In this document: in pieces, positions 1-64,000 of the stretch
Numbering within the stretch: the first letter of the stretch is position 1
How the letters are laid out: each line of letters starts with the position of its first letter
Assembly (NCBI GenBank): GCA_003140935.1
Contig: PLLJ01000045.1
Span: 2,767-66,766 of the forward strand
Source of the DNA: Candidatus Omnitrophota bacterium
GTDB taxonomy: Bacteria; Omnitrophota; Omnitrophia; Omnitrophales; Aquincolibacteriaceae
Direction: 5' to 3'
Length of the DNA stretch: 64,000 bases
The notes under the pieces: model-generated
Told to the model about the DNA's origin: nothing
Seen by the model: the letters and a program-made list of their open reading frames with translations, nothing else
Databases searched by the model: none
Translations under genes and position numbers: made by a program

Positions 1-2033
1 AGCTGTTCGAACCCCCGGATCTTTTCCACGCTCCCAAGCTCCTCCTGGGATACCGGACGGCCTTTTGCTTTAAGAAAATGGTTGTAGAGGATCTTATAAA
101 GGAATGTGCTTTTCCCGGAACCGGAGACGCCCGTCAGGACCGTGAATTTTCCGATCGGGATCTCCACATGGATATTTTTCAGATTGTGCGCCTTCGCGTT
201 CCGGACCACGATCTTATGTTTTGCCGGGGCCGTCCTGCGGGCCTTCCGCTCGATCCCGCGCTTTCCGGCCAGGTATTCCCCGGTGACCGATCCCGGATGA
301 CGTTTGAGTTCTTCCACGCTTCCTTGGAAAATAAGTTCCCCGCCTTTGGCGCCTCCCTGGGGCCCGAGATCGATCACGCAATCCGCGGCGCCGATCATGG
401 TCCGGTCATGCTCCACGACCACGACCGTGTTCCCAAGATCGCGAAGCTTTTGCAGGAGCACGATCAGCATCTGATTATCGCGCTCATGAAGGCCGATGCT
501 GGGCTCATCTAGCACGTAAAGGGTATCCACCAGGGCCGACCCCAGAGAACTGGCCAGATGGATGCGCTCCACCTCGCCGCCCGAAAGCGTGCGCGACGTA
601 CGGTCCAGCGTGAGATACCCGAGCCCGACGTCCTTGAGGAACCGCGTGCGGCTGAGAAGCTCCGCCCAAACAGGTTCCACCTTTTCTTTTTCCTCCGGGG
701 TCAGGGGCAACGTCTCGAGAAATCGAAGCAGCTCTTCGATGCCCAAGGCCTGGACCTCGGCGATGTTCTTTCCGCCGATCCAAAAATCCAGCGCTTCTGT
801 TTTGAGGCGCGTCATCCGGCAAGTCCCGCAGGGTGCGTAACCGCGGTAGCGGTTGAGAAAGATCCGTACGTGCATCTTGTAGGTCCTTTTGTTCATGTAC
901 TCAAAGAACTCCCGGACGCTTACGAAGTCGTCGCCGGGATAGCCCTCGAGGATCCACTTGCGGTACCGGGGCTTGAGCTTCACCCATGGTATGCGGATCG
1001 GAATGCGCTTGCGCTGGCAGAAATCGAGGAACTGCCCTTGTTCCCAGCGGGTGCTGGCCTTGGTCCAGGGTTCGATGGCCCCCTCACGGATCGATTTGGA
1101 TCCGTCCGGAACGACAAGATCCGGATCAACCGTAATGACACGGCCGAATCCCTGGCAGGACGGACAGGCGCCGAGAGGACTGTTGAAAGAAAAAAGGTTC
1201 GGGGACGGTTCCAGGAATGACCGCCCGCACGAAAAGCACCTGGGTTTTTCCGAAAATTTCAGGATCTTGCCCGCAACCCACACCTGGGCTTCGCCGCGTC
1301 CCAGGCGGAAGGCCTGTTCCAGAGAATCGGTGAGCCGCTCTTGACCGGAGAGGTCGATCTTCAAAAGATCCACGCTTACCAAGAGCTCGCTTAAAACGGC
1401 CTTTTTTTCGATCAGAGCCGCCGCGTCGAGCCATTCACCGCCGTTCCGCCAGACAGCGTCGGCGGATCCGTCCAATGCATTATGGCGGACATGAAAAAAT
1501 CCGCTGAAACCCTGCCGCTCCAGTTCTTCCAGATTTTCACGCAAATATTTCGGGCTCTTTTTCCCAAGCGTCACTTGAAAAGCAACGCGTGCTTCCTGGC
1601 CCATGAACTCCGCGACGAGAGTCGTTGCCACTTTACGAGGATCGTATTTTTCAACGGGAACGTGACACGCCGGACACCGCAAACGCCCCGCGCGCGCAAA
1701 AAGGACCCGCAAGTGATCGTTGATCTCGGTCTGAGTCCCGACCGTCGAACGGGCGTTGGTGATGGTATTTTTCGCTTGGATGGCCAGGGCCGGAGGAACG
1801 CCTGAGGCGGACTCCAGGTCGGGTTTGGCCATCCGTTCGAGGAATTGACGCGCGTAAGCGGAAACAGATTCGATATAGCGGCGCTGGCCTTCGGCATAGA
1901 GCGTGTCGAAAGCCAGGGAAGATTTCCCGGAGCCGGAGACACCGGTGATGACGTAGAGTTTCCGGTGCGGGAGTTTAAGATCGAGGTTCTTTAAATTGTG
2001 GGTTCTGACCCCACGGAGCTGGATCGCATCCAA
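1..2033 (-). CDS. uvrA: excinuclease ABC subunit A (UvrA); C-terminal part lies beyond the left window edge
   Basis: Absent from the ORF track because the frame has no stop inside the window. My minus-strand translation reads LDAIQLRGVRTHNLKNLDLKLPHRKLYVITGVSGSGKSSLAFDTLYAEGQRRYIESVSAYARQF ... CPSCQGFGRV ... LYVLDEPSIGLHERDN ... FTVLTGVSGSGKST. That gives two Walker A boxes, Cys-pair zinc modules and the ABC signature context of UvrA. There is no in-frame ATG near the N-terminus. TTG at 2033-2031 is the likeliest start, but this is uncertain. Confidence 0.9.
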   Translation of the reverse strand, partial: MDAIQLRGVRTHNLKNLDLKLPHRKLYVITGVSGSGKSSLAFDTLYAEGQRRYIESVSAYARQFLERMAKPDLESASGVPPALAIQAKNTITNARSTVGTQTEINDHLRVLFARAGRLRCPACHVPVEKYDPRKVATTLVAEFMGQEARVAFQVTLGKKSPKYLRENLEELERQGFSGFFHVRHNALDGSADAVWRNGGEWLDAAALIEKKAVLSELLVSVDLLKIDLSGQERLTDSLEQAFRLGRGEAQVWVAGKILKFSEKPRCFSCGRSFLEPSPNLFSFNSPLGACPSCQGFGRVITVDPDLVVPDGSKSIREGAIEPWTKASTRWEQGQFLDFCQRKRIPIRIPWVKLKPRYRKWILEGYPGDDFVSVREFFEYMNKRTYKMHVRIFLNRYRGYAPCGTCRMTRLKTEALDFWIGGKNIAEVQALGIEELLRFLETLPLTPEEKEKVEPVWAELLSRTRFLKDVGLGYLTLDRTSRTLSGGEVERIHLASSLGSALVDTLYVLDEPSIGLHERDNQMLIVLLQKLRDLGNTVVVVEHDRTMIGAADCVIDLGPQGGAKGGELIFQGSVEELKRHPGSVTGEYLAGKRGIERKARRTAPAKHKIVVRNAKAHNLKNIHVEIPIGKFTVLTGVSGSGKSTFLYKILYNHFLKAKGRPVSQEELGSVEKIRGFEQ

Positions 2034-2040
2034 GGGCGGA

Positions 2041-2433
2041 TCACGACTTGATCTCGCGGCCCAAAGCTTCGCCGATGGCTTCCAGAAGCTTTTTTCCGCC
2101 AAAGACCTTTTGACTTTTGGGATCGATGGAGACCGACGTCGTTTCGCGATCCACGCGCTTGACCACGAACGTGATGACCCTTAGGTCGGAGTCATCGAAA
2201 CGGCTATAATTCATGTCCCGTACGCTGATCAAGCCTTTCTCTTTATCGGTCTCCTCAAGCTGCCAGTTCTCTATGGCAGTGAGAACATCCAGCGTTCGCA
2301 AATAGGTCAGATCGTACGGAAGCTTGTAGACGAACACTTCATCATTGGGCGGAAGGACTTCTCCGACGGTATTACATCCGGCAAGACCCAGCCCCAAGAT
2401 CAGAACGAGTACGAACTTTGAAAAATAATTCAT
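2041..2433 (-). CDS. small lipoprotein, function unknown
   Basis: 130 aa. The N-terminus MNYFSKFVLVLILGLGLAGC has a lipobox (LAGC). It sits 8 nt upstream of the uvrA start region. Confidence 0.6.
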   Translation of the reverse strand: MNYFSKFVLVLILGLGLAGCNTVGEVLPPNDEVFVYKLPYDLTYLRTLDVLTAIENWQLEETDKEKGLISVRDMNYSRFDDSDLRVITFVVKRVDRETTSVSIDPKSQKVFGGKKLLEAIGEALGREIKS

Positions 2434-2443
2434 GGGATGTCTC

Positions 2444-5400
2444 CTAAAATTTTCCGGTCATGCGCACAAACGGCCCATGACTTTTGAAACTATTCGTGTC
2501 ACGAAGGTCATCGCTGAAGTCAGTGAAATTATACCCCACCCCGAGCCGCACGTATTCATAAAATTCACGGTCAACTTCCACCAGGGCGCCTTGCTTCAAG
2601 GTATCCAAGGCATACGACTGCATCAGGATCCGGTACTCAAGCGCCAAGTCCCATTTGCGTGTCACGTGGAAATTGATGCGGTTCGCGGTCAGGAACGTGT
2701 TGACGTCCACCTTGTCGCCCACAGCGGAATTGACCACCGAATGTTTGAAGGCCAATTTCTCGGCCAAACCGAAATAGCGGTTCACGTCATAAGCCACATC
2801 AGTCGCAAGGATATGGGCCTCTTGGTCGAATTGGAAACCGTTGTATTGAGTGTCGTTGTATTGCTGGCTGGCGCCGACGTCCTTCAGAAAAGTGTACCGT
2901 GCCAATAAGTTCAGTTTATCAAGCTTGATGGGTCGGTAGGCAAACCCCGTACTGCCCTCCACAAAGTTCGCGGGAGTATTGGCCGGATCGTATTGACGGG
3001 TATCCCCGTAATTGAAGTAGGAAAGAAAACCCAGATCTTCGGTGATCTGGTAACTGAAAGAGTTGCGCGTGACGATCTGCGCCATTTTGGGGGCATCTTT
3101 ATCGCCGCGCAATTCCCAGTAGGTTCGCGCCCGGAACTTCTTCCCGCTCGCATAGGCGAGGTTGACGCCGGCGGTGTTGAAATCATTAGCGCGGGCAAGT
3201 GAATTCTGGGCCGCCTGATCGATCAGGCGCGTACTGGAATTCTCCAAGTGGCGGCGCTCGTACTTGGCTCCGTAATCCCAATGATCCCCTGCCTTTCCTT
3301 CATAACCCAGAATGTCCGCGAAGCCGTCGCTTCCCTGATAGGAGGAATATTCGCGTTCGGAATACATGCGCGATTTTTCGGTAAGCGCGAACGAATTTCC
3401 GATGGCCGTCGAAAGCGTCTTGTCCCCGATCCCGCGGTCTTCAGAACGGATGTTCGCATAACTCCGGGCGCCGTTCCCGTGCTGGCGCTCAAACCCGAAA
3501 TAGGTCGAATCCCCCAGAGGCCCGACCATTTCTTCCAGATAAGCAAAAAGATTATTCAAGATCTCATAACGCACGCCGCCGCCGAACTGCTGATCGCTCT
3601 TTCCGCCGATCGCGGTCTGGACCTTCACGTAAGGAAGCAGGCGATCGTTGATGTGATAGCCCAGTTTCCCCGTGACGCCGTTCTTAAAGGGGAACTGATT
3701 GGTGAGATCGGGTATCAGGTTCCCGACATCCTGCACCTCATCCAGATTGCGGCGTTGATATTCCAGTTCCGCGAGATATTTCGCGTCGTCATAAATGATC
3801 TGCGCGGTTTGGGTTTCGAGCGACTGGAACGGCTCCTGGGTATTCGTCACATCGAGCGGCATGAGCTGACTGAGGACCTCATTGCGATCGAAACGATAGC
3901 GAACGGACAAATTGTCCGTGAACTTGTACCGTGTGGCTAAGCCGTATTTTTCAAAACCTTCCTGATCCCGCATATAACCGTTCGAAAAACCCGGATTCAC
4001 GCCCTGGACATAACCGCTCGTTTCCAGTTTTTTTACAGGTTCTGAAGAGGCCTTGATGAGATAAGCGTCTTCCTGGGGCCGCGTATGCCTCCCGTTCAAA
4101 GGACCCAGACCCGCGTAGCTGATACCGCCGTCATAAGAGATCTCGGTCCCCGTCTGCTGGTTGATCGTTCTGGCATACTCCGCCGTGACCTTTGTGTTGC
4201 GTCCGAACTTCATCATGGCGTCCACGCCGGCCATGTCATAATCTCCACCGGGCCGGCTTTCCTGGACCCCGGTCGCGCCGATCCTTACGTGATCTCCCAT
4301 CCAGGTGTAGCCGCGTACGCCTTGGTTTGCGATCGAGGGGACCGCGTTGCTAGGGTCGAATTCATAATCGACGATCAAAACGACCGGACTCCCGTCCAGG
4401 ATGTCGGTCGAAGTCATCGTATCGGCCGCGGCCACGGAGGAAAGCGGCCGGGTAAGCATAATGCGGCCTTCGGGGTAATTGATCTCGTAATCCAAGCCCT
4501 CCTGCAGGTCATAACTGGAGACGGTCATATTCTGGATCTTGTCGCGGATCTCGACGCGGATCTTTTCGCTGCCTTCGATGATGTTACGGTTACGCGTGTA
4601 GAAAAGCGAACCGCCCGTGGCATAAAGCTCGTTATGGTCCGCCTGGTGCGAGGATTTTGCGCTAAAGACCTTGAACCCGCGTTTCGGATCGCCGTAGGCC
4701 GTGCTATCCACCGTATCAAAATTGATCTTCAGCCCAGAAAGCGTGCGGTTGTACGTGGCGAGCTCCGTATCCGTGAACTCGGTCTTGAAGCTTCCCCATT
4801 GGGCGTAGGAGCGGTCCATCTCGACCAGCACGTAAAGCTTTTGGGCCGTGTCCTGCGCCTGATAGTCGCGCGTCGAATTGTCCCCATAGATTGGATAATA
4901 GTCGTTCGGATTGAGGTTCGTGAAAAGCCCGTTGCGCTTATCGGCGGTGTCGTACTTGGCCTTCACAAGGAACTTGCCCTTGAGCTTGCCCTTCAAAAAG
5001 AAAGACGCACGCCCTTGTTCGCGGAACCCGTCGCGGTAAACCTCTGAGTCCGCGGCTTCCATCGCGCCGCTCGCCTCGTTCAGGCCCAACTGTTCTTCTC
5101 CCAAGGCCACCATGAAAAAGGTGCTGTCCTTCACCTTGATCTTCTTGTTGAAGCTTGTGGTCTCGCCCTCCGGCGTCGTGGCTGAAATAGCCACTTCATA
5201 TTCACCAGGCTCCACGAAGAATTCTTTCTGGAAGAGACCGCTTTCTCCGTCCACGGTCACGGGAGTATCGTTGATCATGATCTTATTTTTGGGTTGGGTC
5301 TTGCCCTGCACGCGGACCGTGGGCTTCGCCACAAGCGGAATGCTCCGCTGTCCGTCCTTCAAAAGATTGAAATCGCCGACCGGCGGGATCTCGGGATGGT

Positions 5401-7060
5401 AGTTCGGCTTCGCCTTCGGGTCCGATTTGGTCATGACCTCGAAAAATTTAAGCGCCGTCCAGTCTTCGCGGTTCTTCGCGTCGCGGACCTTGAATTGATA
5501 GGAATAGATCCCGGGCTTGATCAAAAGGCCCGACTCCGTGATCCCGGACCAGGTCACTTCCGGAGGCGGATGCCCGACCCCGTAGCCGGTCCATACCGGT
5601 TGCCCCATGGCATCACGGACTTCCAAGGTCCATTTTTTGATGAATTTCCCGTAATTATTATCGAACGTGAATATCGGTTCTTTTTCGAGAACCCCGATCC
5701 CGATCTTCACGACATCCGGAGATATCTGAACATCAAGGGTCGGCTTAGAAACATCCACGCCCTGCGTGACCATCACCGTCAGATCTTTCCGGAAATTCTC
5801 GGGGATCTCGGACGGCGGCAAAAGCACCGCGAAGTTCGCTTTATTCATAATGCCCGGCGTGGTCTTCACGAGGTACGCCTCTTCCGTGATGAATTTCGTT
5901 CCTTCAGGCAGGCTGTGTCCGTCGATCTTGACCACGTGCTGGCCCGGGGTCACGGCGGGGATGTGGTAGAGACCGTTTTCGTCGGTCACGACCGCGATCC
6001 CTTGTTCGGTGTAAAGACGGACGAACGGAACGCCCTCTTCTCCTTTGTCCTGAACGGTGTTCTGGTTGAGGTCGTTAAAAACTTTTCCGATGATCGTTCC
6101 CTGCTCAAAGACAGGATCCCCCTGCACAAAAAACTTTAGGCCCTGCGTCTCAGAGAGCATGCCGGCTCCCACAATGGAAAATTCCATGGAATATTCTTTT
6201 CCGAGCTCGACCCCGCTCGTCACCATCAACACGAAACTTGTGGAAAAAACAGCCCCCGGAGGCAGGGTCCCGACAGGAATGATCACGGAGCCTTCCCGGA
6301 AGCTGGCTTTTTGCCCGTTCACGCGGATCGTCTTTGTGGCAACGTCGAAACCGTGCGGAAGCGTGGCTCTCAGTTCCACGTTCGTTAAAGTGTTCCCGGA
6401 AGCATTGTTGTAACTGGCATTGATCCCCACGGCGTCCCCCGACGACACATTCTGTTTCGAGGCCGATACGTTCAGCTTCGCCGGAGTTACTTCCCCGTTG
6501 GCCAAGTCAAAACAGACACGCCCGGGAGCGCCCCCGAAAGTCCTGAGGACAAAAACGATGCGCTGTGTTCCCTCAGGCGCCGTGCCCTCCGTTGTGAATG
6601 TTTGGTATCCGGCGCCGGGAAAAGCGTTGGCCTGCGTAATAAACACGGAAGGCGCGGTGGTAATCACCGTATCGGAACCGTCGGGATTGATTTTTTTAAA
6701 TTCGATGACAAGCTGCCCGCCCACTCCGCCGAGGTTGGGAATACTTGATTCCGCTAAAGCGCTGAAAGTGGCGTATTGCCCCGGCTTCACGCCATCCAGG
6801 ACTTGAAAAGTGAAATTGCCGGCAGGACTGCTTTGCACGATCGCGAAAATTCCGTCCGGGACATTGGAGAACCCGGGCGGCTTGGATCCTGGAGCATTGG
6901 TAAAACGGGTGGTCCCGTTCGTGTTGTCCCAGTTCCCGCCCGAGCCGTTCCCGATGTCATTTTCAAAACTGGGATTGCCGAGTCTGTTCGCGAAAGCGAG
7001 CGGCGCACCCAAACTCACAAAACAAAGGAGGAAGCAAACGAACGGAAGGAGAGCTTTCAT
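2444..7060 (-). CDS. giant outer-membrane/surface protein (sugar-binding-like N-terminus, Ig-like repeats, C-terminal beta-barrel)
   Basis: I start it at ATG 7060, at the signal peptide MKALLPFVCFLLCFVSLGAPLAFA. The 65 extra codons in the track ORF overlap the upstream gene. NPSFENDIGNGSGGNWDN resembles CBM4/9-type modules. There is a DUF11-like repeat region and an SdrD-B/Cna-B-like segment (GKVFNDLNQNTVQDKGEEGVPFVRLY). The C-terminal half is long and beta-rich and ends in FVRMTGKF, an aromatic terminus typical of BAM substrates. Confidence 0.75.
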   Translation of the reverse strand: MKALLPFVCFLLCFVSLGAPLAFANRLGNPSFENDIGNGSGGNWDNTNGTTRFTNAPGSKPPGFSNVPDGIFAIVQSSPAGNFTFQVLDGVKPGQYATFSALAESSIPNLGGVGGQLVIEFKKINPDGSDTVITTAPSVFITQANAFPGAGYQTFTTEGTAPEGTQRIVFVLRTFGGAPGRVCFDLANGEVTPAKLNVSASKQNVSSGDAVGINASYNNASGNTLTNVELRATLPHGFDVATKTIRVNGQKASFREGSVIIPVGTLPPGAVFSTSFVLMVTSGVELGKEYSMEFSIVGAGMLSETQGLKFFVQGDPVFEQGTIIGKVFNDLNQNTVQDKGEEGVPFVRLYTEQGIAVVTDENGLYHIPAVTPGQHVVKIDGHSLPEGTKFITEEAYLVKTTPGIMNKANFAVLLPPSEIPENFRKDLTVMVTQGVDVSKPTLDVQISPDVVKIGIGVLEKEPIFTFDNNYGKFIKKWTLEVRDAMGQPVWTGYGVGHPPPEVTWSGITESGLLIKPGIYSYQFKVRDAKNREDWTALKFFEVMTKSDPKAKPNYHPEIPPVGDFNLLKDGQRSIPLVAKPTVRVQGKTQPKNKIMINDTPVTVDGESGLFQKEFFVEPGEYEVAISATTPEGETTSFNKKIKVKDSTFFMVALGEEQLGLNEASGAMEAADSEVYRDGFREQGRASFFLKGKLKGKFLVKAKYDTADKRNGLFTNLNPNDYYPIYGDNSTRDYQAQDTAQKLYVLVEMDRSYAQWGSFKTEFTDTELATYNRTLSGLKINFDTVDSTAYGDPKRGFKVFSAKSSHQADHNELYATGGSLFYTRNRNIIEGSEKIRVEIRDKIQNMTVSSYDLQEGLDYEINYPEGRIMLTRPLSSVAAADTMTSTDILDGSPVVLIVDYEFDPSNAVPSIANQGVRGYTWMGDHVRIGATGVQESRPGGDYDMAGVDAMMKFGRNTKVTAEYARTINQQTGTEISYDGGISYAGLGPLNGRHTRPQEDAYLIKASSEPVKKLETSGYVQGVNPGFSNGYMRDQEGFEKYGLATRYKFTDNLSVRYRFDRNEVLSQLMPLDVTNTQEPFQSLETQTAQIIYDDAKYLAELEYQRRNLDEVQDVGNLIPDLTNQFPFKNGVTGKLGYHINDRLLPYVKVQTAIGGKSDQQFGGGVRYEILNNLFAYLEEMVGPLGDSTYFGFERQHGNGARSYANIRSEDRGIGDKTLSTAIGNSFALTEKSRMYSEREYSSYQGSDGFADILGYEGKAGDHWDYGAKYERRHLENSSTRLIDQAAQNSLARANDFNTAGVNLAYASGKKFRARTYWELRGDKDAPKMAQIVTRNSFSYQITEDLGFLSYFNYGDTRQYDPANTPANFVEGSTGFAYRPIKLDKLNLLARYTFLKDVGASQQYNDTQYNGFQFDQEAHILATDVAYDVNRYFGLAEKLAFKHSVVNSAVGDKVDVNTFLTANRINFHVTRKWDLALEYRILMQSYALDTLKQGALVEVDREFYEYVRLGVGYNFTDFSDDLRDTNSFKSHGPFVRMTGKF

Positions 7061-7121
7061 TCTTTCGCCGCTTTTTTGTTTTGTGGAAGATCGAACGTTC
7101 ATAGGCTCCATGTCTTTTTGA

Positions 7122-8945
7122 TTAAAACCGACGGCTCGAGAACTTGACGCCGAAGCGAAGGTCGTAATGGGGAATAAGCGGCGGTTCACCATCTTGTTTG
7201 GCGAACTGGGTCCCGCCCACTCCGACGAATTCGCCGAAGATCGCCGTCTTAGCAAGCCACTCGTTCTCTTTCCACCGTTCGGTCCTGAACGGCATGATCC
7301 TCAGACCTGCGGCGACAAAGTATTGGTTCTGGTAAAAGAACGAAAAGGAGGCATTATTGACGTGCTCGAAGCGCATGTAAGGCATCAAAACAAGTTCGTC
7401 ATTAATGTAGTTTTGCGGCAGCGGGATCCCGGGAAGTTTGATGCCCAGGGTGACTTCTGAGTTAGCAATGAAAGCATTAAAGCTTTTTTCGGAACTGAAA
7501 TTGGTCTTGGAAACGAAATAATTCCCGAAATATTCGCCCCAGACATACTGGTGAAGGTAATCCGAGAAAACCTCGGGTTTCGTCTCGCCAAGCGACGGCG
7601 GTTCTGTGCCCCATTCGTAGTAACACTGAAGACCCCAGACTAGATCGTTGTCACGGCTGTTCGTGATATTGTCCTTGATATTGAATTGATCACCGTACTT
7701 GATATAAAAACGGTAATTCCGCATCCACTCCAGGATCGGGATCCCCCCGAACGGCTGGAAATTCTCAACCCAGGGATTGCGGGCAAGGGGCCGCCATTCC
7801 AAACCTGCCCAAAGCTGTAAATTGCTGGCAAAGTCCGCGGAATCGGACTGCAGGCTGACCGTTTCTTCGATGAAGGGAGAGATATTATCCAGCGGAAAAC
7901 GGATCCCGCTAAAGACCAGGCGATTGGTCCAAAAACCCACCTGCGTGTCGAAGCCTTTGGCCGCGAGGTTGGTCTGGCGCCAAGAGGTCTCGCCGAAGGA
8001 TTGCCACGTGATCGCGGTGCCGCAAGGCGTTCCTTGGAGGACCCCGTACATCTTCTCACCGATGCCCATCTGGTCGGTGAATTTGAGGATGAGTTCTTCT
8101 TCTTTTTTGAATTGTGCGGGCGTTTTGACCTCGATGGGTTTTTCCGCCTCGGGCACATAAACCGGCGCGCTGCGCACGGCCTCGGCGAAATTCCCGCCCC
8201 GCGATTCCACATTCGCTTTACTCGCAATGATCGCGGTCATAGCCTCTTCAGAAGACGCAAACGCCCGGTCCCCGACCCAAAACAGATCCGTGACCTGGCC
8301 CTTCGCGTTGGGGATAGGAAGCTGGCGTATTTCGACCCCTTCGAAATTAGCCGTCTTGAGGTTCTTCTTGATGTAATCGTCGACAGCCTTCACGTCTTTA
8401 AGACCGGAAAGGTGACGGGACTTCACGGCCCCGCCGCCAAAATCCGTCACGATGGAAAATTCGGCGTCCTGCTCACGGGAGTGGCTCTTGAGGACCGGAA
8501 ATCCACGGACCTCGCTCATTTTATGATCGAGCTTTTGCGGGGCCGCGGCAAAAAATTGTTCGGCGAAAAGGTTGGTCGTATGTTCGACCCGGCCTTCAAG
8601 CTGAGAGGCGCGATGGATTCCGGCGGCCGGGGACCGAACGGGTTTTGTTTCTGCGACGGGTGGGGTCATAGGTTGAATCTCAGCCCCAGAAGAAGCCGCG
8701 GGTTGGACCTGAGCCGCAAGCGGGGGGACTTGCTCTGTGGTCACGGCCGGGACCGGGGCAGGTTTTGTTTCCGCGGCAGGTGGAGCAGCAGGTTGGGCCG
8801 CGGGTTGGGCCGCGGGTTGGGCTTCGGCCGTAGAAACGGCCGCGGGTTCTATTTCAACAACGGGAGTTTTTTCTTCGGCAAAAGATGGGAAAGCTGCGGA
8901 TAGAAAAAAAGCAATGAAGAATATTAAAAAGTTTTTAATTCTCAT
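7122..8945 (-). CDS. outer-membrane beta-barrel protein with Pro/Ala-rich N-terminal linker
   Basis: Signal peptide MRIKNFLIFFIAFFLSAAFPSFA (ATG 8945; alternative upstream ATG 8984). It has AQPAAQPAAQPAAPPAA low-complexity repeats. The C-terminus is beta-rich and ends in RFGVKFSSRRF. Confidence 0.65.
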   Translation of the reverse strand: MRIKNFLIFFIAFFLSAAFPSFAEEKTPVVEIEPAAVSTAEAQPAAQPAAQPAAPPAAETKPAPVPAVTTEQVPPLAAQVQPAASSGAEIQPMTPPVAETKPVRSPAAGIHRASQLEGRVEHTTNLFAEQFFAAAPQKLDHKMSEVRGFPVLKSHSREQDAEFSIVTDFGGGAVKSRHLSGLKDVKAVDDYIKKNLKTANFEGVEIRQLPIPNAKGQVTDLFWVGDRAFASSEEAMTAIIASKANVESRGGNFAEAVRSAPVYVPEAEKPIEVKTPAQFKKEEELILKFTDQMGIGEKMYGVLQGTPCGTAITWQSFGETSWRQTNLAAKGFDTQVGFWTNRLVFSGIRFPLDNISPFIEETVSLQSDSADFASNLQLWAGLEWRPLARNPWVENFQPFGGIPILEWMRNYRFYIKYGDQFNIKDNITNSRDNDLVWGLQCYYEWGTEPPSLGETKPEVFSDYLHQYVWGEYFGNYFVSKTNFSSEKSFNAFIANSEVTLGIKLPGIPLPQNYINDELVLMPYMRFEHVNNASFSFFYQNQYFVAAGLRIMPFRTERWKENEWLAKTAIFGEFVGVGGTQFAKQDGEPPLIPHYDLRFGVKFSSRRF

Positions 8946-9007
8946 CGCCAATAAGTTTTTTCTTTTCGTTGTAACGCATTGCAAAACTTAGGGTAAGGAA
9001 CTGCCGC

Positions 9008-9811
9008 TTACGCTATGCCCAGCACCTGAGGCATATGATAAAGACCCTGCTTCTTTTTCGCAAGAAATTTTGCCGCCAAAAGCGCCCCGCGGGCAAAAGC
9101 TTCGCGCGAGGAAGCCTTGTGGACCAGTTCGATCCGTTCTCCGTCCCCGAAAAAAGATACCGTGTGGTCCCCGACCACGTCCCCGCCCCGGAGCGCGAGC
9201 ACCCCGATCTTGCCTTTTTCACGAACACCGGTCTCGCCTTTGCGCCCGTAAACCACATCCTTATTCATGTCACGGCCCCTGGCCCCAAGCAGGACCTCCA
9301 GGAGCTTCATGGCGGTACCGCTCGGCGCGTCCTTCTTCATCCGGTGATGGATCTCCATGATCTCAAGATCGTAGCTTTCATCCAGCGCTTTTCCCGCGAT
9401 CGCGGCCAGCTTGAAAAGCAGGTTCACGCCCACGCTCATGTTGGGAGATTGCACGATCGGGATCTTACGGGAAGCTGCCTGGATCTGCCGGAGCATGGGA
9501 GCCGGGATCCCCGTAGTCCCGATCACACACGCCGTGTGCGTTTTAAGAGCGGCTTTGAGATTCTCCCGAAGCGCCGAAAAATGGCTGAAATCGATCAGAA
9601 CATCCGCATGTTTCATCGCGGCAGTCGCGTCCTGGGTGATCTTCACGCCCATGAGGTCCCCACCGAGCACCGGCCCGAGGTCCTGGCCCAAAGCGGCATG
9701 CCCGCGTTCTTCAAGCCCGCCCACGATCTTGAAAGCTTTGTCCCGGCTCGCCAGCTGAAGGATGGTCTTTCCCATCCGTCCCGCAGCGCCTGCCATGACG
9801 AGCTTGATCAT
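9008..9811 (-). CDS. dapB: 4-hydroxy-tetrahydrodipicolinate reductase
   Basis: N-terminal NAD fold VMAGAAGRMGK and the EIHHRMKKDAPSGTA signature. 267 aa. Overlaps dapA by 4 nt. Confidence 0.9.
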   Translation of the reverse strand: MIKLVMAGAAGRMGKTILQLASRDKAFKIVGGLEERGHAALGQDLGPVLGGDLMGVKITQDATAAMKHADVLIDFSHFSALRENLKAALKTHTACVIGTTGIPAPMLRQIQAASRKIPIVQSPNMSVGVNLLFKLAAIAGKALDESYDLEIMEIHHRMKKDAPSGTAMKLLEVLLGARGRDMNKDVVYGRKGETGVREKGKIGVLALRGGDVVGDHTVSFFGDGERIELVHKASSREAFARGALLAAKFLAKKKQGLYHMPQVLGIA

Positions 9812-10695
9812 TTAACGACCCCCAGTTTTTTGAGGACTTCCGCGAGCTTCTTCGCGTTCTCGGGTCTCATCGCGCAAAGCGGCATCCGGAATTCGGGCTT
9901 GATCTTTCCCATCATCCCGAGCGCCGTTTTCACCGGGATCGGATTCGTCTCCATAAAGACGGCTTTGGAGACCGGATAAAGCATCTTATGGATCGAACGC
10001 GCTTCTTCCATGTTCCCGTTCAATGCCGCGGTCACCAGATTCTTCACAAGTCTCGGTGCGATGTTCGCGACGACCGAGATCACGCCGCGCGCGCCGATTG
10101 CGATCAGAGGGAAATTCAGGGAATCCTCCCCTGAAAGGACCGGCAGGTCGCAAAGCTGCATGATCTGATCGGCCTGGTCCATGCTGCCGCTCGCTTCTTT
10201 GATCGCGACGATCGTATCGATCTTGGAAAGACGCGCCACGGTCTCGGGAGCGATGGAGACCCCCGTGCGTCCCGGCACATTGTAAAGCACGATAGGTATA
10301 TCGACGCGACGGGCGAGATATTGATAGTGACGGAAAAGGCCTTCCTGTGTCGGCTTGTTATAATACGGGGTCACGACTAGCACGCCGTCCGCATTGATCC
10401 TTTTGGCATGCTGGATCAGACCGAGCGCCTCGGTCGTATTGTTCGAGCCGCAACCGCAGATCACGGGGATCCGGTGATGGATATACTCGACCACGAACGA
10501 CATGGCCGCGCGATGTTCGATATGCGACATCGTGGCGGATTCGCCCGTCGTGCCGCACGGAACGATCACGTCCGTGCCTTCCTTGAGGTGAAAATCCAAG
10601 AGCCCCTTGAGCGCTTTTTCGTCCACCTTCCCGTTACGGAACGGTGTCACAAGCGCGACCATCGAACCTTCGAAAACAGATCTCTTTTTTTTCAT
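9808..10695 (-). CDS. dapA: 4-hydroxy-tetrahydrodipicolinate synthase
   Basis: PCGTTGESATMSHIEH and the YNVPGRTG motif. 295 aa. Confidence 0.9.
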   Translation of the reverse strand: MKKKRSVFEGSMVALVTPFRNGKVDEKALKGLLDFHLKEGTDVIVPCGTTGESATMSHIEHRAAMSFVVEYIHHRIPVICGCGSNNTTEALGLIQHAKRINADGVLVVTPYYNKPTQEGLFRHYQYLARRVDIPIVLYNVPGRTGVSIAPETVARLSKIDTIVAIKEASGSMDQADQIMQLCDLPVLSGEDSLNFPLIAIGARGVISVVANIAPRLVKNLVTAALNGNMEEARSIHKMLYPVSKAVFMETNPIPVKTALGMMGKIKPEFRMPLCAMRPENAKKLAEVLKKLGVVK

Positions 10696-11591
10696 AGAAA
10701 ATATTCCCCTTTGTAAACGAATTGGGCTTTGCCTTCTAAAAAGACTTGGGTGATCTCATTACCTTTTTGCCGCATCTCGATCCGGAGCTTTTCGCCGCTT
10801 TTTGTCAGAACCTGGACGGGCGATTCGACATAGCCCTTGAGAACGCTTACGACCGCCGAGGCCGTAGTCCCCGTGCCGCAGGCGAGCGTTTCGTTCTCCA
10901 CGCCGCGTTCGTAGGTCCGGACCGTGATCTCTTTCTTGCTTTTCACTTCCACAAAATTCACGTTCGTTCCGAACGGCTGGAAACGCGGGTGGTTCCGGAT
11001 GGCCTTACCGTTCTCAAAGACCCCTGTTTTCCCTAGATCTTCCACGAAGATCACCACGTGCGGCACGCCAGTATCGAGAAAGGCGTAAGGGAAACGGTGC
11101 TTCACCACCTCCAGGACCCCGTTCATCTCAAAAATACGCGGCTTCGCGAGCTGGACCCTGACGCTGTCCCGGGGTCCGACCGCGGCTTCGATCATCCCCG
11201 ACCCGGATTCAAAGGTCATGCGCGAAGAATATTTTAAAACCTCATGGGCATAGAGCGCGATGCAACGGAACCCGTTCCCGCACGCCGCGGCCTCCGACCC
11301 GTCCAGATTAAGGATCCGCATCTTAAAATTCGCCCTCTTGGAATTTTCAAACAGCAGGACCCCGTCCGCTCCCGCACCCTGATGGGGACGGCAAACCTCC
11401 CGGGTAAAGGCGAGCGCGTCTTTCACGACCCCCTGGCGGTTATCCACCACGACGAAATCGTTCCCCGAAGCGACCATTTTGTAGAACGGAATAGAGTTTT
11501 TCATATAAAGGCTTGCCAGTCTTTTGGTTACAAGCTGGTGTATTGTATCAAAAATCCTGGGAACGGGGAAAGGGAAACGCTTTTTTACCAT
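10692..11591 (-). CDS. dapF: diaminopimelate epimerase
   Basis: FYKMVASGNDFVVVDNR, plus the two catalytic Cys contexts ACGNG and ACGTG. The true start is probably the internal MKNSIPF (ATG about 11504), because the upstream 29 codons cover an intergenic repeat. Confidence 0.88.
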   Translation of the reverse strand: MVKKRFPFPVPRIFDTIHQLVTKRLASLYMKNSIPFYKMVASGNDFVVVDNRQGVVKDALAFTREVCRPHQGAGADGVLLFENSKRANFKMRILNLDGSEAAACGNGFRCIALYAHEVLKYSSRMTFESGSGMIEAAVGPRDSVRVQLAKPRIFEMNGVLEVVKHRFPYAFLDTGVPHVVIFVEDLGKTGVFENGKAIRNHPRFQPFGTNVNFVEVKSKKEITVRTYERGVENETLACGTGTTASAVVSVLKGYVESPVQVLTKSGEKLRIEMRQKGNEITQVFLEGKAQFVYKGEYFL

Positions 11592-11691
11592 GGGGACTCG
11601 GGACTTGTGCCTCGGGACTCGTTTAAAGAAGAATTTTCGAGTCCCTAGTCCCGTACTGAATGACGGGTAGAAATTAATGGTTATTCAGTAC
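11592..11691. repeat. intergenic repeat cluster: GGGACTC/GAGTC heptads plus D-like hairpin
   Basis: ggggactcgggacttgtgcctcgggactcg faces cgagtccctagtcccg. Then comes the hairpin gtactgaat-(21 nt)-attcagtac. The aatgagagccag + acgagtc motif at 11716-11747 recurs at 28203-28240. Confidence 0.7.
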
Positions 11692-11751
11692 TGCACTGGC
11701 TTCCAATAAAAATTTCAATGAGAGCCAGGCGAACTACGAGTCTCGCGAAAA

Positions 11752-12930
11752 TTATACGAGTATAATTTTAGCAGGTTCGAAACCGTTGAAATTGGGGACG
11801 GCGCTGGCCGAAGAGTAGGCGCCGATATTCTTGGCGTAAACCACATCCCCGACATAAAGCTCGGGCAGTTCTTCGTCATTGGAAAGAATATCGAAGGAAT
11901 CGCAGGTGGGTCCGGCCAGCGTGGTCTTGTATTTGGCCCCGCGGCGCAGGGTCTTGAACTCGTACTTGCAGTGGTCAAAGACCATCCCGGAAAAATCCTG
12001 ATAAACACCGTCGTTCAGGTAATAGAAATTCTGATTGTCACGGAACGCGCGGCCGATCACCTGCGTCACAAGGATCCCCGCAGGACCGGCGAAAAAGCGC
12101 CCCGGTTCCGCGATGAATTCCGTTTGTTTCGAAAAAAGCGACTTCATCTGCTTGCGGATCTCGGCGGCCATACGCTCAAAATTGATGCCGATCTCGTTCT
12201 CGAAATGCTGGATCGGGAACCCGCCGCCGATATCGACGGTCTTAAGCGGCATGTCGTTCTCCCGGGCCTCCCGGAAAATAGCCGCCGTCAGCTCGAGCGC
12301 CTGAAGATAATTCTCCACGTTCGTGGATTGCGACCCGACATGGAAGCTCACGCCCCGGGGCACCAGCCCGAGGTTCTTGGCTTTCCGCAAAAGATAAAAG
12401 GCCTGGTCCGGTTCCGCCCCGAATTTGAGCGAGAGCTGCACCACGCTCCCCCGGTTCGCGACCTTGATGCGGATGATCACGTGCGCCTTGGGGAAATTCT
12501 CCGCGATCTTGTAAAGTTCGGCCTCGTTGTCAAAGGTCATGAGACGTACCCGCCGGCGGCGGGCCGTGATGAGATCTTCCTTGGATTTGATGGTATTGGC
12601 GAAAATGATGCGGCTCGGGGACACGCCGTGCCTCAGGACCGCTTTCATTTCCGCGGCGCTCGCCACGTCGAAACTGGTGCCGAGTTCCGCGAAGGTCTTC
12701 ACGATCTTCGGATGCGGGTTGGCCTTGATCGCGTAGTAAGGCGTGACTTCCGGAAAGGACTTCTTGAAGCGGGCGAATTGTCTCTCAAGCACGCTCTCGC
12801 GGATCAGCATAAAAGGGGTCTTATGCTTTTTGAGCATCATGCGGATAAGGTTCTCGGCCCCGGAGATCTCGACCGGCTTGGGCTTTTCCAAAGGCGTTTG
12901 AACGGGTGCGTCCAGAACGAGTTGTGCCAT
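11752..12930 (-). CDS. PLP-dependent ornithine/lysine/arginine decarboxylase (alanine-racemase fold, ODC-like)
   Basis: YYAIKANPHP (PLP lysine), GGGFP and GPTCDSFD motifs. 392 aa. Adjacent to homospermidine synthase. Confidence 0.8.
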   Translation of the reverse strand: MAQLVLDAPVQTPLEKPKPVEISGAENLIRMMLKKHKTPFMLIRESVLERQFARFKKSFPEVTPYYAIKANPHPKIVKTFAELGTSFDVASAAEMKAVLRHGVSPSRIIFANTIKSKEDLITARRRRVRLMTFDNEAELYKIAENFPKAHVIIRIKVANRGSVVQLSLKFGAEPDQAFYLLRKAKNLGLVPRGVSFHVGSQSTNVENYLQALELTAAIFREARENDMPLKTVDIGGGFPIQHFENEIGINFERMAAEIRKQMKSLFSKQTEFIAEPGRFFAGPAGILVTQVIGRAFRDNQNFYYLNDGVYQDFSGMVFDHCKYEFKTLRRGAKYKTTLAGPTCDSFDILSNDEELPELYVGDVVYAKNIGAYSSASAVPNFNGFEPAKIILV

Positions 12931-12937
12931 CTAATGA

Positions 12938-14446
12938 TTATACTCTTTCATCCACGAGGAACGAGTTGAATTGCCAAAGGGCTTCTTCTCCGGGGGCTTC
13001 GGAACCGAATTTCATGTATTTCTTGTTAAGGTTCTGAAGCGGCGTCCAGTCCGAAGGAATTGAAATGAAAGGAACGATGTAGGGCGTCACGAATTTCAGA
13101 ATGAATTCGTGATCGATGTCGTCGGGGAGCAGGAATCCTTCCTTGGGATTTTGGATCATCCAAAGCGCCGCGGCGACGACCGAGACCGCGACCTGGAGCG
13201 TCGTGGCCTGCTGATGCGCCACAAGTTTCCGCGTGGTGTGGATATCGAGAAGACTGCCGCACCACCAGGACTTGAAATCATGCCCCATGAGAAGCACGCC
13301 GAGCTCGTCGCGTCCTTCCGTGATGTCGTCGGCAAGAGTGCGCTGTTTTTCCTGCATCTTGTACTGGCGCATCCTGAGCTCATGGAGCGAAAGGACCGCC
13401 GAATCCGAAGGACAATAGGCGTAATGAACGGTCGGGCGATAGACCGCCTTGCCGTTTTCCCAGACCGTCAACCGGTCCGAAAGACTGTACGCCTCTCCGT
13501 GACGGATCACCATGCCGTTGATCTCGCCGCACGGCACCCAGGACCGGACCAGCGTGTTCATGCCGAGCGTCCCGAGACAGATCTGGTTCTTCGGACCTTC
13601 CTTGTGCTCGTACCCGTCCTTGGGGAATTCCTTTTCGTGCGTCCCCCATCCCATCTCGGCCGGGGCCACGCCTTCCTCATAGAAACCTTCGATCGACCAC
13701 GTGTTCACGAATTCGTTCACCTGCTTCGGAACATCCGTGATTTGCGTGTCGCGTTCGCTGACGTGGATGACTTTGACGCCGGTGATCTCGGCAAGTTTCG
13801 GAAAATTCTTTTCTTCAAGATACTTTTTGAGGTCCCCGGCGCGCGGGTCCGCGGATTTTTCTTTGAGGATCTTTTTCGCGATATCGATCAGGGCCTTTTT
13901 CGTGAAATGCGAAACAAGCCCGGGGTTCGCGCCGTGGTCCACGATCGCCGTGGCGCCTTTTTCGCGCCCCCACTTCGCCTCCATCAGCTTGCGGAGTTTC
14001 ATGTGACGGGCATAAAGCGTGTACTTAGTCGGGTCCGTCCGCTTATCATCGAGGTACGGGTCCCACACTTCGACCGAGGTGTTCACATAAAGCACCTCGT
14101 TCGTGCGGCACCAGTCCAGGATCTCCCAGCAATCGATGTTCCACGCGAGATCGATGATCATGTCTCCCGGCCCCGCGTACTTGGCCAGAAGCTTTTTGTA
14201 ATTGTCCTGGGTGACCTTGTCGAAGACGTATTTCACGCCGCGCTTGAGGGCGTCCTTCACGCGGGGGCGGTGGTCCACGAAATCCATGATCGTGATCTTC
14301 GAGGCCGGCATATCGAAGTGGCGCAGGACCAGCGGCACGGCGCATTGCGCGACGCCGCCGCAGCCGATCATGAGAAGCCTGCCGCCGAACTTCACTTTTG
14401 TTTTTGGAATGACCGCTTGGGCCTTCGGGTATTTAAATCCGCTCAT
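12938..14446 (-). CDS. hss: homospermidine synthase
   Basis: Long stretches match my memory of bacterial HSS: MIGCGGV, GANPGLVSHF, SERDTQ, VNTWSIEGF, PAEMGWGTHE, VYRPTVHYAYCPSDSAVLSLHE, DELGVLLMGH, DWTPL, WQFNSFLV. I start it at ATG 14446 (MSGFKYPK, preceded by GGAGAGAGAAAG). The 45-codon extension in the track ORF is rejected. Confidence 0.85.
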   Translation of the reverse strand: MSGFKYPKAQAVIPKTKVKFGGRLLMIGCGGVAQCAVPLVLRHFDMPASKITIMDFVDHRPRVKDALKRGVKYVFDKVTQDNYKKLLAKYAGPGDMIIDLAWNIDCWEILDWCRTNEVLYVNTSVEVWDPYLDDKRTDPTKYTLYARHMKLRKLMEAKWGREKGATAIVDHGANPGLVSHFTKKALIDIAKKILKEKSADPRAGDLKKYLEEKNFPKLAEITGVKVIHVSERDTQITDVPKQVNEFVNTWSIEGFYEEGVAPAEMGWGTHEKEFPKDGYEHKEGPKNQICLGTLGMNTLVRSWVPCGEINGMVIRHGEAYSLSDRLTVWENGKAVYRPTVHYAYCPSDSAVLSLHELRMRQYKMQEKQRTLADDITEGRDELGVLLMGHDFKSWWCGSLLDIHTTRKLVAHQQATTLQVAVSVVAAALWMIQNPKEGFLLPDDIDHEFILKFVTPYIVPFISIPSDWTPLQNLNKKYMKFGSEAPGEEALWQFNSFLVDERV

Positions 14447-14587
14447 TTTCTCTTTCTCTCTCCGTCCGTTCAATGAAGAAGGGACGAATACTACATCAAA
14501 AAAAAATCCACAGCAAGAAATACCATGGGGAAAACGCGTCGGGGGAAGAGAACGGCGTCCCAATCCTCCGAGACATCTCAAGGGTTG

Positions 14588-14722
14588 ATTGGGACTGTCC
14601 TAATACTTATCAATTTCCGCACAACGGAAATTGGGGCTGTCCAAGTCAGCCATCCTGGAAATAAAACGAAAGACTTGGACTGCACTGAACTTCCATTAGG
14701 TTTTATGGGTTGTTCAGTGCGG
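14588..14722. repeat. composite intergenic hairpin element (modules C-A-D)
   Basis: Module C is caatttccg-cacaa-cggaaattg, flanked by ggactgtcc/ggggctgtcc. Module A is gtccaagtc-(A-rich 24 nt)-gacttggac. Module D is gcactgaac-(21 nt)-gttcagtgc. A near-identical copy lies at 39686-39814. Confidence 0.85.
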
Positions 14723-14735
14723 CCGGTTTATCGGA

Positions 14736-15434
14736 TCATTTTTCTTCGAACCAGTCCACCTTGCCGGTCTTAACATCGTAGATCGCGAGAACGATCTTGA
14801 GCGTGCCTTGGGCGACCCGGTCCCGGATCTCTTCGCTGTTGGCCCGGAGGTCCCTTTCCACCTGGAAGACATTCTGTTTGATCACCTCATGGGTCAGCGC
14901 GGCGTCCTTCAGGTCCGGATTTTCCAGTTCTACTTCCTTCACGACGGGTATGATCTGTTCCTGAATATCGTGGAGACTCCCCTCAAGCTTCTCCCCCGAG
15001 ACCGCGGCCCCGACCGCTCCGCATTGCGTGTGACCCAGGACCACCAGCAGAGGCACATGCAAATGACCGGCCGCGTACTCCAGGGAACCGACCACACTGC
15101 TGTCCACGGCGATGTTCCCCGCGACCCGCACTACAAAAATATCTCCGATCCCCCGGTCAAAAACCGTTTCCACCGGCACCCTCGAATCCGCGCATCCGAG
15201 CACGACCGCAAACGGTTTTTGGCCGTTCACGGCGGTCTCTTCCCGTCTCGCATTATTTGCGTCGGGATGCTCCATCTTCATGGCGACAAAACGGGCGTTC
15301 CCTTCTTTGAGCAGCGCGAGCGCTTCCTCCGCGGTCTGTTCCGTGCCTTCGCCCGCGAACACCGGACCGGTCTGTGCTGCGATCCCTATCATCCCTATGG
15401 CAAAAAAAACGGCCCTGAAATTTTTTATCTTCAT
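14736..15434 (-). CDS. beta-class carbonic anhydrase, secreted
   Basis: CADSRVP and HTQCGAV zinc-ligand motifs. Has an N-terminal signal peptide. Confidence 0.85.
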   Translation of the reverse strand: MKIKNFRAVFFAIGMIGIAAQTGPVFAGEGTEQTAEEALALLKEGNARFVAMKMEHPDANNARREETAVNGQKPFAVVLGCADSRVPVETVFDRGIGDIFVVRVAGNIAVDSSVVGSLEYAAGHLHVPLLVVLGHTQCGAVGAAVSGEKLEGSLHDIQEQIIPVVKEVELENPDLKDAALTHEVIKQNVFQVERDLRANSEEIRDRVAQGTLKIVLAIYDVKTGKVDWFEEK

Positions 15435-15558
15435 GGGGGCCTCCTTGATTGGGTGGGTAGTATAAACCTGATTTTTATTGCGTTCCAGAAAAAGCAGATC
15501 GAGTCGAAGGATACCGTTCTATTCCCCGTGGATCGCGGCCCGTATTCGGTGGCTTTCG

Positions 15559-15921
15559 CTAGATCACCTGGACCGATTTTGCGACCTTCGTATAACCGTC
15601 CGTACCCACCACGTATCTCACGGAAACACTGTTTCCCTTGAGCCAGCCCAAACTCATCGAACTCCCGTCTTTGCCCGTGATGGTGGCGTCGGGCGCTAGG
15701 ACAAAAACTGTTTGGAGCCCTTCCGCGTCCCGGATCGTCACTTGCTGGAATTTTCCTTGTTGGCCGTCCCGCTCCGCCACCTCATCAACCTTGCCGGTAA
15801 AGATCTCGCCCGGAAGCTTGACCGGAGGGGTGTACTTAGCCAAGATCTCTCCGGTAAAACATACGGAGCTGACGCATAAGATCATTCCTAATATAAAAAA
15901 TTTCTTTTTCATGGGTTCCAT
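15559..15921 (-). CDS. small secreted protein, unknown function
   Basis: Signal-like MKKKFFILGMILCVSSVCFTG (alternative start 15912). Plausible composition. Confidence 0.45.
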   Translation of the reverse strand: MEPMKKKFFILGMILCVSSVCFTGEILAKYTPPVKLPGEIFTGKVDEVAERDGQQGKFQQVTIRDAEGLQTVFVLAPDATITGKDGSSMSLGWLKGNSVSVRYVVGTDGYTKVAKSVQVI

Positions 15922-16116
15922 CTCCTTATTTTTTAATATGAACCCCGCGATGCGGTCAACGCGCTTTTCCCCTTTTTAAGGAATGGGGTCTGGCATCTTT
16001 ATCGAACATTTCCCGCAAAATCTTGATACTCGCATCTTTCCCGACGTCGCACACGTCGCCCATCGGACGTGGCGGCAGGCGTACTTGCGCATCTGCGCAA
16101 GTGCCGTTCCTCCGAT

Positions 16117-16917
16117 TCAGCGGGGAAGATTTTTTAAAAAATTACCGATCCCGTCGAGGTAGGCCTGTCTTGATTCCAGGAATGCCGTATTATGCCCGCC
16201 TTGGATCCTGAGGAACTGTTTCGGCGGTCCCGCGGCTTCGAAGAGCTTCTCCCCCAACGCGTAAGGCACGATCTCATCGTCCGTGCTGTGAACGATCAGT
16301 TTGGGACAGCGGAGGCCCCTGATCTTGGAAACCGAGTCGAACTTCGACCCGAGCACGAAAAAAGGGACCCACGGGAGCACGCGCGGGGCCATGTCTTTGA
16401 CCGACGAGAACGTCTCCTCCGTGACGAGCGCCTTCACTTCTTTGCGGGAGGCCAGGTCGACGGCCACGGCGCCGCCGATCGATTCGCCGTAGAGAAGGAC
16501 CCGGGCGGCGGAGAGGCCGCGCTTTTTTGTAAGATACTCATAGGCCGCGTCAGCGTCCCTGTATAACCCGGTCTCCGAAGGAGTGCCCTGGCTCTTACCG
16601 TATCCCCGGTAATCGAAAATGAACACGCTCAGACCGAGCTCCCGCAAAAGAACGATCTTTTCGAGCCGGTGGCTTATGTTGCCCGCATTGCCGTGAAAGA
16701 AAAGCAGCGTCTGGGCCGCGCCCGGGACCGGAAAATACCAGCCGTTCAGCCGCTGGTGATCGGCGGTCTCAAAATAAACATCCTCATAAACCAACCCGAA
16801 GGCCCGGGGATCCGCCTCGAGGGTTTTCATCGGAAAATAAATGCTGAACTTTTCAAGAAAACGGACCGCGACCACGAAAACAACGACCGCCGCAAGACAC
16901 CCGAGAAAAAACCGCAT
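16117..16917 (-). CDS. alpha/beta hydrolase (S33/BAAT-like), membrane anchored
   Basis: N-terminal TM, HGNAGN oxyanion region, nucleophile elbow GESIGG, and a C-terminal D...H context. Confidence 0.75.
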   Translation of the reverse strand: MRFFLGCLAAVVVFVVAVRFLEKFSIYFPMKTLEADPRAFGLVYEDVYFETADHQRLNGWYFPVPGAAQTLLFFHGNAGNISHRLEKIVLLRELGLSVFIFDYRGYGKSQGTPSETGLYRDADAAYEYLTKKRGLSAARVLLYGESIGGAVAVDLASRKEVKALVTEETFSSVKDMAPRVLPWVPFFVLGSKFDSVSKIRGLRCPKLIVHSTDDEIVPYALGEKLFEAAGPPKQFLRIQGGHNTAFLESRQAYLDGIGNFLKNLPR

Positions 16918-16939
16918 TCACCCTCTCCTTTGCTTCAAA

Positions 16940-18097
16940 TCACCCCTTCACCACTCCGAGCGGCGAAAGTTCCACCCAAATATCCACGAGGTCGGACTGG
17001 TGTTTTATCACCTCGGCAATATCCTTATAAGCTCCCGGCGCCTCGTCCAACTCATGGGCGCTCCGGATGCCGTGCAAGATCCCTTGCTCGTCCATTTTCC
17101 GAATCTCTTCCTTGAGATCCAATGTTCTCTCCGCCTGTTTTCTTCCCATCTTCCGGCCCGCGCCGTGGGAACAGGACTCAAAACTTTCCGGGTTCCCCTT
17201 CCCCCGGACGAGATAACTGGAAGCGCCCTGCGAGCCCGGAATAATTCCGACCTCCCCTTTTTTCGCCGAAGTCGCACCTTTGCGGTGGACCCACACGTCC
17301 TCGCCGAAATGATGCTCTTTGCGCGCGTAGTTGTGGGCGATATTGATGAGCGGCTCGAAGGAACAGCCGGTGTGCCTCAAAAAACATTCGCCGATCCTTT
17401 CCATCATGAGCTTCCGGTTCTTAAAGGCGAACTCCACGCAGTAATTCATTTCCTCGATATAAGCCCGTCCTTCTTCGCTTTCCTCCGGAAGATAGGCGAG
17501 CTGGTGTTCCGGCGGCACGGGAGAATGCCACTTCGCGTTCAAACGTATCGCGATCCTGTTGTAATGGTCCGCGACCTGTTTGCCGAGGTTCCGGCTCCCG
17601 CTGTGCACCATGATCCAAAGGGCCCCGTCCGAACCTTTCTGGACCTCGATGAAATGGTTCCCGCCCCCGAGCGTCCCGACCTGGAAGATCGCGCTCCGGT
17701 ATTCCCGTTCGCAGACCACGCCTTTGGGGAATGATCTTCCGGGCATACATGCGTCGTCCTGCCGGTCCTTGTGATGGTTAAAACCCACGGGCACCGCCGC
17801 CTTGATCTCTCCCAGGATCTTTTTCAGCTTTTCCCGCTCGAGACTTTCAAGGCTCGTCCGCATGACGCACATGCCGCAGCCGATGTCCACGCCGACGGCG
17901 TTGGGAATGATCATGCCTTTCGTCGCGAGCACGCCGCCGATGGGCATCCCGTATCCCAGATGACTGTCGGGCATCACCGCGATATGTTTGAAAGCGAAGG
18001 GAAGATTGGCGAGGTTCCGGAGCTGGCCCATGGCGCCTTCCTCGATGTCCTCGAGCCACATCTTGATCGGAATCTTTTCAGTCGTGCAGACCCGCAT
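16940..18097 (-). CDS. rtcB: RNA-splicing ligase RtcB family
   Basis: PDSHLGYGMPIGGV, DIGCGM, HSGSRNLG, HNYA, GSQGASSYLVRG and SCSHGAGR motifs. No rtcA or rtcR nearby. Confidence 0.88.
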   Translation of the reverse strand: MRVCTTEKIPIKMWLEDIEEGAMGQLRNLANLPFAFKHIAVMPDSHLGYGMPIGGVLATKGMIIPNAVGVDIGCGMCVMRTSLESLEREKLKKILGEIKAAVPVGFNHHKDRQDDACMPGRSFPKGVVCEREYRSAIFQVGTLGGGNHFIEVQKGSDGALWIMVHSGSRNLGKQVADHYNRIAIRLNAKWHSPVPPEHQLAYLPEESEEGRAYIEEMNYCVEFAFKNRKLMMERIGECFLRHTGCSFEPLINIAHNYARKEHHFGEDVWVHRKGATSAKKGEVGIIPGSQGASSYLVRGKGNPESFESCSHGAGRKMGRKQAERTLDLKEEIRKMDEQGILHGIRSAHELDEAPGAYKDIAEVIKHQSDLVDIWVELSPLGVVKG

Positions 18098-18211
18098 GCC
18101 TGCCTCCTTAGGCCTTAGTTCATAGCTAGAAACGATTGGCTATCAGCTACCGGGTATCTTTCTACGGCGTCAGGTTTACCGGTTTACAGGAATCGATGCC
18201 TGGCTTTTCAT

Positions 18212-19879
18212 TCATGCTTTTTTATCCTCATATTTTTTCCTCCACGCTTTTTCATCCTCATATTTTTTTAGCCATGCCTTTTCACCTTTACGCTGATAAT
18301 CAGGATCATACCAAATAACATAGGATGCGCTGACCCCCTTGATCTGGCCCTTCTTATGCTTCTGCAGGTCATAGACAAATACGATCTTTGGATCGAGAAA
18401 TAGATTGTGATAGATGACGTACCGGTCATCAGGCGTAAAGCTTCCGCTATAACCGGACGCTTTCTCCTCCGGAAGCCCTTGTCCGTCGTTGTGGAGCAAT
18501 AATTCTGTTCCCGCAACATGATCTTTCAGGACATATTTCCAATCGTAGGTTTCAAGAGCATACCTTCCATCGGTCGATCCCGTATAATCGGAAACGGTCG
18601 GAGGCCGGTAACACGAAAGCTTGTAGAAAAAGTCATCTTTTGTCATGGTGAGTGTCGAGATCTCATGAGTATCTCGATGATAGACCCATACGATATCCTG
18701 ATAAGGATCCACTTGAATGTAGAGCGAATTTCCGTCTTTTGACCACTGGATAGAACCCGCGAAAAGAGAAGGCATGTCTTTGCGCCACACCGCAAGCGTA
18801 CTGATTTCGATCAAATCCAATTCTGTCGCGGCCTCTTTCTTAAGATCACGATTTCTGAGACAAAAAACAACGCGATCGCCTGCGGGAGAAAATCCCATGG
18901 AGTCGAGGGTTTGCTCAACCGGGAAGGAAAAAAGCTCTTTTTCCTGGAGCGTTACGGTATCCAACAAGATCATCACCTCGCGGGCTTTTCCGGGGTCCCG
19001 GGTCCCCAAAAGCAGGTATTGGCCATCAGGAGAAAATTGAGGGTCCTCCGTCAACGGTTTCGAAAGCAAGACGCGAGGGTCCTTTCCGTTGAGCTTTACG
19101 GAAGACAAAAAACCGTGCGGGTCTTTATAGTAGAGACGAAGATCCGAATCGATCCAATCCGTATAAGGAATTTGGGCAAGGGTTTCTTGGGGCCTGCGGT
19201 TCGGATGAGGATTTGTTACGTAAAGAAAGACGGAATAGATAAGACACGCTAAAATCAAGATCCCATATGATAATAAATTGGCCCGGATGACCGCTTTTTT
19301 TACAACGCCGGCATTATGATCTTTAAAAAAAGTCCTTATGATCAAGAATTCAAGCGCCACGGAAATAAAATAGGCGGGAATGAAACCGATCCCAATAGTG
19401 AGCGCGATGGTCCATAACCCGTCGAGTCCCGTGGGGGGTATCCACGCCGGGAAGGACAGAGGATAAATTTTACTCAGGACGGTTGGATGATGGAGCAATG
19501 AGAGAGAAATGACCGCCATCCCCATCTGCACAGCGAACATACAAAGCCAAGCAAGTGGGATACCGGCGAGGGTCGACGCTAAATTCGCCCACAAGGAAGG
19601 AAACACCCCGGACCGGTATTTGATTTGAAGCACTCGGGCTAATACCATGGCTTCTATAAGCACGATAGGGATCAACGCGATAAACATGGCGGGATAGGTC
19701 ACAAAGATCAAAGGCAGGCCGGCATCCGCATAAGCCAGCGAGGGGCACAAGAACACCAAGAAGCCCATTAAAAAAAAGGTGCGGGAACGCCGGGGCTCAA
19801 CATGCCGGTATGGGATATTCCTTTTAAACTTTTCAGTTAGGATATTCTCATCCATGGTTTGTCTCCGAATTTTGTCCAT
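18212..19879 (-). CDS. polytopic membrane protein with C-terminal beta-propeller-like domain
   Basis: About 6 TM segments, then a WD40/TolB-like repetitive region. The C-terminal tail is AWLKKYEDEKAWRKKYEDKKA, encoded by a 24-30 bp tandem repeat at 18212-18290. Confidence 0.55.
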   Translation of the reverse strand: MDKIRRQTMDENILTEKFKRNIPYRHVEPRRSRTFFLMGFLVFLCPSLAYADAGLPLIFVTYPAMFIALIPIVLIEAMVLARVLQIKYRSGVFPSLWANLASTLAGIPLAWLCMFAVQMGMAVISLSLLHHPTVLSKIYPLSFPAWIPPTGLDGLWTIALTIGIGFIPAYFISVALEFLIIRTFFKDHNAGVVKKAVIRANLLSYGILILACLIYSVFLYVTNPHPNRRPQETLAQIPYTDWIDSDLRLYYKDPHGFLSSVKLNGKDPRVLLSKPLTEDPQFSPDGQYLLLGTRDPGKAREVMILLDTVTLQEKELFSFPVEQTLDSMGFSPAGDRVVFCLRNRDLKKEAATELDLIEISTLAVWRKDMPSLFAGSIQWSKDGNSLYIQVDPYQDIVWVYHRDTHEISTLTMTKDDFFYKLSCYRPPTVSDYTGSTDGRYALETYDWKYVLKDHVAGTELLLHNDGQGLPEEKASGYSGSFTPDDRYVIYHNLFLDPKIVFVYDLQKHKKGQIKGVSASYVIWYDPDYQRKGEKAWLKKYEDEKAWRKKYEDKKA

Positions 19880-19891
19880 CAGGTTGCGTTT

Positions 19892-20539
19892 TTATTGTGT
19901 CCCGTGTCCCCGGGATTCTTCCCACCGTTCCATGATCCCGAGCACTTCCCGGTCCGGCACGTCGTACCAATGCCGGTAGACCTGCGCCACAGCGTGAAAA
20001 ACGACCGGCATCTCGAGCACCACGAGTTCGTCAACGGTCCGGGCGATCTCCGTCGCGACGTCTTCACCGGCCACGGGCGCCGCGACCACGATCTTTTTCG
20101 CGCGCTTGTTCCTGCAGAGCAGGATCGCGGCCCGCATCGTCGCCCCCATCGCGATCCCGTCGTCCACCAAGATCACGGTCCTGCCTTTAAGGTCCGGCAA
20201 CGGCTTTCCTTTGCGGAGCGTCTTGACCCTCCGGAGGATCTCGAGCTTCTGCGCTTCCTGGATCGCCTTCGTTTCTTTTTCCGGGACCCGTGAGGCGACG
20301 CGCTCGATCAAAAAAGTACTGCCGTCCTCGGCGATGGCGCCAAACCCCGACTCAGGGTCGTCGGGAAAAGGCAATTTCCGCGAGACCACCATGGAAAAAC
20401 GGGCGCCGAGAGACCGGGCGACGTAATACCCAACCTCCACCCCGCCTCGCGGAATTCCCAGGACCGTCACGCCCTTGTCTTTATATTTCTCAAGCGCCAG
20501 GGCCAGTTGCTCCCCGGCGTCCTTCCTGTCCTCGAACAT
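19892..20539 (-). CDS. phosphoribosyltransferase-family protein
   Basis: I start it at MFEDRKDAGEQLA (ATG 20539). PRPP-binding motif VILVDDGIAMGATM. The last codons (SRGHGTQ) are encoded by the GGGAC repeat motif. Confidence 0.75.
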   Translation of the reverse strand: MFEDRKDAGEQLALALEKYKDKGVTVLGIPRGGVEVGYYVARSLGARFSMVVSRKLPFPDDPESGFGAIAEDGSTFLIERVASRVPEKETKAIQEAQKLEILRRVKTLRKGKPLPDLKGRTVILVDDGIAMGATMRAAILLCRNKRAKKIVVAAPVAGEDVATEIARTVDELVVLEMPVVFHAVAQVYRHWYDVPDREVLGIMERWEESRGHGTQ

Positions 20540-20555
20540 AGATCCGCATTCCTTG

Positions 20556-21209
20556 TTATTTTTTAAAATGTTGGACCAAACGAGCCCCCATCTCAAAAGC
20601 CCTCCGGCAATCTTGTGGAAAAATGTCTCTCCTGCGGGCCGCCTTTTGGACCGGATCAAAACGGGGCGCGACATATTTGGAATAATCATCAAATTGGAGC
20701 GTGTCATACACCTGCAAGGTCTCCGCAGGCCCGAGGACCCTTCCCATCATGGCGCCCGTCTCGTTAAAACTCTGGTCCCAGCCCAGCTGAATCGCCATCT
20801 CCTCCGTCGCGCCGAAGGCATAGAGGATCCCCACGCGTGTCTTTCCTGGAAAAAGCGACGCCGGCGGATCCGTGTACGTGTAAAAAGGAAAAACCAGCCG
20901 CTCGATCAAAGAGCGCATCGCGCCGGTCGCGCTGGCCAGGTACACCGGTGACCCCAAGAGAATCCCGCGGGCGGTCTCGATCTTCCGAAGGAACGGCGTC
21001 AGGTCATCCTCCATCGCGCACCGGCCGTAACTCTTTCCGCCTTTCAGCTTGCAGGAAAAACAACTGGTGCAGCCTTTATAATCCAGATCATAAAGGTGGA
21101 CCAGTTCCGTTTGGGCCCCGCACGAAGCCGCGCCTTCAAGCGCGCTCTTGAGTAACGTGGCCGTATTCCACTCTTTGCGGGGGCTCCCGTTGAACGCGAT
21201 GACATTCAT
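20556..21209 (-). CDS. flavodoxin-fold NAD(P)H-dependent FMN reductase / iron-sulfur flavoprotein-like
   Basis: MNVIAFNGSPRK start and a CTSCFSC...C cysteine cluster. Confidence 0.7.
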   Translation of the reverse strand: MNVIAFNGSPRKEWNTATLLKSALEGAASCGAQTELVHLYDLDYKGCTSCFSCKLKGGKSYGRCAMEDDLTPFLRKIETARGILLGSPVYLASATGAMRSLIERLVFPFYTYTDPPASLFPGKTRVGILYAFGATEEMAIQLGWDQSFNETGAMMGRVLGPAETLQVYDTLQFDDYSKYVAPRFDPVQKAARRRDIFPQDCRRAFEMGARLVQHFKK

Positions 21210-21667
21210 GACGGATCCTTTCGCGGTTGGAAATAATGCCGGTGATCTTTGATCCAGAGCAGGCCGCCCAGCAAAGCCTGGAAAGCCACGATCACATAGA
21301 CCGCTGAAGATATGATGAAACGGTTCGATCGGAGACGCTTTATTTGGTCTCTGTCGTTTGAGTTCGATTCCCTCAAATATGCCGCGGCGTCTTTCGTTCC
21401 TTTAAGTTGCGCTTCTGTTTTCTCGACAAAACCCTTGGCCGAAGGATTGTGCCGCAAGAGGTTCTTAAGTTCATAATCGATCCCTTCCCGGCCTTTCAAT
21501 TGATAAGCCAGCTCCAGTTTCTCATACCGTGTTTTCTCCAGATTGTAGTATTGCATTCTTTGCCATACGCCATAACGCATCATGAAATTCAAAGATAAGA
21601 GCAGTCCCGCCAGCACAACCCCCGCGATCTGCCGCCGTTTGAGTTTTATTTTAAGGATCCTTTTCAT
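21206..21667 (-). CDS. membrane protein, unknown function
   Basis: Two predicted TM helices. Overlaps both neighbours by 4 nt, so it looks like an operon member. Confidence 0.45.
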   Translation of the reverse strand: MKRILKIKLKRRQIAGVVLAGLLLSLNFMMRYGVWQRMQYYNLEKTRYEKLELAYQLKGREGIDYELKNLLRHNPSAKGFVEKTEAQLKGTKDAAAYLRESNSNDRDQIKRLRSNRFIISSAVYVIVAFQALLGGLLWIKDHRHYFQPRKDPS

Positions 21668-22302
21668 TTCGAGCTCTCAGCATGATAGTTTTGGAATTTC
21701 CTCAGCCTGATAAAAAAGAACACGAGGCCGAGAAGCGTCGTGAAAATGGACAGGCCGATCAAGAAGTGTTGAAGGCCCGGCGAGAACTTAGCCCAATCTT
21801 TACCCGCGACGCCGCCGATCATGAAAAATGTCGCGGACCAGATCGTGCAGCCTAAAGAAGAAAGGACCACAAAATCAAAAATTTCGACCCCGAGCACCGC
21901 CGCCAAAGGACCCAGCAGATGCCGGATCACCGGAAGAAAGTAGCCGAACACAAGCCCCCACTTCCCCACCCACTTAAATGAAGAAACGAGGTATTCTTTT
22001 TTTTCACTCTCAGGATAAAAATAGCGGATGTGTTTTTTTGTGGCCGCGACACCGATGGCATGCACGATCCCATATCCCAGGACGGTCGCCGCGACGCCCC
22101 CTAAAATGATCGCAAGAAGCGCGAGGACAATGCTCAGCTTGCCCTGATAAGCCCGGTAGCCGGCATAGGCCAGAAATCCTTCCACGGGAAGCGGCAACCC
22201 GATCACTCCCAGGAACATCGAGAGGAATATCCCCGCATATTGATGCCTTATGGCAAAAGCTGAGACGGGCCCTAAAAATTTAAAATAATACTTGAGAGAC
22301 AT
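21664..22302 (-). CDS. DedA/SNARE-associated family membrane protein
   Basis: GLPLPVEGFLAYAGY motif and multi-TM topology. Confidence 0.75.
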   Translation of the reverse strand: MSLKYYFKFLGPVSAFAIRHQYAGIFLSMFLGVIGLPLPVEGFLAYAGYRAYQGKLSIVLALLAIILGGVAATVLGYGIVHAIGVAATKKHIRYFYPESEKKEYLVSSFKWVGKWGLVFGYFLPVIRHLLGPLAAVLGVEIFDFVVLSSLGCTIWSATFFMIGGVAGKDWAKFSPGLQHFLIGLSIFTTLLGLVFFFIRLRKFQNYHAESSK

Positions 22303-22337
22303 ATTTTTGAGATCCTTTGAGAAAATTAAGGATACAT

Positions 22338-23618
22338 TTATTTATTTTTTTCCAGAAAAGCCAGCACCTTCGGCAGGATCCGCCGGAAGGTCGTCAACAC
22401 CAGGGGGTCGAAAACAACGCCGTTCATCTCTTCGAGGTGTTCCATCGTCCTCTGCAAAGTCCACGCTTCCTTATAAGGACGGCGCGAGAGGAGGGAATCG
22501 AAGGCGTCGCACAGCGACACGATCCGGCCGATGAGCGGGATCTTCTCGCCCGCGAGCGCGTGCGGATAGCCGGAGCCGTTCCATCGTTCGTGGTGCGTGA
22601 CCGCGATCGTCTTCGCCATCCGCGCGAGCGCGCAGTCGCTTTGGGACAGGATCTCGGCGCCGATCGTGGTGTGCGTTTTCATGATCTCCCATTCGTCCGG
22701 GGTCAGCGGCCCGTGCTTGAGGAGGATGTGGTCCGGGATCCCGATCTTGCCGATGTCGTGCATGGCGCTCGCGTGAAGCAGGGACTCGCATTCGTCCTTC
22801 GGCAGCCGCAGGGCCTTCCCGACCATCGCGCAGATCTGGCTCATCCGCCGGATGTGCAGGCCGGTCGTCGTGTCGCGGTTCTCGGCGGCCGCGGCGAGGA
22901 CGTAGACGATCTCGCGCTGGGTCTTGTCGAGCTCCCGGGTCCGTTCGCGCACGAGTTCTTCCAGATGGTTCTTGTGGAGCTCGAGTTCCTGCGCCGTCTT
23001 GATGCGCCTCTCGATCTCCTTGCGCAGCCGCTGGGCGTTGAGATAGTCCAGCCGGACGTACGCCTCCATTTTGTAACAGGTGTACATCCCGAGCACGTTC
23101 CCCATCACGAGGTAGAAGAAGTTCTTCACGAGCATGCCATACGGGATCGGGTTGATGCCGATCACTACGATCCCGTAACCGAGGACGATCAGGACGCCGG
23201 TGATAGAACCGTAGATGAAGCGCGGCCGCATGACCACGTAGCCGTAGATGAAGATCACAAGCAGGCTCAGCGCGCTGACCGCGCTTTCCGCCTCCGGCAG
23301 GAAGGCGGTCCGGACGATCACGGAGAGCGCGGCGGCCAGAATGCCGGTGATGATCACGTAATCGAGATATTTATGAGGGTTCGGGAAAAAGGAGACGGCC
23401 CAGCACAGGAGCAGGATGGGGCAGACGATCGCGTACCGGACGAAAAGAAGCTGCGGAAGGATCGCGCGCGGCGCGACCCAAACGTCGATCACGCCGAAGA
23501 GCGCCCAAATGATCGCCCCGAGAAGCATGGACGCCCGCATGTCACGGAGGTGGCCCCGGAAATAGGATTCCAGGAACACGGGTTCCTCGGTTTTACTGAA
23601 AGATAGTCCGAAAGACAT
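22338..23618 (-). CDS. membrane-bound HD-GYP domain phosphodiesterase
   Basis: N-terminal 6-TM region, coiled linker, HDIGKIGIPDHILLK ... HHERWNGSGYP. Confidence 0.8.
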   Translation of the reverse strand: MSFGLSFSKTEEPVFLESYFRGHLRDMRASMLLGAIIWALFGVIDVWVAPRAILPQLLFVRYAIVCPILLLCWAVSFFPNPHKYLDYVIITGILAAALSVIVRTAFLPEAESAVSALSLLVIFIYGYVVMRPRFIYGSITGVLIVLGYGIVVIGINPIPYGMLVKNFFYLVMGNVLGMYTCYKMEAYVRLDYLNAQRLRKEIERRIKTAQELELHKNHLEELVRERTRELDKTQREIVYVLAAAAENRDTTTGLHIRRMSQICAMVGKALRLPKDECESLLHASAMHDIGKIGIPDHILLKHGPLTPDEWEIMKTHTTIGAEILSQSDCALARMAKTIAVTHHERWNGSGYPHALAGEKIPLIGRIVSLCDAFDSLLSRRPYKEAWTLQRTMEHLEEMNGVVFDPLVLTTFRRILPKVLAFLEKNK

Positions 23619-23690
23619 CGGTTCGTCTCACCTCTTCGATAGGGATCGGTTTAGATGATGGCGAGAGCCTAACAACTTCTCCCGGAAAAA

Positions 23691-24563
23691 TCAATGCCTG
23701 GCTGAAGGCGGCATTCCGGGGCCGAAAGATCCAGTTTGGGCCGGGAATTTTTCAAAAAATATCTTTTTATCAAAATGGACGATGAGAGCCGCGATCAGGA
23801 TGAGCACGACCGTCTCAATGCATTTCGCGGCCTGCCCCATTTCGAGGAGCCCCTGGCAGTTGATCACGGCGTGGAACAGGACCGCCGGCAGGATATGGCC
23901 CTTATTCTTATACCATAACCAGTTGAGGATGAACGCCGCCGGCAGGATGCTCACGAAGAAGTTGAGAGCGAACCAAGGGTGGGTTAAAAGCGTGTGGTGA
24001 TAGTAATGATCGATCAAGAACAAGGGGATGTGCCAGAAAGCCCATAAGGCGGCGAAGATCCATGTCGCTTTGAAGAAAGTGCGTTCCCCGCGCAGGCTGT
24101 CCATGCCGTAACCTTTCCAGCCCAATTCCTCGGTCAAGGCAGCCCCGAAGAACATCACGGGAAGCGGAACAAACCCCGACGCATCATGAACGGTTCCGGC
24201 CATGCTGAGCTGGCCCAGGGACTGGCCGAAGAGGAGATGAGACAGGAACACCGAAAGGACCACCACAAGGGGCATGAGAAAAAAGACGGCCGGAAGGGTC
24301 GAGGGTTGGATCGATCTGAGATCAAAAAGCCGGTCCTGAAAATTCCGCTTGAGCCCGGCGTTCTTCGAAGCGAAGATCAGCCCCAGGGCCGCGCATAAAG
24401 GGCCGAAGAGTCCCGCGAGTTCGAGGACGGAAAGCCATGCCTTCGCCCCGCCGCCCGGCTGATAACTGAAATAAGCCGCCCCAAGCCAGGCGGCCCAGGT
24501 GATCAGATTGGCAATAAAGAAAAATTGAACCGGCTTGTAGACATAAGGTTTTTCCATAAGCAT
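23691..24563 (-). CDS. CPBP (CAAX) family intramembrane glutamic protease
   Basis: EELGWKGY and FWHIP / HAVIN motifs. Polytopic. Confidence 0.75.
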   Translation of the reverse strand: MLMEKPYVYKPVQFFFIANLITWAAWLGAAYFSYQPGGGAKAWLSVLELAGLFGPLCAALGLIFASKNAGLKRNFQDRLFDLRSIQPSTLPAVFFLMPLVVVLSVFLSHLLFGQSLGQLSMAGTVHDASGFVPLPVMFFGAALTEELGWKGYGMDSLRGERTFFKATWIFAALWAFWHIPLFLIDHYYHHTLLTHPWFALNFFVSILPAAFILNWLWYKNKGHILPAVLFHAVINCQGLLEMGQAAKCIETVVLILIAALIVHFDKKIFFEKFPAQTGSFGPGMPPSARH

Positions 24564-24700
24564 CTCCGGGCCCGGCTCATCTATGTTTTACGTGTCCCGT
24601 GCGAAAACGAGAACCCCAAGTTCCCGTGAGCCCGCCGAAAACATGGATTTCCGTCCGGGATGCTTCATGAGCGCCTTCGCTTCGCCCCGGTCCTGCTTTT

Positions 24701-24916
24701 TTATGCCCGCTGCGGGTTCATCAACTTAAACCAGGGACATCGCTTGACGCAAAATAGCAAACCCCTGCCCTTCGCTTTGGAACAACCCGCTTTGTCCAGA
24801 GAAGACGCGACTTCCCAGCATTTCCTGCCCGTTGACGGAAAGGCGGCGCATTGGATCTTGGTGGCTCTCGGGCAATCCCAGAATTCCCAGCAGTTCTGCG
24901 GTCTCGGATCCGTCAT
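24701..24916 (-). CDS. small Cys-rich two-CW-domain protein
   Basis: NCWEFWDCP ... GRKCWEV ... C..C.WFK. This matches the pattern I recall for 'two-CW domain' proteins. 71 aa. Confidence 0.55.
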   Translation of the reverse strand: MTDPRPQNCWEFWDCPRATKIQCAAFPSTGRKCWEVASSLDKAGCSKAKGRGLLFCVKRCPWFKLMNPQRA

Positions 24917-25010
24917 AGACCTTTTTCCCCTTTCTGCTTTTTGTCGAACGGTCCCATTTTCTCTTTCTTATTTTGACCGCCTTCGCGGAACCCCTTTATC
25001 AAATAGTAAC

Positions 25011-25042
25011 ACTATTTTACGAAGATAGGACGAAGAACAAAG
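25011..25042 (-). promoter_or_regulatory. 32-bp promoter-like motif, diverged copy (upstream of the two-CW gene)
   Basis: The minus strand reads CTTTGTTCTTCGTCCTATCTTCGTAAAATAGT. It matches 24 of 32 positions of the copies at 31888 and 32255 and carries a TAAAAT -10-like hexamer. Confidence 0.4.
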
Positions 25043-25083
25043 CGTTTTGAGGATGAGTCGAACGGTGCTGTCCAACTTTGGGC

Positions 25084-25147
25084 TCTATATCCTATCCGCC
25101 AAATTTCGCGGACGGATCCGTCCACGCCGTGTGGCGGATAGGGTATA
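25084..25147. repeat. module-B hairpin repeat
   Basis: ctatatcctatccgcca pairs with tggcggatagggtatag (17-bp stem, 1 mismatch). The stem encloses the palindrome ggacggatccgtcc. Confidence 0.8.
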
Positions 25148-25169
25148 GGGTTTGTCACTCATTCCGGGG

Positions 25170-25305
25170 TATTGCGCTCGCTTTACGGAATCCCCTCTAC
25201 GTTTTCGATGGAATCCCCGGAGTGCCGGGCCCCGTTCTACTGATCTTGATATTTTATAAGCGCCAGGGCCAGTTGTCGCCCGGTATCTTTTCTGTCCTTG
25301 AACAT
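25170..25305 (-). pseudogene. decayed 5' fragment of a phosphoribosyltransferase paralog
   Basis: The minus strand reads ATG TTC AAG GAC AGA AAA GAT ACC GGG CGA CAA CTG GCC CTG GCG CTT ATA AAA TAT CAA GAT CAG TAG, i.e. MFKDRKDTGRQLALALIKYQDQ*. The intact gene at 20539 reads MFEDRKDAGEQLALALEKYKDKGV. I judge nucleotide identity at about 75-80% by eye over about 65 nt. A frame-broken GIPxxxVE-like trace follows. Confidence 0.55.
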
Positions 25306-25307
25306 AA

Positions 25308-25370
25308 CCCCGAGTCCCGAATCCCGAGTCCCTGTATTATTGTGTCTCGCGTCCCGAGTTGCGAGTCCCC
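25308..25370. repeat. GAGTC/GGGAC heptad motif cluster (family E)
   Basis: cccgagtcccgaatcccgagtccctgtattattgtgtctcgcgtcccgagttgcgagtccccc, immediately 3' of pcm. The core gagtccctgtattattgtgtc recurs at 29448. Confidence 0.7.
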
Positions 25371-25375
25371 CGCTT

Positions 25376-26080
25376 TTATTGCTCCGCTTTCATGGGAACA
25401 AAAATGACGGGGAGCAGGGACTCCCTCTCAAAACCCGTATCCGTTCGTGTAATGCGGACGAGCTCCTGGGAAGAACCTCCCACGGGAATCACCATCCGCC
25501 CTCCGACCTTCAACTGCTCCAGCAATGCTTCCGGGACTTCGGTGGGCGCCGCCGTGACCAGGATCACATCGAACGGCGCATGTTGGGGCCATCCCTGATT
25601 GCCGTCCCCCCATTTGACTTCTACGTTGTTGTATCCGAGCTGTGTCAATTTCTGGGTCGCCGCATCCGCAAGTTCTCTTATGATTTCCACACTATAAACT
25701 TCTTTGGCGAGCTCGCCAAGGATGGCGGCTTGATATCCCGAGCCTGTTCCGATCTCAAGCACGCGGTCCTCCGGTCCGACAAGGCCTTTCTCCGTCATGT
25801 AGGCCACGATATAGGGTTGCGAGATCGTCTGCCCGCGGCCGATCGGGAGAGGCTGGTCCGCGTAAGCCGCGCCGCGAAGAAGCGCCGGAACGAACAAATG
25901 GCGCGGGACCTTCCGCATGGCGTTGAGCGTTCTTTGATCGCGGACGCCGCGCAGGACGATCTGTTCGTCCACCATCTTTTGCCGCGCCGAGACGAACGCG
26001 TTCTCTTCCGCTAAGACCGGTCGCGGCAAAAGCGATGCTGTAAAACAAGCCAGATAAAAGATCTTTGCTGTGCTTATCAT
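25376..26080 (-). CDS. pcm: protein-L-isoaspartate O-methyltransferase
   Basis: VLEIGTGSGYQAAIL SAM motif, TISQPY, and family-typical length. Has a signal/anchor N-terminus. Confidence 0.85.
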   Translation of the reverse strand: MISTAKIFYLACFTASLLPRPVLAEENAFVSARQKMVDEQIVLRGVRDQRTLNAMRKVPRHLFVPALLRGAAYADQPLPIGRGQTISQPYIVAYMTEKGLVGPEDRVLEIGTGSGYQAAILGELAKEVYSVEIIRELADAATQKLTQLGYNNVEVKWGDGNQGWPQHAPFDVILVTAAPTEVPEALLEQLKVGGRMVIPVGGSSQELVRITRTDTGFERESLLPVIFVPMKAEQ

Positions 26081-26169
26081 GACCCCCGCTCCCCCGCGTC
26101 TTTTTCAGGGAAAAATGCGCCGCGTAAAAAAGGGTATCGCCGTACGCGGCGTCCACGCTGTTTGTTTTG

Positions 26170-27036
26170 TTATAGGTTAATGTTCAGAAAGGCCCGCACG
26201 CCGAGCCCGATCAGAAAAGAAAGGCCGGCGACGCCGAGCGAGATCGAGACCATCTCGACGAACCGTTTGCGGAAATCCAGGCCCTTGGCGACCGAGATGT
26301 AGAAGGTAAACGCAAAGATGATCACCACCGCGGTCACGAGCATCACGGCAAGGGAAACGAGGAGCTCTTTCGATAAAAGATAGGGCAGGACCAGCAGGGT
26401 CACGGTCAGGAGATAGGCGATGCCCGTATAGACCGAGGCCTTGACCGGGTCCTTGCCTTCGCTCTCCGAGCGCGTGGAAAGGAATTCCGAAGCCGCCATG
26501 GATAAAGAAGCGGCGATCCCCGTAATGGCGCCGGCCGTCGCCACGAGCTTGGCGCTCCCCAGCGCGAAGGTGAACCCCGCGAGCGCGCCGGTCAGTTCCA
26601 CCAGCGCGTCGTTCAGTCCCAGCACGATCGAACCCACGTACTTCAAACGCTCCTCGTCGATCATCTCCAGGAGCCGGTGTTCATGCCCCTCTTCGTCGGC
26701 GACGATCCCGGAAGCCTCCGCCACGCTGAGACTCATCAACGCGTAGGCCTCCTGGGCGTCCGCCTCCCCGCCCTCCATGAGCTTGAGACCGAACGTGAGG
26801 CCGAGCACGCGCGCGATAAGGAAATATTTCCATACCGTGGCGCGGTCGGGCAAAAGGTCCCGGCCCGTGTGCTTCTTCCAGATCTCATAATGGCGGAGCT
26901 CGTCGGCGGCGATCTTTTCCAGGACCTCTTTATTTTTCGCGCTTTTTTCGATCGAGGCCAGCTTGAGATAGATGAAATGCTCCGTGATCTCGTTTTTCTG
27001 GAAAGCCAGAATTTTTTCCATGACCGTGTGACTCAT
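26170..27036 (-). CDS. VIT1/CCC1-family iron transporter with N-terminal ferritin-like domain
   Basis: N-terminal rubrerythrin/ferritin-like ExxH pairs (ELRHYE, EEGHEH). GLNDALVELTGALAG and C-terminal TM helices. Confidence 0.8.
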   Translation of the reverse strand: MSHTVMEKILAFQKNEITEHFIYLKLASIEKSAKNKEVLEKIAADELRHYEIWKKHTGRDLLPDRATVWKYFLIARVLGLTFGLKLMEGGEADAQEAYALMSLSVAEASGIVADEEGHEHRLLEMIDEERLKYVGSIVLGLNDALVELTGALAGFTFALGSAKLVATAGAITGIAASLSMAASEFLSTRSESEGKDPVKASVYTGIAYLLTVTLLVLPYLLSKELLVSLAVMLVTAVVIIFAFTFYISVAKGLDFRKRFVEMVSISLGVAGLSFLIGLGVRAFLNINL

Positions 27037-27143
27037 CGCGTTCTCCTGTTCCCGGACATCATCCCGCGTTCCTTTTTTGAAAAAATACGCCGCTTAAGCT
27101 GAAACCACGTTCCATTTTAGAGGAAGGATGGAATGAAGTCCTC

Positions 27144-28007
27144 TCAATTTTCACTTCTCAAATATCTCAGCCACTCACTTTCCAGATCTTCGACGCTGCT
27201 GATACGGGTTGAATAAGCAAAACTCAGGGCTTCTTCCAGACTCTTTCCATCGCGCAGTTGCCTGCAAAATTCGGTAAAACTGTCTGCGCCGTAATGGGCT
27301 ATTAAAAATCCCACTAAAGAAACCGCTTCTACGTAAAAGATGTCGACCACCTCTTTGCCGTTTAAGGACAGCAAGGTCCTTTTTCCGTCTTGATCGCGTA
27401 TGGAATGAATGGCCACTCTGTTATTGCCGCTGACTTTGCGGATATCCAGGTTCACCACATCGGCCACGGAAAAGAATCTGCCGTTCTTTAAAAGATACTG
27501 GCTGACAACCTTGACCCGTTCTCTTTTAAGCGGTTCCGCCCACTGGGCGACGCCTTCATCCAACCAAGTGGCCACTTCACCTTTAAAGCCCACGAAATCC
27601 CTGAAAATAAGATGCGCCATTTCGTGCGGCAGGAGCGTATCTAAAAACCCCTCCCCATGGGCATAGCTAATGATCCGCTTGTTCCTGTAATCAGCCATCC
27701 CCTCGGACCAGCCGGGCTGATTTGATACTTTCTGATACGTTTGACGATCAGGATAAATATAGATCTTGACCCGATGTTCCCAGGTCCAGAATGCTGAATA
27801 GCGGGGATATCCCAGATCCGAAGCGATCTGAACATAATAAGCCTCGGCCTTATTCAAAACCTCTTGGGCGAATTCTTTATCCTGGGTGAAATAGACCATG
27901 AAGTGTTCGCCTTCTGCTTCTTGCCAATCCTGGGCAAAACATGCCGTCACACCATTGAAAAAACAAAGAATGATAATTACGCCCCGGGTCAGAGATCGAG
28001 TCATCAT
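27144..28007 (-). CDS. secreted zinc metallopeptidase-like protein (HExxH)
   Basis: I start it at MMTRSLTRGVIIILCFF (ATG 28007). The upstream 48 codons of the track ORF are a translation of repeat modules. HEMAHL motif. Confidence 0.6.
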   Translation of the reverse strand: MMTRSLTRGVIIILCFFNGVTACFAQDWQEAEGEHFMVYFTQDKEFAQEVLNKAEAYYVQIASDLGYPRYSAFWTWEHRVKIYIYPDRQTYQKVSNQPGWSEGMADYRNKRIISYAHGEGFLDTLLPHEMAHLIFRDFVGFKGEVATWLDEGVAQWAEPLKRERVKVVSQYLLKNGRFFSVADVVNLDIRKVSGNNRVAIHSIRDQDGKRTLLSLNGKEVVDIFYVEAVSLVGFLIAHYGADSFTEFCRQLRDGKSLEEALSFAYSTRISSVEDLESEWLRYLRSEN

Positions 28008-28054
28008 AACTTTTCTATCTGCGTGTTCCAAGCCCCTGAAACTATACGGGTCCC

Positions 28055-28182
28055 GCACTGAACAACCCATAAGACCTATTGGAAGTTTAGTGCGCCATGA
28101 TTCTCTTTTTTTAAAAAATAAACGGGTAATCATGACAGTCCAAGTCGCCATTCAAGAAAAAAATGAAGACTTGGGCGGCACT
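28055..28182. repeat. composite intergenic hairpin element (modules D-inverted, F, A)
   Basis: gcactgaac-(21)-gtttagtgc. Then catgatt-(25, A/T-rich)-aatcatg. Then gtccaagtc-(A-rich 21)-gacttgggc. Confidence 0.8.
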
Positions 28183-28202
28183 CGCTTTCGATAAAATATT
28201 TT

Positions 28203-28240
28203 AATGAGAGCCAGTGCCGAGTTACGAGTCCCGAGTCCCC
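28203..28240. repeat. family E motif (aatgagagccag + GAGTC heptads)
   Basis: aatgagagccagtgccgagttacgagtcccgagtcccc, directly 3' of the radical SAM gene stop. Confidence 0.65.
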
Positions 28241-28246
28241 GGAATT

Positions 28247-29383
28247 CTAAAACGTAAGATACGGCCCGGACTTTTTAAGGACCTTCGTCAGTCTGCCAAG
28301 ATCGCCGAGGGACCGGATCCGGGCACCTTCGCTGCGGAAAGCCATGACGCGATCGACCATCACCTGTCCCAAACCCGGGACGCGGAGCATGCGCTGCGGA
28401 TCATCATGATTCAGGTTCACCGGGAAAAACTCCGGATGCGCATGGGCCCACATTTCTTTCGGGTCGATCGTAAGAGAAAGGTTGCCGCCGGGGTCCAGAG
28501 GGATCTCATCCGCTTGAAATCCGTATTTCCGGATAAGCCAATCGGCCTGGTAAAGCCGGTGTTCGCGGACCAGAAGATCCCGGTTGGCGGCCCCCGAGCT
28601 CTCTCCCGGAAGTTCCGGCGCGCCCGCTCCTCTTTGATAAGCGCTGAAGTAGACGCGGGAAAGCCTCAATTGCTTATACAATTTCCAGGAATACCCCAGG
28701 ATCTCCTTGTCCGTTTCCGTAGAGGCCCCCACCACGAACTGGGTGGTCTGCTTGATCCCGGCATACTCCGCTCCTTTCCCGGTCAGTTTGCTGATCAACT
28801 GAATGGGCCGGATAATGTCCCGCAGATAGTTCTTGGTCGTGCTGAGATGTCTGAAATTCGCCTCACCCGCGGTTTCGATATTTAAAGACACGGCCGTCGC
28901 CAATGAAAGACTCTGGCGGATCGCGGTGTCAGACGCTCCGGGAATGACCTTCAGGTGAATGTAACCCCGGAACTGCGACTTGCGCAAATGGAGGGCCACA
29001 CGATTGATACGCTCCATTGTGGTATCCGGGTCCTTTGCGACCGCACTGCTCAAGAAAAGGCCGCTCACCTTCCGCGCGTGATAGTAGGAAAGAAAAGTCC
29101 GGGTCAATTCCTCGGGGCTTAAACTGCATCGCCGGGCGGCCGAACCCGTCCGGAGCGGACAGTATTTACAATTGTTCACGCATTCGTTGGAAAGAAGCGT
29201 CTTGAAGAGGAAGGTCCGCCCGCCATTCGGGAGAATGACCGGATAGATCCATTTGTTTTCCTGGGACCGGCGGCGGTGTTCCTCCGCTCCTGTCGCGCAG
29301 GCGCAAGCTAGGTCATATTGAGCGTCCCGCGCCAGAATGGCGAGCTTTTCTTCCGCATTGGGACTTCTTTGAATGCCGATCAT
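28247..29383 (-). CDS. putative DNA modification/repair radical SAM protein (HhH C-terminus)
   Basis: CVNNCKYC (CxxxCxxC) and a C-terminal helix-hairpin-helix LRVPGLGQVMVDRV. It resembles the family I recall as TIGR03916. Confidence 0.75.
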   Translation of the reverse strand: MIGIQRSPNAEEKLAILARDAQYDLACACATGAEEHRRRSQENKWIYPVILPNGGRTFLFKTLLSNECVNNCKYCPLRTGSAARRCSLSPEELTRTFLSYYHARKVSGLFLSSAVAKDPDTTMERINRVALHLRKSQFRGYIHLKVIPGASDTAIRQSLSLATAVSLNIETAGEANFRHLSTTKNYLRDIIRPIQLISKLTGKGAEYAGIKQTTQFVVGASTETDKEILGYSWKLYKQLRLSRVYFSAYQRGAGAPELPGESSGAANRDLLVREHRLYQADWLIRKYGFQADEIPLDPGGNLSLTIDPKEMWAHAHPEFFPVNLNHDDPQRMLRVPGLGQVMVDRVMAFRSEGARIRSLGDLGRLTKVLKKSGPYLTF

Positions 29384-29413
29384 AGGCCTTCCGTCGCTAT
29401 CCCCTTTTAATGT

Positions 29414-29480
29414 CCTACGAGTCCCTAGTCCCGTCTTTATTTATCCCGAGTCCCTGTATTATTGTGTCCCGTGTCCCAAG
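29414..29480. repeat. family E motif cluster
   Basis: cctacgagtccctagtcccgtctttatttatcccgagtccctgtattattgtgtcccgtgtcccaag. On the minus strand this gives six GGGAC units. Confidence 0.7.
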
Positions 29481-29491
29481 TGCAGCGTCAT

Positions 29492-30184
29492 TCACTGTGG
29501 GGGCGTGAATTGCGAAAGCTCATAGAGATTCAATTCTTTTTCCAATTCCGAAACTTCTTTAACCTTGCCTTCAAACCCGGCCTCACCGAAGAGCTCATGT
29601 TCCTTATCTTCAAATTGATCTCCCATGGCTTCATATTCTTTTTCAGAAATAAGCCCGCGTAAAGCAGGGAATAAAACCGTGTCTTCCCGCGCGGCGTGAG
29701 GACGGTACATTCTGATGAAGGCGCGCAAAAGACCGGCTAAAGCCTTGGGGTCCTCTTGGCCGCCGGGTCGTTGATCCTTCGAAAGCCGCAGAATGGACTG
29801 GGTAAGTTCACGGCCGGCCACGTGCTGCTGCCGCAAAGTCTTTGTCAGGTCCGTAAGCTTCCCCGCTTTCTCAAAGACCGGGAAGATGTGATCTTCTTCC
29901 AGTTTCTCATGATAGCCTTCGATGAATTCACGGATCATAGTGGCGGATCTGAACAGAACTTCGTACTGAGGGGTTTTATGGTTCTCTATATCTTTCAGCT
30001 CTTGATCATAGATCAAAAGGATCCTTCTCAGGACGCCGTGCTCACGCATAAGATCTTCAACGGGCGATATGGGAATGGCTGCTAATTTTGAGTCGCTCGA
30101 TTTTTCTTCCGCCGGCGTAATGCCTGGGAATGAAAAGACAACGAGTGCTAAAAAAAAGATCGTCACACAGATCGCTTTTTTCAT
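29492..30184 (-). CDS. secreted hemerythrin-like domain protein
   Basis: I start it at MKKAICVTIFFLALVVFSF (ATG 30184, ATGA overlap with doxX). H/E-rich helical pattern (MREHGVLRR, HHEKLEEDHIF, HAAREDT). Confidence 0.65.
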   Translation of the reverse strand: MKKAICVTIFFLALVVFSFPGITPAEEKSSDSKLAAIPISPVEDLMREHGVLRRILLIYDQELKDIENHKTPQYEVLFRSATMIREFIEGYHEKLEEDHIFPVFEKAGKLTDLTKTLRQQHVAGRELTQSILRLSKDQRPGGQEDPKALAGLLRAFIRMYRPHAAREDTVLFPALRGLISEKEYEAMGDQFEDKEHELFGEAGFEGKVKEVSELEKELNLYELSQFTPPQ

Positions 30185-30702
30185 ACTGCGCCTCCATCTT
30201 TTGGAGCTAATTTTGCGTCTAGGGACCAAGCTCCGGCACCGGCGATGATCAAAAAAAGCAAGCCGAGCACCATCGAACAATCGGTGCGCGCCTCACTGGC
30301 CATAGCCCAGAAACCATAGCGTGGCGCTTGAGCGACATGAAACAACCAAAAATCATGACCCAGCAGAATAGGAATTTTGGTAGAAATGATCGCCACAGAG
30401 ATATTGATCAACAGAGGAATGGCAGCCAATCGCGTACATAGCCCCAAAAGAATAAGCGTGCCAAAAATAATTTCCACACCGCCGACAAAAGGGGCCATGA
30501 TTTCGGGATTTGGAATCCCGATCCTGATAAAACGGCCTACGCCAAGCAGATCAGAAAAGAGGAATTTTTGAATGCCTTCGGAAAGAAATATCCCGCCAAC
30601 CATAAGTCTTATAAAAATGGTCGCCTTAGGAGCTACGGTATGAAACAGGACGGTAGAGAGTAGGTTTAAAATCCTATGGATCATATTTTGTAGCGTATAC
30701 AT
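30181..30702 (-). CDS. DoxX-family membrane protein
   Basis: Four TM helices. RLMVGGIFLSEGIQKF is typical of DoxX. Confidence 0.7.
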   Translation of the reverse strand: MYTLQNMIHRILNLLSTVLFHTVAPKATIFIRLMVGGIFLSEGIQKFLFSDLLGVGRFIRIGIPNPEIMAPFVGGVEIIFGTLILLGLCTRLAAIPLLINISVAIISTKIPILLGHDFWLFHVAQAPRYGFWAMASEARTDCSMVLGLLFLIIAGAGAWSLDAKLAPKDGGAV

Positions 30703-31011
30703 TTTTTTTATCCGGTCAATCGGCTCATCTATCTTTTTTCTGACTTTTTTCCTCTCCTCAACCAGGACAATGCCATGATTGATTTAAAAATAAAAAAGGC
30801 GCTACCGCTGTTATGAAGTTATCGACAATAGTAACGCCTCTATTGATAAAAACTCCCCCGCCTGCGATTAAACCGAATGTCGCTTTTGAGGGTAAATGCG
30901 GCATCGCATCCAAGGAATGGCTATTTCTGACGCGGATCGGACAAGATTGTCAAAATCTTGCCGAAGCCGCCCTGGTTTTACATTATTCAAATCAATCGGA
31001 AAACTAGGGCT

Positions 31012-31052
31012 GCACTAATTTTCTTTTAAAAAAATTTATCGAAAATCAGTGC
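31012..31052. repeat. module-G hairpin
   Basis: gcactaatttt-(A/T loop)-aaaatcagtgc. The same module occurs at 52681-52721. Confidence 0.6.
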
Positions 31053-31148
31053 GTACCAAAGCATTGGGCTTTGATGCATTCAACCGGTCCCCGGGGTGCC
31101 AGCTTGTCCGCCTCTGGCGGAGTACTGTTCTATTCCGCTTCCGGTTGC

Positions 31149-31215
31149 CATATATCATATCCGCCAAATTTCACGGACGAATCCGTCCACGCTGTGTGGC
31201 GGATATGATATACGG
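31149..31215. repeat. module-B hairpin repeat
   Basis: tatatcatatccgcca pairs perfectly with tggcggatatgatata (16 bp). The stem encloses ggacgaatccgtcc. Confidence 0.8.
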
Positions 31216-31297
31216 TCTGTCACCGCCCCGCGTCTTTTGTCCTCGTGCCCCGAGCTACGAGTCCCGAGTCCCGTCTTCATTTGTCCCGATTCCCCGT

Positions 31298-31819
31298 TTA
31301 TATCTTTTTCGATTCCTGTTCCAGGCGCTTCATTTCTTCCAGGCTCGAGTTCTCTTCCCCGGCAATCTGTTGTCGGTTGTCCCCATCTTTATTCGAGTCC
31401 CGAGGAGCGAGTCCCGAGTCCCGCGGTGTTTCGTTCGAGTCCCGAGCTACGAGTCCCGAGTCCCGTGGTTTTTCGTCCGTCGTCTTGGCCTCAGGGGAAG
31501 AAAGTCCTTTTTTTGAGTCCTGTTCCAGGCGCTTCATTTCTTCCAGACTCGGGTTCTTTTCCCCGGTAGTCTGTGGTCGGTTGTCCCCATCTTTATTCGA
31601 GTCTCGAGCTACGAGTCCCGAGTCCCTGTCTTTATTCGAGTCCCGAGGAGCGAGTCCCGAGTCCCGCGGCGTTTCGTCAGCCGCAGCTTTATTCGCTCGC
31701 CGGGCCGCGATCGCCGTCCTCGCCGCCCGGATGCCAAAGATCGCGTGCGCCGGAGGCGCTCCGAGAAGAAACGTCCCCGTCACCAGTCCCGCCATCACGA
31801 TTTTAAAAGTTTTCGACAT
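31298..31819 (-). CDS. membrane-anchored/secreted repeat protein built on GGGACTC heptads
   Basis: ATG 31819 is preceded by GGGGAGGTTGGAG. The anchor is MSKTFKIVMAGLVTGTFLLGAPPAHA. Two repeats of about 68 aa follow (PRDSGL[AV][AP]RDSNKDGDNR...SLEEMKRLEQ[DE]SKK). Coding status is uncertain because the DNA is the intergenic repeat motif. Confidence 0.45.
   Translation of the reverse strand: MSKTFKIVMAGLVTGTFLLGAPPAHAIFGIRAARTAIAARRANKAAADETPRDSGLAPRDSNKDRDSGLVARDSNKDGDNRPQTTGEKNPSLEEMKRLEQDSKKGLSSPEAKTTDEKPRDSGLVARDSNETPRDSGLAPRDSNKDGDNRQQIAGEENSSLEEMKRLEQESKKI
31314..31677. repeat. tandem direct repeat, period about 204 bp, 2 copies
   Basis: The unit tcctgttccaggcgcttcatttcttccag...gtccccatctttattcgagtc...gagtcccgagtcccgcgg begins at 31314 and again at 31518. 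The second copy has an extra insert of about 38 bp. Confidence 0.85.
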
Positions 31820-31887
31820 CTCCAACCTCCCCATGCTGCGTTGTCCACTTAGGAATTTTATTCAACATGCCCTGAGATTAGAACGGC

Positions 31888-31919
31888 ACTATTCTACGAA
31901 GGAACGGTGAAGAATAAAG
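31888..31919 (-). promoter_or_regulatory. 32-bp promoter-like motif (upstream of the repeat-protein gene)
   Basis: The minus strand reads CTTTATTCTTCACCGTTCCTTCGTAGAATAGT. It contains a TAGAAT -10-like hexamer about 70 nt upstream of ATG 31819. Confidence 0.45.
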
Positions 31920-31929
31920 TACCATTCCT

Positions 31930-32250
31930 CTATTGTTCTTCCCTCGACCCATTGATCTCATCGCCCCGCGAATATCGTGCGGTGTCTCCGGCCTTATAAT
32001 ATTTTGTGACGGAAATGACGAATTCTAAAAAGCCCCGCGCTTTGAGCTCATCCTTGATCTTCTCCAAAAGCTCCTGTCCCGGATCTTTCTGGCTCCATAT
32101 AAAAAAAGAGAGCGTATCTTTCCGGACGGTCAAATGGTCCACATTCTCATGGGCCCTTAAGATCTGTTCGAGAGGGTGCACATCCTCCAGACGCAGAAAA
32201 CGCGACGGGAATTTGATCTCAATGATCGTTAAAGTGTTTAAAAGTTTCAT
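31930..32250 (-). CDS. hypothetical protein (106 aa)
   Basis: I start it at MKLLNTLTIIEIKF (ATG 32250). No motif recognised. The TAGAAT of the 32-bp motif lies 7 nt upstream of the ATG, so the mRNA may be leaderless. Confidence 0.4.
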   Translation of the reverse strand: MKLLNTLTIIEIKFPSRFLRLEDVHPLEQILRAHENVDHLTVRKDTLSFFIWSQKDPGQELLEKIKDELKARGFLEFVISVTKYYKAGDTARYSRGDEINGSREEQ

Positions 32251-32254
32251 GCGT

Positions 32255-32286
32255 ACTATTCTACGAAGGAACGGCGAAGAATAAAG
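32255..32286 (-). promoter_or_regulatory. 32-bp promoter-like motif (immediately upstream of 31930-32250)
   Basis: The minus strand reads CTTTATTCTTCGCCGTTCCTTCGTAGAATAGT. It matches 31 of 32 positions of the copy at 31888. Confidence 0.45.
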
Positions 32287-32358
32287 CCTTTTGCGGATTA
32301 AAACAACAAACGGAGAAATCAAACAATGGAGTCATCCCTTCCCTCTTTTGGATGGCTG

Positions 32359-32970
32359 TCATCTTTTTTTCAGAGTAGCTTTGTCTTTATAGCTTGTACA
32401 TCGCACATAAAAATCAAATTGAATTAAAAAAAGAAGTATTGCGAACATAATTGTTAGAAATAAATTTTTCGTTAAACTTAATAATCCTATCGCTAATAAA
32501 GTCCCATTTAAAAAAGCCATTAAAAATACGAGGATCGGGAAATGATGCAAAAAACCTTCAAAATGTTTTGGCTCCTCATCGGTTATCGGCAACTTCAAGT
32601 ATTTTGTCAGATCGTCTTCCAGACTATTATCTGTGAAATACTTGCGAGTAAGGTTTGCGCTTTTTGCATAAAAAATCATCCGCATCCTAAGATTCATTAT
32701 GATCGCAAGGAAAATAACTCCTATAACAACTAAAAAAAGAACTATATAGACAAATGGCACTGGCAGATTATACAAGTCCCAAGTGATGGAGTTTATTTCT
32801 CTTGTTAATGCTAAGAATAAAGAAAGCGGAATCGCAATAACACCAAAATAATATTTAAATAATTGATAAAGAATTGTATATAAATGCTCGTAAAGCTCAT
32901 GCAAAAGCTTGTGCTCCTGCATCATAAATTCAAATTCTTGCTGAGCAGATAGTTGAGGATGTTTTTCCAT
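32359..32970 (-). CDS. 4-TM membrane protein, last gene of the AT-rich island
   Basis: 203 aa. Cytoplasmic N-terminus, then hydrophobic helices FGVIAIPLSLFLAL, VPFVYIVLFLVVIGVIFLAIIM, FPILVFLMAFLNGTLLAIGLLSL and LFLTIMFAILLFLIQF. AT-rich codon usage matches the three upstream genes. Confidence 0.6.
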   Translation of the reverse strand: MEKHPQLSAQQEFEFMMQEHKLLHELYEHLYTILYQLFKYYFGVIAIPLSLFLALTREINSITWDLYNLPVPFVYIVLFLVVIGVIFLAIIMNLRMRMIFYAKSANLTRKYFTDNSLEDDLTKYLKLPITDEEPKHFEGFLHHFPILVFLMAFLNGTLLAIGLLSLTKNLFLTIMFAILLFLIQFDFYVRCTSYKDKATLKKR

Positions 32971-32990
32971 TGCTATCTTTAATGGGGTCG

Positions 32991-34070
32991 TTATTTCCTT
33001 CCCAATCTTTCTAATTCCCGGTTGTATGATTCAAAGCCATGTCTTATGACTATGTTTTGCTCTCGTACTTTTCTTCGAAAAAGTTTAACTTGCCAATCCA
33101 TCCAATTCTGATGAATAAAATAATCCGCAGAAGTCTGCGCGACTCTTGGGTTATAGTTATCGAACGTTTGATTTAAAGGCCGATAACGGCAATCAGCGGT
33201 TTGAACTCCCCATTTTTTACATTCTTTAATTTTTTGCAACATTTCATAAAAATCATGTTCGAAGTTAGATATCATGAACACGTACATCTCTTTTGCTCTG
33301 TATCCGGCTTCGATCAGCATCTCGATTTGTTTTTTTATCATTTGGCGCTGGGAATATCCATGATCCCAAGCGATCCTCGGGTTAAGAAAATGTGCCTGCT
33401 TCAACAATTTCGCCAATTCTGGCGTCAAAAGCCTCCCGTCAATTCCGCACTGACTTTCAGAATAGACCGCTCGCCCATTGCACTTCGCATTCTTCAATTC
33501 ATCCAAAATGTCTTTTATATATGGATTAGCTAAAAGATTATTATCGTAAAAAATTACCCTATTGCTACAAATCTCATCTTTGATACTTTTTTTGGGAATA
33601 AATTCGGGCTCGATTTTCCAAGTTCCGCAGAATTTACATTTTCGCACACATCCTCTTGAAGAATGAACGATCTGATAATCGACATCAACTAAACTGTAAT
33701 CTGGCGCAGATGCTTCCGCCTTTGGATCCACGCCAACAAAAACTTTATCGCATTCAGATTGTTTACAGTGGTCTGGCATGAGTGATGCATAAATGCCACC
33801 GACAGTTATATGGGCCCTGGGATAATTCTTTTTGTAGAATTTCACACTATCCCACACGTATTTGGACCAATAGGTAAATAGAGAGGTAATCTTAATTTCA
33901 TCCGGACAAAACTCTCCAACCAGCTTGTCCCCTCGCACAAGTCGGACTTTATCACCATTTGCTTTGTGGTAACTGGCTAGCTTGAGTAAGCCAACAGGCA
34001 AAAAATCTCGGTGATTTTTGCTTTTTGCTGGAATCGGAAAACCTGGTTCCACTAATAATATTTTAGACAT
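32991..34070 (-). CDS. radical SAM enzyme with N-terminal B12-binding-like domain (class-B-like), AT-rich island
   Basis: SSRGCVRKCKFCGTW contains CxxxCxxC. The N-terminus ILLVEPGFP...FLPVGLLKLASYHKANGDKVRLVRGD follows the Rossmann-like pattern of B12-binding radical SAM proteins. 359 aa. Its ATG overlaps the HD gene stop (ATGTCTAA). Confidence 0.8.
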   Translation of the reverse strand: MSKILLVEPGFPIPAKSKNHRDFLPVGLLKLASYHKANGDKVRLVRGDKLVGEFCPDEIKITSLFTYWSKYVWDSVKFYKKNYPRAHITVGGIYASLMPDHCKQSECDKVFVGVDPKAEASAPDYSLVDVDYQIVHSSRGCVRKCKFCGTWKIEPEFIPKKSIKDEICSNRVIFYDNNLLANPYIKDILDELKNAKCNGRAVYSESQCGIDGRLLTPELAKLLKQAHFLNPRIAWDHGYSQRQMIKKQIEMLIEAGYRAKEMYVFMISNFEHDFYEMLQKIKECKKWGVQTADCRYRPLNQTFDNYNPRVAQTSADYFIHQNWMDWQVKLFRRKVREQNIVIRHGFESYNRELERLGRK

Positions 34071-35583
34071 TTTTATTTAACAAGGTTTCTGGTAATTTCA
34101 ATTTAATGCCATTAAATTTTATATTATTCATAACATCTTTGTACTCGGGGAGTTTTCGAGCTAATTGCTCAGGATTAGCCCATCGGACTTTAACTTCAGC
34201 GTAATTATCTTCAAAACGGAAACCATCAAAAATGGCAAATTCCGCCGTTTCTTCGAAAGAACCGTTTCTTTTCCAATCATGTATGCTATCTAAAAAAATT
34301 AATAATACGGCGAAAGGGAAACGAGAAATATTAATCGGGAAGACTTCATGCTTTCTGAGTTCTTTCCAGATTCTGCTGTCATGTAGCGCAATAGAAGTAA
34401 CCGCTGGTATAACATGGGTAACAATTAACGGCCTATTGGGACGGCTGGTCACGACTTTTGATTCGCGTAAAACTCTCACAAGAAATTGAAAACATCCTGT
34501 TACTCCATGCGATCTATGTTTTATCAAATGTTCTCGTAGTATGTCCTTGATACTAGAATCCTCATCTTCTGACATTTCGGGCGTCCAATTATTAAGGATA
34601 CGTTCGGAACAACAATGTCGAATGAAGGATTGTAATTGTATCGCAGCCTGCAAATAATCACTTTTATCAGCGATCTTTTCCAAACCAATTAGTTCTATAT
34701 CCTCATTGTACCCGTACATTTCGCCAATTAAGTTGCCTGCTTTTTGCGAAGGGTAACCAATATCATGGAATATAGAAGTAATTAACCAGATGTATTCGAT
34801 GGAAAAATCTTTTTCCCGAGGAAAAACATTTTTATAATATTTTTGAAATTCCGCATAGTATTTATCGATTATTACGCATCCCATTAACATAACTTGAAAA
34901 GAATGCAAATAATGCTCACGCGTGCCCTTCAATAAGGGCTCATAATATTTCAGCCTCAAGTAAGGTTCCGAAGAATAATGAAATCTTTTATTATCAAAGA
35001 TTTTCTTTATCGTCAAATCAACTAATTCGTATTCCTCCTCTGAGATATTTTTTGTTTTTCTTAATCGTGAATATTTCGATACAAAATCCTTTAGGATTTG
35101 GCGGTATGAAATATTGTCCAAATCGCCAACGTACGATAAAAGCTTATTTGGAACATGTCCATGCTCAGAAGCCGCCTTCTTTTTTATTAGTTGTTTATAT
35201 TTTTTTCCACTAATTGCTTTGGCTTTAATATCAAGAAGTACGGAAAGCGAAGAATTGCTTAACTGAATTAGCCCAAATCCATTATTGAAACATTCAGAAA
35301 ATATCTGATCATATTCATATTCCGGCGGAATATAATAATAAAATTCAAAATTTTTAATTTGTTTTTTTGCTTTGATGATTTCTTTAGCGCCATTCGCTGG
35401 AAAAGCATTGCTTGTATTTATATCAATTGAAATTAATTTGGACTTATAGCGGTAAAGAAGATCTGGGCTCCACGCAATACCTCTTAAAATCCGATCTCCA
35501 GCCTTTTGGGAAAGTCTTCGCCAGTTGTATTTTTTCACTAAAATTTTATTGAGTTTATCTAGAAAAATTTCTTTTTTTGACAT
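34063..35583 (-). CDS. HD-domain phosphohydrolase with uncharacterised N-terminal domain of about 230 aa, AT-rich island
   Basis: Metal-ligand series H (EHYLHSF), HD (SIFHDIGYP), H (HRSHGVTG) and D (ALHDS / LDSIHDW). 506 aa. Confidence 0.7.
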   Translation of the reverse strand: MSKKEIFLDKLNKILVKKYNWRRLSQKAGDRILRGIAWSPDLLYRYKSKLISIDINTSNAFPANGAKEIIKAKKQIKNFEFYYYIPPEYEYDQIFSECFNNGFGLIQLSNSSLSVLLDIKAKAISGKKYKQLIKKKAASEHGHVPNKLLSYVGDLDNISYRQILKDFVSKYSRLRKTKNISEEEYELVDLTIKKIFDNKRFHYSSEPYLRLKYYEPLLKGTREHYLHSFQVMLMGCVIIDKYYAEFQKYYKNVFPREKDFSIEYIWLITSIFHDIGYPSQKAGNLIGEMYGYNEDIELIGLEKIADKSDYLQAAIQLQSFIRHCCSERILNNWTPEMSEDEDSSIKDILREHLIKHRSHGVTGCFQFLVRVLRESKVVTSRPNRPLIVTHVIPAVTSIALHDSRIWKELRKHEVFPINISRFPFAVLLIFLDSIHDWKRNGSFEETAEFAIFDGFRFEDNYAEVKVRWANPEQLARKLPEYKDVMNNIKFNGIKLKLPETLLNKNV

Positions 35584-35593
35584 ATATTTGGAA

Positions 35594-36592
35594 TTATTTG
35601 TTATTTATCATTTGGTCAATGGTGTCTCGAAGTTTTTTTAAAGAAACCAAGATTCCTTCCTTTCTTTTTTTATCAGTTTCCTTCTTTAAATCAAACTCAG
35701 ATAGCTGTGAATTTAATTTATTAATATTTTTAATTAATGAACGGCTTGTTGTTTTGCTGGTCAAGGTGGGTATTTGTACTTTTTTAGTTAAGTCGTTTTT
35801 CAAGTCTTCGATTGTATACTCGATGTTTTCAATAAATCTTTTTGCTGAAGCAGCAAAAATTTCGATTTTGTCCAACTTCTTGCAAGTCATGATGGCATCG
35901 GGTATCCAAAAGAATGCGCGAGTTGTCCCAAGAAGACCTTTTTCTGCTTTCGCTATAAGCTTCCCTCTAATTTCTTCCCTCGAGTGATCCTTAAAAGTTT
36001 GGGGTATGTTTTTTTCTAACTGTTCAACAAAATTTTGTTCTATCTGCACAAGGTAACTGTCATCCAGCTTATTCTCCATAACTTTTTCTTGCGTTTCTTT
36101 ATTAAACCTCAAAAGCCGCAATCTATCTTCGACCTTTTTTCCGTCCATTTTGGTTATCTTTGCTATTTCGCCAATTAGGTCTTGATCGGTTATCGATTTG
36201 TTTTTTCTTTTTATCAAATCAACATAGAATTTTAGCGCTTGGGCTTGCGCCATCGGCTCCCATTGTTCTCTCAGCATGTGAATTTGAAACATTCGTTTTA
36301 AGCCTTCCCCTTGGGCTTTGGCTTTTTTAATGGCCAACACATGGATGGGCACGCCTTCTCGTTTAACTTTTTGAGCAGCTTTAAGCCGTCTTTCGCCATC
36401 GAGCAAAATATATTTTTTGCCTTTTTTGCTATCGTTTTTAAAAACGATCAAAGGCACCATGACTCCAAATTGCCGAATGGATTCCTCTAGTGCTATGAAA
36501 TCCTTATCCTCATAATCCTGGCCTCTGGGATTATCTGGATTGAAAGCTATATCATTAGGAGAAACATACCTGATCTGCTCGTTTTTATTCAT
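35594..36592 (-). CDS. ParB/Srx N-terminal-domain protein, first gene of the AT-rich island
   Basis: VSPNDIAFNPDNPR ... VPLIVF ... YILLDGERRLKAAQ (the ParB box II GERR arginine motif), followed by a helical, K/E-rich C-terminal half. ATG 36592 is preceded by GGAGG at a 6-nt spacing. Confidence 0.75.
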   Translation of the reverse strand: MNKNEQIRYVSPNDIAFNPDNPRGQDYEDKDFIALEESIRQFGVMVPLIVFKNDSKKGKKYILLDGERRLKAAQKVKREGVPIHVLAIKKAKAQGEGLKRMFQIHMLREQWEPMAQAQALKFYVDLIKRKNKSITDQDLIGEIAKITKMDGKKVEDRLRLLRFNKETQEKVMENKLDDSYLVQIEQNFVEQLEKNIPQTFKDHSREEIRGKLIAKAEKGLLGTTRAFFWIPDAIMTCKKLDKIEIFAASAKRFIENIEYTIEDLKNDLTKKVQIPTLTSKTTSRSLIKNINKLNSQLSEFDLKKETDKKRKEGILVSLKKLRDTIDQMINNK

Positions 36593-36761
36593 TCTATACC
36601 TCCATTTATTCCATAAATCATTTAAGATTTTTTATCTTTGTAGACGGAATCGATCCTACTTTCTTTCGTAAGTCAACGGAACACCGTCTGGGGAAAGACG
36701 TTAACTCCCCAATCTTATAGACGCACTCTTCGTTACAGGCAAGGGGAAAAAAGAAACCGCC

Positions 36762-37211
36762 TCAAAGATATAAGGCGCAGACGAAGGCGAGGGCGCCGGC
36801 GACGAGGTTGGCCAGGGTGCCGATGAGCCAGCGCTGGAGGTTATAGGCGGCGATCCGGTTCCTCGCGCTCCAATAGTACATCGGGTCGAGGCCTTCGATA
36901 TGCTCCGGCGTTTTGACGATCAACGCCCACGCCACCCATTTGGAAACGAGCTTGAACGCGAGCCACCCGACGATGATCCTGGCGGAATGCGTGGTGAACG
37001 CGATATAGAACAGGACCACTTCGAGAAGCCCGAGGACTTTGCCGAAGACCGGGCTTACCTGGCCGATGAGGAACGCCTTGGCCAGCTTCTCGTCCACGCA
37101 GTGGTAGTCTTCGCGCTTTCTCAGGAGCCTGAAGAGCCCGCGGATCGCGAACGACAGGAGCACGGCGACGGACAAACCCACCACAAAATGTTTCAGCGCC
37201 AGAAGCTGCAT
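36762..37211 (-). CDS. membrane protein, unknown function
   Basis: 149 aa, 4 hydrophobic helices. GC-rich like the backbone. The overlapping alternative-frame ORF 36841-37362 is rejected. Confidence 0.55.
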   Translation of the reverse strand: MQLLALKHFVVGLSVAVLLSFAIRGLFRLLRKREDYHCVDEKLAKAFLIGQVSPVFGKVLGLLEVVLFYIAFTTHSARIIVGWLAFKLVSKWVAWALIVKTPEHIEGLDPMYYWSARNRIAAYNLQRWLIGTLANLVAGALAFVCALYL

Positions 37212-37251
37212 GTGAATCCCCCCTTTTCTTTAAAAAGTTTTTCCGTTTTGG

Positions 37252-37429
37252 ACTAGTACTGTTCTCCATTTGATTTTCCGCCACAATTCTTCGGACGGAT
37301 CCGTCCTTTGGCGGATAGGGGTTAACAGCACTTGTTCTCAAAAAAAACTTAAAGGTTAACAAGTGCTGTCCAAGTCGCCCTTAATAAAATAAAAACGAAG
37401 ACTTGGGCCGTACTGTGTACCGCATACCC
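37252..37429. repeat. composite intergenic element (module B, 11-bp-stem hairpin, module A)
   Basis: ccgccacaattcttcggacggatccgtcctttggcgg. Then cagcacttgtt-(21)-aacaagtgctg. Then gtccaagtc-(23)-gacttgggc. Both termini match those of 52667-52845 in inverted orientation. Confidence 0.85.
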
Positions 37430-37452
37430 TTAATTTCAAATGTGATGCGGTG

Positions 37453-37926
37453 CTAGAGACCTTGCTGCACGGGCGAGCTTGAGCCTCCGCTGCCCAGCAT
37501 AAAAGTATACTCCGTCGGTGACTCTGCGGAGACATGGACCGGCGTCTCTTTCGAAGCATAGCCCGTAGCACTCAGCGTAAGCAGGACCTGGAAACCGGAC
37601 TGCGGGAAAGGGCTTTTTCCGTCGAACGGGACCTGGCTCATTTCGCCGTCCTTGGTCATTCCGCTGAGCGTGAACCCCATGAAATCTTTCACGGGAAAGA
37701 ACGCGATCCCTTCCCGGTTAACCGCCGCCGTTCTCGTCACGTTAGAGGCCGCTAGCGTATCTCTCATTTCGATCTGTCCCGCGGAAGGCACGACGTTCCC
37801 CGACTCTTCACGCACGATGACCTTGAGCGAGGGCGCTGCCTCCTCAGCCTTCAAAGGCAGGGTCACGCCCCAAAAAACCAGGATCGCCAGTATCCATCCC
37901 GTTCTTAAGGTCCTCAGGTTTCTCAT
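37453..37926 (-). CDS. secreted protein, unknown function
   Basis: I start it at MRNLRTLRTGWILAILVFWGVTLPLKA (ATG 37926). Beta-rich composition. Confidence 0.5.
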   Translation of the reverse strand: MRNLRTLRTGWILAILVFWGVTLPLKAEEAAPSLKVIVREESGNVVPSAGQIEMRDTLAASNVTRTAAVNREGIAFFPVKDFMGFTLSGMTKDGEMSQVPFDGKSPFPQSGFQVLLTLSATGYASKETPVHVSAESPTEYTFMLGSGGSSSPVQQGL

Positions 37927-37991
37927 CCTTTTTTTCTTTTCGTTTAAAAAAAACAGGGGACGGTCCATCGCGTGACGTCCGCCTCTAAGAC

Positions 37992-38024
37992 AAAAAAAGC
38001 GGTTCCCCTTTAAAAGGAAACCGC
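37992..38024 (-). terminator. rho-independent terminator candidate
   Basis: The minus strand reads gcggtttcc-ttttaaa-ggggaaccgc followed by TTTTTTT. It lies about 170 nt 3' of the nuclease gene. Confidence 0.5.
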
Positions 38025-38207
38025 CGCGAAAATGCAAAATACCAGACGTTGTAGCCTTTAAAGGTGCTGGATATCGGGTATTATATACCTCGATTCTTCA
38101 TGAACCCTAGCAAGTAATTCTGATCGAGAGTTGCCCGCCGTTGGCAGGTCCTGGCCGGAAAAAAACAGACGGCATTCAAGTGCGGCTTCATTTCCTTTCG
38201 CGCGCAG

Positions 38208-39560
38208 TCACCTTTGCATACGAACAGCGTGCCCTTTTTCCAGGAGTTCCTGGTTCACGTAAGTCCCGCCGGCCCAAATGTCGACCAGGTACCTGTCGTA
38301 TTTGTCGGACTTGACGGTCTTGATGAGGATTTGCGCGCTGATTTTTCCATCCGCCATTTTCAACATCTTCTCCATGGCTTCTTTCGCTTCTTTTCCTTCC
38401 TTGCTCACGAGCTCGGGGGCGTCGAGACCGCGCAGGCGCAGGGTCTGCACGCTGCGCACGCCGAAGCCCAGATCGACCACCGCTTCGATCGTGTCGCCGT
38501 CGAGAATGCGGAACACCCAGGCGCGGTAAGTAAAAAGGTCGGCGGAGGTCCGTTTCGAGAGTTTGATCAGATCCGAGGGCGCGGAACCCGCTCCCGGGAA
38601 CGCGGGCATCACTTCGATGATCGCCCCTTCCTTGAAACGGAGGTCCCGGGACGTCCGGTAATAATTGGAGAACCCGAGGTCGATCACCGCCTTGCCGGTC
38701 TCGGGGCCCGCGGCGGCTTTGACGATCTTATAAGTCCCGGGCTTCCCCGGCTTGGCCGTGAGCGGGGTTTCTTTCACCGGCGCCGGCGCCTCATTTTTCG
38801 CGGCCTTGCGCTTTTTCACTTCTTCACGTACCTGGTCGCGGGTCCAGTTTTCTTTTTCAGCCATGGCCGCGACCTCGTCTTGCTCCTTGATATCATTCAG
38901 CGAAAGAAGCTCCTCATAATGGCTCCAGCTCAATTTTCCCGCGGGCGGGGAAATCGGGTAATCGCGGGCGAACTGAAGCATGGCGTACAGCTGGGTCTCG
39001 CTGATGGGCAAGTCTCCGGACAATCTTAAGATCACCTGCTTGCCGTAATCCGCGCGCTCCTTGTGCTGGAGCACGTGCTCGTCGATCAGTTTGCCGATCT
39101 CCCACGCCTCGCGGACTTTTTCCTGTTGGGCGGCCTGCTCCACACGGGCCTCGCTGGCCGCGTGGGCCTTGCGAATGGCGGCGACGAGCTGCTCGTAAGT
39201 TCCAACCTGGGTCGCGAGCACTGTAGACGATGGTCCCAAATCGTCACCGGGCCGTGCCTGTTCACGGCGCTCTTCAGCCGTCCCTGTGGGACTGGGAACA
39301 GGCGAGGTCTGGACCTGCGGCGCGGGCACTGTAGACGATTGTCCCAGATCGTCACTGTGCCGTGCCTGTTCACTGGGAACAGGTGCGGGGACCGGCGGGT
39401 TCATCGAAGGGACCTGCCCTGAGCTTGCCGAAGGGGCCTGCGAAGACGAGGACTTCAAGTCCCCGCGAGCGTGCTGAGGAACCGGGTCCTCAGCCTGCAA
39501 GGACGGGGATATCCAGAGGAGCGTGAGGAAAATACCGAGGGTGATCGTCGTCGTCTTCAT
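38208..39560 (-). CDS. secreted fusion protein: DUF1016-N-like helical domain + staphylococcal-nuclease (SNase)-like domain
   Basis: Signal peptide MKTTTITLGIFLTLLWISPSLQA. P/S-rich duplicated linker. Central EAWEIGKLIDEHVLQHKERADYGKQVILRLSGDL...LSWSHY resembles the YhcG/DUF1016 N-terminal region. The C-terminus ILDGDTIEAV...LRGLDAPE...DKYDRYLVD is thermonuclease-like. Confidence 0.65.
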   Translation of the reverse strand: MKTTTITLGIFLTLLWISPSLQAEDPVPQHARGDLKSSSSQAPSASSGQVPSMNPPVPAPVPSEQARHSDDLGQSSTVPAPQVQTSPVPSPTGTAEERREQARPGDDLGPSSTVLATQVGTYEQLVAAIRKAHAASEARVEQAAQQEKVREAWEIGKLIDEHVLQHKERADYGKQVILRLSGDLPISETQLYAMLQFARDYPISPPAGKLSWSHYEELLSLNDIKEQDEVAAMAEKENWTRDQVREEVKKRKAAKNEAPAPVKETPLTAKPGKPGTYKIVKAAAGPETGKAVIDLGFSNYYRTSRDLRFKEGAIIEVMPAFPGAGSAPSDLIKLSKRTSADLFTYRAWVFRILDGDTIEAVVDLGFGVRSVQTLRLRGLDAPELVSKEGKEAKEAMEKMLKMADGKISAQILIKTVKSDKYDRYLVDIWAGGTYVNQELLEKGHAVRMQR

Positions 39561-39685
39561 TCCAAAGGTCCTTTCTTCTATGTAAGGCGTACGGTGTACG
39601 GAGTACGGCGTCCCGCCTGTCGTTCCTGTTCAAAAAAGGCGGGGCAGTGCGTCCCAACCTTCCCATCCATTTTAAAGGCCGGTTG

Positions 39686-39814
39686 AGACTGTCCTAATAC
39701 TTATCAATTTCCGCGCAACGGAAATTGGGGCTGCCCAAGTCAGCCATTCTGGAAATGAAACAAAAGACTTGGACTGCACTAAACTTCATTTAAGCTTTAT
39801 GGGTTGTTCAGTGC
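39686..39814. repeat. composite intergenic hairpin element (modules C-A-D), second copy
   Basis: Aligns over about 130 bp with 14588-14722 with only scattered substitutions. Confidence 0.85.
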
Positions 39815-39820
39815 GTCCGT

Positions 39821-40159
39821 TTAAGGAGTTTCCTGCGTCTCTTCCGGGTTCGTTTCTTCTTTTACCGGGGTCCCGAGGGGTTGGGCGGCCTCCAGATCGT
39901 CGATCCGGGATTCCAATTCCGCGTCCTGCCGGACCATGTACTTCATTTTGGAATCGTTCGTGTCGAGCCTGTTTTCCAATTGGCTTATTTTTGCCGCGAG
40001 GGCTTCCATTTTCGAGCCGCTCGCCTTGGCCTTGTTTTCCAATGCGTTCACCCTGGCCTCCAAAATGTCCGTACGGAAAGTATCCTCGACCGCGAGGACC
40101 CGGGTACCCGGAAGAAGCCCAAAGATCAGACAGAACGCGATTAGCAGTTTCTTCTTCAT
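39821..40159 (-). CDS. secreted coiled-coil protein (Lpp-like heptads)
   Basis: Signal peptide MKKKLLIAFCLIFGLLPGTRVLA. Heptad-rich ARVNALENKAKASGSKMEALAAKISQLENRL. Paralog of 40335-40739. Confidence 0.55.
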   Translation of the reverse strand: MKKKLLIAFCLIFGLLPGTRVLAVEDTFRTDILEARVNALENKAKASGSKMEALAAKISQLENRLDTNDSKMKYMVRQDAELESRIDDLEAAQPLGTPVKEETNPEETQETP

Positions 40160-40334
40160 TTCAGATCTCCTCTTTTTTTAGGGGATGCCTGCGGACAAAC
40201 GGGAAAGCCGGGGATAGAAGGAAGAACGTGAGGAGCCTGCCGGAAGGAGCTGTCTTTTTCATGACAAGAAGCCCAAGGTTCACGGAACGATAGACGGAGA
40301 ACGATCCGTGAGGCGTTCCCCGTTCGCACGGTTT

Positions 40335-40739
40335 CTAAATACTTTTCTGCGTTTCTTGCGGGTCCGTTCTTTTTTTAGATTTGTCCCCGGAGTTTTTCGT
40401 CTCGTTTTGGGCGGTCTCCAGATCGCTGACCCGGGATTCTAATTGGATCTCGTTCATCCGGGCCGCCAGGTTTCCCATTTTGGAGGTATTCGCGCCGACC
40501 CTGCCTTCCAATTGGTTCATTCTTGAATTTGAGATGTTCGCGCCGATCCTGCCTTCCAATTGGCTCATTCTTGACTCTAAGGTTCGCATCTTCGCGTCGC
40601 TCGCTTTAGCCTTCTCTTCCAATTCCTGCACTCTGTTGTTTACAGAGTACGTGCGGTTCGCATCATCGAACGCAAAGACCCGGGCACTTGGAAGAAGTAA
40701 AAAGACCAGACCGGACACGAGAAGTATTTTCTTGTTCAT
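40335..40739 (-). CDS. secreted coiled-coil protein, paralog with internal 48-bp duplication
   Basis: MNKKILLVSGLVFLLLPSARVFA. The SRM[SN]QLEGR[IV]GAN repeat is encoded by direct repeats starting at 40489 and 40537. Confidence 0.55.
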   Translation of the reverse strand: MNKKILLVSGLVFLLLPSARVFAFDDANRTYSVNNRVQELEEKAKASDAKMRTLESRMSQLEGRIGANISNSRMNQLEGRVGANTSKMGNLAARMNEIQLESRVSDLETAQNETKNSGDKSKKRTDPQETQKSI

Positions 40740-40830
40740 TTCAGCTCTCCTTTTTTATTTCATGAATGCGAACGGACGAGAAAGCCGGAGCTTCGTTTTA
40801 ATCTCTTAAGTTAAACCCGTTCTGCCGCCG

Positions 40831-41433
40831 CTAGTTCCCGGGAGGCGGCGAAACGGCCTGATAATAAACACCGTTCGCTCCGAAGTAGGGCCGGTACCAC
40901 GAAGTCCCGCATTGATAGGCCATGACATTATTCACATTGACGGCCGAACATACGCCCGGAAGCACCGAGACTTGAGTGCCTACCGGCGCCGCCGCGGGGA
41001 CGACCTGCTGGACCACGGTCGTTGCGGGTTGTTCCACCACGACCGTTGCCGGCTGCTGCTGCGCGGTCGCGGCCCCCACCATCGTCCCCATCATCATGCC
41101 GGCAAGGGCATCGTCGGCGGCTCCATATCCCCATCCGGGGCCCCACCCGCCGTTCCACCCGTCGACGGTGTAATTGTTGGTGGTGTTGCCGTTGTTATCA
41201 TTGTTGTTATTCCTTCGATGATTGTCTCCATGGTTCCACTGCCCGCCGTGGTATTCGCCGCTTCCGTGTTCCCCCGGCCTCTCACCGCGGCCTCCGCCGC
41301 CAAGATTTCCGCCGCGTCCGCCGCCGCTCCAACCCCCAACCCCGCGTCCGCCGCCCCGCGCATACGTATCGCCGGAGCCGAGCGAAAAGATCATCGCGAT
41401 CAACACCATCATTATAAGTTTATTGTTTTTCAT
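40831..41433 (-). CDS. secreted Gly/Asn-rich low-complexity protein with Cys-containing C-terminal domain
   Basis: I start it at MKNNKLIMMVLIAMIFSLGSG (ATG 41433), which overlaps the upstream gene by 14 nt. The sequence has GGGRGVGGWSGGGRGGNLGGGGRG, NNNNDNNGNTTNNY and a C-terminal C...C. Confidence 0.5.
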   Translation of the reverse strand: MKNNKLIMMVLIAMIFSLGSGDTYARGGGRGVGGWSGGGRGGNLGGGGRGERPGEHGSGEYHGGQWNHGDNHRRNNNNDNNGNTTNNYTVDGWNGGWGPGWGYGAADDALAGMMMGTMVGAATAQQQPATVVVEQPATTVVQQVVPAAAPVGTQVSVLPGVCSAVNVNNVMAYQCGTSWYRPYFGANGVYYQAVSPPPGN

Positions 41434-42328
41434 GACCGGGCTCCTCGCGTTGTTGGTCCGCAGTGCCGGAAGGAATTCCCCCGCCCTGCTGCATCGGATT
41501 GCGGAATTCGACCTTCGCCGCTTGGGTCGCGTTCTGGAACACGAAGGTCTCCGGAGGAACAGGTTCATCGATCTTCCAACCGCCGAATTCCACCAGGTAG
41601 CTCGGTTCTCCCGTGTTCTCGAGATAGGTCGCGCATACCAGCCGCGGCAGGTGGTCCTCGGTCCCAATCCAGATCTGCCACTCCACTCCCTGATTCGAAA
41701 ATGCCAGATGGTCGGTCTTGACGTTTCCCGCGCCCGACAAAGGCTGGAAAGTCGACTGGCCGACAAAAACGGCGCTGACCAGTCCTTCGGTCAGAATAGC
41801 GTACGGCTGGTCCCTGAGGATATCGGCATACGGAAAGGACTTCCCTTCTTCCTGGTAGGCTTTTTCGATCATGCTGTCCACCGTGCCGGGCGCCGCCTTC
41901 TCGGCATAAAGATTCTTCTCCGGCGCGTACGCCGTGATCGTCTTGCCGTCGAAATAAAAATCGTACGGGAAAAAATCGCCCCGGGTTTCCACAAAGAGTT
42001 TCCCGGAGCCTTCCTTCACGACCCGCGAGGTCCCGTAAAGGCTGACCCACGCCCCGCTCGGCGACTTGATCGGCTTCATACTTCGGGCTTCAAAACGGAA
42101 CGACTTTGCCTGAGAAAGTTTATCGCTCATGAGCTTAAGCGTATCGAGAGCGCGCGGGTCACGGGACGCCGCGACCGGTTGTGAGGACGCGGGTGCCGCG
42201 ACCGGTTGTGAGGACGCGGGTTGCGGAGCCGTTTTTGCGGGAGCCGCTTCTTCCGCCCATCCGGTACCGGCCGCTGCCACGAACACCGCCAGGCTGAACA
42301 CTCCTACCCAACATTTCTTTGAGAACAT
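41420..42328 (-). CDS. periplasmic LolA-fold-like protein (DUF2092-like)
   Basis: Signal peptide, duplicated PASSQPVAA linker, and beta-rich body. The family assignment is from memory only. Confidence 0.5.
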   Translation of the reverse strand: MFSKKCWVGVFSLAVFVAAAGTGWAEEAAPAKTAPQPASSQPVAAPASSQPVAASRDPRALDTLKLMSDKLSQAKSFRFEARSMKPIKSPSGAWVSLYGTSRVVKEGSGKLFVETRGDFFPYDFYFDGKTITAYAPEKNLYAEKAAPGTVDSMIEKAYQEEGKSFPYADILRDQPYAILTEGLVSAVFVGQSTFQPLSGAGNVKTDHLAFSNQGVEWQIWIGTEDHLPRLVCATYLENTGEPSYLVEFGGWKIDEPVPPETFVFQNATQAAKVEFRNPMQQGGGIPSGTADQQREEPGHEKQ

Positions 42329-42385
42329 AAAACCCTCCTTGATTGTTTTGAACCGCCCACCGCCCTTTTGACCCCGCGGAACAGG

Positions 42386-43660
42386 TTAAGCCCGTTCGCC
42401 GCGGATGAGATCCTGATAGGTCTCGCGTTTGCGGACGACCTTGAAGGTGCTGCCCTTGACCATGACTTCGCAGGCGCGGGGACGGGAATTGTAATTGGAG
42501 GCCATGGCAAAACCGTAGGCGCCCGCCGTCATGATCGCGAGGGGGTCGCCGGAGTGCATTTCCAGGAGTTCGCGGTTCTTCGCGAAAAAATCCCCGCTTT
42601 CGCAGATCGGACCCACCACGTCATAGACCCACGCTTGCGCTTTTTCATTTTTCACGACAGGCCAGATCTGGTGGAACGCGTTGTAGAAGGCGGGACGGAT
42701 AAAATCGTTCATCCCGGCGTCCACGATCACGAATTTCTTCATGTCGGTCTCTTTGACGTAGATCACCCGTGTCGCGAGGATGCCGCTATTGGCCGCAATA
42801 AAACGGCCGGGCTCGAAGATGAGCCGGAACTTTCTTTTCTTGAAGAGCGGGAGGATCTTCCGTGCGAACTCCTCCGCGGTCTGGGGATTTTCGTCGCTGT
42901 AGACCGCTCCCAGGCCGCCGCCCAGATTCAGGAACTTGATCTTGATCCCGCTTTCTTCGAGCTCGTCGATGAATTCCAGGATCTTCTGGAACGCCTCGAC
43001 GAAGGGGTCGCCGGTCTCGATCTGGGAACCGATGTGCACGTGGATCCCCGAGACCTGGGCGTGGGTGAAGCGCTTCACGTCCTGGAAGACCTCGCGGGCC
43101 TTTTCGAAATCGATGCCGAACTTGTTCTCGGCTTTGCCGGTCGTGATGTAATCGTGCGTGTGCGGGTCCACGTTGGGATTGATCCGGAGCGAGACGTTCA
43201 CTTTCTTGCGCATCTTCCTGGCGATCGCGTCGATCTGTTCGAGCTCGGGCACGGACTCCACGTTAAAGAGCAGGATCCGGACCTTGATCGCGGCGCGGAT
43301 CTCCTCGTCGGTCTTCCCCACGCCGGCGTAGACGATGTTCTTCCCCTGGCATTTCACTTTCCGGGCCCGGAAAAGCTCGCCCCCCGAGACGATGTCGAGG
43401 CCCGCGCCTTTTTTGACGAGCGCGCGCAGCACCGCCAGGTTCGAGTTCGCTTTGACGGAATAGCAGAGGAGCGGCTTCGCGGAACGGAACGCCCGCTGGA
43501 GTTTCGCGAGGTGGTCGGTGAAGGTTTTGTGGCTGTAGATGTAGGCCGGCGTCCCGGTTTTTTTCAGGATCTTGCTGACGCGGACCTTGTCGCAGTAAAG
43601 CTCGCCCTGCTTGTAATAAAAATCGTGCATCTTCTCTTCGTGAAAATCGGTCGGGGGCAT
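42386..43660 (-). CDS. lysA: diaminopimelate decarboxylase
   Basis: TPAYIYS, LCYSVKANSN (PLP lysine), GGGLG and GPICESGD motifs. 424 aa. Confidence 0.9.
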   Translation of the reverse strand: MPPTDFHEEKMHDFYYKQGELYCDKVRVSKILKKTGTPAYIYSHKTFTDHLAKLQRAFRSAKPLLCYSVKANSNLAVLRALVKKGAGLDIVSGGELFRARKVKCQGKNIVYAGVGKTDEEIRAAIKVRILLFNVESVPELEQIDAIARKMRKKVNVSLRINPNVDPHTHDYITTGKAENKFGIDFEKAREVFQDVKRFTHAQVSGIHVHIGSQIETGDPFVEAFQKILEFIDELEESGIKIKFLNLGGGLGAVYSDENPQTAEEFARKILPLFKKRKFRLIFEPGRFIAANSGILATRVIYVKETDMKKFVIVDAGMNDFIRPAFYNAFHQIWPVVKNEKAQAWVYDVVGPICESGDFFAKNRELLEMHSGDPLAIMTAGAYGFAMASNYNSRPRACEVMVKGSTFKVVRKRETYQDLIRGERA

Positions 43661-43661
43661 A

Positions 43662-45044
43662 TCAGCTCCTCAGGGTTTTCTTCCACTCCGCGATCGCCTG
43701 TTTCACGCGCGCGGGGTGCGTGCTTCCGATCGTCTTTTTCCCTCGTACGGATTCTTTTGCGTCAAAAAGGTCGTGGATGTCCGCGCCGAACTTGGGCGAG
43801 AACTTCCGCCATTCCTGGACGGACCACTCGCGGAGCCGCTTCTCGGATTCGATGGCTTGCCGGACGGTCCTGCCCACGAGCACGTGCGCCTCGCTGAACG
43901 GGACTTTTTTCCGGACGAGATATTCCAGGATGTCGGTCGCAAAAAGGCTGTCGTCGTCCAGGGACTTTAAAAGGGCCTTCTTGTGCCAGCTCGCGGAACC
44001 CACGGCCAGGGCCAGGAGCTCCAGAGCGGTCGCGGTCTTTTTCACGGCGTCGAAGACGCCCGGCTTGTCTTCCTGAAGATCGCGGTTATAGGAAAGCGGC
44101 AGGCCTTTTTGCACGGTCAGGATCGCCTGGAGATAACCGAAGATCACGCCGGCCCTGCCGCGCACGAGCTCGAACACGTCGGGGTTTTTCTTTTGCGGCA
44201 TGAGGCTTGATCCGGTCGCGAACGCGTCATCGAGTTCCACGTAGCCGAACGCCTCGGAGTTCCAGAGAATGAAATCCTCCGAAAGCCGCGAGAGATGCGC
44301 CCACAAAATGGAAAGCACGCTCAGGAATTCGGCGAGGGACCCCCGGTCGCTCACCGCGGCGATGCTGTTGGCGGCAATGCCGTCAAACCCGAGCTCTTTC
44401 GCGAGGAATTTCTGGTCGATCGGAAGCGCGGACCCCGCGAGCGCGGCGGAACCGAGCGGCAGGATGTTCACGCGCTTGGCCGCGTCCTGAAGCCTCGACT
44501 TGTCCTCTTCGAGCATTTCGACATACGCCAGCAAATGATGCGCGAGCAGGATGGGCTGCGCCTTCCGGAGGTGCGTCATGCCGGGAATGATCATCTCTCC
44601 CGCTTTCTCGCCAGCGGTGATCAGACTCTTCTGGAGTTTCCGGATGCCGTCTTCGATCGCGACGATCTTCTCCCGGAGGTAAATGCGGGTCGAGGTGATG
44701 ACGAGATCGTTCCGGCTGCGCCCGGTGTGGATCTTTTGGGCCACCGCACCCGCCTTTTTCTCGAGTTCCATCTGGATGAGCGTGTGGATGTCCTCATACC
44801 GGTCGGCATAAACCGCGAGGTCCCGGCCTTTCAGGGACCGGATCACCGACTTGAGGCCCCGAAGGATCGCCTTGGATTCCGCGCCCGTGATAAGACCGAC
44901 CCGGGCGAGCATTTTCGCGTAGGCTTCATTGACGCGGACCTCGGCGTCGAAAAGTTCTTTGTCCGTTTCCAGCGAATAACTGAAGCACTTGAGCGCCGGG
45001 TGCATGTCCTTTTTAAATCGTCCGCCCCACATTTGTTTTGTCAT
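43662..45044 (-). CDS. argH: argininosuccinate lyase
   Basis: MWGGRFKK start, the GSSLMPQKKNPD signature and TGRSRNDLV. Confidence 0.92.
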   Translation of the reverse strand: MTKQMWGGRFKKDMHPALKCFSYSLETDKELFDAEVRVNEAYAKMLARVGLITGAESKAILRGLKSVIRSLKGRDLAVYADRYEDIHTLIQMELEKKAGAVAQKIHTGRSRNDLVITSTRIYLREKIVAIEDGIRKLQKSLITAGEKAGEMIIPGMTHLRKAQPILLAHHLLAYVEMLEEDKSRLQDAAKRVNILPLGSAALAGSALPIDQKFLAKELGFDGIAANSIAAVSDRGSLAEFLSVLSILWAHLSRLSEDFILWNSEAFGYVELDDAFATGSSLMPQKKNPDVFELVRGRAGVIFGYLQAILTVQKGLPLSYNRDLQEDKPGVFDAVKKTATALELLALAVGSASWHKKALLKSLDDDSLFATDILEYLVRKKVPFSEAHVLVGRTVRQAIESEKRLREWSVQEWRKFSPKFGADIHDLFDAKESVRGKKTIGSTHPARVKQAIAEWKKTLRS

Positions 45045-45075
45045 GAGATCACCTTTTTTCCCGCCACGTACCGCG

Positions 45076-46260
45076 CTAGTTTTTATACATGCCTTCGTAC
45101 GGAAGTCCCCAGAGTTTCATAAAACCGACCGCGGCCTTCCGGTCAAAAATATCGCCCTTCGAATACGTCGCGAGCTTTTCTTGATAGAGGGCATAGTTCG
45201 ATTCCCGGCCGACGCACACCGCGTGGCCCCGGTCCAATTTGATGCGGACCTTGCCCGTCACGCGCGCCTGGTTGGACGCGAAAAAGGCGTCCAGCGACCG
45301 CTTGAGGGGTGAGAACCAAAGCCCGAAATACACGAGCTCCGCGTATTTCTCGGAAAGGACCCTCTTATAATGAAGGAACTCCCGGTCCATGACGAAGCCT
45401 TCGAGCTCTTCGTGGGCCTTCAAGAGCACGTCCGCGGCCGGCGCTTCATAGACCTCGCGGCTCTTGATCCCGACGAGCCGGTTCTCGATCATATCGAACC
45501 GTCCGACCCCGTACCGGCCCGCGATCACGTTCAAATGCTCGATCAGGTCGACGAGCGGCATTTTCTTTCCGTTCAATTTTACCGGAACGCCTTTTTCGAA
45601 AACGATCTCGATATAACGCGGTTTCTTCGGCGTCTTGGAGGGGGCGCAGGTCATCACGTACGCGTCCTCCGGCGGCTCGACCATCGGGTCTTCTAAGATC
45701 CCCGCCTCGATCGCGATCCCCCAGATGTTCTTGTCGATGGAATAAGGGCTTTTCTTGGTCACGTCGATCGGGATCCCGCTTTTTTGGGCGTACTCGATCT
45801 CCTCTTCGCGCGTCTTGAATTCCCAGTCGCGCAAAGGCGCAATGATCTTGAGGCCCGGGTCGAGCGTCCGTACGCCCACTTCGAGCCGCACCTGATCGTT
45901 GCCTTTGCCCGTGCAGCCGTGCGCCACGCATTCCGCGCCTTCTTTCTGAGCGACGTCCACCAGATGTTTCGCGATGAGCGGACGGCCGAGGGCGGTGGCG
46001 AGCGGGTACTTGCCCTCGTAACGCGCGTGCGCCCAGAGCGCCGGCATAATGTAATCCCTGGCGAACTCCGCCTTCAAGTCCACGATCAAGGTCTTGATCG
46101 CTCCCGCGGCCTTGGCCCGGCGGACGAGCGGGGCCTTCTCTTTGACTTCGCCGATAAAGGCGCAAAAACAGATCACGTCCAATCCGTGAGTTTCCCCGAG
46201 CCATTTCACGGCGCAGGAAGTGTCCAGTCCCCCGGAATAAGCCAAGACAACTTTTTTCAT
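45076..46260 (-). CDS. argG: argininosuccinate synthase
   Basis: KVVLAYSGGLDTS and GCTGKGNDQVR motifs. Confidence 0.92.
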   Translation of the reverse strand: MKKVVLAYSGGLDTSCAVKWLGETHGLDVICFCAFIGEVKEKAPLVRRAKAAGAIKTLIVDLKAEFARDYIMPALWAHARYEGKYPLATALGRPLIAKHLVDVAQKEGAECVAHGCTGKGNDQVRLEVGVRTLDPGLKIIAPLRDWEFKTREEEIEYAQKSGIPIDVTKKSPYSIDKNIWGIAIEAGILEDPMVEPPEDAYVMTCAPSKTPKKPRYIEIVFEKGVPVKLNGKKMPLVDLIEHLNVIAGRYGVGRFDMIENRLVGIKSREVYEAPAADVLLKAHEELEGFVMDREFLHYKRVLSEKYAELVYFGLWFSPLKRSLDAFFASNQARVTGKVRIKLDRGHAVCVGRESNYALYQEKLATYSKGDIFDRKAAVGFMKLWGLPYEGMYKN

Positions 46261-47192
46261 TGGATCGCTCCTTGGTTAAAAAGATAAAGCAAAATGGCTT
46301 TCTGAATGTGGAGCCGGTTCTCGGCTTCGTCGAAGACGACGCAATGCTTGCTTTCCATCACGTCGTTGGTGATCTCCTCGCCCCGGTGCGCCGGCAGGCA
46401 GTGCATCACGAGCGCGTCTTTTTTCGCGTGCTTCAAGAGTTCCTTATTGATCTGCATGCCCTTGAAATCCTTGAGCTTTTTCTGGCGCAGGGCCTCTTCG
46501 CCCATGCTCACCCACACATCGGTGTAGACCGCGTCCGCGTCTTTGACGGCTTGGGCGGGGTCCGCGAACCCTTCGATCACGGCGCCCGTTTTTTTCGCGA
46601 TCTGCCTCGCGAGCGCGAGGAGCTTGGGCTTGGGCTGATATTTTTTGGGCGTCGCGTACCGGATCTTCGCGCCCAGTTTCGCGGCGACCAGCATCAGGGA
46701 ATGCAGGACGTTATTGCCGTCCCCCACGAACGCGAGCACCGGGTCTTTTTCCGCCGGGATCTTTTCATAAAGGGTCATGTAGTCCGCGAGCGCCTGGCAC
46801 GGGTGTTCGAGGTCGCTCAAGCCGTTAATGACGGGCTTCTCGAAATAATCCTGGAACTCGGTGATGGTCCAATGCGAAAAGGTCCGCATCACGACCCCCG
46901 AAAGATAACGGGAGAGCACGCGCGCCACGTCCCGCACCTCTTCCCGGATCCCGAGCTTGATGTCTTCAGGCCCGAGATAGATGACGCCGCCGCCCATGGA
47001 ATAGATGCCGGCCTGGAAAGAGACCCAGGTCCTGGTCGAGGGCTTCTCGAAAATGAAACCGAAGATGTGGCCTTCGAGCGCGTCGCGGACCTCCTGCGGC
47101 CGCGCCTTCACTTTGGCCGCGAGCTCCATGAGCTTCCGTATCTCTTCGGTGCTGAGGTCGTTGATCGAGATCAGTGATTGGAACATGCGCAA
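46257..47192 (-). CDS. argF: ornithine carbamoyltransferase
   Basis: FEKPSTRTWVSF, HPCQALAD and HCLPAHRGEE motifs. Confidence 0.9.
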   Translation of the reverse strand: MRMFQSLISINDLSTEEIRKLMELAAKVKARPQEVRDALEGHIFGFIFEKPSTRTWVSFQAGIYSMGGGVIYLGPEDIKLGIREEVRDVARVLSRYLSGVVMRTFSHWTITEFQDYFEKPVINGLSDLEHPCQALADYMTLYEKIPAEKDPVLAFVGDGNNVLHSLMLVAAKLGAKIRYATPKKYQPKPKLLALARQIAKKTGAVIEGFADPAQAVKDADAVYTDVWVSMGEEALRQKKLKDFKGMQINKELLKHAKKDALVMHCLPAHRGEEITNDVMESKHCVVFDEAENRLHIQKAILLYLFNQGAIQ

Positions 47193-48394
47193 CCTTCTTT
47201 TTTTTGCGACTGAAGCTTTTGGAAAACATTTCCTAATATCTTCATGCCGAGTTTGATCTCTTTGGCCGTGATCGTCATGGGAGGCATGATCCTCAGGATG
47301 TCCGTCTGCGTCGCGTTGATGAGAAGCCCCTGTTCCCGGGCCTCGCTCGCGTAAGGCGCGGACGGTTCCCTGAGCTTCAGTCCCTGCATCAGTCCTATCC
47401 CCCGCGTGCTTTCGATCACGGGATACTTCTCCTTAAGCTTCTCGAGTTCCTGTTGCAGAAGTTTTCCCATCCGGACCGTGTTCGTGAGCAATTTTTCTTT
47501 TTTGATCGCCTTAAAGACCGCGAGACTCGCCGCGCAGACGAGCGGGTTCCCGCCGAAGGTCGATCCGTGCATCCCGGCCGTGAGCACCTCTTTTTTGATC
47601 TTCCGGTTCACGACAAAGGCCCCGATCGGCACACCGCCGCCGAGCGTTTTCGCGAGCGTCATCAGGTCCGGCTCCAGATCATAATGCTGGTACGCGAACA
47701 TCTTCCCCGTGCGCCCCACCCCGGTCTGCACTTCGTCCAGGATCAGAAGCAGGTCCTTCTCGTCGCAGAGTTTCCGGATCCCTTCCAGAAAATCCCGGCT
47801 CGCCACGCAGACCCCGCCCTCGCCCTGGATCGGCTCGAGCATGATCGCGACGGTTTTATCGGTCACCAGCTTTTTGACGGACTCCAGGTCGTTGAAATCC
47901 GCGTGATGGAATTTTTCCATCAGCGGCTGGAACCCCTGGTGGAATTTTTCCTGCCCCGTCGCGTTCATCGCCGCGAGCGTCCTCCCGTGAAAAGAATTTT
48001 TCATCGTGATGATCTCGAAGCGCCCGGTCTCGCTCCCGTACTTCTTGGCGAACTTGATGGCCCCTTCGTTGGCTTCGGCGCCGCTGTTACAAAAAAAGAT
48101 CCTCGCGGGGAACGAGGCCTCGGAGAGGGTCCGCGCGAGCTCGGCCTGCTTCACGCTCAGAAAATTGTTCGCCACGTGGAGCATCTTCCGCGCCTGTTCC
48201 TTGATGGCGTTCACCACGATGGGATGGCAATGCCCCAGCCCGGAGACCGCCCAGCCCGGAAAAAGGTCCAGATACACCTTGCCTTCCAGGTCCCACACGC
48301 GCGCGCCCTTACCTTTGACCAGGCACACCGGCACCCGGGTGTAGGTCGGCATCACGTATTGATCGTATAATTTCTGTACGTCGGCTGTCTTCAT
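47171..48394 (-). CDS. argD: acetylornithine aminotransferase
   Basis: Class-III aminotransferase motifs: SGAEANEGAIK, DEVQTGVGRTG and TLAKTLGGG. Confidence 0.88.
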   Translation of the reverse strand: MKTADVQKLYDQYVMPTYTRVPVCLVKGKGARVWDLEGKVYLDLFPGWAVSGLGHCHPIVVNAIKEQARKMLHVANNFLSVKQAELARTLSEASFPARIFFCNSGAEANEGAIKFAKKYGSETGRFEIITMKNSFHGRTLAAMNATGQEKFHQGFQPLMEKFHHADFNDLESVKKLVTDKTVAIMLEPIQGEGGVCVASRDFLEGIRKLCDEKDLLLILDEVQTGVGRTGKMFAYQHYDLEPDLMTLAKTLGGGVPIGAFVVNRKIKKEVLTAGMHGSTFGGNPLVCAASLAVFKAIKKEKLLTNTVRMGKLLQQELEKLKEKYPVIESTRGIGLMQGLKLREPSAPYASEAREQGLLINATQTDILRIMPPMTITAKEIKLGMKILGNVFQKLQSQKKEGCACSNH

Positions 48395-48420
48395 TGAATG
48401 TTGTCCGCGTTCCCCGTTCT

Positions 48421-49275
48421 TTAAAGCGTGATCTCGGTCCCGATCCCCTGGTCGGTAAAAATCTCAAGCAAGAGGGCGTGCATAATACGTCCGTCGATGA
48501 TGTGGGCCTTCAGAACGCCGGCCTCCAGCGCATCGATGCAAGCCTTGACCTTGGGGATCATGCCCCCCGAGATGATCTTCTCGTCGATCAACCGCTGGGT
48601 CTCGCTCACGCGGAGCGAAGGGATCAGCGTCTCTTCGTCCGCCGGATTGCGGAGGATCCCCTGTACGTTCGTCAGTACCATGAATTTCGGAACGTGCATG
48701 GCGGCCGCGATATTGGCCGCCGCCTCGTCCGCGTTCACGTTGTACATTTCACCGTCCGGCCCTTTTCCCACGGGAAAGATCACCGGGATCCTGCCAAATT
48801 CCGTCAGTTCCTTGAGGGGCACGGTGTTGACCGAGGCCACGTCGCCGACAAAACCCACGTCGCCGTTCTCGGTGTGTTTCACCACGTTCAGGATCTCGGC
48901 GTCGTAGCCGGAGAGTCCGACCGCGGAACCCCCGAGACGTCCGAGGTCACGGACAATGCTGCGATTGAGTTCGGAAAGCGTTTCATGGACGACCTCGATC
49001 GTCGCCTTGTCCGTCACGCGCAGTCCGTTCACGAACTCGCTCTGGACGCCTTTTTTCTTCATGGCCTCGGTGATGAATTTTCCGCCGCCGTGGACCAAGA
49101 TGGGACGGATCCCCACGTAGCTCATGAACACGAGGTCCTGAAGCACCATGTCGCGGACCTCCGGATAGGTCAGGGCCGCGCCGCCGTATTTGATCAAGAC
49201 CTCTTTGCCGCGGAATTTCTGGATGTAAGGAAGCGCCTCGACCAGGGCCTGCGCTTTTTCGATGTATTCTTTCAT
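48421..49275 (-). CDS. argB: acetylglutamate kinase
   Basis: IKYGGAA, VHGGG, and the NVNADEAA motif. Confidence 0.9.
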   Translation of the reverse strand: MKEYIEKAQALVEALPYIQKFRGKEVLIKYGGAALTYPEVRDMVLQDLVFMSYVGIRPILVHGGGKFITEAMKKKGVQSEFVNGLRVTDKATIEVVHETLSELNRSIVRDLGRLGGSAVGLSGYDAEILNVVKHTENGDVGFVGDVASVNTVPLKELTEFGRIPVIFPVGKGPDGEMYNVNADEAAANIAAAMHVPKFMVLTNVQGILRNPADEETLIPSLRVSETQRLIDEKIISGGMIPKVKACIDALEAGVLKAHIIDGRIMHALLLEIFTDQGIGTEITL

Positions 49276-49285
49276 GATCCCTTTT

Positions 49286-50506
49286 TTAGGAATAGGCGGC
49301 GTTGATCAGCACGTACTTCGTCGTGAGATCGGAAGTGATGAATTCCGCGCGTCCCCGCCCCTTGCCGATCACAACATCGATCGTGTATTCCTTTTTCTGC
49401 AGAATGCGCCGGGCCTTGGGAAGGTTCAGCACCCGCAATCTTCCCTGATTGACCACCTGGGCGTCGCCGAACCAGATGCTGAGATTGTTGGGGTTGAAAT
49501 CCACGCCGCTCGCGCCGACCGCGGCCGCGATGCGGCCCCAGTTCGGGTTGGAACCCGCGAGCATGGTCTTAAAAAGCATCGAGTTGGCGATCTGCCGCGC
49601 CGCGCGCTCGGCGTCCGTCGGTTTTTTCGCGCCCGAGACCCGGAGCCGGCAGACATGCGTCACGCCTTCGCCGTCCTTGACCATTTCATGCGCGATATAG
49701 CGCATCACTTCTTCGAGCGTCTCCCGGAACATCCAGTAATCCTTGCCGATCTTCTGGATCGTGGGATTCCCCGCTTCCCCGTTCGCGAGGCAAAGCACCA
49801 TATCGTTGGTGCTCATATCGTTGTCGATCGCCATTTGGTTGAACGTATCGTCCGCCGCGTGGCGCACGGCCCGCCGGAGAAGCGATTTCGTGATCGCCGC
49901 GTCCGTCGTGATAAAACAAAGCATGGTCGCCATGTTCGGATGCACCATCCCGGCGCCTTTCGCGCAGGCCGCGATCGTGACCTTTTGGCCGCCGAGTTCC
50001 AGCGAAAGCGCGATCTCCTTGCTGGAAAGATCGGTGGTCAGAATGCCTTTGGCCGCGCCGTGGCCGCCTGTCCCGGAAAGACGCTTCACGAGTTTGGGGA
50101 TCGCCCGTTTCACGCAGGTGATCGGAAAAGGAACGCCGATGATCCCCGTCTGCGCGAGCAGGACTTCCTGAGGCAGGACCTCCAGGCATTTCGCGACCTC
50201 CCACGTGATCTCATCGACCGCCTTCTTTCCGACCGGACCGTTCAGGCAATTCGCGTTGCCGCTCGTCCCGAGGATCGCGTGATGTTTCGAGGCGTGGATG
50301 GCCTTCATCGAATAGAGCACCGGCCAAGCCTTCGCCCGGTTCGTGGTAAAGGTCCCGGCCGCGACGCACGGCGCTTTGGAATAGGTCAGGGAAACGTCGT
50401 ACCTTTTCTTTTTCTTCTTGATCCCCGCGTGAATACCGCCCGCGACAAAACCCTTGGGCGCGGTCACGGAACCGTTCTTTTCTTTTTTCCAAAAAGGTTT
50501 TTTCAA
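49286..50506 (-). CDS. argJ: bifunctional ornithine acetyltransferase / N-acetylglutamate synthase
   Basis: ATMLCFITTDA autoprocessing site. 406 aa. Confidence 0.9.
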   Translation of the reverse strand: MKKPFWKKEKNGSVTAPKGFVAGGIHAGIKKKKKRYDVSLTYSKAPCVAAGTFTTNRAKAWPVLYSMKAIHASKHHAILGTSGNANCLNGPVGKKAVDEITWEVAKCLEVLPQEVLLAQTGIIGVPFPITCVKRAIPKLVKRLSGTGGHGAAKGILTTDLSSKEIALSLELGGQKVTIAACAKGAGMVHPNMATMLCFITTDAAITKSLLRRAVRHAADDTFNQMAIDNDMSTNDMVLCLANGEAGNPTIQKIGKDYWMFRETLEEVMRYIAHEMVKDGEGVTHVCRLRVSGAKKPTDAERAARQIANSMLFKTMLAGSNPNWGRIAAAVGASGVDFNPNNLSIWFGDAQVVNQGRLRVLNLPKARRILQKKEYTIDVVIGKGRGRAEFITSDLTTKYVLINAAYS

Positions 50507-51525
50507 AGAAGCCCCGCTTCTTCCGGAAAACCGAACCGGAGGTTCATGTTCTGAACGGCCTGGCCCGCGGCGCCTTTGACAAGATTATCGATCGCCGTGA
50601 TGATCACCACGCGGCCCGTTTCTTCCTGGACGCCGACGCCGATATCGCAAAAATTCGTGTGCTGCACGTCCTTGAGGGACGGGTAGAGCCCCGCGGGTTT
50701 GATCCTGACGAAAGGCGCCTTTGAGTACGCCTTTTCCAGCGCCTTCCGGATCACGGTCTCGGTGCCCTTGGCCGTTGTCTGCGCGTAGCACGTCGCGAGA
50801 ATGCCGCGGCTCACCGGCAGGAGATGCGCCACGAACGTGATCGTCACGGGCTTGCCGGCCGCCGCCGAAAGCGTTTGCTCGATCTCGGGCGCGTGCTGAT
50901 GCCGGTTCACCTTGTAGGCGCTGTAATTCTCATCGGCCTCGCAGAAATGGGTCGCGGTTACAAGCTTCTTGCCGGCGCCGCTGACGCCGGAGGCGGCATT
51001 AATGATGATGGACTTGGGGTCAATCAGTTTTTTCTTAAGAAGCGGGATCAGCGCAAGCGACGGCCCCGTGGGATAACACCCGGGATTGGCGATCAGGTCC
51101 GCTTTTTTGATCTTGTCCCGGTAGACCTCGCAAAGCCCGTAAACCGCCTTGGAAAGATGCCGGGGCGCGACATGATTCACGCCGTACCATTTCTCGTAGA
51201 TCTTTTTGTCTTTCAGCCGGAAATCCGCGGAAAGATCGATCACGACCTTGCCGGCCGCGAGAAGCTGTTCGGCCGCGGTCATCGCCTCCGTGTGCGGCAG
51301 GCACAAAAAGACCACATCCGCCTTTTTTTTCACCGCATCGAACGAATAAGGCGTGATCTCAAGGGTCACGTCTTTTGCGACCGAAGGCAGGATTTCTCGA
51401 AGGGCAATGGGTTTTTCCTGCCGGGTGGTCAAGAGAGAGACCCGGACATGGGGATGGGCCAGGAGCAACTTCGTGAGTTCGGCTCCGGTATATCCCGTGG
51501 CGCCAAGAACTGCACAATTCAGCAT
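50503..51525 (-). CDS. argC: N-acetyl-gamma-glutamyl-phosphate reductase
   Basis: VLGATGYTG NAD motif and PGCYPT catalytic Cys. Confidence 0.9.
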   Translation of the reverse strand: MLNCAVLGATGYTGAELTKLLLAHPHVRVSLLTTRQEKPIALREILPSVAKDVTLEITPYSFDAVKKKADVVFLCLPHTEAMTAAEQLLAAGKVVIDLSADFRLKDKKIYEKWYGVNHVAPRHLSKAVYGLCEVYRDKIKKADLIANPGCYPTGPSLALIPLLKKKLIDPKSIIINAASGVSGAGKKLVTATHFCEADENYSAYKVNRHQHAPEIEQTLSAAAGKPVTITFVAHLLPVSRGILATCYAQTTAKGTETVIRKALEKAYSKAPFVRIKPAGLYPSLKDVQHTNFCDIGVGVQEETGRVVIITAIDNLVKGAAGQAVQNMNLRFGFPEEAGLL

Positions 51526-51572
51526 TTTAGTATGTTTTTCTCCTTAAGGACATTCAAACTATCGAGTTCGGT

Positions 51573-51601
51573 ATTATAGAAATGGCTCTATCCTTTGTCA
51601 A
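51573..51601 (-). promoter_or_regulatory. consensus sigma70-type promoter of the arg-lysA block
   Basis: The minus strand reads TTGACA-aaggatagagccatttc(17 nt)-TATAAT. It lies about 45 nt upstream of the argC ATG, and AAGGAG lies between them. Confidence 0.6.
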
Positions 51602-51614
51602 TTTAAGAAGTTAC

Positions 51615-51697
51615 GCCATGACCCTCTTTGATCAAAAGAACGGGAGGCCATGACAGCCCAAGTCACCCTCATGAAAAAGAAATAAAGGCTTGGGCGC
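51615..51697. repeat. intergenic hairpin modules F and A
   Basis: ccatgaccctc...gggaggccatg aligns with 28096-28134. gcccaagtc-(23, A-rich)-ggcttgggc follows. Confidence 0.7.
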
Positions 51698-51775
51698 AAA
51701 ATGACCATTGGGACCGTCTTTTTCGATGATATGCTCTATCCCCTATTCCCAGAACCACTTACGTGATTTTCTCCA

Positions 51776-51804
51776 TTGACAGGAACGCAGAAAACTCCTA
51801 TCCT
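51776..51804 (+). promoter_or_regulatory. candidate promoter for rnc
   Basis: TTGACA-17 nt-TATCCT. It would put the module-C hairpin into the rnc 5' UTR. Confidence 0.35.
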
Positions 51805-51837
51805 TGTCCTCGATTTTATTTCTTAACGGGTGACAAG

Positions 51838-51885
51838 GATTGCCCCAATTTCAACTCCGTTGAAATTGATAAGAATTGGGACTAT
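51838..51885. repeat. module-C hairpin
   Basis: ccccaatttcaac-tcc-gttgaaattg ataag aattgggac. The stem sequence differs from the copies at 14611, 39706 and 59911, but pairing is kept. Confidence 0.75.
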
Positions 51886-51894
51886 GTTACGCAC

Positions 51895-52644
51895 ATGTCG
51901 AAGCTGATATCCCCCAAAGATCCTCAGAGCAGGGCCTCTTTGCGTAAGATCCTCGGATTCCCGGTGAGGTCCCTCACTCTCTACCGCGCCGCGCTCACGC
52001 ATCCCTCTTTCCGCAATGAGAACGCGCGCATCACCCAAGACCTCGAGGATTTTGACCGGCTGGAATTCCTCGGAGATTCCATTTTAAATGAGGTCATTTG
52101 TCAGAAATTGTTCGAGAAATTCCCCGAGGCCGACGAAGGCATGCTCTCCAAGCTCCGCTCGATCCTCGTCTCTCAGAAGATCTTGAGCCGTATCGCGCAA
52201 GCCCTGGAGCTTCAACACGTCCTCCGGATCAGCAGAAACCTGCGCCAGAATTTCAAGGACTTTCTTAAAGCCAAACTGCTTACCGACGCGCTCGAGGCGC
52301 TTTTCGCGGCGATCTATTTCGATCGCGGCCACGACAAGATCGAGGCGTTCATTCTGAAACATTTCGAAAAATACTTTGATCCCAAACTCCTCTTCCGGCT
52401 CGACCCGAACCCCAAGAGCACGCTTCAGGAAATGACGCTCAAGAAATGGCAGAAGCTCCCGGAATACACGCACGCCTTTTCCGACAAGGGCGTCAAGACC
52501 ACGGTTTCGGCCGGGGGGAGACGCAAGGCTTCGGCCCTTCACAAGATCAAGCGGGAGTCCGAGGTCTTGGCCGCCAGGGCTTTGATCCGGCGGTTACGGA
52601 AAGAGTTTAAAAAAGTGAAGTCGCGCGGCCGGCGACGCGCCTAG
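51895..52644 (+). CDS. rnc: ribonuclease III
   Basis: I start it at MSKLISPKD (ATG 51895). It carries the DRLEFLGDSILN signature and a C-terminal dsRBD (DPKSTLQE...). Confidence 0.85.
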   Translation: MSKLISPKDPQSRASLRKILGFPVRSLTLYRAALTHPSFRNENARITQDLEDFDRLEFLGDSILNEVICQKLFEKFPEADEGMLSKLRSILVSQKILSRIAQALELQHVLRISRNLRQNFKDFLKAKLLTDALEALFAAIYFDRGHDKIEAFILKHFEKYFDPKLLFRLDPNPKSTLQEMTLKKWQKLPEYTHAFSDKGVKTTVSAGGRRKASALHKIKRESEVLAARALIRRLRKEFKKVKSRGRRRA

Positions 52645-52666
52645 TGCCGCATCACGTTTGAAATTA

Positions 52667-52845
52667 GGGGTATGCGGTACAGCACTTGATTTTCATCCAA
52701 AAAATGATAGGAAATCAGTGCAGTCCAAGTCACCATCCATGTGAAGAAATAAAGACTTGGGCAGTACTGTTAACCCCTATCCGCCGAAGGACGGATCCGT
52801 CCGAAGAATTGTGGCGGAAAATCAAATGGAGAACAGTGCTAGCCA
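52667..52845. repeat. composite intergenic element (module G, module A, module B inverted)
   Basis: The 52768-52845 arm is nearly identical to the reverse complement of 37252-37325. The left end ggggtatgcggtac is the reverse complement of 37416-37429. Confidence 0.85.
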
Positions 52846-52853
52846 AGAAAAAA

Positions 52854-55337
52854 TTATTCCGTTACGATCTCGCAGAGAAAATCCTTCGCTTTGCCCTTGA
52901 GGATCTTGGCCTTCAGCTCCGCGACCGGGGCCGGAACGGGTTTCACTTCGGGGGCAAGCAAGGTCCCGGAAAACAGCATCGGGATAGGACCCCAATGGGC
53001 TTTTGGATTTTTTTTGCGGGAAGAAGCCATGTTCGGCAATAACTTCGCCGCAAGATCGATGGACAAGAACACGTCCGTCCGGAAATTCGCGAGCCCGTCA
53101 AACCCGAGCGTCCCTTCGCCGTCCAACACGTAATCTTTGCTCTCGACCAGGAAGTTGTCGGTCGTCACTTTGCCCTCCGCAAGCTTCCATTTAAAATTCA
53201 TCGAGTCAAAATCCTTCAGACCGGACCGGATCTTTCCAAGTCCCTGGAACGGTTCGATCATTGAAAGGGCGTCTTCGAGATCAAACGTCAGGAACTTGCC
53301 GCTCTTCAGGGTCCATTCGCCTTGCCCCGCCAAAGACTTGCTCCAGACTTCCGGTCCCCACCCGGTACCCGTCACCGAGCCTTTAAGATCCAGCGCTCCC
53401 TCAAGGACCTTCCCGCCCACGTCCTGACGGCCCAGAAAAAGCCCGAGGTCCACACCGTGGAATCCGCCTTCAAGATTGTACGCGGGCTCTTTGCCGCTGA
53501 AATTCAACGCGCCTTTGAGCTCGGCCTTCCCGCCGTAACCCTCGAATTGAAGGGACGGGACATTCCATACGTTTTTCTCGTAGAGGACATCCGCTGAGAC
53601 ATTCTTGAGGATCTGATCTTTCGGACAGATCGTCTGGACGAATTCTTTCGCGCGACCGAGGGCGGTCATCCCGGCGCCCTCCTCCTTATGCGGTAAAAAA
53701 GCCGTGACCGCTTGCCAAACCTCCAGCGGCTTCAATGCTCCCGCAGACACCTTCAGGATGACTTGCGGTCTTTCCGGAATTCCTTCGATCCTCAGGTCCG
53801 CCACGATGGGCGAGCCGCCGATCTCGAATTGCATCTGCCGGCCTTCCAGCATGAGCGGACTGTAATCCAGGGAAAGCGACGCGTTGCGGAACCCCGGACC
53901 TTCAGGGACTGTCCAGGACACTTTATCGAATGTGAGGTTAAAAATGTGCTCGGTCTTCTCCAGTTTGCGGAGATCCCCTCTCCAATTCGACATCAGCTTG
54001 ACATCGCCTCCCAGCTTGTAACTTTGAAGCGCGGGAATATATTGTTCCCAACCGTTCACGGAGAACTTGTTGGTGATCAAATTGAGCTGTCCCTCCCCGG
54101 TTTTCAGGTCCAGGTCCTTCAAATTCCCTTTCATGCTCAATTCTTTGAATTTCACGGCAAAATCACCGCCCAGTTTCGCTCCTTTCTGAAGGAGAAGATC
54201 GAAGCTCAGATCCAGCGGAATGTCTTTGGGCTTTGTGAAATATTGACCGTAAGAGAGAAGCGCACGCGCAAGATCCCAGGCGAAATGAAGCGACAGATGG
54301 TCCAGCGTTCCTTCCATGGAAAGAGCCCACTTCCCGGGGCCTGAAAATCCGATATCAAAAGGAAGCGCTTTTCCGAGAGCCGGCCAATATTTCAAAATAT
54401 CTTCAAGCGCCATGTCCGAACCCGCAACATGCACGCCACTGATCTCTCCCGTATTCAGTTTCATGCTTCCGTTCGTTTCGATCTCGCCGAAGGGGAGTTT
54501 GACGAGTCCCTTGTGAAGCTTCAATTCCGTTGTGTCGTTGTTCCAAGCGGCCGTGATTCTCCACTCGGCGTCAAGCGCGGGCAACGCAACCCAAGCGTCC
54601 CCTTGTGACACTTCATAAGAAAGTCCCTTTCCGGCTCCTACCACGTTCAATTCAAGAAAAACCTCTTGCGCTTTTTTCTGGATCTCCACGGAGGTATCGA
54701 TCTGGCCCCCCTTCATAAGGAAGGGCTTTTTCGGACCGGACGCGAGCCCCCCTGCCGTGTCCCCCAGCGAAAGCTGTTTGAGTTCCACCGCCACATACCC
54801 GCTCGCCTTCTCCCAGTTCCACTTTTCGACGGAATCCAGCACGACATGGCCTTTCATCACAAGTGCGTTCGGTTTCCCGGCCAGATCTGTGGTGAAATAG
54901 AACGGAATGGGGATCTTGGGACGGACGGCACCGACCCGAAGCGAGAAATTCTTGAAACGTACCGGATTTAAAAAATCCAGACCGGGAAGGGAAATCTCGG
55001 CTTTACCGGATTGCACATAAAAAGCTGCGGGTTCCACCCGCCCGAGAAGAAGGGGAAGGATATTAAAATCAAATTGGATCTTTTCCGCTTCCACGACGAG
55101 CGGATGATCGGCAAAGGTTAATTGCACATGCTCGAAAACGAGCTTGGGCTGGGGGAAGTAACCCACCTGGGCTTTCTGATATTTCAATGTCCCCGCGGTG
55201 ATCGCTTGGATCTTTTGGATCAGAAGTTCATGGAGTTTTTCGGAGGGAAGGAAACGATGGGCTTGGAACCAAAGGCCCGAAACAAAAATAACGAGGAGAA
55301 GAACGAACGATAGCAGCAATGCCTGGCTTTTTTTCAT
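52854..55337 (-). CDS. AsmA-family outer-membrane biogenesis protein
   Basis: 827 aa. Single N-terminal anchor MKKSQALLLSFVLLLVIFVSGLW, then a long beta-rich periplasmic body. Confidence 0.65.
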   Translation of the reverse strand: MKKSQALLLSFVLLLVIFVSGLWFQAHRFLPSEKLHELLIQKIQAITAGTLKYQKAQVGYFPQPKLVFEHVQLTFADHPLVVEAEKIQFDFNILPLLLGRVEPAAFYVQSGKAEISLPGLDFLNPVRFKNFSLRVGAVRPKIPIPFYFTTDLAGKPNALVMKGHVVLDSVEKWNWEKASGYVAVELKQLSLGDTAGGLASGPKKPFLMKGGQIDTSVEIQKKAQEVFLELNVVGAGKGLSYEVSQGDAWVALPALDAEWRITAAWNNDTTELKLHKGLVKLPFGEIETNGSMKLNTGEISGVHVAGSDMALEDILKYWPALGKALPFDIGFSGPGKWALSMEGTLDHLSLHFAWDLARALLSYGQYFTKPKDIPLDLSFDLLLQKGAKLGGDFAVKFKELSMKGNLKDLDLKTGEGQLNLITNKFSVNGWEQYIPALQSYKLGGDVKLMSNWRGDLRKLEKTEHIFNLTFDKVSWTVPEGPGFRNASLSLDYSPLMLEGRQMQFEIGGSPIVADLRIEGIPERPQVILKVSAGALKPLEVWQAVTAFLPHKEEGAGMTALGRAKEFVQTICPKDQILKNVSADVLYEKNVWNVPSLQFEGYGGKAELKGALNFSGKEPAYNLEGGFHGVDLGLFLGRQDVGGKVLEGALDLKGSVTGTGWGPEVWSKSLAGQGEWTLKSGKFLTFDLEDALSMIEPFQGLGKIRSGLKDFDSMNFKWKLAEGKVTTDNFLVESKDYVLDGEGTLGFDGLANFRTDVFLSIDLAAKLLPNMASSRKKNPKAHWGPIPMLFSGTLLAPEVKPVPAPVAELKAKILKGKAKDFLCEIVTE

Positions 55338-55519
55338 GGCTCCCGATCTCTTGCTGGCACTGCGTCACGATGTGTTTTAAGGGCCCGCAGTACCGTACCG
55401 TGCACCCGCAGAAACTGAAATGACACGGTGCTGGAACCGCGCCTCCCGGGAAGACCCGGATCAAACCCTGAAGAAGACCCCTGCACGGCTCGCGCCGGAG
55501 AAACTCGGGAAAACCGCGA

Positions 55520-55645
55520 TTATGGGTTCGGATTGGACGACATCGCACCCACCGGATGATAATTATAATCGTCCATAAATCCCTGGCAACCGGTCAGAAC
55601 AAAAACAAGCGCGAGAAAGAACAGCCCGAGTAACAAAAGTCGCAT
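55520..55645 (-). CDS. 41-aa lipoprotein candidate translationally coupled to rpsI
   Basis: Below the ORF-track size cut-off. My translation is MRLLLLGLFFLALVFVLTGCQGFMDDYNYHPVGAMSSNPNP*. It has a lipobox (LTGC), and its ATG overlaps the rpsI stop (TAATG). Confidence 0.4.
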   Translation of the reverse strand: MRLLLLGLFFLALVFVLTGCQGFMDDYNYHPVGAMSSNPNP

Positions 55646-56043
55646 TAACGTTTCGTGAACTGGAAGCTTCTGCGAGCGCCTTTACGACCCGGTTTCTTTC
55701 TTTCTTTCTCTCTGGGGTCACGGGTCATAAAACCGCCCTTGCGCATCGTCGCGCGCATTTCGGGGTTGAGACCCACAAGCGCCCGGGCGATCCCGAGCTG
55801 GATCGCACCCGCCTGGCCGGCCACTCCGCCGCCCTGGACGCGGGCGCGGATACGCACTTGTCCGAGAAGGTTCGCGGATTTGAGCGGTTGTTCGACAAGC
55901 ATCTGAAGGTTCGCGCGTTTCAGATATTTTGCGGAATCCTGCCCGTTCACGATAAAACCCTTTTGTCCCGGGAAAACCCACACGCGGGCAATGGCGGTTT
56001 TACGGCGTCCGGTAGCATACATCAGTGTCGCGGGAGCGGTCAT
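55645..56043 (-). CDS. rpsI: 30S ribosomal protein S9
   Basis: GGGVAGQAGAIQLGIARAL and a C-terminus ending in KR. Confidence 0.92.
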   Translation of the reverse strand: MTAPATLMYATGRRKTAIARVWVFPGQKGFIVNGQDSAKYLKRANLQMLVEQPLKSANLLGQVRIRARVQGGGVAGQAGAIQLGIARALVGLNPEMRATMRKGGFMTRDPREKERKKPGRKGARRSFQFTKR

Positions 56044-56048
56044 ACGGA

Positions 56049-56477
56049 TTAAACCTCGATCTTAATGGGTTGTTGCGCTTTATTCCGGTATTCCGTACCG
56101 GGGTAAACGCGAAGTCTCTTGAGCATCACATCGCCGATCCGGTTCTTCGGAAGCATGCGCTTGACGGCGCGCATGATGATCTCCGCCGGATTTTTTTCCA
56201 TGAGCTGTTCATAGGTATAAGTCTTCAGACCGCTTGAAAAGCCGGTGTAATGGGTATAGATCTTATCTTCTTTCTTGTTCCCCGTCACATGGACCTTCTT
56301 GGCGTTGATCACGATCACCTGATCCCCGGTAAGTTTATCCGGCATGAAGCAGGTCTTGCCTTTACCGATCAAAAGGGACGCAATCTTGGTGGACATCCGC
56401 CCGAGAGTCTTCCCGTCGGCGTCGATCATATACGTCTTTCGCGCGATGTCTTTTTCAGTGGGAATAAAAGTCTTCAT
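56049..56477 (-). CDS. rplM: 50S ribosomal protein L13
   Basis: KTLGRMSTKIASLLIGK and the YTHYTGF context. 142 aa. Confidence 0.92.
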   Translation of the reverse strand: MKTFIPTEKDIARKTYMIDADGKTLGRMSTKIASLLIGKGKTCFMPDKLTGDQVIVINAKKVHVTGNKKEDKIYTHYTGFSSGLKTYTYEQLMEKNPAEIIMRAVKRMLPKNRIGDVMLKRLRVYPGTEYRNKAQQPIKIEV

Positions 56478-56563
56478 GATCTTCTTTTCTGTTTAGTTTG
56501 GAACAGGCAGTCGGAAAGGCGAGAAACCTTCTTGCGACTCAAAATATCTTGAAAAGTCTGCGG

Positions 56564-56592
56564 AGTATAACAAAAACCCCTTGGGGTGTCAA
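56564..56592 (-). promoter_or_regulatory. near-consensus sigma70-type promoter of rplM-rpsI
   Basis: The minus strand reads TTGACA-ccccaaggggtttttgt(17 nt)-TATACT. It would give a leader of about 80 nt containing the hairpin agtcg...cgact. Confidence 0.55.
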
Positions 56593-56745
56593 ACTTTTAC
56601 CCCTCTTTTTTTACCTAGGCTTTTCCGGCCAGGGTCCCGGGATGAATGCCTGTAGAGACAAAAAACACCGTTTGATAGTTGGGATTGCCGTCCCTTGTGA
56701 AGATCCGTTCGCAGCCGCTTTAAAAGACCGCTTTTGACTCAAAAC

Positions 56746-56770
56746 AAAAAAACCTTTTCCTGCCGGAAGG
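56746..56770 (-). terminator. terminator candidate downstream of truA
   Basis: The minus strand has an imperfect hairpin ccttccggcaggaaaagg followed by TTTTTTT. Confidence 0.4.
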
Positions 56771-56828
56771 CTAACACATTATTTGAATTAGGCAAGACCT
56801 CCGGATTGTTTAAATACGGCCCTTCGGA

Positions 56829-57596
56829 TCAATACGTAACCCTCATCAGGGTTAGACCTTCGGAGGGTGCCGTCGTACCGGCAAAACGCCGGTCCTTGGC
56901 CTTAAGAATGGCGGCGATATCCCCAACCTTTCGCTTCCCTCTCCCCACTTCCAAGAGCGTTCCCACCATATTCCGGATCATGTGATAAAGAAATCCATCC
57001 GCTTCGACATGCATGAGGATGAGGTGCCCTTGCCGCTTGATCTGGAAGCACTTGATCGTCCGGACGCAGGAATTTCCTTTTTTCATGGACGACACGGAAG
57101 TAAAGGAACGGAAGTCATGCTCGCCCATCAGAGACTTGGCAGCTCTCCGCATCGCGGCAAGATTCAGAGAGTACGGAACATGGAAGGCCCGGCCCGCGAC
57201 AAGAGGCGAGCGGCAAGGGTGGTTCCAGATCCGGTATTCATAGACCTTGGAACGGACGCTATAGCGGGCATGAAAACAGTCGGGGACTTCTTCAATGTCT
57301 TTGACCGCCACGGCGGGCGGCAAAAGCGCGTTGAGGCCTTTTTGGATCTGCTTCAGTCCGTGAGCGCTTGAGGTCCTGAAGTTGACCACCTGGCCCTCAG
57401 CATGAACGCCGGTGTCCGTGCGGCCGCTCGCGGCCGCGATCTTCATTTTGCAGTCAAAAAATCCGGAAAGGGCCTTCTCAAGAACTTCCTGGATGGTCGG
57501 CTGGCCGGGCTGTTTCTGGAACCCGAAGAACATCGATCCGTTGTATTCGAGGACAAGCTTGATGTTTCTCATAAGGGTCGACAAGCCACGGAACAC
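56829..57596 (-). CDS. truA: tRNA pseudouridine(38-40) synthase
   Basis: GRTDTGVHAEGQV catalytic Asp motif. The probable true start is MRNIKLVLEYNG (ATG 57572). Confidence 0.88.
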   Translation of the reverse strand: MFRGLSTLMRNIKLVLEYNGSMFFGFQKQPGQPTIQEVLEKALSGFFDCKMKIAAASGRTDTGVHAEGQVVNFRTSSAHGLKQIQKGLNALLPPAVAVKDIEEVPDCFHARYSVRSKVYEYRIWNHPCRSPLVAGRAFHVPYSLNLAAMRRAAKSLMGEHDFRSFTSVSSMKKGNSCVRTIKCFQIKRQGHLILMHVEADGFLYHMIRNMVGTLLEVGRGKRKVGDIAAILKAKDRRFAGTTAPSEGLTLMRVTY

Positions 57597-57619
57597 GAAA
57601 ATCTTGCGTGGTACGTGGT

Positions 57620-58624
57620 TCAGCTTGCGAAAGCAAGCTCGGCGATCTGGATGGCGTTCAAGGCCGCGCCTTTGCGGATCTGATCGCCGGAAACGAACAT
57701 CGAAAACCCGTTCGCTACGGTCGGATCCTCGCGCAAACGCCCGACGAGAATGTTGTCTTGTCCGGTCGCCTCAAGCGGCATGGGAAAATAATTCTTCTCG
57801 CGATCATCGATCACCTCGATGCCGGGAGCCTTGGAAAGGAGTTTACGCACTTCGTCGACCGAGATCTTTTTCTCCGTCTCGATGAAAAGCGCTTCGGAAT
57901 GCGCGCGCAATACCGGCACGCGGACGCAGGTCGCGGTCACCCGGATCTCCGCATCATGAAAGATCTTCTGGGTCTCCTTCACCATCTTGGTCTCTTCTTC
58001 GCAATAACCATCCGGTCCGATCTTCGAATTATGCGAGAACACATTGAACGCGATCTGATGCGGCAGGACCTGTTTCTTGACGGGCCTTCCGGCAAGAAAG
58101 TCCTGGGCCTGGGTCTTAAGTTCCTCCATGGCCTTCGCCCCGGCGCCGCTCGCGGCCTGGTAGGTGGCGGCGATGATGCGCTTGATCTTTGCGACTTTAT
58201 GGATCGGGAAAAGCGGTACGAGCATAATAATGGTAGAGCAGTTCGGGTTCGCGATAATGCCTTTATGCTTGGCGATATCTTCGGGATTGATCTCCGGCAC
58301 GACAAGCGGGATCGCCGGGTCCATGCGGAACGCGCTGGTATTGTCCACCATGAGCGCGCCGGCCTTGACGATGTGTGGCGCAAGTTCGCGGCTGATCGCC
58401 CCGCCCGCGCTTGAAAGCACCAGGTCCAGTCCGTCAAAAGAAACGGGCGAGGCTTCTTCGACCGGGTAATTCTTTCCCATGAATCCGATCTGTTTTCCGG
58501 CCGAACGGCCCGAGGCCAAAAGTCTCAGTTCTGCGATCGGAAACTTCCGCTCCTTCAAGAGCTCCAGAAATTCCTGCCCTACGGCACCGGTCGCGCCCAA
58601 GACTGCCACTTTTAATTTTCGCAT
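57620..58624 (-). CDS. asd: aspartate-semialdehyde dehydrogenase
   Basis: VLGATGAVG and IANPNCSTI (catalytic Cys). Confidence 0.9.
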   Translation of the reverse strand: MRKLKVAVLGATGAVGQEFLELLKERKFPIAELRLLASGRSAGKQIGFMGKNYPVEEASPVSFDGLDLVLSSAGGAISRELAPHIVKAGALMVDNTSAFRMDPAIPLVVPEINPEDIAKHKGIIANPNCSTIIMLVPLFPIHKVAKIKRIIAATYQAASGAGAKAMEELKTQAQDFLAGRPVKKQVLPHQIAFNVFSHNSKIGPDGYCEEETKMVKETQKIFHDAEIRVTATCVRVPVLRAHSEALFIETEKKISVDEVRKLLSKAPGIEVIDDREKNYFPMPLEATGQDNILVGRLREDPTVANGFSMFVSGDQIRKGAALNAIQIAELAFAS

Positions 58625-58697
58625 CTTAGTATTTCTCCTGTAACGTTCAGAGTCGAGCCTACAGGGAATAGTTTCTCTATACCCTGAACTCTATCCC

Positions 58698-59777
58698 CTA
58701 GATCCTGTTTTTCGGATCCAATCCCTTCACTACAAGATCCCCGACCTCCGTGGTGGAATATCCCATCTTTCCCGCCGCAAGGCTTTTGAGTTTCTTCGCC
58801 GTCACCCATTTTACGGATGCTTCGATCGCGGCGGCCGCTTTCTCTTCCCCGAGAACTTCGAGCATCATTTGTCCGGCGCAGATCGCCGCGAGAGGATTGA
58901 TCACGTTCAGGCCGGTGTACTTCGGCGCGGATCCGCCGATCGGCTCGAACATGGAAACACCCTGAGGATTCAAATTGCCCCCGGCCGCGATCCCCATACC
59001 TCCCTGGATCATGGCGCCAAGGTCGGTGATGATATCCCCGAACATGTTGTCCGTTACGATCACGTCGAACCATTCGGGGTTCTTGATCATCCACATACAG
59101 GTCGCGTCCACATGCGCGTAGTCCCTTTTGATATCCGGAAAATCTTTGGCTCCCACCTCGTGAAAAATGCGCTCCCAAAGGTCCCAAGCGTAAGTTAGAA
59201 CATTGGTCTTCCCGCAAAGCGTGAGCGTCTTTTTCTTGGAATTACGCTTACGGGTATACTCAAAGGCATAGCGCAAACAGCGCTCAACGCCCTTGCGGCT
59301 GTTGCGGCTCACCTGGATCGCCACTTCATCCGGTTGCCCCTTATGGATGAATTCTCCCTCGCCGACATAAAGGCCTTCGTTATTTTCGCGGACCACGACG
59401 AAATCGATATCCTCCGGTTTTTTATTCTTGAGCGGGCAATCCACGCCGGGGAAAAGCTTTATGGGACGGAGATTGATGTATTGTTCCAGGGAAAAACGGA
59501 GTTTGAGAAGAAGCCCTTTCTCCAGGATCCCGGGCTTTACATCCGGATGCCCGACGGCCCCGAGATAGATCGCCTGGTAACCCCGGAGCTCCTGGATCAC
59601 GCTATCCGGAAGCACTTCCCCGGTCCTTTTATAGCGCTCCCCCCCGAGATCATATTCATGCCGGTCGAGTTTAAAGCCGTACTTTTCGGAAGCGGCCGTT
59701 AAAACCTTATTCCCTTCACGGATGACCTCCGTACCGGTCCCGTCTCCCGGGATCACTGCGATCTTGTATGCTTTCAT
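58698..59777 (-). CDS. isopropylmalate/tartrate dehydrogenase-family oxidative decarboxylase
   Basis: [10 protein letters not shown] and [29 protein letters not shown] cannot discriminate the subfamily (LeuB versus tartrate/D-malate dehydrogenase) by eye. Confidence 0.8.
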
Positions 59778-59907
59778 AATGGCCTTTTTCTCCTTGTTCG
59801 CTTTAAGTTAGGACGCCGAATGTTTTTTCGCGGAAAAGTGTATCGTTTAAAAATGCGAAGGGCGGATTCTATACTGTTCTCTATTAAATTTAAAGAGTTA
59901 ACAGTAT

Positions 59908-59953
59908 TGCCCCAATTTCATCTGTGATGAAATTGATTGGAATTGGGACTATG
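59908..59953. repeat. module-C hairpin
   Basis: ccccaatttcatc-tgt-gatgaaattg attgg aattgggac, 3' of glgA. Confidence 0.75.
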
Positions 59954-59960
59954 TCAAGAT

Positions 59961-61433
59961 TCAGCTTTTTTCAATCTTTACCGGACGTCGCTTCACCGAC
60001 TCGTAAAGCTTCTCATATTTCCTGGCCGAGGCGTCCCATGAAAAGTCGCTTTCCATGGCATTCTTCACGAGCGAGTTCCAAAGTTTTTCCTGTTTGAATG
60101 TTTTGACCGCGCGAAGAAGGACGGTATGCAGCGCATCGCTCGTATAATCCTCAAAAGTAAATCCGTTCCCTTTTTGGGACGTGAATTCGAAGTTCTGGAC
60201 CGTGTCCGCCAAACCGCCGGTGGCGCGGACGATCGGCACCGTCCCGAAGCGAAGTCCGATGATTTGTCCCAACCCGCACGGCTCGTAATAGGAAGGGATG
60301 AGCAGCATGTCGGAACCCGCATAGATCCTTTTGGCCATTTTCGGATCGAACATGATGTGTACCGCAAGCCACTTTTTGTTCTTCTTCGCAAGATCCCGGA
60401 GGATCTGATGGTATTTGTCCTCGCCGGTCCCGAGCAATACCATTTGAATGTCCTGCTGTTGGGAGAGCTGCTCGATCGCCGGGACCAGAATATCCAACCC
60501 CTTCTGGTCCACGAGGCGCGCCACAAAACCAAGAAGAGGAATATTCGGGTCGACCTTCAAACCGTTCTCTTTTTGGAGCGCAGCCTTGTTGAGTTTTTTC
60601 CCGGAAAGGTCTTTTAAGTCATACTTCGCGTCAAGGTCCGGATCGGTGGCCGGATCCCAATCCTTCGGGTCGATCCCGTTGATGATCCCCGTCACGCTGT
60701 CCTTGCGCGCAGCAAGCACGCCCTCCATCCCGCACCCGAACTCCTTGGTCTGGATCTCGCGGCTGTAGCGTTCACTTACGGTCGTCACCTCGTCAGCAAA
60801 GACAAGTCCCCCTTTCAAAAAACTGAATTTCCCGTAGAACTCCAGAAAATCGGACTTGTAGAATTCCCATCCCAAACCTGTTGCCAGAAAAGAGTCGGGA
60901 GGAAAGTTCCCCTGGTACGCAAGATTGTGGACGGTGAATACGCTTCGCGCTTTTTGGAAAGGCGTGTAGCCTGTTTCCGTGGTCTTGAGATAGACAGGAA
61001 TGAGACCTGTCTGCCAGTCGTGGCAATGGACAATATCCGGGGCCAATTTTAATTTTTCAATAGACTTGAGCGCGGCCCGCTGAAAATAGGTGAAACGGCG
61101 GTCGTTGTCCTGATAATCCCCGACCAGTGTCCCGTAAAGCTCCTCCCGCATGAAATAATCGGGGTGTTCGATGAAATACACCTTGACCCCATTGGCCAGT
61201 TTTTTCAAAAAAACACGCGTGGCCTCGAGCTGGTTCCCCACGATCAATTCGAAATAATCGATCGCGGTTTGGAGCTCCCACTTTTGGATGTCGATGGAAC
61301 GGTAGCGTGGCAAAAAAACCGACACTTCGTGGCCTAAGGCGTGGACCGCACTGGCAAGGGAATCGACAACATCCCCGAGGCCCCCTGTCTTGGCGAAGGG
61401 GGCCATCTCGGAACTGATGAAGAGGATCTTCAA
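59961..61433 (-). CDS. glgA: glycogen synthase
   Basis: MKILFISSEMAPFAKTGGLGDVV and the GT5 C-terminal motifs. Confidence 0.9.
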   Translation of the reverse strand: MKILFISSEMAPFAKTGGLGDVVDSLASAVHALGHEVSVFLPRYRSIDIQKWELQTAIDYFELIVGNQLEATRVFLKKLANGVKVYFIEHPDYFMREELYGTLVGDYQDNDRRFTYFQRAALKSIEKLKLAPDIVHCHDWQTGLIPVYLKTTETGYTPFQKARSVFTVHNLAYQGNFPPDSFLATGLGWEFYKSDFLEFYGKFSFLKGGLVFADEVTTVSERYSREIQTKEFGCGMEGVLAARKDSVTGIINGIDPKDWDPATDPDLDAKYDLKDLSGKKLNKAALQKENGLKVDPNIPLLGFVARLVDQKGLDILVPAIEQLSQQQDIQMVLLGTGEDKYHQILRDLAKKNKKWLAVHIMFDPKMAKRIYAGSDMLLIPSYYEPCGLGQIIGLRFGTVPIVRATGGLADTVQNFEFTSQKGNGFTFEDYTSDALHTVLLRAVKTFKQEKLWNSLVKNAMESDFSWDASARKYEKLYESVKRRPVKIEKS

Positions 61434-61455
61434 GGAAAACTAAAAACGTGCCGTC

Positions 61456-61773
61456 TTATTTTGCGACTTCGATAATGCAGTTCCAGCTGCCGAAAGCATT
61501 GGGAACACATTCGACCGGCTCTTGCGCGTTCTGCCAAACCCCGTCCACCAGATAGCGGTACTGATAACGTCCGTTCTTGAGCTTGAGGGACGCTTTCCAA
61601 TTTCCCGTTGCATCTTTCGTAAGAGGGGTCTTGTTTGCTTTCCAATTGTTAAAATCGCCGCCCACCTCGACTTTTTTGGCTTGCGGGGCGTAAAATTTAA
61701 AATTTATGGTCTTTTCGCAAGTGCTGGTGCTGGAACTGGAGGTGGGACAACATTTCGTCGACATCTTTGCCAT
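61456..61773 (-). CDS. CBM48 / early-set glycogen-binding domain protein
   Basis: FKFYAPQAKKVEVGGDFNNW...YQYRYLVDGVW, upstream of glgA. Confidence 0.7.
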   Translation of the reverse strand: MAKMSTKCCPTSSSSTSTCEKTINFKFYAPQAKKVEVGGDFNNWKANKTPLTKDATGNWKASLKLKNGRYQYRYLVDGVWQNAQEPVECVPNAFGSWNCIIEVAK

Positions 61774-61891
61774 AAAAAACTCCTTTTTTGTTTAATGGGT
61801 GATCCATGTGCGAAAGAGAATTGCAGCGAGGGATTATATATCAGAAAAAACAGCTTGCCAAGAAACATCTCCTCACTATAATAACCCGCCT

Positions 61892-62155
61892 ATGAGAACC
61901 TGTGCCATCTGCAAAAAGAAGCCTTTAACGGGCAATTCCATCGTGCGTCGTGGTCTTGCGAAAAAGACCGGCGGTATTGGTAAAAAGATCTCCGGGATTA
62001 CGCGCCGCCGCTTCTTCCCGAACCTCCAGAGGGTGAAGGTCCTCTTCTTGAATGGAACGGTACGCCGCATCAATGTTTGCGTAAGCTGTCTGAAGGCCGG
62101 AAAAGTCAAAAAAGCTCCTTCCCGTCGTTCTTACACCCCGACTCCGGCCGCTTAA
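61892..62155 (+). CDS. rpmB: 50S ribosomal protein L28
   Basis: I start it at MRTCAICKKKPLTGNS (ATG 61892). RRRFFPNLQ motif. Converges on recJ with a 4-nt overlap. Confidence 0.85.
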   Translation: MRTCAICKKKPLTGNSIVRRGLAKKTGGIGKKISGITRRRFFPNLQRVKVLFLNGTVRRINVCVSCLKAGKVKKAPSRRSYTPTPAA

Positions 62156-63837
62156 AGAGACGCCGGAAGTTTCTCCCTGAATTCTTTCACCGACAAGATG
62201 AGTGTTTTCATGCCGTTCCACTGCTTTGTCTTGATGGAGTAGGCCGCCTCAAAACGTGTCTCCGGCCCGGAAGCCGCACAAAGTGACATCTGCTTCTCAT
62301 GAAGATGGGCCTGAAAGGTCTGGGAACCCTCCGTCAGCACCACTTCATACGTCTCGCCATAAAGACGCCTGGGCTTGGACTTTAACCGGAGATCGTCGCT
62401 TTGAAAAACAGGCCGCGGGTTTCCGACTCCGTGCGGTTCTAAAAATTCAAGCTCTTCAAGAAAACCGTCCGTGACTTCATGGAGCTTCAAGGCCATATCC
62501 ACCGGCACTTGCCTCTTTAATGCTTCCGGGGAAAGATGCTCGAACGCGAAGGCATTGATCTTTTCTCGTAAAAGCGGAATGTTCTTTTCCGTGACCGTCA
62601 GTCCGGCCGCTTGCGCATGTCCCCCGAATTCTTCGAGGACCGTCTCACAAGAACGAAGCGCGTTAAAGAGATGAAAGTTTTTAATGGAACGGCCCGATCC
62701 CCGCCCCACGCCTTCTTCGACCGAGATCACGATCGCCGGACGCTCGTATTTTTCCACAAGCCTCGACGCCACGATCCCGATCACCCCGCGGTGCCAGCCA
62801 AGACCCTCCACCACGATCACGCGTTCGCGGTTGAAATTGACGATCTGTTCGACTTTGCGCATCGCTTCCTGCGTCGTCTCGCGCTCCGAACGCTGCCGGG
62901 CCTTGTTCTCCGCCTCCAGGATCTTCGCCAAACTTTCCGCTTCGCGAGGAATTTTGGTCAGTAAAAGCTGGAGTGCGGTATCCGCAGAACTCATGCGCCC
63001 CGCGGCGTTCAACCTCGGCCCCAGAATAAATCCCACATGCCCGGTATTGACCCGGGAGGCTTTCATCTTGGCGACTTCCGCCAGTGCGCGGATCCCTGGA
63101 TTTTTCCGCTCGGAAAGCATGGCCAGCCCTTCCTTGACGAGAATGCGGTTTTCACCCACAAGCGGCGCAATGTCACTGATCGTGGAAAGCGCCACCAGGT
63201 CCAGATACTCGAACGCCTGGTCCCCCGTAAGCGCCTGGCTTAGTTTGAACGCCAGCCCGGCGGCCGAAAGCTCCTTAAAAGGATAAGAGCAATCCTCCTG
63301 GAGCGGGTTGAGGATGAGATGCGTGTCAGGCAATCCGTCGGCGGGCAAACGATGATGGTCGATCACGATCACGTCCATGCCGTGAGAGCGGGCGATCTCG
63401 ATCTCACGCTTGGCCGTGATCCCGCAATCGACCGTGATGATCAGACCCATGCCCTGCTCCCGCGCTTTGTGGATCGCGTCTTCACTTACACCGTAACCGT
63501 CGCGTTCCCGTTCCGGAAGAAAGGTCGTGTACTCCCCCCCGATCTTTTCGAGCGTCCGGGCCAGGACCGCGACGCCGGTGATCCCATCGACATCGTAGTC
63601 GCCATGGATCAGGATCTTTTCGTGGGTTTGAACGGCTTTCTCGATGCGGGCTTTGACTTCTCTCATGTTCTTCATAAGGAAAGGATCGTGAAGCGAGGAA
63701 AGACCGGAAAAAAGAAAGGCCTCCACCTCGGAATCCGTTTTAAGGCCCCGCTTTTCAAGCAGCTTCCGGAAAACGGAAGAAAAGTTCGAGAGGTTTGTCC
63801 TGCCGGAAATTTCACTATTAAGTTTTGAAGTAACCAT
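62152..63837 (-). CDS. recJ: single-stranded-DNA-specific exonuclease RecJ
   Basis: DHH-family motifs HGDYDVDGITG, TVDCGI and VIVIDHH, plus the DHHA1 GGHAQAAG. Confidence 0.88.
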   Translation of the reverse strand: MVTSKLNSEISGRTNLSNFSSVFRKLLEKRGLKTDSEVEAFLFSGLSSLHDPFLMKNMREVKARIEKAVQTHEKILIHGDYDVDGITGVAVLARTLEKIGGEYTTFLPERERDGYGVSEDAIHKAREQGMGLIITVDCGITAKREIEIARSHGMDVIVIDHHRLPADGLPDTHLILNPLQEDCSYPFKELSAAGLAFKLSQALTGDQAFEYLDLVALSTISDIAPLVGENRILVKEGLAMLSERKNPGIRALAEVAKMKASRVNTGHVGFILGPRLNAAGRMSSADTALQLLLTKIPREAESLAKILEAENKARQRSERETTQEAMRKVEQIVNFNRERVIVVEGLGWHRGVIGIVASRLVEKYERPAIVISVEEGVGRGSGRSIKNFHLFNALRSCETVLEEFGGHAQAAGLTVTEKNIPLLREKINAFAFEHLSPEALKRQVPVDMALKLHEVTDGFLEELEFLEPHGVGNPRPVFQSDDLRLKSKPRRLYGETYEVVLTEGSQTFQAHLHEKQMSLCAASGPETRFEAAYSIKTKQWNGMKTLILSVKEFREKLPASL

Positions 63838-64000
63838 AGAGGCGCATTCTACCTTAAAAAAGATTCCTCATGAGATTGTTTTGATTTCTTCTGAAATTGG
63901 AAGGATTTCGACTCTATAGCGAAGGCGTTATGCTTAATGCTTCGAGATGAGTTTCAGGAGAGATGGAAATCACTAAGGTTCTGACAAAAAAACTGTCTGT

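Follow-up and report, generated by a model that had tools for sequence, protein, structure and literature searches.

Probably mobile hairpin units of about 40 bases in the genomes of the uncultured phylum Omnitrophota

The intergenic DNA beside the carbonic anhydrase gene (14736-15434, minus strand) of this Candidatus Omnitrophota genome carries a run of short hairpins, and the question that it raises is what kind of element these are and how they came to lie there. The first-pass annotation assigned them to a modular hairpin-repeat mosaic in intergenic DNA, and this reading has stood: in the window, as we call the whole 64,000-nt stretch analysed, modules A to D each recur at four to six loci, far above chance. 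We find that the ~40-base hairpin units spreading in genomes of the uncultured phylum Omnitrophota are a previously undescribed family; it is akin in kind to the small bacterial repeat elements (REP/BIME, MITE, BOX, RPE), among which the units are a new variant.

The composite at this locus had been taken to begin at 14588, but its true start lies at 14555-14557, where a fourth unit, X (GTCCCAATC-21-GATTGGGAC; 14557-14595), stands first. It is followed, all on the plus strand, by unit C (GTCCTAAT...inner hairpin CAATTTCCG/CGGAAATTG...GGGGC; 14597-14637), unit A (GTCCAAGTC, A-rich loop, GACTTGGAC; 14639-14680) and unit D (GCACTGAAC-21-GTTCAGTGC; 14682-14720), which ends some 15 nt from the carbonic anhydrase stop codon. 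On either strand the composite folds as four separate hairpins (z -6.3 for DNA, -7.5 for RNA). A second X-C-A-D composite lies at 39651-39814 on the plus strand (a degenerate X, 39651-39689; C, 39691-39731; A, 39733-39774; D, 39776-39814) and ends 6 nt from the stop codon of a minus-strand gene (39821-40159), so that the closeness of both composites to minus-strand stop codons is as it was first described. The claim that the two are almost identical was too strong: identity is 86% over 174 nt, against 39649-39822.

The core of A (CCAAGTC-N18-28-RCTTGG) was found at six window loci against 0.03 expected and the B core (GGACGRATCCGTCC) at four against 0.03, while the inner hairpin of C and the whole of D (GYACTRAAY-N21-RTTYAGTRC) each occur at four loci where none is expected. 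D reads ATGGGTTGTTCAGTGCGG, that is MGCSVR, so that the spurious ORF extensions already noticed are real. A repeat map, made by BLAST of the window against itself and against other Omnitrophota loci, placed all repeated segments outside well-supported genes and recovered most of the loci first listed; it left 31012-31052 unflagged and covered 11592-11691 only in part. The former is a G-like hairpin (GCACTAATTTTC...GAAAATCAGTGC; 31012-31052, unstranded) with a single copy in the window; G and H, both thought to recur, are single here but do recur in other species. At the latter, a variant of D with two compensated pairs, D'' (GTACTGAAT-21-ATTCAGTAC; 11653-11691, plus strand), is a true unit, whereas 11593-11652 (unstranded) is a hairpin of GGGACTC heptads that abuts the dapF start codon and is a different repeat class, merely adjacent to the units. 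Absent from the first list were unit L (GCACTGGCTTCC...GAGAGCCAG; 11693-11731 and 28177-28219, both plus strand) and a pair at about 55357-55431.

Between these loci the units are combined in several ways. In a 64-nt palindrome (25085-25148, unstranded) the B core, TCCGCC..GGACGGATCCGTCC..GGCGGA, is enclosed by an outer stem, CTATATCCTA/TAGGGTATAG, and a 68-nt palindrome with the same core (31148-31215, unstranded) is 89% identical to 25086-25158. At 28 kb a D unit inverted relative to the 14682 copy (28055-28093, minus strand) precedes F (CATGATT, a loop running CTC...CGGGT, AATCATG; 28096-28136), A (28138-28176) and the second L, these three on the plus strand. At 37 kb, again on the plus strand, TAG and the J' that follows it (GTACTGTT..AACAGCAC) together span 37253-37331, with a B unit (37277-37315) nested in the J' loop; next come H (12-bp stem ACAGCACTTGTT, loop 21; 37325-37369), A (37368-37408) and K (TACCGCAT..ATGCGGTG; 37410-37455), which closes with TAG; this J'(B)-H-A-K composite (37253-37455) is 80-85% identical to copies in three other loci (L007, L010, L024).

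What had been described as seven modules is better described as one superfamily of ~40-nt hairpin units: the recurrent hairpins are real, but they are not separate kinds. Units are 37-45 nt long, share a stem base G-Y-A-C...G-T-R-C and carry a loop of 17-25 nt that usually opens with CTC and closes with GGGT(T); neighbours abut, with 0-2 nt between them. Stem sequences vary, with at least 22 distinct stem octamers on one common loop end, and complementarity is always kept. In aligned copies of A (n=46) the conserved pairing that had been proposed is plain, with 96% of cells paired and compensatory changes at three pairs. U.G wobbles occur at two stem positions in 28 of these 46, and hence one strand folds better than the other (33 of 48 copies). 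As inverted ends, the 4-nt base of the unit (G-Y-M-C / G-K-R-C) alone is general, imperfect ~40-nt terminal inverted repeats being confined to elements bounded by K' and J. In K'-J pairs the two units are homologous and inverted, with identity at 26 of 40 positions, a value reached by 8 of 2000 shuffles; C+A pairs consist of related hairpins in direct tandem. The units have no coding capacity.

Evidence that such units insert comes from syntenic relatives at 72-89% DNA identity, against which we count about 85 insertion events, 51 of them of 70-89 nt, that is, two units. The direction of these events is inferred from the comparison with relatives, and some "empty" sites could be deletions, as in L055, which has an internal deletion. 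In the window, units F (51616-51655) and A (51656-51695; both plus strand) lie just upstream of the asd promoter; a degenerate copy is present in L034, L035 and L039 and none in L033, L037, L042 and L048, and this pair is an old insertion. (The strong promoter called by our scan belongs to asd and not to any unit.) Unit I (51800-51840) with an inverted C (51841-51883) forms a minus-strand pair, flanked left and right by ATAG, that lies 13 nt upstream of the start of rnc and is missing in L034, L035, L039 and L040. The composite TAG-K'-G-A-J-TAG (52642-52841, plus strand; K', 52644-52680; G, 52681-52721; A, 52723-52762; J, 52764-52838, with a B unit nested in it at 52780-52818) takes the rnc stop codon as its first TAG; its site is empty in L033, L035, L037 and L039, and L055 has the internal deletion just mentioned. 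Upstream of asmA, a CCAG-bounded minus-strand pair (a K-like CACCGTG..CACGGT unit and GTACTGCG..CGCAGTGC; 55357-55431) is missing in L033 and L037. The last pair, J' (59871-59907) with an inverted C (59908-59950; minus strand, ATAG on both sides), is missing in L034, L037 and L039, and in strains L001-L004 its C unit and an I unit have expanded to three tandem copies with a period of 83 nt.

The rnc-asmA spacer shows the contrast most simply, being 209 nt long in the window, whereas five of eight relatives have 6-33 nt there; in the remaining three it is 77-106 nt of unrelated sequence. The pairs at glgA-leuB and upstream of rnc are likewise missing in syntenic relatives, and relatives without elements at the same junctions keep simple overlapping stop and start codons. 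Units also enter one another: [A+H] or [A+C], 83-84 nt, is nested inside J in L038, L050 and L046/L047, B is found in the J loop, and a unit pair lies within I in L041. Near-identical strains (99.9% identity) differ in carrying one or three tandem copies. Most copies are intergenic; a minority are in frame. In L039 and L042 asd carries an insert of 84 nt, which gives an open 28-aa insertion with conserved flanks, and the small ORF that follows rpsI has an 84-nt insert as well, of 28 codons. Of the three functions first offered (mRNA-stabilising or terminator elements, protein-binding sites, non-autonomous mobile elements), the last is thus favoured by empty orthologous sites, nesting and copy-number differences between strains, and we think it probable that the family consists of non-autonomous mobile hairpin repeats which spread mainly as pairs.

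The junctions, which were read by eye since automated calling of junctions and composite boundaries proved too noisy, carry short direct repeats that are the boundary motif of the units themselves. Most of the curated insertions lie between repeats of 3 nt, the left and right copies agreeing in each case (TAG, CTA, CAG, CTG, GCG): TAG was seen at at least six independent sites, CAG/CTG at at least six and GCG at two. Longer repeats are GCGGT, in two cases, and a 7-8-nt repeat (ACTGCCCA) at the 3' end of tRNA-Val. A clean CTA/TA case reads AAAC-TA-[unit pair]-TA-AACAG against an empty AAAC-TA-AACAG. Units stand directly after 17 of 92 TAG stop codons, 4 of 132 TAA and 0 of 145 TGA. In five of about ten events the empty site has A where both junction repeats have G (TAA against TAG..TAG, ACTAT against ACTGT..ACTGT), a mismatch that we can account for only if the core must be identical or the target is preferred. 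Duplication of TA alone, of the IS630/Tc1 type, was considered and rejected: it fits CTAG and ATAG but fails for the nested CTG insertions and for B in J, where there is no second TA.

Beyond the window, 24 of 26 genome matches were Candidatus Omnitrophota MAGs, or unclassified uncultured-bacterium MAGs in which these units also occur. Between species representatives, whole composites (K'-G-A-J, J'-H-A-K) share 80-89% identity. No hairpin units or composites were found in the phage, plasmid, viral and Rfam collections that we searched, and the A pattern had no matches in IMG/VR. The whole window gave no covariance-model match to Rfam 15 at the gathering score, two loci searched in E-value mode gave only two chance-level matches, and a tRNA scan of the window found none. 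A literature search for Omnitrophota with REP, MITE or palindromic repeats returned nothing relevant, and the abstract of one REP survey does not name the phylum (PMC3733652). The hairpin repeats are probably restricted to one clade of Candidatus Omnitrophota.

The genes adjoining units are syntenic housekeeping genes, and the earlier statement that no transposase is present holds for 4.7-64 kb of the window, by precomputed Pfam calls on the same contigs and by scans. Segments of 0.45-3.5 kb between K/J-type ends contained only housekeeping genes, with no full-length parent element sharing the unit ends in 743 kb, and all-against-all protein clustering revealed no multicopy transposase-like proteins among the fetched loci. 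A tblastn search of the same 743 kb of Omnitrophota DNA, with unverified IS200, IS608 and RAYT queries, gave only noise; the test is a weak one, since a genome usually has a single RAYT gene.

The mechanism that we prefer, tentatively, involves a recombinase, encoded elsewhere in the genome, which would recognise folded units and integrate a unit pair where a short target core equals the unit boundary, the cores being TAG/CTA, CAG/CTG, GCG and the 7-8 nt at the tRNA-Val 3' end. Pairs of ~75-84 nt are probably the main spreading form; they land at gene boundaries, at boundaries or in loops of existing units and occasionally in frame in coding sequence. Nesting builds the 120-200-nt mosaics, K'-G-A-J and J'-H-A-K being an inner pair inside a K'/J outer pair. 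At operon junctions the copies are probably tolerated for the sake of their K/J-type ends, which supply a TAG stop and a GGAG ribosome-binding motif. Set beside it, a DDE transposase making a 3-bp target duplication is doubtful, an HUH/RAYT-type enzyme somewhat more so, and template switching during replication improbable. A fuller proposal, which we regard as unlikely though worth stating, is that the units are substrates of a structure-specific recombinase acting on folded single strands (integron-integrase-, Xer-, HUH-like or novel), which would integrate unit pairs anywhere that a core of 3-8 nt equals the unit boundary, with host co-option as operon punctuation (TAG stop and GGAG ribosome-binding site) and as translated protein inserts; unit A might then be derived from the tRNA-Val 3' end and its trailer hairpin.

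Several other explanations have to be weighed. Units could be REP sequences and pairs REPINs, moved as single-stranded hairpins by a single-copy RAYT (Y1 HUH transposase) encoded elsewhere in the genome. Like REP/BIME in enterobacteria and REPIN-RAYT in Pseudomonas, the units are short (~40-nt) extragenic palindromes of high copy number, single, paired or clustered into mosaics, mostly between co-directional or convergent genes; the mobile form seems to be the pair, structure is kept while stem sequence varies, and the family is old and vertically inherited across species. The wobbles of A favour one strand, as expected for a single-strand DNA substrate, and K'-J is an inverted pair, as a REPIN is two inverted units folding into a larger hairpin (PMC3337134). 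However, the two REP superfamilies are defined by an unpaired GTAG or CGTC tag (PMC3733652), and this tag is found in only 1-4 of 90 units; when 90 oriented units are scanned up to 12 nt from their ends, GTAG/CTAC occurs twice, CGTC/GACG five times, GTAC 31 times and CTAG 12 times. The units further differ in a long, conserved loop in place of a near-perfect short palindrome, in a fixed G-Y-A-C base that carries more than 20 different stems and in their host phylum, Omnitrophota; C+A pairs are direct rather than inverted, and junctions carry direct repeats, which IS200/IS605-type transposition is not known to make. With no Y1/RAYT gene seen in the 743 kb, by the weak test described, the membership in REP/BIME first suggested is not sustained and this origin seems unlikely. 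Slightly less doubtful is the possibility of classical MITEs, deletion derivatives of a DDE insertion sequence that are mobilised in trans, duplicating 3 bp of the target and preferring YAG. The matching 3-nt repeats and the clean CTA/TA case agree with it, as do small, non-coding, multicopy elements with insertion polymorphism that insert into each other, as pneumococcal BOX, RUP and SPRITE do (PMC10969869). Against it, the repeats coincide with unit boundary motifs and track unit type, and in some cases extend to 5-8 nt (GCGGT twice, and the tRNA-Val repeat), unlike a fixed-length duplication of an arbitrary target; no consistent terminal inverted repeats above 4 nt exist outside K'/J pairs, and the fetched loci hold no parent insertion sequence.

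It could also be that the units are structural elements selected by the host at the RNA or DNA level and kept for function rather than mobility: operon punctuation, RNase III/E processing, mRNA-stabilising hairpins or protein-binding sites. Their intercistronic positions, compensatory stem changes, conserved loops and strong fold on both strands speak for this, and so do K', which begins at a TAG stop, and J, which puts GGAG 10-12 nt before the next start in nine of ten lineages. The fixed K'-J pair at the asd-argJ junction is 71% conserved against 51% at asd 4-fold sites (all 21 pairs), a pattern easier to reconcile with host function or with gene conversion than with pure junk. Yet close relatives lack elements at the same junctions, copies lie within coding sequence and within other units, and no Rfam family matches. 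A constant orientation of A had been reported, and the A-rich loop is indeed on the plus strand at 6 of 6 loci in the window; among 48 copies, however, 20 run with and 20 against co-directional flanking genes. (Local GC skew, 24:12, was tried as a rule for A orientation and rejected, being confounded by gene strand and contradicted by syntenic relatives.) Terminator-like sites number 14 against 16.1 expected, one of them overlapping a unit (the pair at 55.4 kb). An intrinsic terminator has a GC-rich stem with a short loop and then a U-tract; the units have loops of 17-25 nt and no U-tract. The even orientation and the lack of terminator features mean that the units are not a directional RNA signal, and the terminator role first offered is not upheld. 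Selection for host function as the main explanation is accordingly quite unlikely, although some copies are probably under host-level constraint; the host-function reading is most plausible as a secondary co-option of part of the copies. Chance similarity or an assembly artefact is scarcely credible: short-read contigs do break inside units, two of them (L116, L117) ending at window position 11681, but independent ENA, JGI and Logan assemblies have the identical sequence, only 0-0.03 copies per module are expected and the units occur in dozens of MAGs.

Other small repeats resemble the family in part. The pneumococcal BOX/RUP/SPRITE elements, which bunch together as well as entering one another, are likewise modular small repeats with varying inner copy number, but their sequences are unrelated and they comprise three distinct box types, whereas our units are all one ~40-nt hairpin kind, found across many species within one phylum. 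Correia elements (CREE/NEMIS) of Neisseria are a single family with 26-bp terminal inverted repeats. Composites of ~100-200 nt near genes, with a central TA in junction repeats (CTAG, ATAG) and likely co-transcription with neighbours, recall them (the RNase III gene here adjoins two copies), but no sequence similarity to the units was found. The RPE of Rickettsia also insert in frame in housekeeping ORFs that stay open, as in asd of L039 and L042, but they are ~150 nt long against a 40-nt unit, are unrelated in sequence, and in-frame cases are a minority here. With integron attC sites the units share imperfect hairpins in which structure and short end motifs are kept while stem sequence varies, a better-folding strand and a short core common to both junctions after insertion; they differ in being scattered among housekeeping genes, with no gene cassettes or integrase-linked array, whereas attC sites have R''/R' boxes (RYYYAAC / GTTRRRY) and lie 3' of gene cassettes with intI as a neighbour. 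By this analogy attC would suggest a possible working mode and not membership.

Omnitrophota genomes are known only from metagenomes, and phylum-specific, easily recognised repeats provide a marker for binning and strain typing. The repeat system also accounts for the breaks of short-read assemblies at these sites, and gene callers will mishandle the false ORF extensions and in-frame inserts that the elements create. The family shows how small mobile DNA can persist and diversify, with one hairpin architecture, dozens of compensated stem variants and growth by the nesting of pairs, and also through tolerance at operon junctions, where an element probably supplies the stop codon and the ribosome-binding site itself. 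If an enzyme recognises folded hairpins together with a short matching core, this would be a new mode of target selection, and the recombinase reading, if true, would make the family an equivalent of attC recombination that works genome-wide, without cassettes, and in Omnitrophota alone.

The hairpin modules described by the first-pass annotation lie where it placed them in the window, which has 55% GC, housekeeping content and 49 of its 51 called genes on the minus strand. The A core occurs there at 6 loci and the B core at 4 (0.03 expected for each), and the C inner hairpin and D occur at 4 each (0 expected). When the window was compared by BLAST with itself and with other Omnitrophota loci, most of the proposed loci were flagged (31012-31052 was not, and 11592-11691 was covered only partly), and all of the repeats so flagged are outside well-supported genes. 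The focal composite had been placed from 14588 onwards; its true start is at 14557, with an extra hairpin (unit X) in first position, and its match to the second composite (39649-39822) is 86% over 174 nt, short of the near-identity first proposed. On each strand it forms four hairpins that fold independently (z of -6.3 as DNA and -7.5 as RNA). An assembly artefact was ruled out, because independent ENA, JGI and Logan assemblies all contain the identical sequence. Assemblies are broken by the hairpin repeats: two Logan short-read contigs (L116 and L117) have a common end point at 11681, inside unit D''.

Rather than seven separate modules, the units follow one shared plan, each being a hairpin of 37-45 nt that adjoins the next at a spacing of 0-2 nt. 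At least 22 different stem octamers are carried on this plan; among 90 units the stem start G-Y-A-C has G in 41, C/T in 76, A in 52 and C in 50, and the loops (17-25 nt), in one orientation, often start with CTC and end with GGGT(T). The proposed pairing is conserved in aligned copies: across 46 copies of unit A from many genomes, 96% of cells are paired, with compensatory double changes at three pairs (GC to AU in 8 copies, UA to CG in 7 and CG to UA in 7). In 28 of the 46 copies U.G occupies two stem positions, and therefore the strand with the A-rich loop is the better folder (33/48 copies); the loop sequence is also conserved (..CCATTCATGAAAAGAAATAAAG). Unit K' is identical to the reverse complement of J at 26 of 40 positions, which 8 of 2000 shuffles reached; the two are homologues, and a K'-J pair is therefore one unit duplicated in inverted form. 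Unit B, a palindrome of 39 nt in its own right, is found inside the J loop at 37277 and 52780; J is uninterrupted at three other loci (L015, L020 and L031).

The family is confined to one uncultured phylum, the Omnitrophota. When 185,579 species genomes were searched with one specific A pattern, 26 loci came up; 24 belong to MAGs that are either Candidatus Omnitrophota or uncultured bacteria without classification but with the same units, and one, in a Planctomycetaceae MAG, is by appearance a chance match. On this ground the window itself would be of Omnitrophota origin too. A is flanked in these other genomes by the same neighbouring units as in the window, and several species representatives carry complete three-unit composites with 80-89% identity to the window copies. 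The units had no match in IMG/VR, plasmids, phages or Rfam, and no account of such elements turned up in the literature searched.

That the units are non-autonomous mobile elements, one of the roles first suggested, is favoured by empty orthologous sites, nested events and strain differences. Syntenic relatives (L033-L055; asd protein 72-94% identical, DNA 72-89%) came from searching metagenomes with the asd protein sequence. The rnc-asmA spacer, 209 nt in the window, is 6-33 nt in five of eight relatives examined (L033, L035, L037, L039 and L042) and 77-106 nt of unrelated sequence in L034, L048 and L049; the closest relative, L055, keeps both outer half-units with a deletion between them. 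Several relatives likewise lack the pair upstream of rnc and the one in the glgA-leuB interval. An all-against-all search collected about 85 insertion events, 51 of them of 70-89 nt (two units), with a second size group at 150-169 nt. Units are themselves entered: L038 and L050 have an 83-84-nt A+H pair within J, after ..ACTG, in L046 and L047 the pair at this point is A+C, and in L041 a pair lies within unit I. Such an inner pair, nested in a K'/J pair, explains the window composites K'-G-A-J (52642-52841) and J'-H-A-K (37253-37455). At 59.9 kb, among strains that are 99.9% identical, the C(+I) unit is present once in some and as three tandem copies in others. An 84-nt unit pair also lies in frame within asd in L039 (~10752-10844) and L042 (~10766-10848), where the ORF is open, both sides are conserved and aspartate-semialdehyde dehydrogenase has 28 extra residues (TVPIPINFSKAKIGAVPVNHLRNKVKTG) from the translated pair; a further 84-nt pair is in frame in a small ORF after rpsI. 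In L037 this site in asd holds an insert of 13 residues.

We consider it highly likely that these units are a non-autonomous insertional family, outside the tagged REP families, which works like REP/BIME, MITE, BOX and RPE elements. The likeness is one of mode of working: REP superfamilies are defined by GTAG/CGTC tags (PMC3733652), and as these are absent from the units, membership of REP/BIME is not supported. The uniform orientation noted for A holds in the window but not beyond it, where A is 20 same to 20 opposite relative to co-directional neighbours. This ratio, and terminator-like sites at chance level (14 versus 16.1 expected, only one of which, at the 55.4 kb pair, overlaps a unit), speak against the suggested terminator role. 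A primary RNA function is unlikely, although individual copies may have one.

As had been reported, the window's contigs hold no transposase domain; none was found beside unit copies elsewhere, and no multicopy protein in the sampled DNA. Junctions, read by eye, show short direct repeats on both sides of insertions: TAG (or CTA) at at least six independent sites, CAG/CTG at at least six, and GCG(GT) at two with the same C+A* pair. A DDE enzyme with a 3-bp duplication might be read from such repeats, which are the units' own boundary motifs and vary with unit type; we hold it doubtful. We tentatively propose instead that a trans-encoded recombinase would integrate unit pairs wherever a short core matches the unit boundary exactly. 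K-type units start directly after 17 of 92 TAG, 4 of 132 TAA and 0 of 145 TGA stop codons. In five events, puzzlingly, the empty orthologous site has A where both repeats have G (TAA versus TAG..TAG; ACTAT versus ACTGT..ACTGT), from which we infer, with reserve, that only sites identical to the element core may be invaded. A RAYT-type HUH enzyme is unlikely. The sampled DNA gave no Y1 transposase homologue, a weak test with unverified query sequences and a gene, RAYT, that is usually single-copy per genome. Template switching is very improbable.

At tRNA-Val(cac), 7-8 nt of the 3' end are repeated beyond the adjoining C unit and the last 10 nt (GTACYGCCCA) serve as the 5' arm to an A hairpin in inverted orientation. 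Partial tRNA-Leu and tRNA-Val copies lie just past unit arrays (tRNA-end and partial-tRNA loci: L018 1046-1157; L028 5961-6073 and 3660-3869; L022 5939-6049), and tRNA-Val(tac) carries a hairpin resembling A, its stem compensated (CCAAATC/GATTTGG). Together these cases hint at tRNA 3' ends as either the origin or the target of A.

Other repeats share this DNA. A second class, built of heptads, forms a 59-84-nt insert after the TAG stop at the argB-argD junction of seven relatives (L033 ~13101-13182; L038 ~13325-13406; L042 ~13263-13338; L045 ~3782-3859; L047 ~3582-3658; L049 ~13181-13236; L053 ~13252-13322); it folds as a hairpin whose arms are runs of 3-5 imperfect heptads, NNNNNAG on one side and CTNNNNN on the opposite side, different in sequence in each lineage. 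Window heptads (11593-11652, 25306-25369, 28213-28239, 29415-29457, 31229-31677 and ~39575-39605) are GGGACTC (minus strand) at five loci and GTACGG at one, and in strain L120 the array at 31.4-31.6 kb is shorter by 243 nt. A ~105-nt repeat (TGCGTTGCTCCAGTTATTCCCTCCTGTAGGGCAC-ATTTAAAT-GTGCCCTACGGAAG...GGAACAATGCA), inserted in K' unit loops and elsewhere (L037 ~4648-4750, ~9830-9940 and ~11090-11200; L023 ~3500-3650), is a distinct small element with hairpin units as landing sites. Repeat-rich DNA (31.2-32.3 kb and 37.25 kb) borders a low-GC island at 32300-36600 (0.34-0.38 versus 0.55), encoding a ParB_N/GmrSD_N-like protein, a 506-aa protein without family, a radical SAM protein and a 203-aa unknown protein. 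These had no PADLOC match; the island may have arrived by horizontal transfer and serve in defence or DNA modification. Adjoining the second X-C-A-D composite is a gene (38208-39560, minus strand) for a protein with DUF1016_N and staphylococcal-nuclease domains, with a match to PDC-S02, a candidate system in PADLOC (best E = 6e-23).

At the asd-argJ junction a K'-J pair is present in at least 10 lineages, where it provides the TAG stop as well as a GGAG motif that lies 10-12 nt ahead of the argJ start; in lineages without it the stop and start codons overlap (TAAATG). Its mean identity is 71% versus 51% at asd 4-fold sites, and higher in 21 of 21 comparisons. Either host-level selection or repeated conversion/replacement from family members keeps this pair, and thus some copies have probably been co-opted. 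The asd promoter (51573-51601, minus strand) is a perfect sigma-70 consensus, TTGACA-17-TATAAT, conserved in all relatives; variable repeat-invaded DNA begins directly upstream, as two unrelated 'alleles' mixed among lineages. What distinguishes the family is one hairpin architecture with many compensated stems, array growth through nested pairs, unit ends that match stop codons and bear a ribosome-binding motif, and in-frame copies that are translated.

Follow-up and report, generated by a model that had tools for sequence, protein, structure and literature searches.

Short hairpin-forming sequences recur along a 64-kb stretch of DNA from a Candidatus Omnitrophota bacterium (hereafter the window), and some copies differ by base changes that leave the pairing intact. 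The question raised by this locus is whether such paired changes record selection on a structure, and whether that structure belongs to an RNA or to mobile DNA. Omnitrophota are very small, mostly uncultivated and found widely; to our knowledge, little has been described so far of their genome dynamics. The best reading of our data is that two of the repeats, modules B and C, belong to a new family of mobile hairpin DNA, similar to REP/BIME or MITE elements, rather than acting as RNA switches of particular genes. In Omnitrophota intergenic spacers they are likely to be abundant families of short hairpin-forming interspersed repeats, a non-autonomous form of mobile DNA.

Hairpin modules and their distribution

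The module C pattern CCAATTTC..GAAATTG has four matches in the window, at 14611-14634 (-), 39705-39728 (-), 51845-51868 (+) and 59912-59935 (+), with zero expected by chance. Their inner stems, all fully paired, are CCG/CGG in two copies, AAC/GTT in a third and ATC/GAT in the fourth. In every case module C forms the 3' half of a larger unit, of which the 5' half is another covarying hairpin ("hairpin 1"). The units are as follows.

14597..14682, minus strand: unit C1, with the C core at 14597-14636 and hairpin 1 at 14638-14682
39691..39776, minus strand: unit C2, with the C core at 39691-39730 and hairpin 1 at 39732-39776
51798..51882, plus strand: unit C3, with hairpin 1 at 51800-51840 and the C core at 51843-51882
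59871..59949, plus strand: unit C4, with the C core at 59910-59949 and inner stem ATC/GAT

The C1 core reads CCCCAATTTC CG..CG GAAATTGATAAGTATTAGGAC, its hairpin 1 has the arms GTCCAAGTC/GACTTGGAC, and C2 is 92% identical to it over 129 nt. In C3 the arms of hairpin 1 are ATCCTTGTC/GACAAGGAT and the inner stem is AAC/GTT, while the C4 core is preceded by a different hairpin (59871-59907). C1 ends ~20 nt upstream of the ATG of a saccharopine-dehydrogenase-like gene, and C3 stands 15 nt upstream of position 51898, where translation of RNase III probably starts.

Module B is a palindrome of 30-44 nt, GGACG-GATC-CGTCC within CCGCC/GGCGG arms, with perfect 7-bp termini (TCCGCCA/TGGCGGA). Copies 3 and 4 below are additional to those listed in the sequence-only reading that drew attention to these repeats.

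25085..25148, no strand assigned: module B copy 1 (repeated unit 25086-25158)
31148..31215, no strand assigned: module B copy 2 (repeated unit 31151-31223)
37277..37315, minus strand: module B copy 3, a 39-nt TCCGCC..GGCGGA element
52780..52818, plus strand: module B copy 4, within a host hairpin (52766-52837) of the same type as that of copy 3

Copy 1 has the core T-CCGCC-AAATTTCGC-GGACGGATCCGTCC-ACGCCGTGT-GGCGG-A, enclosed by a 10-bp outer stem (TATATCCTAT/ATAGGGTATA). Copy 3 sits in the loop of a host hairpin, ACTGTTCTCCATTTGATTTT|AGGGGTTAACAG (37258-37329), and copy 4 belongs to a mosaic of ~200 nt in which 37253-37450 recurs in inverse orientation. The host hairpin of these two copies is uninterrupted in L135, L167, L201, L202, L215, L219 and L238. 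Further hairpin modules accompany B and C in the window.

28138..28176, plus strand: solo hairpin-1-type module, GTCCAAGTC..GACTTGGGC, with an A/T-rich loop
37368-37408, 51656-51695 and 52723-52762: more copies of the hairpin-1-type module
14682..14720, no strand assigned: GCACTGAAC..GTTCAGTGC hairpin module, also at 28055-28093 and 39776-39815
37416-37450 and 52647-52681: TACCGCAT..ATGCGGT module
37325-37369, 11653-11691 and 14557-14595: further module types

The bacterium behind the window is an Omnitrophota member from a peat bog. L024, a GTDB MAG titled Candidatus Omnitrophota, is 86-90% identical to it over 7.6 kb. A pattern search for B returned Omnitrophota MAGs of at least 10 species, and 31 copies from Omnitrophota-type MAGs formed the B family set. 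For C, a search of metagenomes returned at least 120 loci, and labelled Omnitrophota MAGs with C units included L024, L076, L079, L086 and L100. The collection analyzed below, drawn from metagenomes and Omnitrophota MAGs, comprises 133 distinct copies and was retrieved with a pattern that put no constraint on the inner stem or the upstream hairpin. Viral contigs contained no matches to the modules. The intergenic DNA of Omnitrophota is largely a shared grammar of mobile hairpin modules, one of which, module C, varies very little from one environment to the next across many of them.

Paired base changes in modules B and C

The sequence-only reading had taken compensatory changes in both modules as a sign of selection on secondary structure. 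Its statements about the sequence were all correct when the window was re-checked; the conclusion itself holds strongly for C and is not established for B, where it relied on a single C-G to A-T exchange in a family with invariant stems. Copies 1 and 2 of B are 89% identical over 73 nt (8 of 73 positions differ). Counting outward from CCGCC/GGCGG, the outer stem changes from C-G to A-T at pair 4 and from T.G to T-A at pair 6 between copies 1 and 2. Folded as single-stranded DNA, both copies reach -20.5 kcal/mol (z-scores -5.2 and -7.0). The rough expectation of such a double compensatory change by chance is ~0.07, so the case is only suggestive.

The B core is invariant across the 31 copies, and the family-wide stems are therefore uninformative on covariation. 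No general outer stem was found across the family (covariation 0.146 vs 0.123 shuffled, 18/500 shuffles), and Watson–Crick pairing over the 12 flanking positions averages 4.4 vs 3.7. The outer stem of copies 1 and 2 is probably a host palindrome that received the 39-nt B element, and the single compensatory pair looks to be located in this palindrome.

Module C gave a different result from B. Across the 133 copies, the inner hairpin is kept through 10 Watson–Crick versions of its three inner pairs, and hairpin 1 occurs with 23 different 9-bp arms, each perfectly paired. For C and hairpin 1, 90% of cells are paired, vs 20-45% in slid controls, and the covariation score is 0.42 vs 0.18 shuffled (slid controls 0.03-0.13), a value reached in 0 of 500 shuffles. 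C pair 77-83, for instance, is AU in 59 copies, GC in 53, UA in 9, GU in 2 and other in 10. With looser anchors two lower pairs of the C hairpin covary too (73-87, TA 140 / CG 11; 74-86, TA 120 / AT 3). Counts of covarying cells are inflated by the amplification of subfamilies, and independent events number in the tens, not hundreds. The sequence-only reading had allowed that more copies might show paired substitutions to be no more frequent than unpaired ones. This is not what was found for C, because paired substitutions far outnumber unpaired ones and these two lower pairs join in the covariation. The paired base changes in C are best read as reflecting stems constrained as structure.

That the compensatory changes are due to chance, or to shared ancestry of a few copies, is accordingly very improbable. 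The argument has some hold on B, with its two copies, its one compensated pair and a family that lacks significant covariation; for module C it is ruled out by the shuffled and slid controls. The proposal that C adopts two mutually exclusive folds found no support. Covariation lies in the proximal hairpin, the competing ATTG segments carry no informative variation, and the minimum-energy fold holds the proximal hairpin and a CCC/GGG closing helix simultaneously.

Complementarity could also be restored mechanically and without selection on structure, by quasi-palindrome template switching or by gene conversion between copies. This would fit the many stems that are perfect in both arms (64 of 133 copies) and the L198 copy, in which both ATTG segments have turned to ACTG together. 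However, large subfamilies maintain conserved mismatches (T.T at columns 17-63 in 41 copies; a TC/TC internal loop in 19), which templated correction would erase, and asymmetric fixed 3' bulges are likewise kept. We therefore consider this explanation improbable.

Outside the stems, the hairpin 1 and C unit has fixed single-stranded parts, namely CCCC, GAAATTGAT-AAG-N-ATTGGGAC and the AATGG loop end, together with TCC/GGA stem feet. Its single-stranded parts are held as sequence, and its stems only as complementarity.

Mobility, flanking sequence and the nature of the element

The modules are discrete units that are present or absent at orthologous sites, insert into each other's loops, expand in tandem and occur in either orientation, much as non-autonomous mobile DNA of the REP/BIME, Correia or BOX type does. 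Filled and empty sites with discrete boundaries were found between syntenic loci 75-90% identical to each other. Inserts of hairpin 1 plus C measure 87, 84, 84, 80, 84 and 84 nt, and two-hairpin units 75-77 nt. One TA site is empty in L210, occupied by a C unit in L185 and by a two-hairpin unit in L141; L024 has a unit immediately upstream of an ATG where the corresponding site of the window is empty. At the 59910 site, L001 and L002 (same population) carry three tandem 83-nt units vs one in the window. Direct repeats at the junctions are irregular, 0-5 nt at 12 clean events and often with TA (TA, CTAA, ATAA and TATA were seen), the junctions being noisy at 75-90% identity between genomes. As observed, they do not clearly match a target-site duplication of constant length, nor insertion with no duplication at all.

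The flanks covary with the unit itself. An internal trinucleotide between the hairpins (columns 62-64) is complementary to both flanking trinucleotides (pair 18-62, GC 63 / AU 58; pair 62-107, UA 64 / CG 53) and covaries with both, even between orthologous copies. The flanking dinucleotide, of type TA, CG, AG, TG, CA or GG, covaries with an internal base, and TA stands on both sides in 41 of 133 units.

Ordinary MITEs, moved in trans by an IS630/Tc1-like or IS5-like DDE transposase that duplicates TA-containing targets, would account for the junction repeats, the TA-flanked units and the perfect B termini, with the hairpins as inverted repeats. But the termini of the hairpin 1 and C unit share TCC/GGA only, and the covarying stems are internal and of at least 23 unrelated sequences, which would not be expected if a protein bound terminal repeats by their sequence. 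Flanking dinucleotides other than TA, covarying with an internal base, are a further difficulty, and no DDE transposase was seen. We regard this origin as rather unlikely. Searches of the 64-kb window yielded no transposase gene of any type, and ~1 Mb of Omnitrophota loci yielded no Y1 transposase. Y1/RAYT positives came only from Verrucomicrobiae and Chloroflexota loci; L078 contains a classic RAYT with REP arrays.

The covariation might instead come from RNA folding, if the modules were cis-acting structured RNAs in mRNA leaders and spacers that control processing, stability or translation, C hiding or exposing the stretch immediately ahead of start codons. C1, C2 and C3 are indeed in sense orientation and end 11-25 nt upstream of start codons, C3 being situated in the RNase III leader; in L024, L150, L209 and L239 an ATG follows GGGAC by 1 nt. 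Orthologous copies are also kept before the same gene with coordinated three-position changes (L150/L239 and L199/L236). However, between co-directional genes 29 units are sense vs 20 antisense (p = 0.25), C4 being antisense, and on the element's strand A.C mismatches exceed G.T (G.U in RNA) by 91 to 54. These two results tip the balance somewhat against an RNA element acting from the sense strand. Turnover between 75-90% identical genomes is rapid, insertions are nested, and Rfam 15 gave zero gathering-threshold matches over the whole window (in 51500-52900, the sole match was a chance miRNA, E = 6.7). A structured RNA is thus an unlikely explanation.

The coordinated changes between orthologues suggest a constraint acting after insertion, which a purely selfish model does not predict. 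It is conceivable, though doubtful, that the 84-nt unit is a guide-directed single-strand element, or that the three-strand pairing is an RNA switch kept after insertion. As a guide, N62-N63-G64 would pair with C-N-N of the left flank and with the identical trinucleotide after GGGA at the right boundary. One guide would serve both sides and set the place of cutting and insertion, subfamilies would retarget through covariation, and the partner enzyme would be an unrecognised or distant one.

Returning to mobile hairpin DNA as the preferred reading, we propose that a protein recognises the folded single strand and the fixed motifs during copying or insertion. Variants that lose pairing would then cease to spread, so surviving subfamilies would carry compensated stems. 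Single-stranded DNA is the substrate that we favour, with RNA a less likely one. Several results count against mobile hairpin DNA: no transposase gene in the window and no Y1 gene in the ~1 Mb of loci, irregular junction repeats, loops and ends unlike those of REPs, and the coordinated changes between orthologues. Nor was there a replication-strand bias (towards the lagging-strand template) of the kind seen in single-stranded DNA (HUH) transposons, gene direction (29 vs 20) being a weak proxy; C units in the window are 2 plus and 2 minus on one replichore, as judged from the uniformly negative GC skew.

RNA-like covariation can thus arise from mobile DNA, and the family offers a rich natural data set on the evolution of structure-constrained selfish DNA, in which the three-way flank covariation could indicate a targeting mechanism. 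The modules are usable as phylum markers. They can also explain assembly breaks and mis-called gene starts. Several start codons are positioned within a module or immediately behind one.

Comparison with known repeat systems

A typical REP is an imperfect palindrome of 20-40 nt, its stem GC-rich and 8-9 bp long and its loop 4-5 nt. The B core, a GC-rich palindrome with a 4-nt loop, resembles it, whereas most modules here, including hairpin 1 and C, have 22-27-nt A/T-rich loops or a 9-nt bulge. As with REPs and BIMEs, hundreds of short extragenic palindromes form mosaics of different modules, and stems differ between subfamilies with pairing retained; unlike BIMEs, the units run head to tail and do not alternate in orientation. 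RAYT Y1 transposases mobilise the REP sequences and BIMEs of Enterobacteria and Pseudomonas, and REPs carry on one side an unpaired tag, GTAG or CGTC (Di Nocera et al. 2013, PMC3733652). Neither GTAG nor an unpaired CGTC occurs here: the ends of B are T-CCGCC..GGCGG-A, and units begin with a paired C-N-N-TCC. REPs are also expected to flank a cognate RAYT gene of their own genome. No RAYT gene was found in the Omnitrophota loci examined, but in a Verrucomicrobiae MAG, of another phylum, B-like palindromes adjoin the inverted repeats of a Y1-transposase element, which ties the family to the REP/RAYT world.

Resemblance to IS200/IS605 ends and PATEs lies in the two hairpins on the same strand. 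N62-N63-G64-CCC, a short segment on the 5' side of the second hairpin, is complementary to the 3' boundary GGGAC-N-N across a 9-nt linker, reminiscent of guide/cleavage-site pairing, with the same trinucleotide also on the left flank. In contrast to IS200/IS605, no TnpA was found and no strand bias was seen, one internal segment would have to serve both ends, and junctions are sometimes duplication-like.

BOX elements of Streptococcus pneumoniae (boxA-boxB(n)-boxC) are likewise modular: an internal module varies in its number of tandem copies, stable hairpins are predicted, and no dedicated transposase is known. They are unrelated in sequence and phylum, and the modules here are also found solo and nested within one another. 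The Correia elements of Neisseria carry a complete IHF site and terminal inverted repeats of 26 bp; the units here have termini sharing 3 nt and only a WATCAA half-site. DDE-derived MITEs, with terminal inverted repeats of at least 10-15 bp, differ similarly from B with its 7 bp and from hairpin 1 and C with TCC/GGA. Like Correia (NEMIS), ERIC and YPAL elements, the modules are intergenic insertions of ~100 nt at TA that fold into hairpins, lie in either orientation, often adjoin start codons and are polymorphic for presence and absence. With MITEs and mobile repeats generally they share sharply bounded alleles, filled in one genome and empty at the orthologous site of another.

Structure and covariation of the hairpin 1 + C unit

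Four copies of module C (CCAATTTC..GAAATTG) lie in the window, where chance would give none; two have the inner stem CCG/CGG, one AAC/GTT and one ATC/GAT. Metagenome contigs were scanned with the pattern CCCCAATTYC-N16-ATNRGNATNRGGAC, which leaves the 16 free bases and the flanks without any imposed pairing. The scan gave at least 120 loci, and the 133 distinct copies among the matches listed were aligned (alignment A1, to which column numbers refer). Every C copy in A1, among the matches listed, is preceded on its 5' side by a second hairpin (hairpin 1), with a 9–12-bp stem, fixed TCC/GGA feet, and a T-rich loop of 22–27 nt with an AATGG end. The window modules GTCCAAGTC..GACTTGGAC are hairpin 1.

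Across the 133 copies among the matches listed, 90% of the cells were paired, versus 20–45% with the partners slid. The covariation score was 0.42 versus 0.18 in shuffles (among the matches listed), and none of 500 shuffles reached the observed value. The three inner pairs of C showed at least 10 different Watson–Crick combinations, and the perfectly paired 9-bp arms of hairpin 1 at least 23 different sequences. With looser anchors, the lower pairs of the C hairpin covaried as well (73-87, TA 140 and CG 11; 74-86, TA 120 and AT 3). The free bases 85–91 are nearly invariant (GAAATTG). It is thus the sequence that is kept in the single-stranded parts, and the structure in the stems.

Inner stems of module C in alignment A1
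AAC/GTT: at least 35 copies
AGA/TCT: at least 20 copies
ATC/GAT: at least 9 copies
CGC/GCG: at least 8 copies
CAC/GTG: at least 6 copies

The sequence-only reading had proposed that paired base changes keep the stems of module C, and the pairing and the shuffles bear this out. For C it also withstood its refutation test, namely that paired changes would be no commoner than unpaired ones. Cells changed on both sides numbered 494 among the matches listed, versus 201 in shuffles. Selection on structure is strongly supported for C together with hairpin 1.

The unit also shows a three-way covariation of trinucleotides. The C-N-N to the left of hairpin 1 is identical to the one that ends or follows GGGAC, and both are complementary to the three bases between the two hairpins. 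In A1, among the matches listed, pair 18-62 was GC in 63 copies and AU in 58, and pair 62-107 was UA in 64 and CG in 53. All three positions had changed together in two orthologous pairs of loci fetched from other genomes or metagenomes by the pattern scans (L199/L236 and L150/L239).

As to the proposal that C has two mutually exclusive folds, covariation backs the proximal hairpin only. The proximal hairpin and the CCC/GGG closing helix occur in one minimum-energy fold, which also has a 9-nt 3' bulge, so the hairpin and the helix are not exclusive, and the competing ATTG segments carry no informative variation. A riboswitch-like two-fold reading of C is not supported.

Module B: copies, stem and host palindromes

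The module B copies at 25085–25148 and 31148–31215 (copies 1 and 2) share 89% identity over 73 nt, differing at 8 of the 73 positions. With pairs numbered outward from the CCGCC/GGCGG arms, copy 1 has C-G at pair 4 and T.G at pair 6, where copy 2 has A-T and T-A, respectively. By a rough estimate for two copies, about 0.07 fully compensated pairs are expected by chance; the single compensated pair is suggestive of structure selection, but is not proof. Folded as ssDNA, both copies gave −20.5 kcal/mol (z = −5.2 and −7.0).

A B pattern run against GTDB genomes matched a coherent set of loci in MAGs titled Candidatus Omnitrophota or Omnitrophica; further matches in high-GC Actinobacteria were judged to be chance hits. 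We examined 42 copies, 31 of them from Omnitrophota-type MAGs (alignment A2), with the consensus T-CCGCC-RRA-GGACGGATCCGTCC-(TYY or RAMGCNNTGT)-GGCGG-A. Neither the arms nor the core varied across A2, and a family-wide outer stem beyond the T..A pair was absent among the 42 copies. Watson–Crick pairing in the 12 positions outside that pair had a mean of 4.4 versus 3.7, and the covariation score was 0.146 versus 0.123 shuffled, with 18 of 500 shuffles reaching the observed value.

In copies 3 and 4 (37277–37315 and 52780–52818), a 39-nt B interrupts the loop of the host hairpin ACTGTTCTCCATTTGATTTT|AGGGGTTAACAGT, and seven other loci have this hairpin uninterrupted. The outer stem of copies 1 and 2 (TATATCCTA|TAGGGTATA) is, by analogy, probably a host palindrome too; an uninterrupted copy of it was not found. 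With an invariant core, no general outer stem and a probable host palindrome, the claim of structural selection for B comes down to one pair in two copies. What the sequence-only reading had described in the sequence is correct throughout, for C as for both copies of B and their change from C-G to A-T; the selection that it drew from the B copies is unproven.

Features observed at or near module B, and a recurrent 15-mer
L076 1622–1686 and L100 6848–6912: module B with a 9-nt direct repeat, AAGA(A/T)CCAA, on either side; the variable base differs between the two genomes, and is identical in both repeat copies within each
Window 25244–25306: phosphoribosyltransferase gene fragment (N-terminal, 22 codons), 81% identical to 20478–20540 and stranded between the PCMT gene and B copy 1
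Window 31298–31834, minus strand: signal-peptide protein with PRDSGL..RDSNKD repeats, encoded by the 15-mer CGGGACTCGGGACTCG
Window spacers 25306–25369, 28213–28239, 29443–29481, 31246–31272 and 11590–11650: the same 15-mer, non-coding
L019, L026, L075 and L102 (other Omnitrophota MAGs): the same 15-mer, adjoining module B

Mobility and orientation of the modules

All-against-all comparison of the fetched loci gave many syntenic pairs with 75–90% identity. Clean insertions of 87, 84, 84, 80, 84 and 84 nt were found, each exactly hairpin 1 + C; other insertions, of 75–77 nt, were pairs of other hairpins. One TA site occurs in three states: empty in L210, with a C unit in L185, and with a two-hairpin unit in L141. 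L024, one of the Omnitrophota loci matched by the B pattern, is 86–90% identical over 7.6 kb to window 6.6–14.5 kb, which assigns the window to an Omnitrophota bacterium. It carries a unit directly before an ATG where the window has an empty site (around 11500); the remainder of this orthologous spacer holds different modules in each genome. At window 59910 there is one unit, and in other assemblies of the same population three tandem 83-nt units. At the junctions, which were checked for a target-site duplication of fixed length, direct repeats are 0–5 nt, often including TA. Exact-protein look-ups with the AsmA-like and L13 proteins of the window returned only near-identical peat-bog metagenome contigs (99.9% identity). 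These repeats are mobile hairpin modules that belong to Omnitrophota, and the way in which they are mobilised is inferred.

Between co-directional genes, 29 units were sense and 20 antisense (p = 0.25), and mismatches on the element's strand were more often A.C (91) than G.T (54). Rfam gave no gathering-threshold match on the whole window, and none at the E-value threshold on 51.5–52.9 kb. All three results speak against a general role as a sense-strand regulatory RNA. Individual units do adjoin start codons on the upstream side, and some are kept at orthologous sites.

C as a promoter (−35 TTGAAA, −10 beginning at the TA after GGGAC) was rejected, T at the sixth position being present in 39% of TA-type units versus 38% of the others. 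By eye, we also rejected a K-turn in the B bulge (no G.A pairs), intrinsic terminators (stems without a following T-run), a CRISPR array (irregular spacing, conserved flanks) and an IHF site (WATCAA half-site only).

Further features of the window
14557–14595: hairpin GTCCCAATC..GATTGGGAC, enclosing the ATG of a saccharopine-dehydrogenase-like gene, so that a repeat module supplies a gene's start region
27144–28151 and 51763–52644: longest-ORF calls, also extending into modules
51798–51900: complete hairpin 1 + C unit that makes up the RNase III leader; a promoter-like TTGACA-17-TATCCT site has its −10 within the 5' arm of this hairpin 1
32000–36600: low-GC island (34–38% versus about 55%) with genes for a radical-SAM-like protein, a 506-aa protein of unknown kind and a protein with a ParB_N domain; apparently acquired horizontally, and possibly a defence locus
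42168–42221: perfect 27-nt tandem duplication inside a coding region

Transposases and known repeat families

No Y1 transposase was found in the Omnitrophota loci by tblastn with approximate RayT and IS608 TnpA query sequences, and viral contigs gave no match to B or C. A Y1-transposase element in a Verrucomicrobiae MAG has B-like palindromes adjoining its inverted repeats.

Y1 transposases in other phyla
L008 2900–3630 and L054 790–1780 (Verrucomicrobiae MAG, CAWBIP010000002.1): RAYT-like Y1 transposase domain (PF01797), in frame inside MetH (methionine synthase) and inside the helicase RecG, bounded by 39–46-nt inverted repeats
L054 2815–2880: third copy of the inverted repeat, adjoining a B-like palindrome
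L078 1–1060 (Chloroflexota MAG): stand-alone Y1 transposase gene (237–884, minus strand) with doublets of two REP hairpins, 60-nt period, on both flanks; a textbook RAYT/REP arrangement

In the library searched, neither the phylum combined with repeat terms nor the motif sequences led to an earlier account of the modules. In anatomy, the Omnitrophota modules are closest to REP/BIME mosaics, Correia elements, BOX elements and miniature IS200/IS605 derivatives, and the trinucleotide matching of the hairpin 1 + C unit resembles the pairing of guide and cleavage site at IS200/IS605 ends. They lack the GTAG or CGTC tags of REPs (PMC3733652) and terminal inverted repeats of at least 10–15 bp, and a weak proxy gave no replication-strand bias of the units. 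On these tests of defining features, we treat the modules as a family that is new but of a known kind, belonging to no named family.

Follow-up and report, generated by a model that had tools for sequence, protein, structure and literature searches.

Activator-dependent sigma-70 promoters carry direct repeats in place of the -35 hexamer, as in the PhoB "pho box" and the sites of the OmpR family, and the operators of response regulators consist of direct repeats with a period of 10-11 bp that are bound by a winged-helix regulator. REP and REPIN sequences contain a stable imperfect palindrome, usually occur as inverted pairs and go together with a RAYT transposase, and the Correia elements of Neisseria are repeats that bear promoters. 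Integron cassettes are recognised by RYYYAAC/GTTRRRY core sites, a folded attC site, an IntI integrase and their arrangement in a cassette array. The propagation of promoters in prokaryotes has been described for putative mobile promoters (PMPs; Matus-Garcia, Nijveen and van Passel 2012, PMC3488235; PMC3575422), which are highly similar non-coding stretches of 50-100 nt located before non-homologous genes, both within a genome and in related species, and which were defined by an alignment of at least 50 nt at at least 80% identity with non-homologous flanking coding sequences (PMC3488235). REPIN elements have been reviewed (PMC8049555), and leaderless mRNAs have been reported for Deinococcus deserti (PMC4007540) and for mycobacteria (PMC4633059).

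The window analysed here is the whole 64,000-nt stretch of DNA, which comes from a species of Candidatus Omnitrophota that recurs across many metagenome assemblies. Omnitrophota are uncultured; to our knowledge nothing is known about their control of transcription, and a literature search on Omnitrophota promoters returned nothing. A promoter-like motif of 32 bp had been recognised in the initial annotation as a repeat with 31/32 identity, and this was borne out by a degenerate 32-mer, the sole exact matches of which in the window are the cores of copies A and B (Table 1), differing by a single A/G at position 12; the same 32-mer matched in 0 of 100 dinucleotide-preserving shuffles. A third copy, C, is likewise present, the identity of 24/32 given for it at first being slightly low: a mismatch scan yielded 26/32 against B (6 mismatches) and 25/32 against A, and the number of matches at 26/32 or better expected by chance across the window is ~5e-6. 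No fourth copy was detected in the window when up to 12 mismatches were allowed, by blastn-short or by a profile search to E=10. A degenerate copy behind the second REP-like element (~31040-31078) was considered and found unsupported by alignment or profile search. As annotated, copies A, B and C each lie upstream of a minus-strand gene, encoding a secreted repeat protein, a 106-aa protein and a two-CW domain protein, respectively.

Eight further loci of the same species (L002-L009) carry identical motif copies and therefore teach nothing about variation within the species. Three additional independent copies were found in related Omnitrophota (L001, L013 and L025), bringing the total to six copies in four genomes or assemblies. 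A profile derived from these six, with the consensus T[AC]ATCC[GT]CAAAANGCTTTRTTCTTCR-N6-CTTCGTARAATAGT, retrieved only the same six copies when both strands of 234.5 kb were searched, and no weaker match appeared up to E=10; the sampled sequence of the three element-bearing genomes amounts to ~124 kb, plus 2.1 kb of L013. No copy is present in L016-L024, which represent ~70 kb of more distant relatives with a radical-SAM protein 80-90% identical, or in 18 kb of the same genome adjacent to the window. The pattern applied to the genome collection demanded a T in the spacer and was too strict at this point, so that copies like that of L025 would be missed. A first scan of metagenomes with a pattern gave no match, and a second pattern gave six, five of which (L010-L012, L014 and L015) are chance matches while L013 alone is real. 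Two scans of 2.9 million viral contigs gave no match.

Table 1. Location of the element copies, their parts and the adjoining genes (window coordinates, unless another locus is named).
Feature	Position	Strand	Remarks
Copy A, truncated element	31885..31927	-	Profile 44.1 bits, confined to model positions 7-49; aligns with L001 1572-1613 over 42 nt at 88%
Copy A, core	31888-31919	-	
Copy A, -10-like TAGAAT	31891-31896	-	
Copy B, full element	32253..32310	-	Profile 59.1 bits, E=6e-17; 58 nt at 93% to L001 1580-1637
Copy B, core	32255-32286	-	
Copy B, left extension TTTGTTGTTTTA		-	
Copy B, block 1, 5' part TAATCCGCAAAAGG	32287-32300	-	
Copy B, block 1, 3' part CTTTATTCTTCG	32275-32286	-	
Copy B, spacer CCGTTC	32269-32274	-	
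Copy B, block 2 CTTCGTAGAATAGT	32255-32268	-	
Copy B, -10-like TAGAAT	32258-32263	-	
Copy C, full element, second subtype	25009..25056	-	52.5 bits, E=7.5e-15
Copy C, core	25011-25042	-	
Copy C, -10-like TAAAAT	25014-25019	-	
Segment between A and B cores, putative insertion	31920..32254 (335 bp)	-	106-aa gene, 4 nt before its ATG and 10 nt after its stop codon
106-aa gene, downstream of copy B	31930..32250	-	Small uncharacterised protein family
Secreted repeat-protein gene, downstream of copy A	31298..31834	-	Likely start ATG 31819, preceded by GGGAGG
Two-CW domain gene (71 aa), downstream of copy C	24701..24916	-	NF045718, weak, E=0.0024
L001 copy	MAG JBDRCT01 (GCA_043821445.1), contig 37		91 nt upstream of Mut7-C RNase gene
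L013 copy	JGI contig		Directly after orthologue of the window's radical-SAM DNA-repair gene; 69 nt upstream of gene for 103-aa tail-anchored protein
L025 copy	MAG JAZDFE01 (GCA_043808175.1)		82 nt upstream of PCMT gene

The element has two blocks at a fixed distance. Block 1, common to the six copies, reads T[AC]ATCC[GT]CAAAAnGCTTTATTCTTCG, or, spelled out, T[AC]ATCC[GT]CAAAAnG followed by CTTT[AG]TTCTTC[GA]; copy A lacks its ATCCnCAAAA part and the 14 upstream conserved bases as a whole. Block 2 (CTTCGTA[GA]AATAGT) includes the -10-like hexamer. The spacer between the blocks is exactly 6 nt long in all six copies and essentially random in sequence (CCGTTC, CCGTTC, TCCTAT, CCGTAA, CTTTGG and CCCCGG). 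Among the five full copies, the mean pairwise difference is 0.14 in the left 14 nt, 0.03 in the 5' block of the core (12 nt), 0.62 in the spacer (6 nt), 0.03 in block 2 (14 nt) and 0.70 in the right flank (11 nt). A saturated spacer between invariant blocks indicates that the copies are old and that both blocks, as well as their distance, are under selection, rather than resulting from recent copy-and-paste. The exception is A and B, which have the same spacer and are evidently a recent duplicate. The functional unit, initially equated with the 32-bp motif, appears to be ~50 nt long (~100 nt in one subtype), such that the repeat of 32 nt is its core and copy A a truncated duplicate. B, L001 and L013 have a further 25-45 nt in common on the left (…CACATCACTTGATTCCTTCGTTGTTTTA…), and the right flank of copy A, GCCGTTCTAA, is similar to those of L001 and L013. 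C and L025 form the second subtype, C being composed of TCATCCTCAAAACG, CTTTGTTCTTCG, TCCTAT and CTTCGTAAAATAGT. Direct repeats, first described as TTCNTTC half-sites, are indeed present, and are more exactly two CTTCG pentamers spaced 11 nt from start to start (CTTCG-N6-CTTCG) in six of six copies.

The -10 hexamer is TAGAAT in five copies and TAAAAT in copy C, each with 5/6 matches to TATAAT and at the same position throughout, and the change from G to A in copy C still fits the -10 consensus. No -35 hexamer close to TTGACA is found 16-18 nt upstream, where the candidates are TTTATT (3/6, 16 nt), which is the best of them, CTTTAT (1/6, 17 nt) and GCTTTA (1/6, 18 nt), and the site of the element is not among the promoters listed by a consensus promoter scan of the window. 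Canonical promoters of the form TTGACA-N17-TATAAT and TTGACA-N17-TATACT occur elsewhere in the genome, so that a -10 box of the sigma-70 type makes sense here. Other recognition sequences, compared by eye, did not fit, namely ECF AAC-N16-17-CGT, sigma-54 GG-N10-GC, sigma-28, sigma-32, sigma-B, sigma-H and the CIRCE 9-N9-9 operator. A coding role was also rejected: an ORF of 24 codons (ATG 32336) runs through copy B to a TAG in the motif, and A, C and L001 have no start codon in this frame.

Each of the six copies lies between genes and points in the direction of the gene that follows, although nearly all genes in these loci run the same way, so that orientation alone cannot tell "upstream of X" from "downstream of Y". 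The distance to the start codon is 4 nt for B, 68 nt for A (ATG 31819, in agreement with the leader of about 70 nt first proposed for the repeat-protein gene), 69 nt for L013, 82 nt for L025, 91 nt for L001 and 94 nt for C (ATG 24916), while the distance from the upstream stop codon varies between 10 and 408 nt. Where the intergenic region is large (three cases, 299-521 nt), no other feature comes closer to the start codon than the element; were the copies placed uniformly between genes, gaps of 100 nt or less in every case would have a joint probability of 0.014. Downstream of the copies lie six unrelated genes, which encode the 106-aa protein, the secreted repeat protein (a signal peptide followed by PRDSGLAPRDSNKD repeats, 178 aa long in most assemblies and 92 aa in L002), the two-CW protein, the Mut7-C RNase, the 103-aa membrane-anchored protein and PCMT. 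The upstream genes differ as well, and tblastx between the flanks of the copies detected no similarity.

With a probability of about 0.55, we take the repeat to be the core of a clade-specific cis-regulatory module that acts as a transferable promoter. The original idea of a promoter combined with an operator agrees well with the two invariant blocks at a fixed distance, the invariant -10-like hexamer, the constant orientation relative to the next gene and the location 4-94 nt from the start codon. A sigma-70-type RNA polymerase would use TAGAAT or TAAAAT as -10 box and start 7-8 nt downstream of it. Since a -35 box is lacking, recognition would probably fall to a protein that reads a specific sequence, be it an activator or an alternative sigma factor, and this protein would contact the invariant upstream block (ATCCnCAAAAnGCTTTATTCTTCG) together with the two CTTCG pentamers 11 bp apart, akin to a response-regulator box that replaces the -35 hexamer. 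Like promoters of the pho-box type, the element has a good -10 hexamer, no -35 hexamer and a pair of short direct repeats just upstream of the -10, in helical phase at 11 bp; by contrast, its repeats comprise only 5 nt (CTTCG), the proximal one abuts the -10 hexamer and is thus closer than pho boxes are, and a further 20 conserved bases are located upstream. The number of conserved positions (~40) is far above the need of a promoter, and another DNA-binding function could explain it equally well. The element is in any case a well-delimited and strongly constrained candidate promoter/operator in Omnitrophota.

Co-orientation with both neighbours would also be expected of an element that acts at the RNA level, as a hairpin or protein site that affects stability, processing or translation from within the 3' end of the preceding transcript or the 5' leader of the following one. 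The imperfect inverted repeat within the core, TATTCTTCG-N9-CGTAGAATA, could give a stem of 9 bp with a variable loop, and copy A can pair its own left flank with the spacer in a stronger alternative hairpin (-12.4 kcal/mol) that follows immediately on the stop codon of the 106-aa gene. However, the five other copies fold with energies near those of shuffled sequences (z = -0.46 to +0.36 for four, -1.7 for C), covariation is absent, the sole changes in the arms (copy C) break a pair, and the 14 nt upstream of the stem are conserved as plain sequence. The hairpin is not followed by a T-run and is therefore not a terminator, and a search of positions 24000-38000 against Rfam 15 gave no relevant match at E up to 1. 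An RNA-level role is on this evidence very unlikely. No tRNA or tmRNA genes were found in the window.

The same inverted repeat bears on the question of whether the element could be a short interspersed repeat of the REP, MITE or BIME kind, selfish or neutral and without a role as promoter, the conserved blocks being the recognition site of a mobilising protein. These genomes are rich in other intergenic repeats, such as a REP-like ATCCGCCA...TGGCGGAT palindrome, a CCAAGTC...GACTTGG element and GGGACTC runs, the element of L025 is located at the end of a 400-nt mosaic of four repeats, the presence of the element is not kept at orthologous genes, and the 5' part of block 1, ATCCGCAAAAGG, is similar to the arm of a REP-like element, ATCCGCCAAAGG, at 37277. 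On the other hand, at -3.6 to -5.5 kcal/mol the hairpin is a weak one, four of the six copies fold no better than shuffles, folding of C is marginal, and A alone is clearly better (z = -1.9) by virtue of its own left flank; moreover, copy C breaks the pairing without compensation. An inverted partner is missing, with no copy in the opposite orientation in the 234.5 kb searched on both strands. Both the constant placement nearest the start codon in large intergenic regions and the saturated spacer beside invariant blocks speak against such a repeat, the latter arguing for old, selected copies instead of a recent spread. Features of MITEs were not seen either, in that no block in reverse orientation lies near any copy and no short direct repeats border the copies of L001, L013 and B. 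REP, BIME, REPIN and Correia elements are thus resembled in that the element is a short repeat dispersed between genes, contains an imperfect palindrome, varies at its centre and is accompanied by other repeat families and by genome rearrangement, but its stem is weak and AT-rich, and it has no inverted pairs, a single orientation to the next gene and no terminal inverted repeats. An origin as a selfish or neutral repeat is on this balance unlikely.

The element is not tied to particular genes. The two-CW gene carries it in the window and lacks it in L026 (orthologue 2432-2721), where the gene follows a nitroreductase gene; the Mut7-C gene carries it in L001 and lacks it in L025, where the gene adjoins a hydrolase gene; and the PCMT gene carries it in L025 and lacks it in the window, L026 and L029. 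At these orthologous loci homology begins only 35-60 nt downstream of the element. Likewise, L001 3449-8000 is collinear with window 42385-46830 at 87.5% nucleotide identity and L001 2754-3256 matches window 36735-37236, while the gene content between the L001 and window anchors is entirely different, the element being present in both genomes. Every copy is in fact located at a synteny breakpoint, and the four other repeat families in the mosaic that ends in the L025 element are also present in the window. Orthologues without the element and a break of homology 35-60 nt downstream of it indicate a reshuffled promoter module, and not a stable regulon; the small regulon suggested initially is at odds with these orthologues in sister genomes and with the functionally unrelated downstream genes. 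Judged by these comparisons, the element has evidently come and gone independently of the genes it precedes. The breakpoints may themselves stem from homologous exchange among scattered copies, and an element related to recombination would also be compatible with the location of window copies A, B and C, none of which is more than 7.3 kb from a variable region.

These properties are reminiscent of PMPs. Between genomes, B aligns with L001 over 55-58 nt at 93-94.5% and with L013 over 54 nt at 88.9%, and L025 aligns with L001 over 50 nt at 88%, with both upstream and downstream coding sequences being non-homologous between copies; within the window, by contrast, B and C align over 44 nt at 81.8% and A and B over 32 nt, which is below the length threshold for PMPs. 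Furthermore, PMPs are defined by similarity alone, whereas the element adds a bipartite pattern of selection as well as gain and loss at orthologous genes. As to mobilisation, no mechanism is evident for the element. From one sister species to another, the module has come to stand before different, unrelated genes, each time at a synteny breakpoint; as a transferable promoter, it would plausibly provide for the transcription of these carrier genes, which rearrangement or insertion has cut off from the neighbours they once had upstream. The reuse of promoters has precedent, and the present case would be a modest example of it, with a new family of promoter-like element. It would also document at nucleotide resolution how one module is re-attached to different genes in sister species, with a newly inserted gene behind it, and would illustrate how horizontally acquired or rearranged genes gain expression signals.

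The origin of the A/B pair can be traced with the help of L001, which has a single core between the left flank of B and the right flank of A: the alignment with B covers the left flank and the core, and that with A (42 nt) the core and the right flank RCCRTTCTAA. This combination of flanks around one core suggests that 335 bp were inserted with duplication of the 32-bp core. An ancestral single element before the repeat-protein gene would then have been split by the insertion, which brought in the 106-aa gene. The segment has a GC content of 46%, compared to 53.5% for the window. Possible routes of insertion are Campbell-type integration of a core-bearing circle, template switching and unequal exchange. 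Two copies flanking one gene, as emphasised in the initial annotation, look like the scar of an insertion or duplication instead of a regulatory design, and the truncated copy A may still drive the repeat-protein gene.

A sharp-edged direct duplication of 32 bp around a single small gene, with ancestral flanks that can be reconstructed from L001, is also what an att-like site for site-specific recombination would leave when capturing cassettes. The 106-aa gene plus one core would in this case constitute a cassette of 367 bp, the arms would be recombinase sites and the centre the overlap, which is compatible with the arm-spacer-arm anatomy and its variable centre, with the synteny breakpoint at every copy and with a neighbourhood that is a variable island region. 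Yet one gene only is flanked on both sides and there is no array, and no recombinase is encoded beside any copy, the neighbours being ParB_N-like, radical SAM, DoxX, PCMT and Mut7-C genes; an rve integrase located 3.7 kb from the L025 copy looks like part of an ordinary IS element. The arms comprise just 9 bp, a mismatch included, and are separated by another 9 bp, conservation is strongly asymmetric, with 14 extra bases on one side and direct CTTCG repeats, GTTRRRY/RYYYAAC attC core sites are absent from the 60-nt element, and the viral contigs mentioned above contain no match, which also gives a phage origin no support. Integron cassettes are accordingly matched in the small uncharacterised gene between direct repeats in a variable region and in its start almost directly after the repeat, but not in attC cores, an attC-like fold, an IntI or an array, and the repeat of the element precedes the genes. 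An att-like site is therefore improbable. A role as att site of the whole AT-rich island was also discarded, no copy or fragment being present at its far end (36600-37500).

A combination of both functions, in which the element would be the promoter as well as the recombination site of an undescribed gene-capture system of Omnitrophota, appears very unlikely. Small promoterless genes, such as the 367-bp unit with the 106-aa gene, would, on this view, integrate at the 32-bp core and thereby duplicate it, and the ATG of a captured gene would come to lie directly behind the -10 box and give immediate leaderless expression. If true, the element would represent a new type of gene capture, integron-like and without attC or IntI, which is unlikely on present evidence.

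Under the preferred reading as a transferable promoter, expression of the inserted gene would depend on the upstream copy, B. The 106-aa protein has no close relative among 5.8 billion clustered proteins, and a full HMMER scan recovered 26 remote homologues at 27-42% identity, 24 of which are 90-109 aa long and two far longer and matched over part of their length. The six closest homologues were inspected and have the short N-terminus of the 106-aa form, by which a 130-aa version (TTG 32322, reading through the motif) is ruled out. An AlphaFold model from the single sequence has a mean pLDDT of 77 and a ferredoxin-like beta-alpha-beta-beta-alpha-beta-beta topology, without a significant match in the PDB. 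Based on the remote homologues and the confident predicted fold, the 106-aa ORF is in all appearance a real gene that starts at ATG 32250.

This ATG is located 7 nt behind the TAGAAT of copy B, exactly as first annotated, and no Shine-Dalgarno sequence precedes the gene, in contrast to the GGAGG-type sites of its neighbours. The lack of a Shine-Dalgarno sequence together with TAGAAT 7 nt upstream makes a leaderless mRNA plausible for the 106-aa gene, which, once inserted, would probably have been expressed in this form. The leaderless mRNA proposed at the outset thus fits a genome with otherwise strong Shine-Dalgarno sequences, as well as the short N-terminus confirmed by the homologues. Known leaderless mRNAs are resembled in the -10 hexamer 7-8 nt before an ATG without Shine-Dalgarno sequence, at the gene behind copy B and at recJ, but among the copies of the element this geometry is restricted to one of six, the other five implying leaders of 60-90 nt with normal Shine-Dalgarno sites. 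At recJ, the second instance of this geometry, TAGAAT is located 8 nt before the ATG (63835-63851).

The housekeeping promoter consensus of the Omnitrophota species of the window is canonical, since textbook sigma-70 promoters are found at two sites, one of them preceding rplM-rpsI. As for leaderless mRNAs, recJ, in which TAGAAT lies 8 nt 5' of the ATG and a Shine-Dalgarno sequence is missing, is a second candidate in the source genome.

Two regions differ from the collinear sister genome L001 (MAG JBDRCT01). The AT-rich island has a GC content of 35.6%, compared with 53.5% for the window, and its place in L001 is taken by one unrelated 294-aa gene. None of the island proteins matched PADLOC, and the 506-aa protein had no family match. 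The second region, a 4.3-kb block, is missing from L001; among its genes is one for a DUF1016_N + SNase nuclease, for which PADLOC gives a match to its candidate defence family PDC-S02.

Coordinates of the features (window positions unless a sister locus is named)
Feature	Position	Strand	Remark
Sigma-70 promoter	51573-51601	-	TTGACA-N17-TATAAT
Sigma-70 promoter	56564-56592	-	TTGACA-N17-TATACT
recJ	62152-63837		
recJ TAGAAT site	63835-63851	-	
AT-rich island	32359-36592		203-aa membrane protein, B12/radical-SAM-like protein, 506-aa protein, ParB_N-domain protein
4.3-kb block	38060-42385		
Nuclease gene	38208-39560		
REP-like element	25086-25158, 31151-31223, 37277-37316; L025 9584-9666		core also 52789-52802
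CCAAGTC...GACTTGG element	28113-28182, 37343-37414, 51631-51701, 52698-52768; L001 172-308; L025 9777-9823, 15198-15285		parts 14658-14686, 39752-39780
TAGCCAAT...TCTAGCTAT hairpin	18122-18142; L025 ~9940-9975; L029 ~150-175	- (window)	
Region between repeat-protein and DoxX genes	30703-31297		
40-nt piece	30932-30972		
GGGACTC runs	25306-25369, 28213-28239, 29415-29477, 31246-31297		also within 31298-31834
Secreted repeat protein	31298-31834		

Several interspersed elements occupy the intergenic regions. A GC-rich palindromic, REP-like element of the form ATCCGCCA...GGACGGATCCGTCC...TGGCGGAT recurs with 87-91% identity both from copy to copy and from genome to genome, including L025 (MAG JAZDFE01), and in one case it precedes motif copy C by ~45 nt. 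The arm ATCCGCCAAAGG of the REP-like element is similar to block 1 (ATCCGCAAAAGG), the conserved upstream block of the promoter-like motif. Another element, of ~70 nt and with a CCAAGTC...GACTTGG hairpin, has 4-6 copies in the window and is also present in sister genomes. The short TAGCCAAT...TCTAGCTAT hairpin is located in the 5' leaders of differing genes: in the window it precedes an RtcB-like gene, and in two relatives PCMT. The ~600 nt between the repeat-protein and DoxX genes contain no convincing gene; they hold a REP-like element and a 40-nt piece (with TTTTGACAATCT), the latter being found again in L025 and in the sister locus L026.

Several minus-strand genes have runs of the heptamer GGGACTC immediately 3' of their stop codons, and in the secreted repeat protein the PRDSGLAPRDSNKD units are encoded by this same heptamer repeat, read in frame. 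Most assemblies have a protein of 178 aa, but in the same-species assembly L002 its length is 92 aa, indicating that its repeat number differs among strains.
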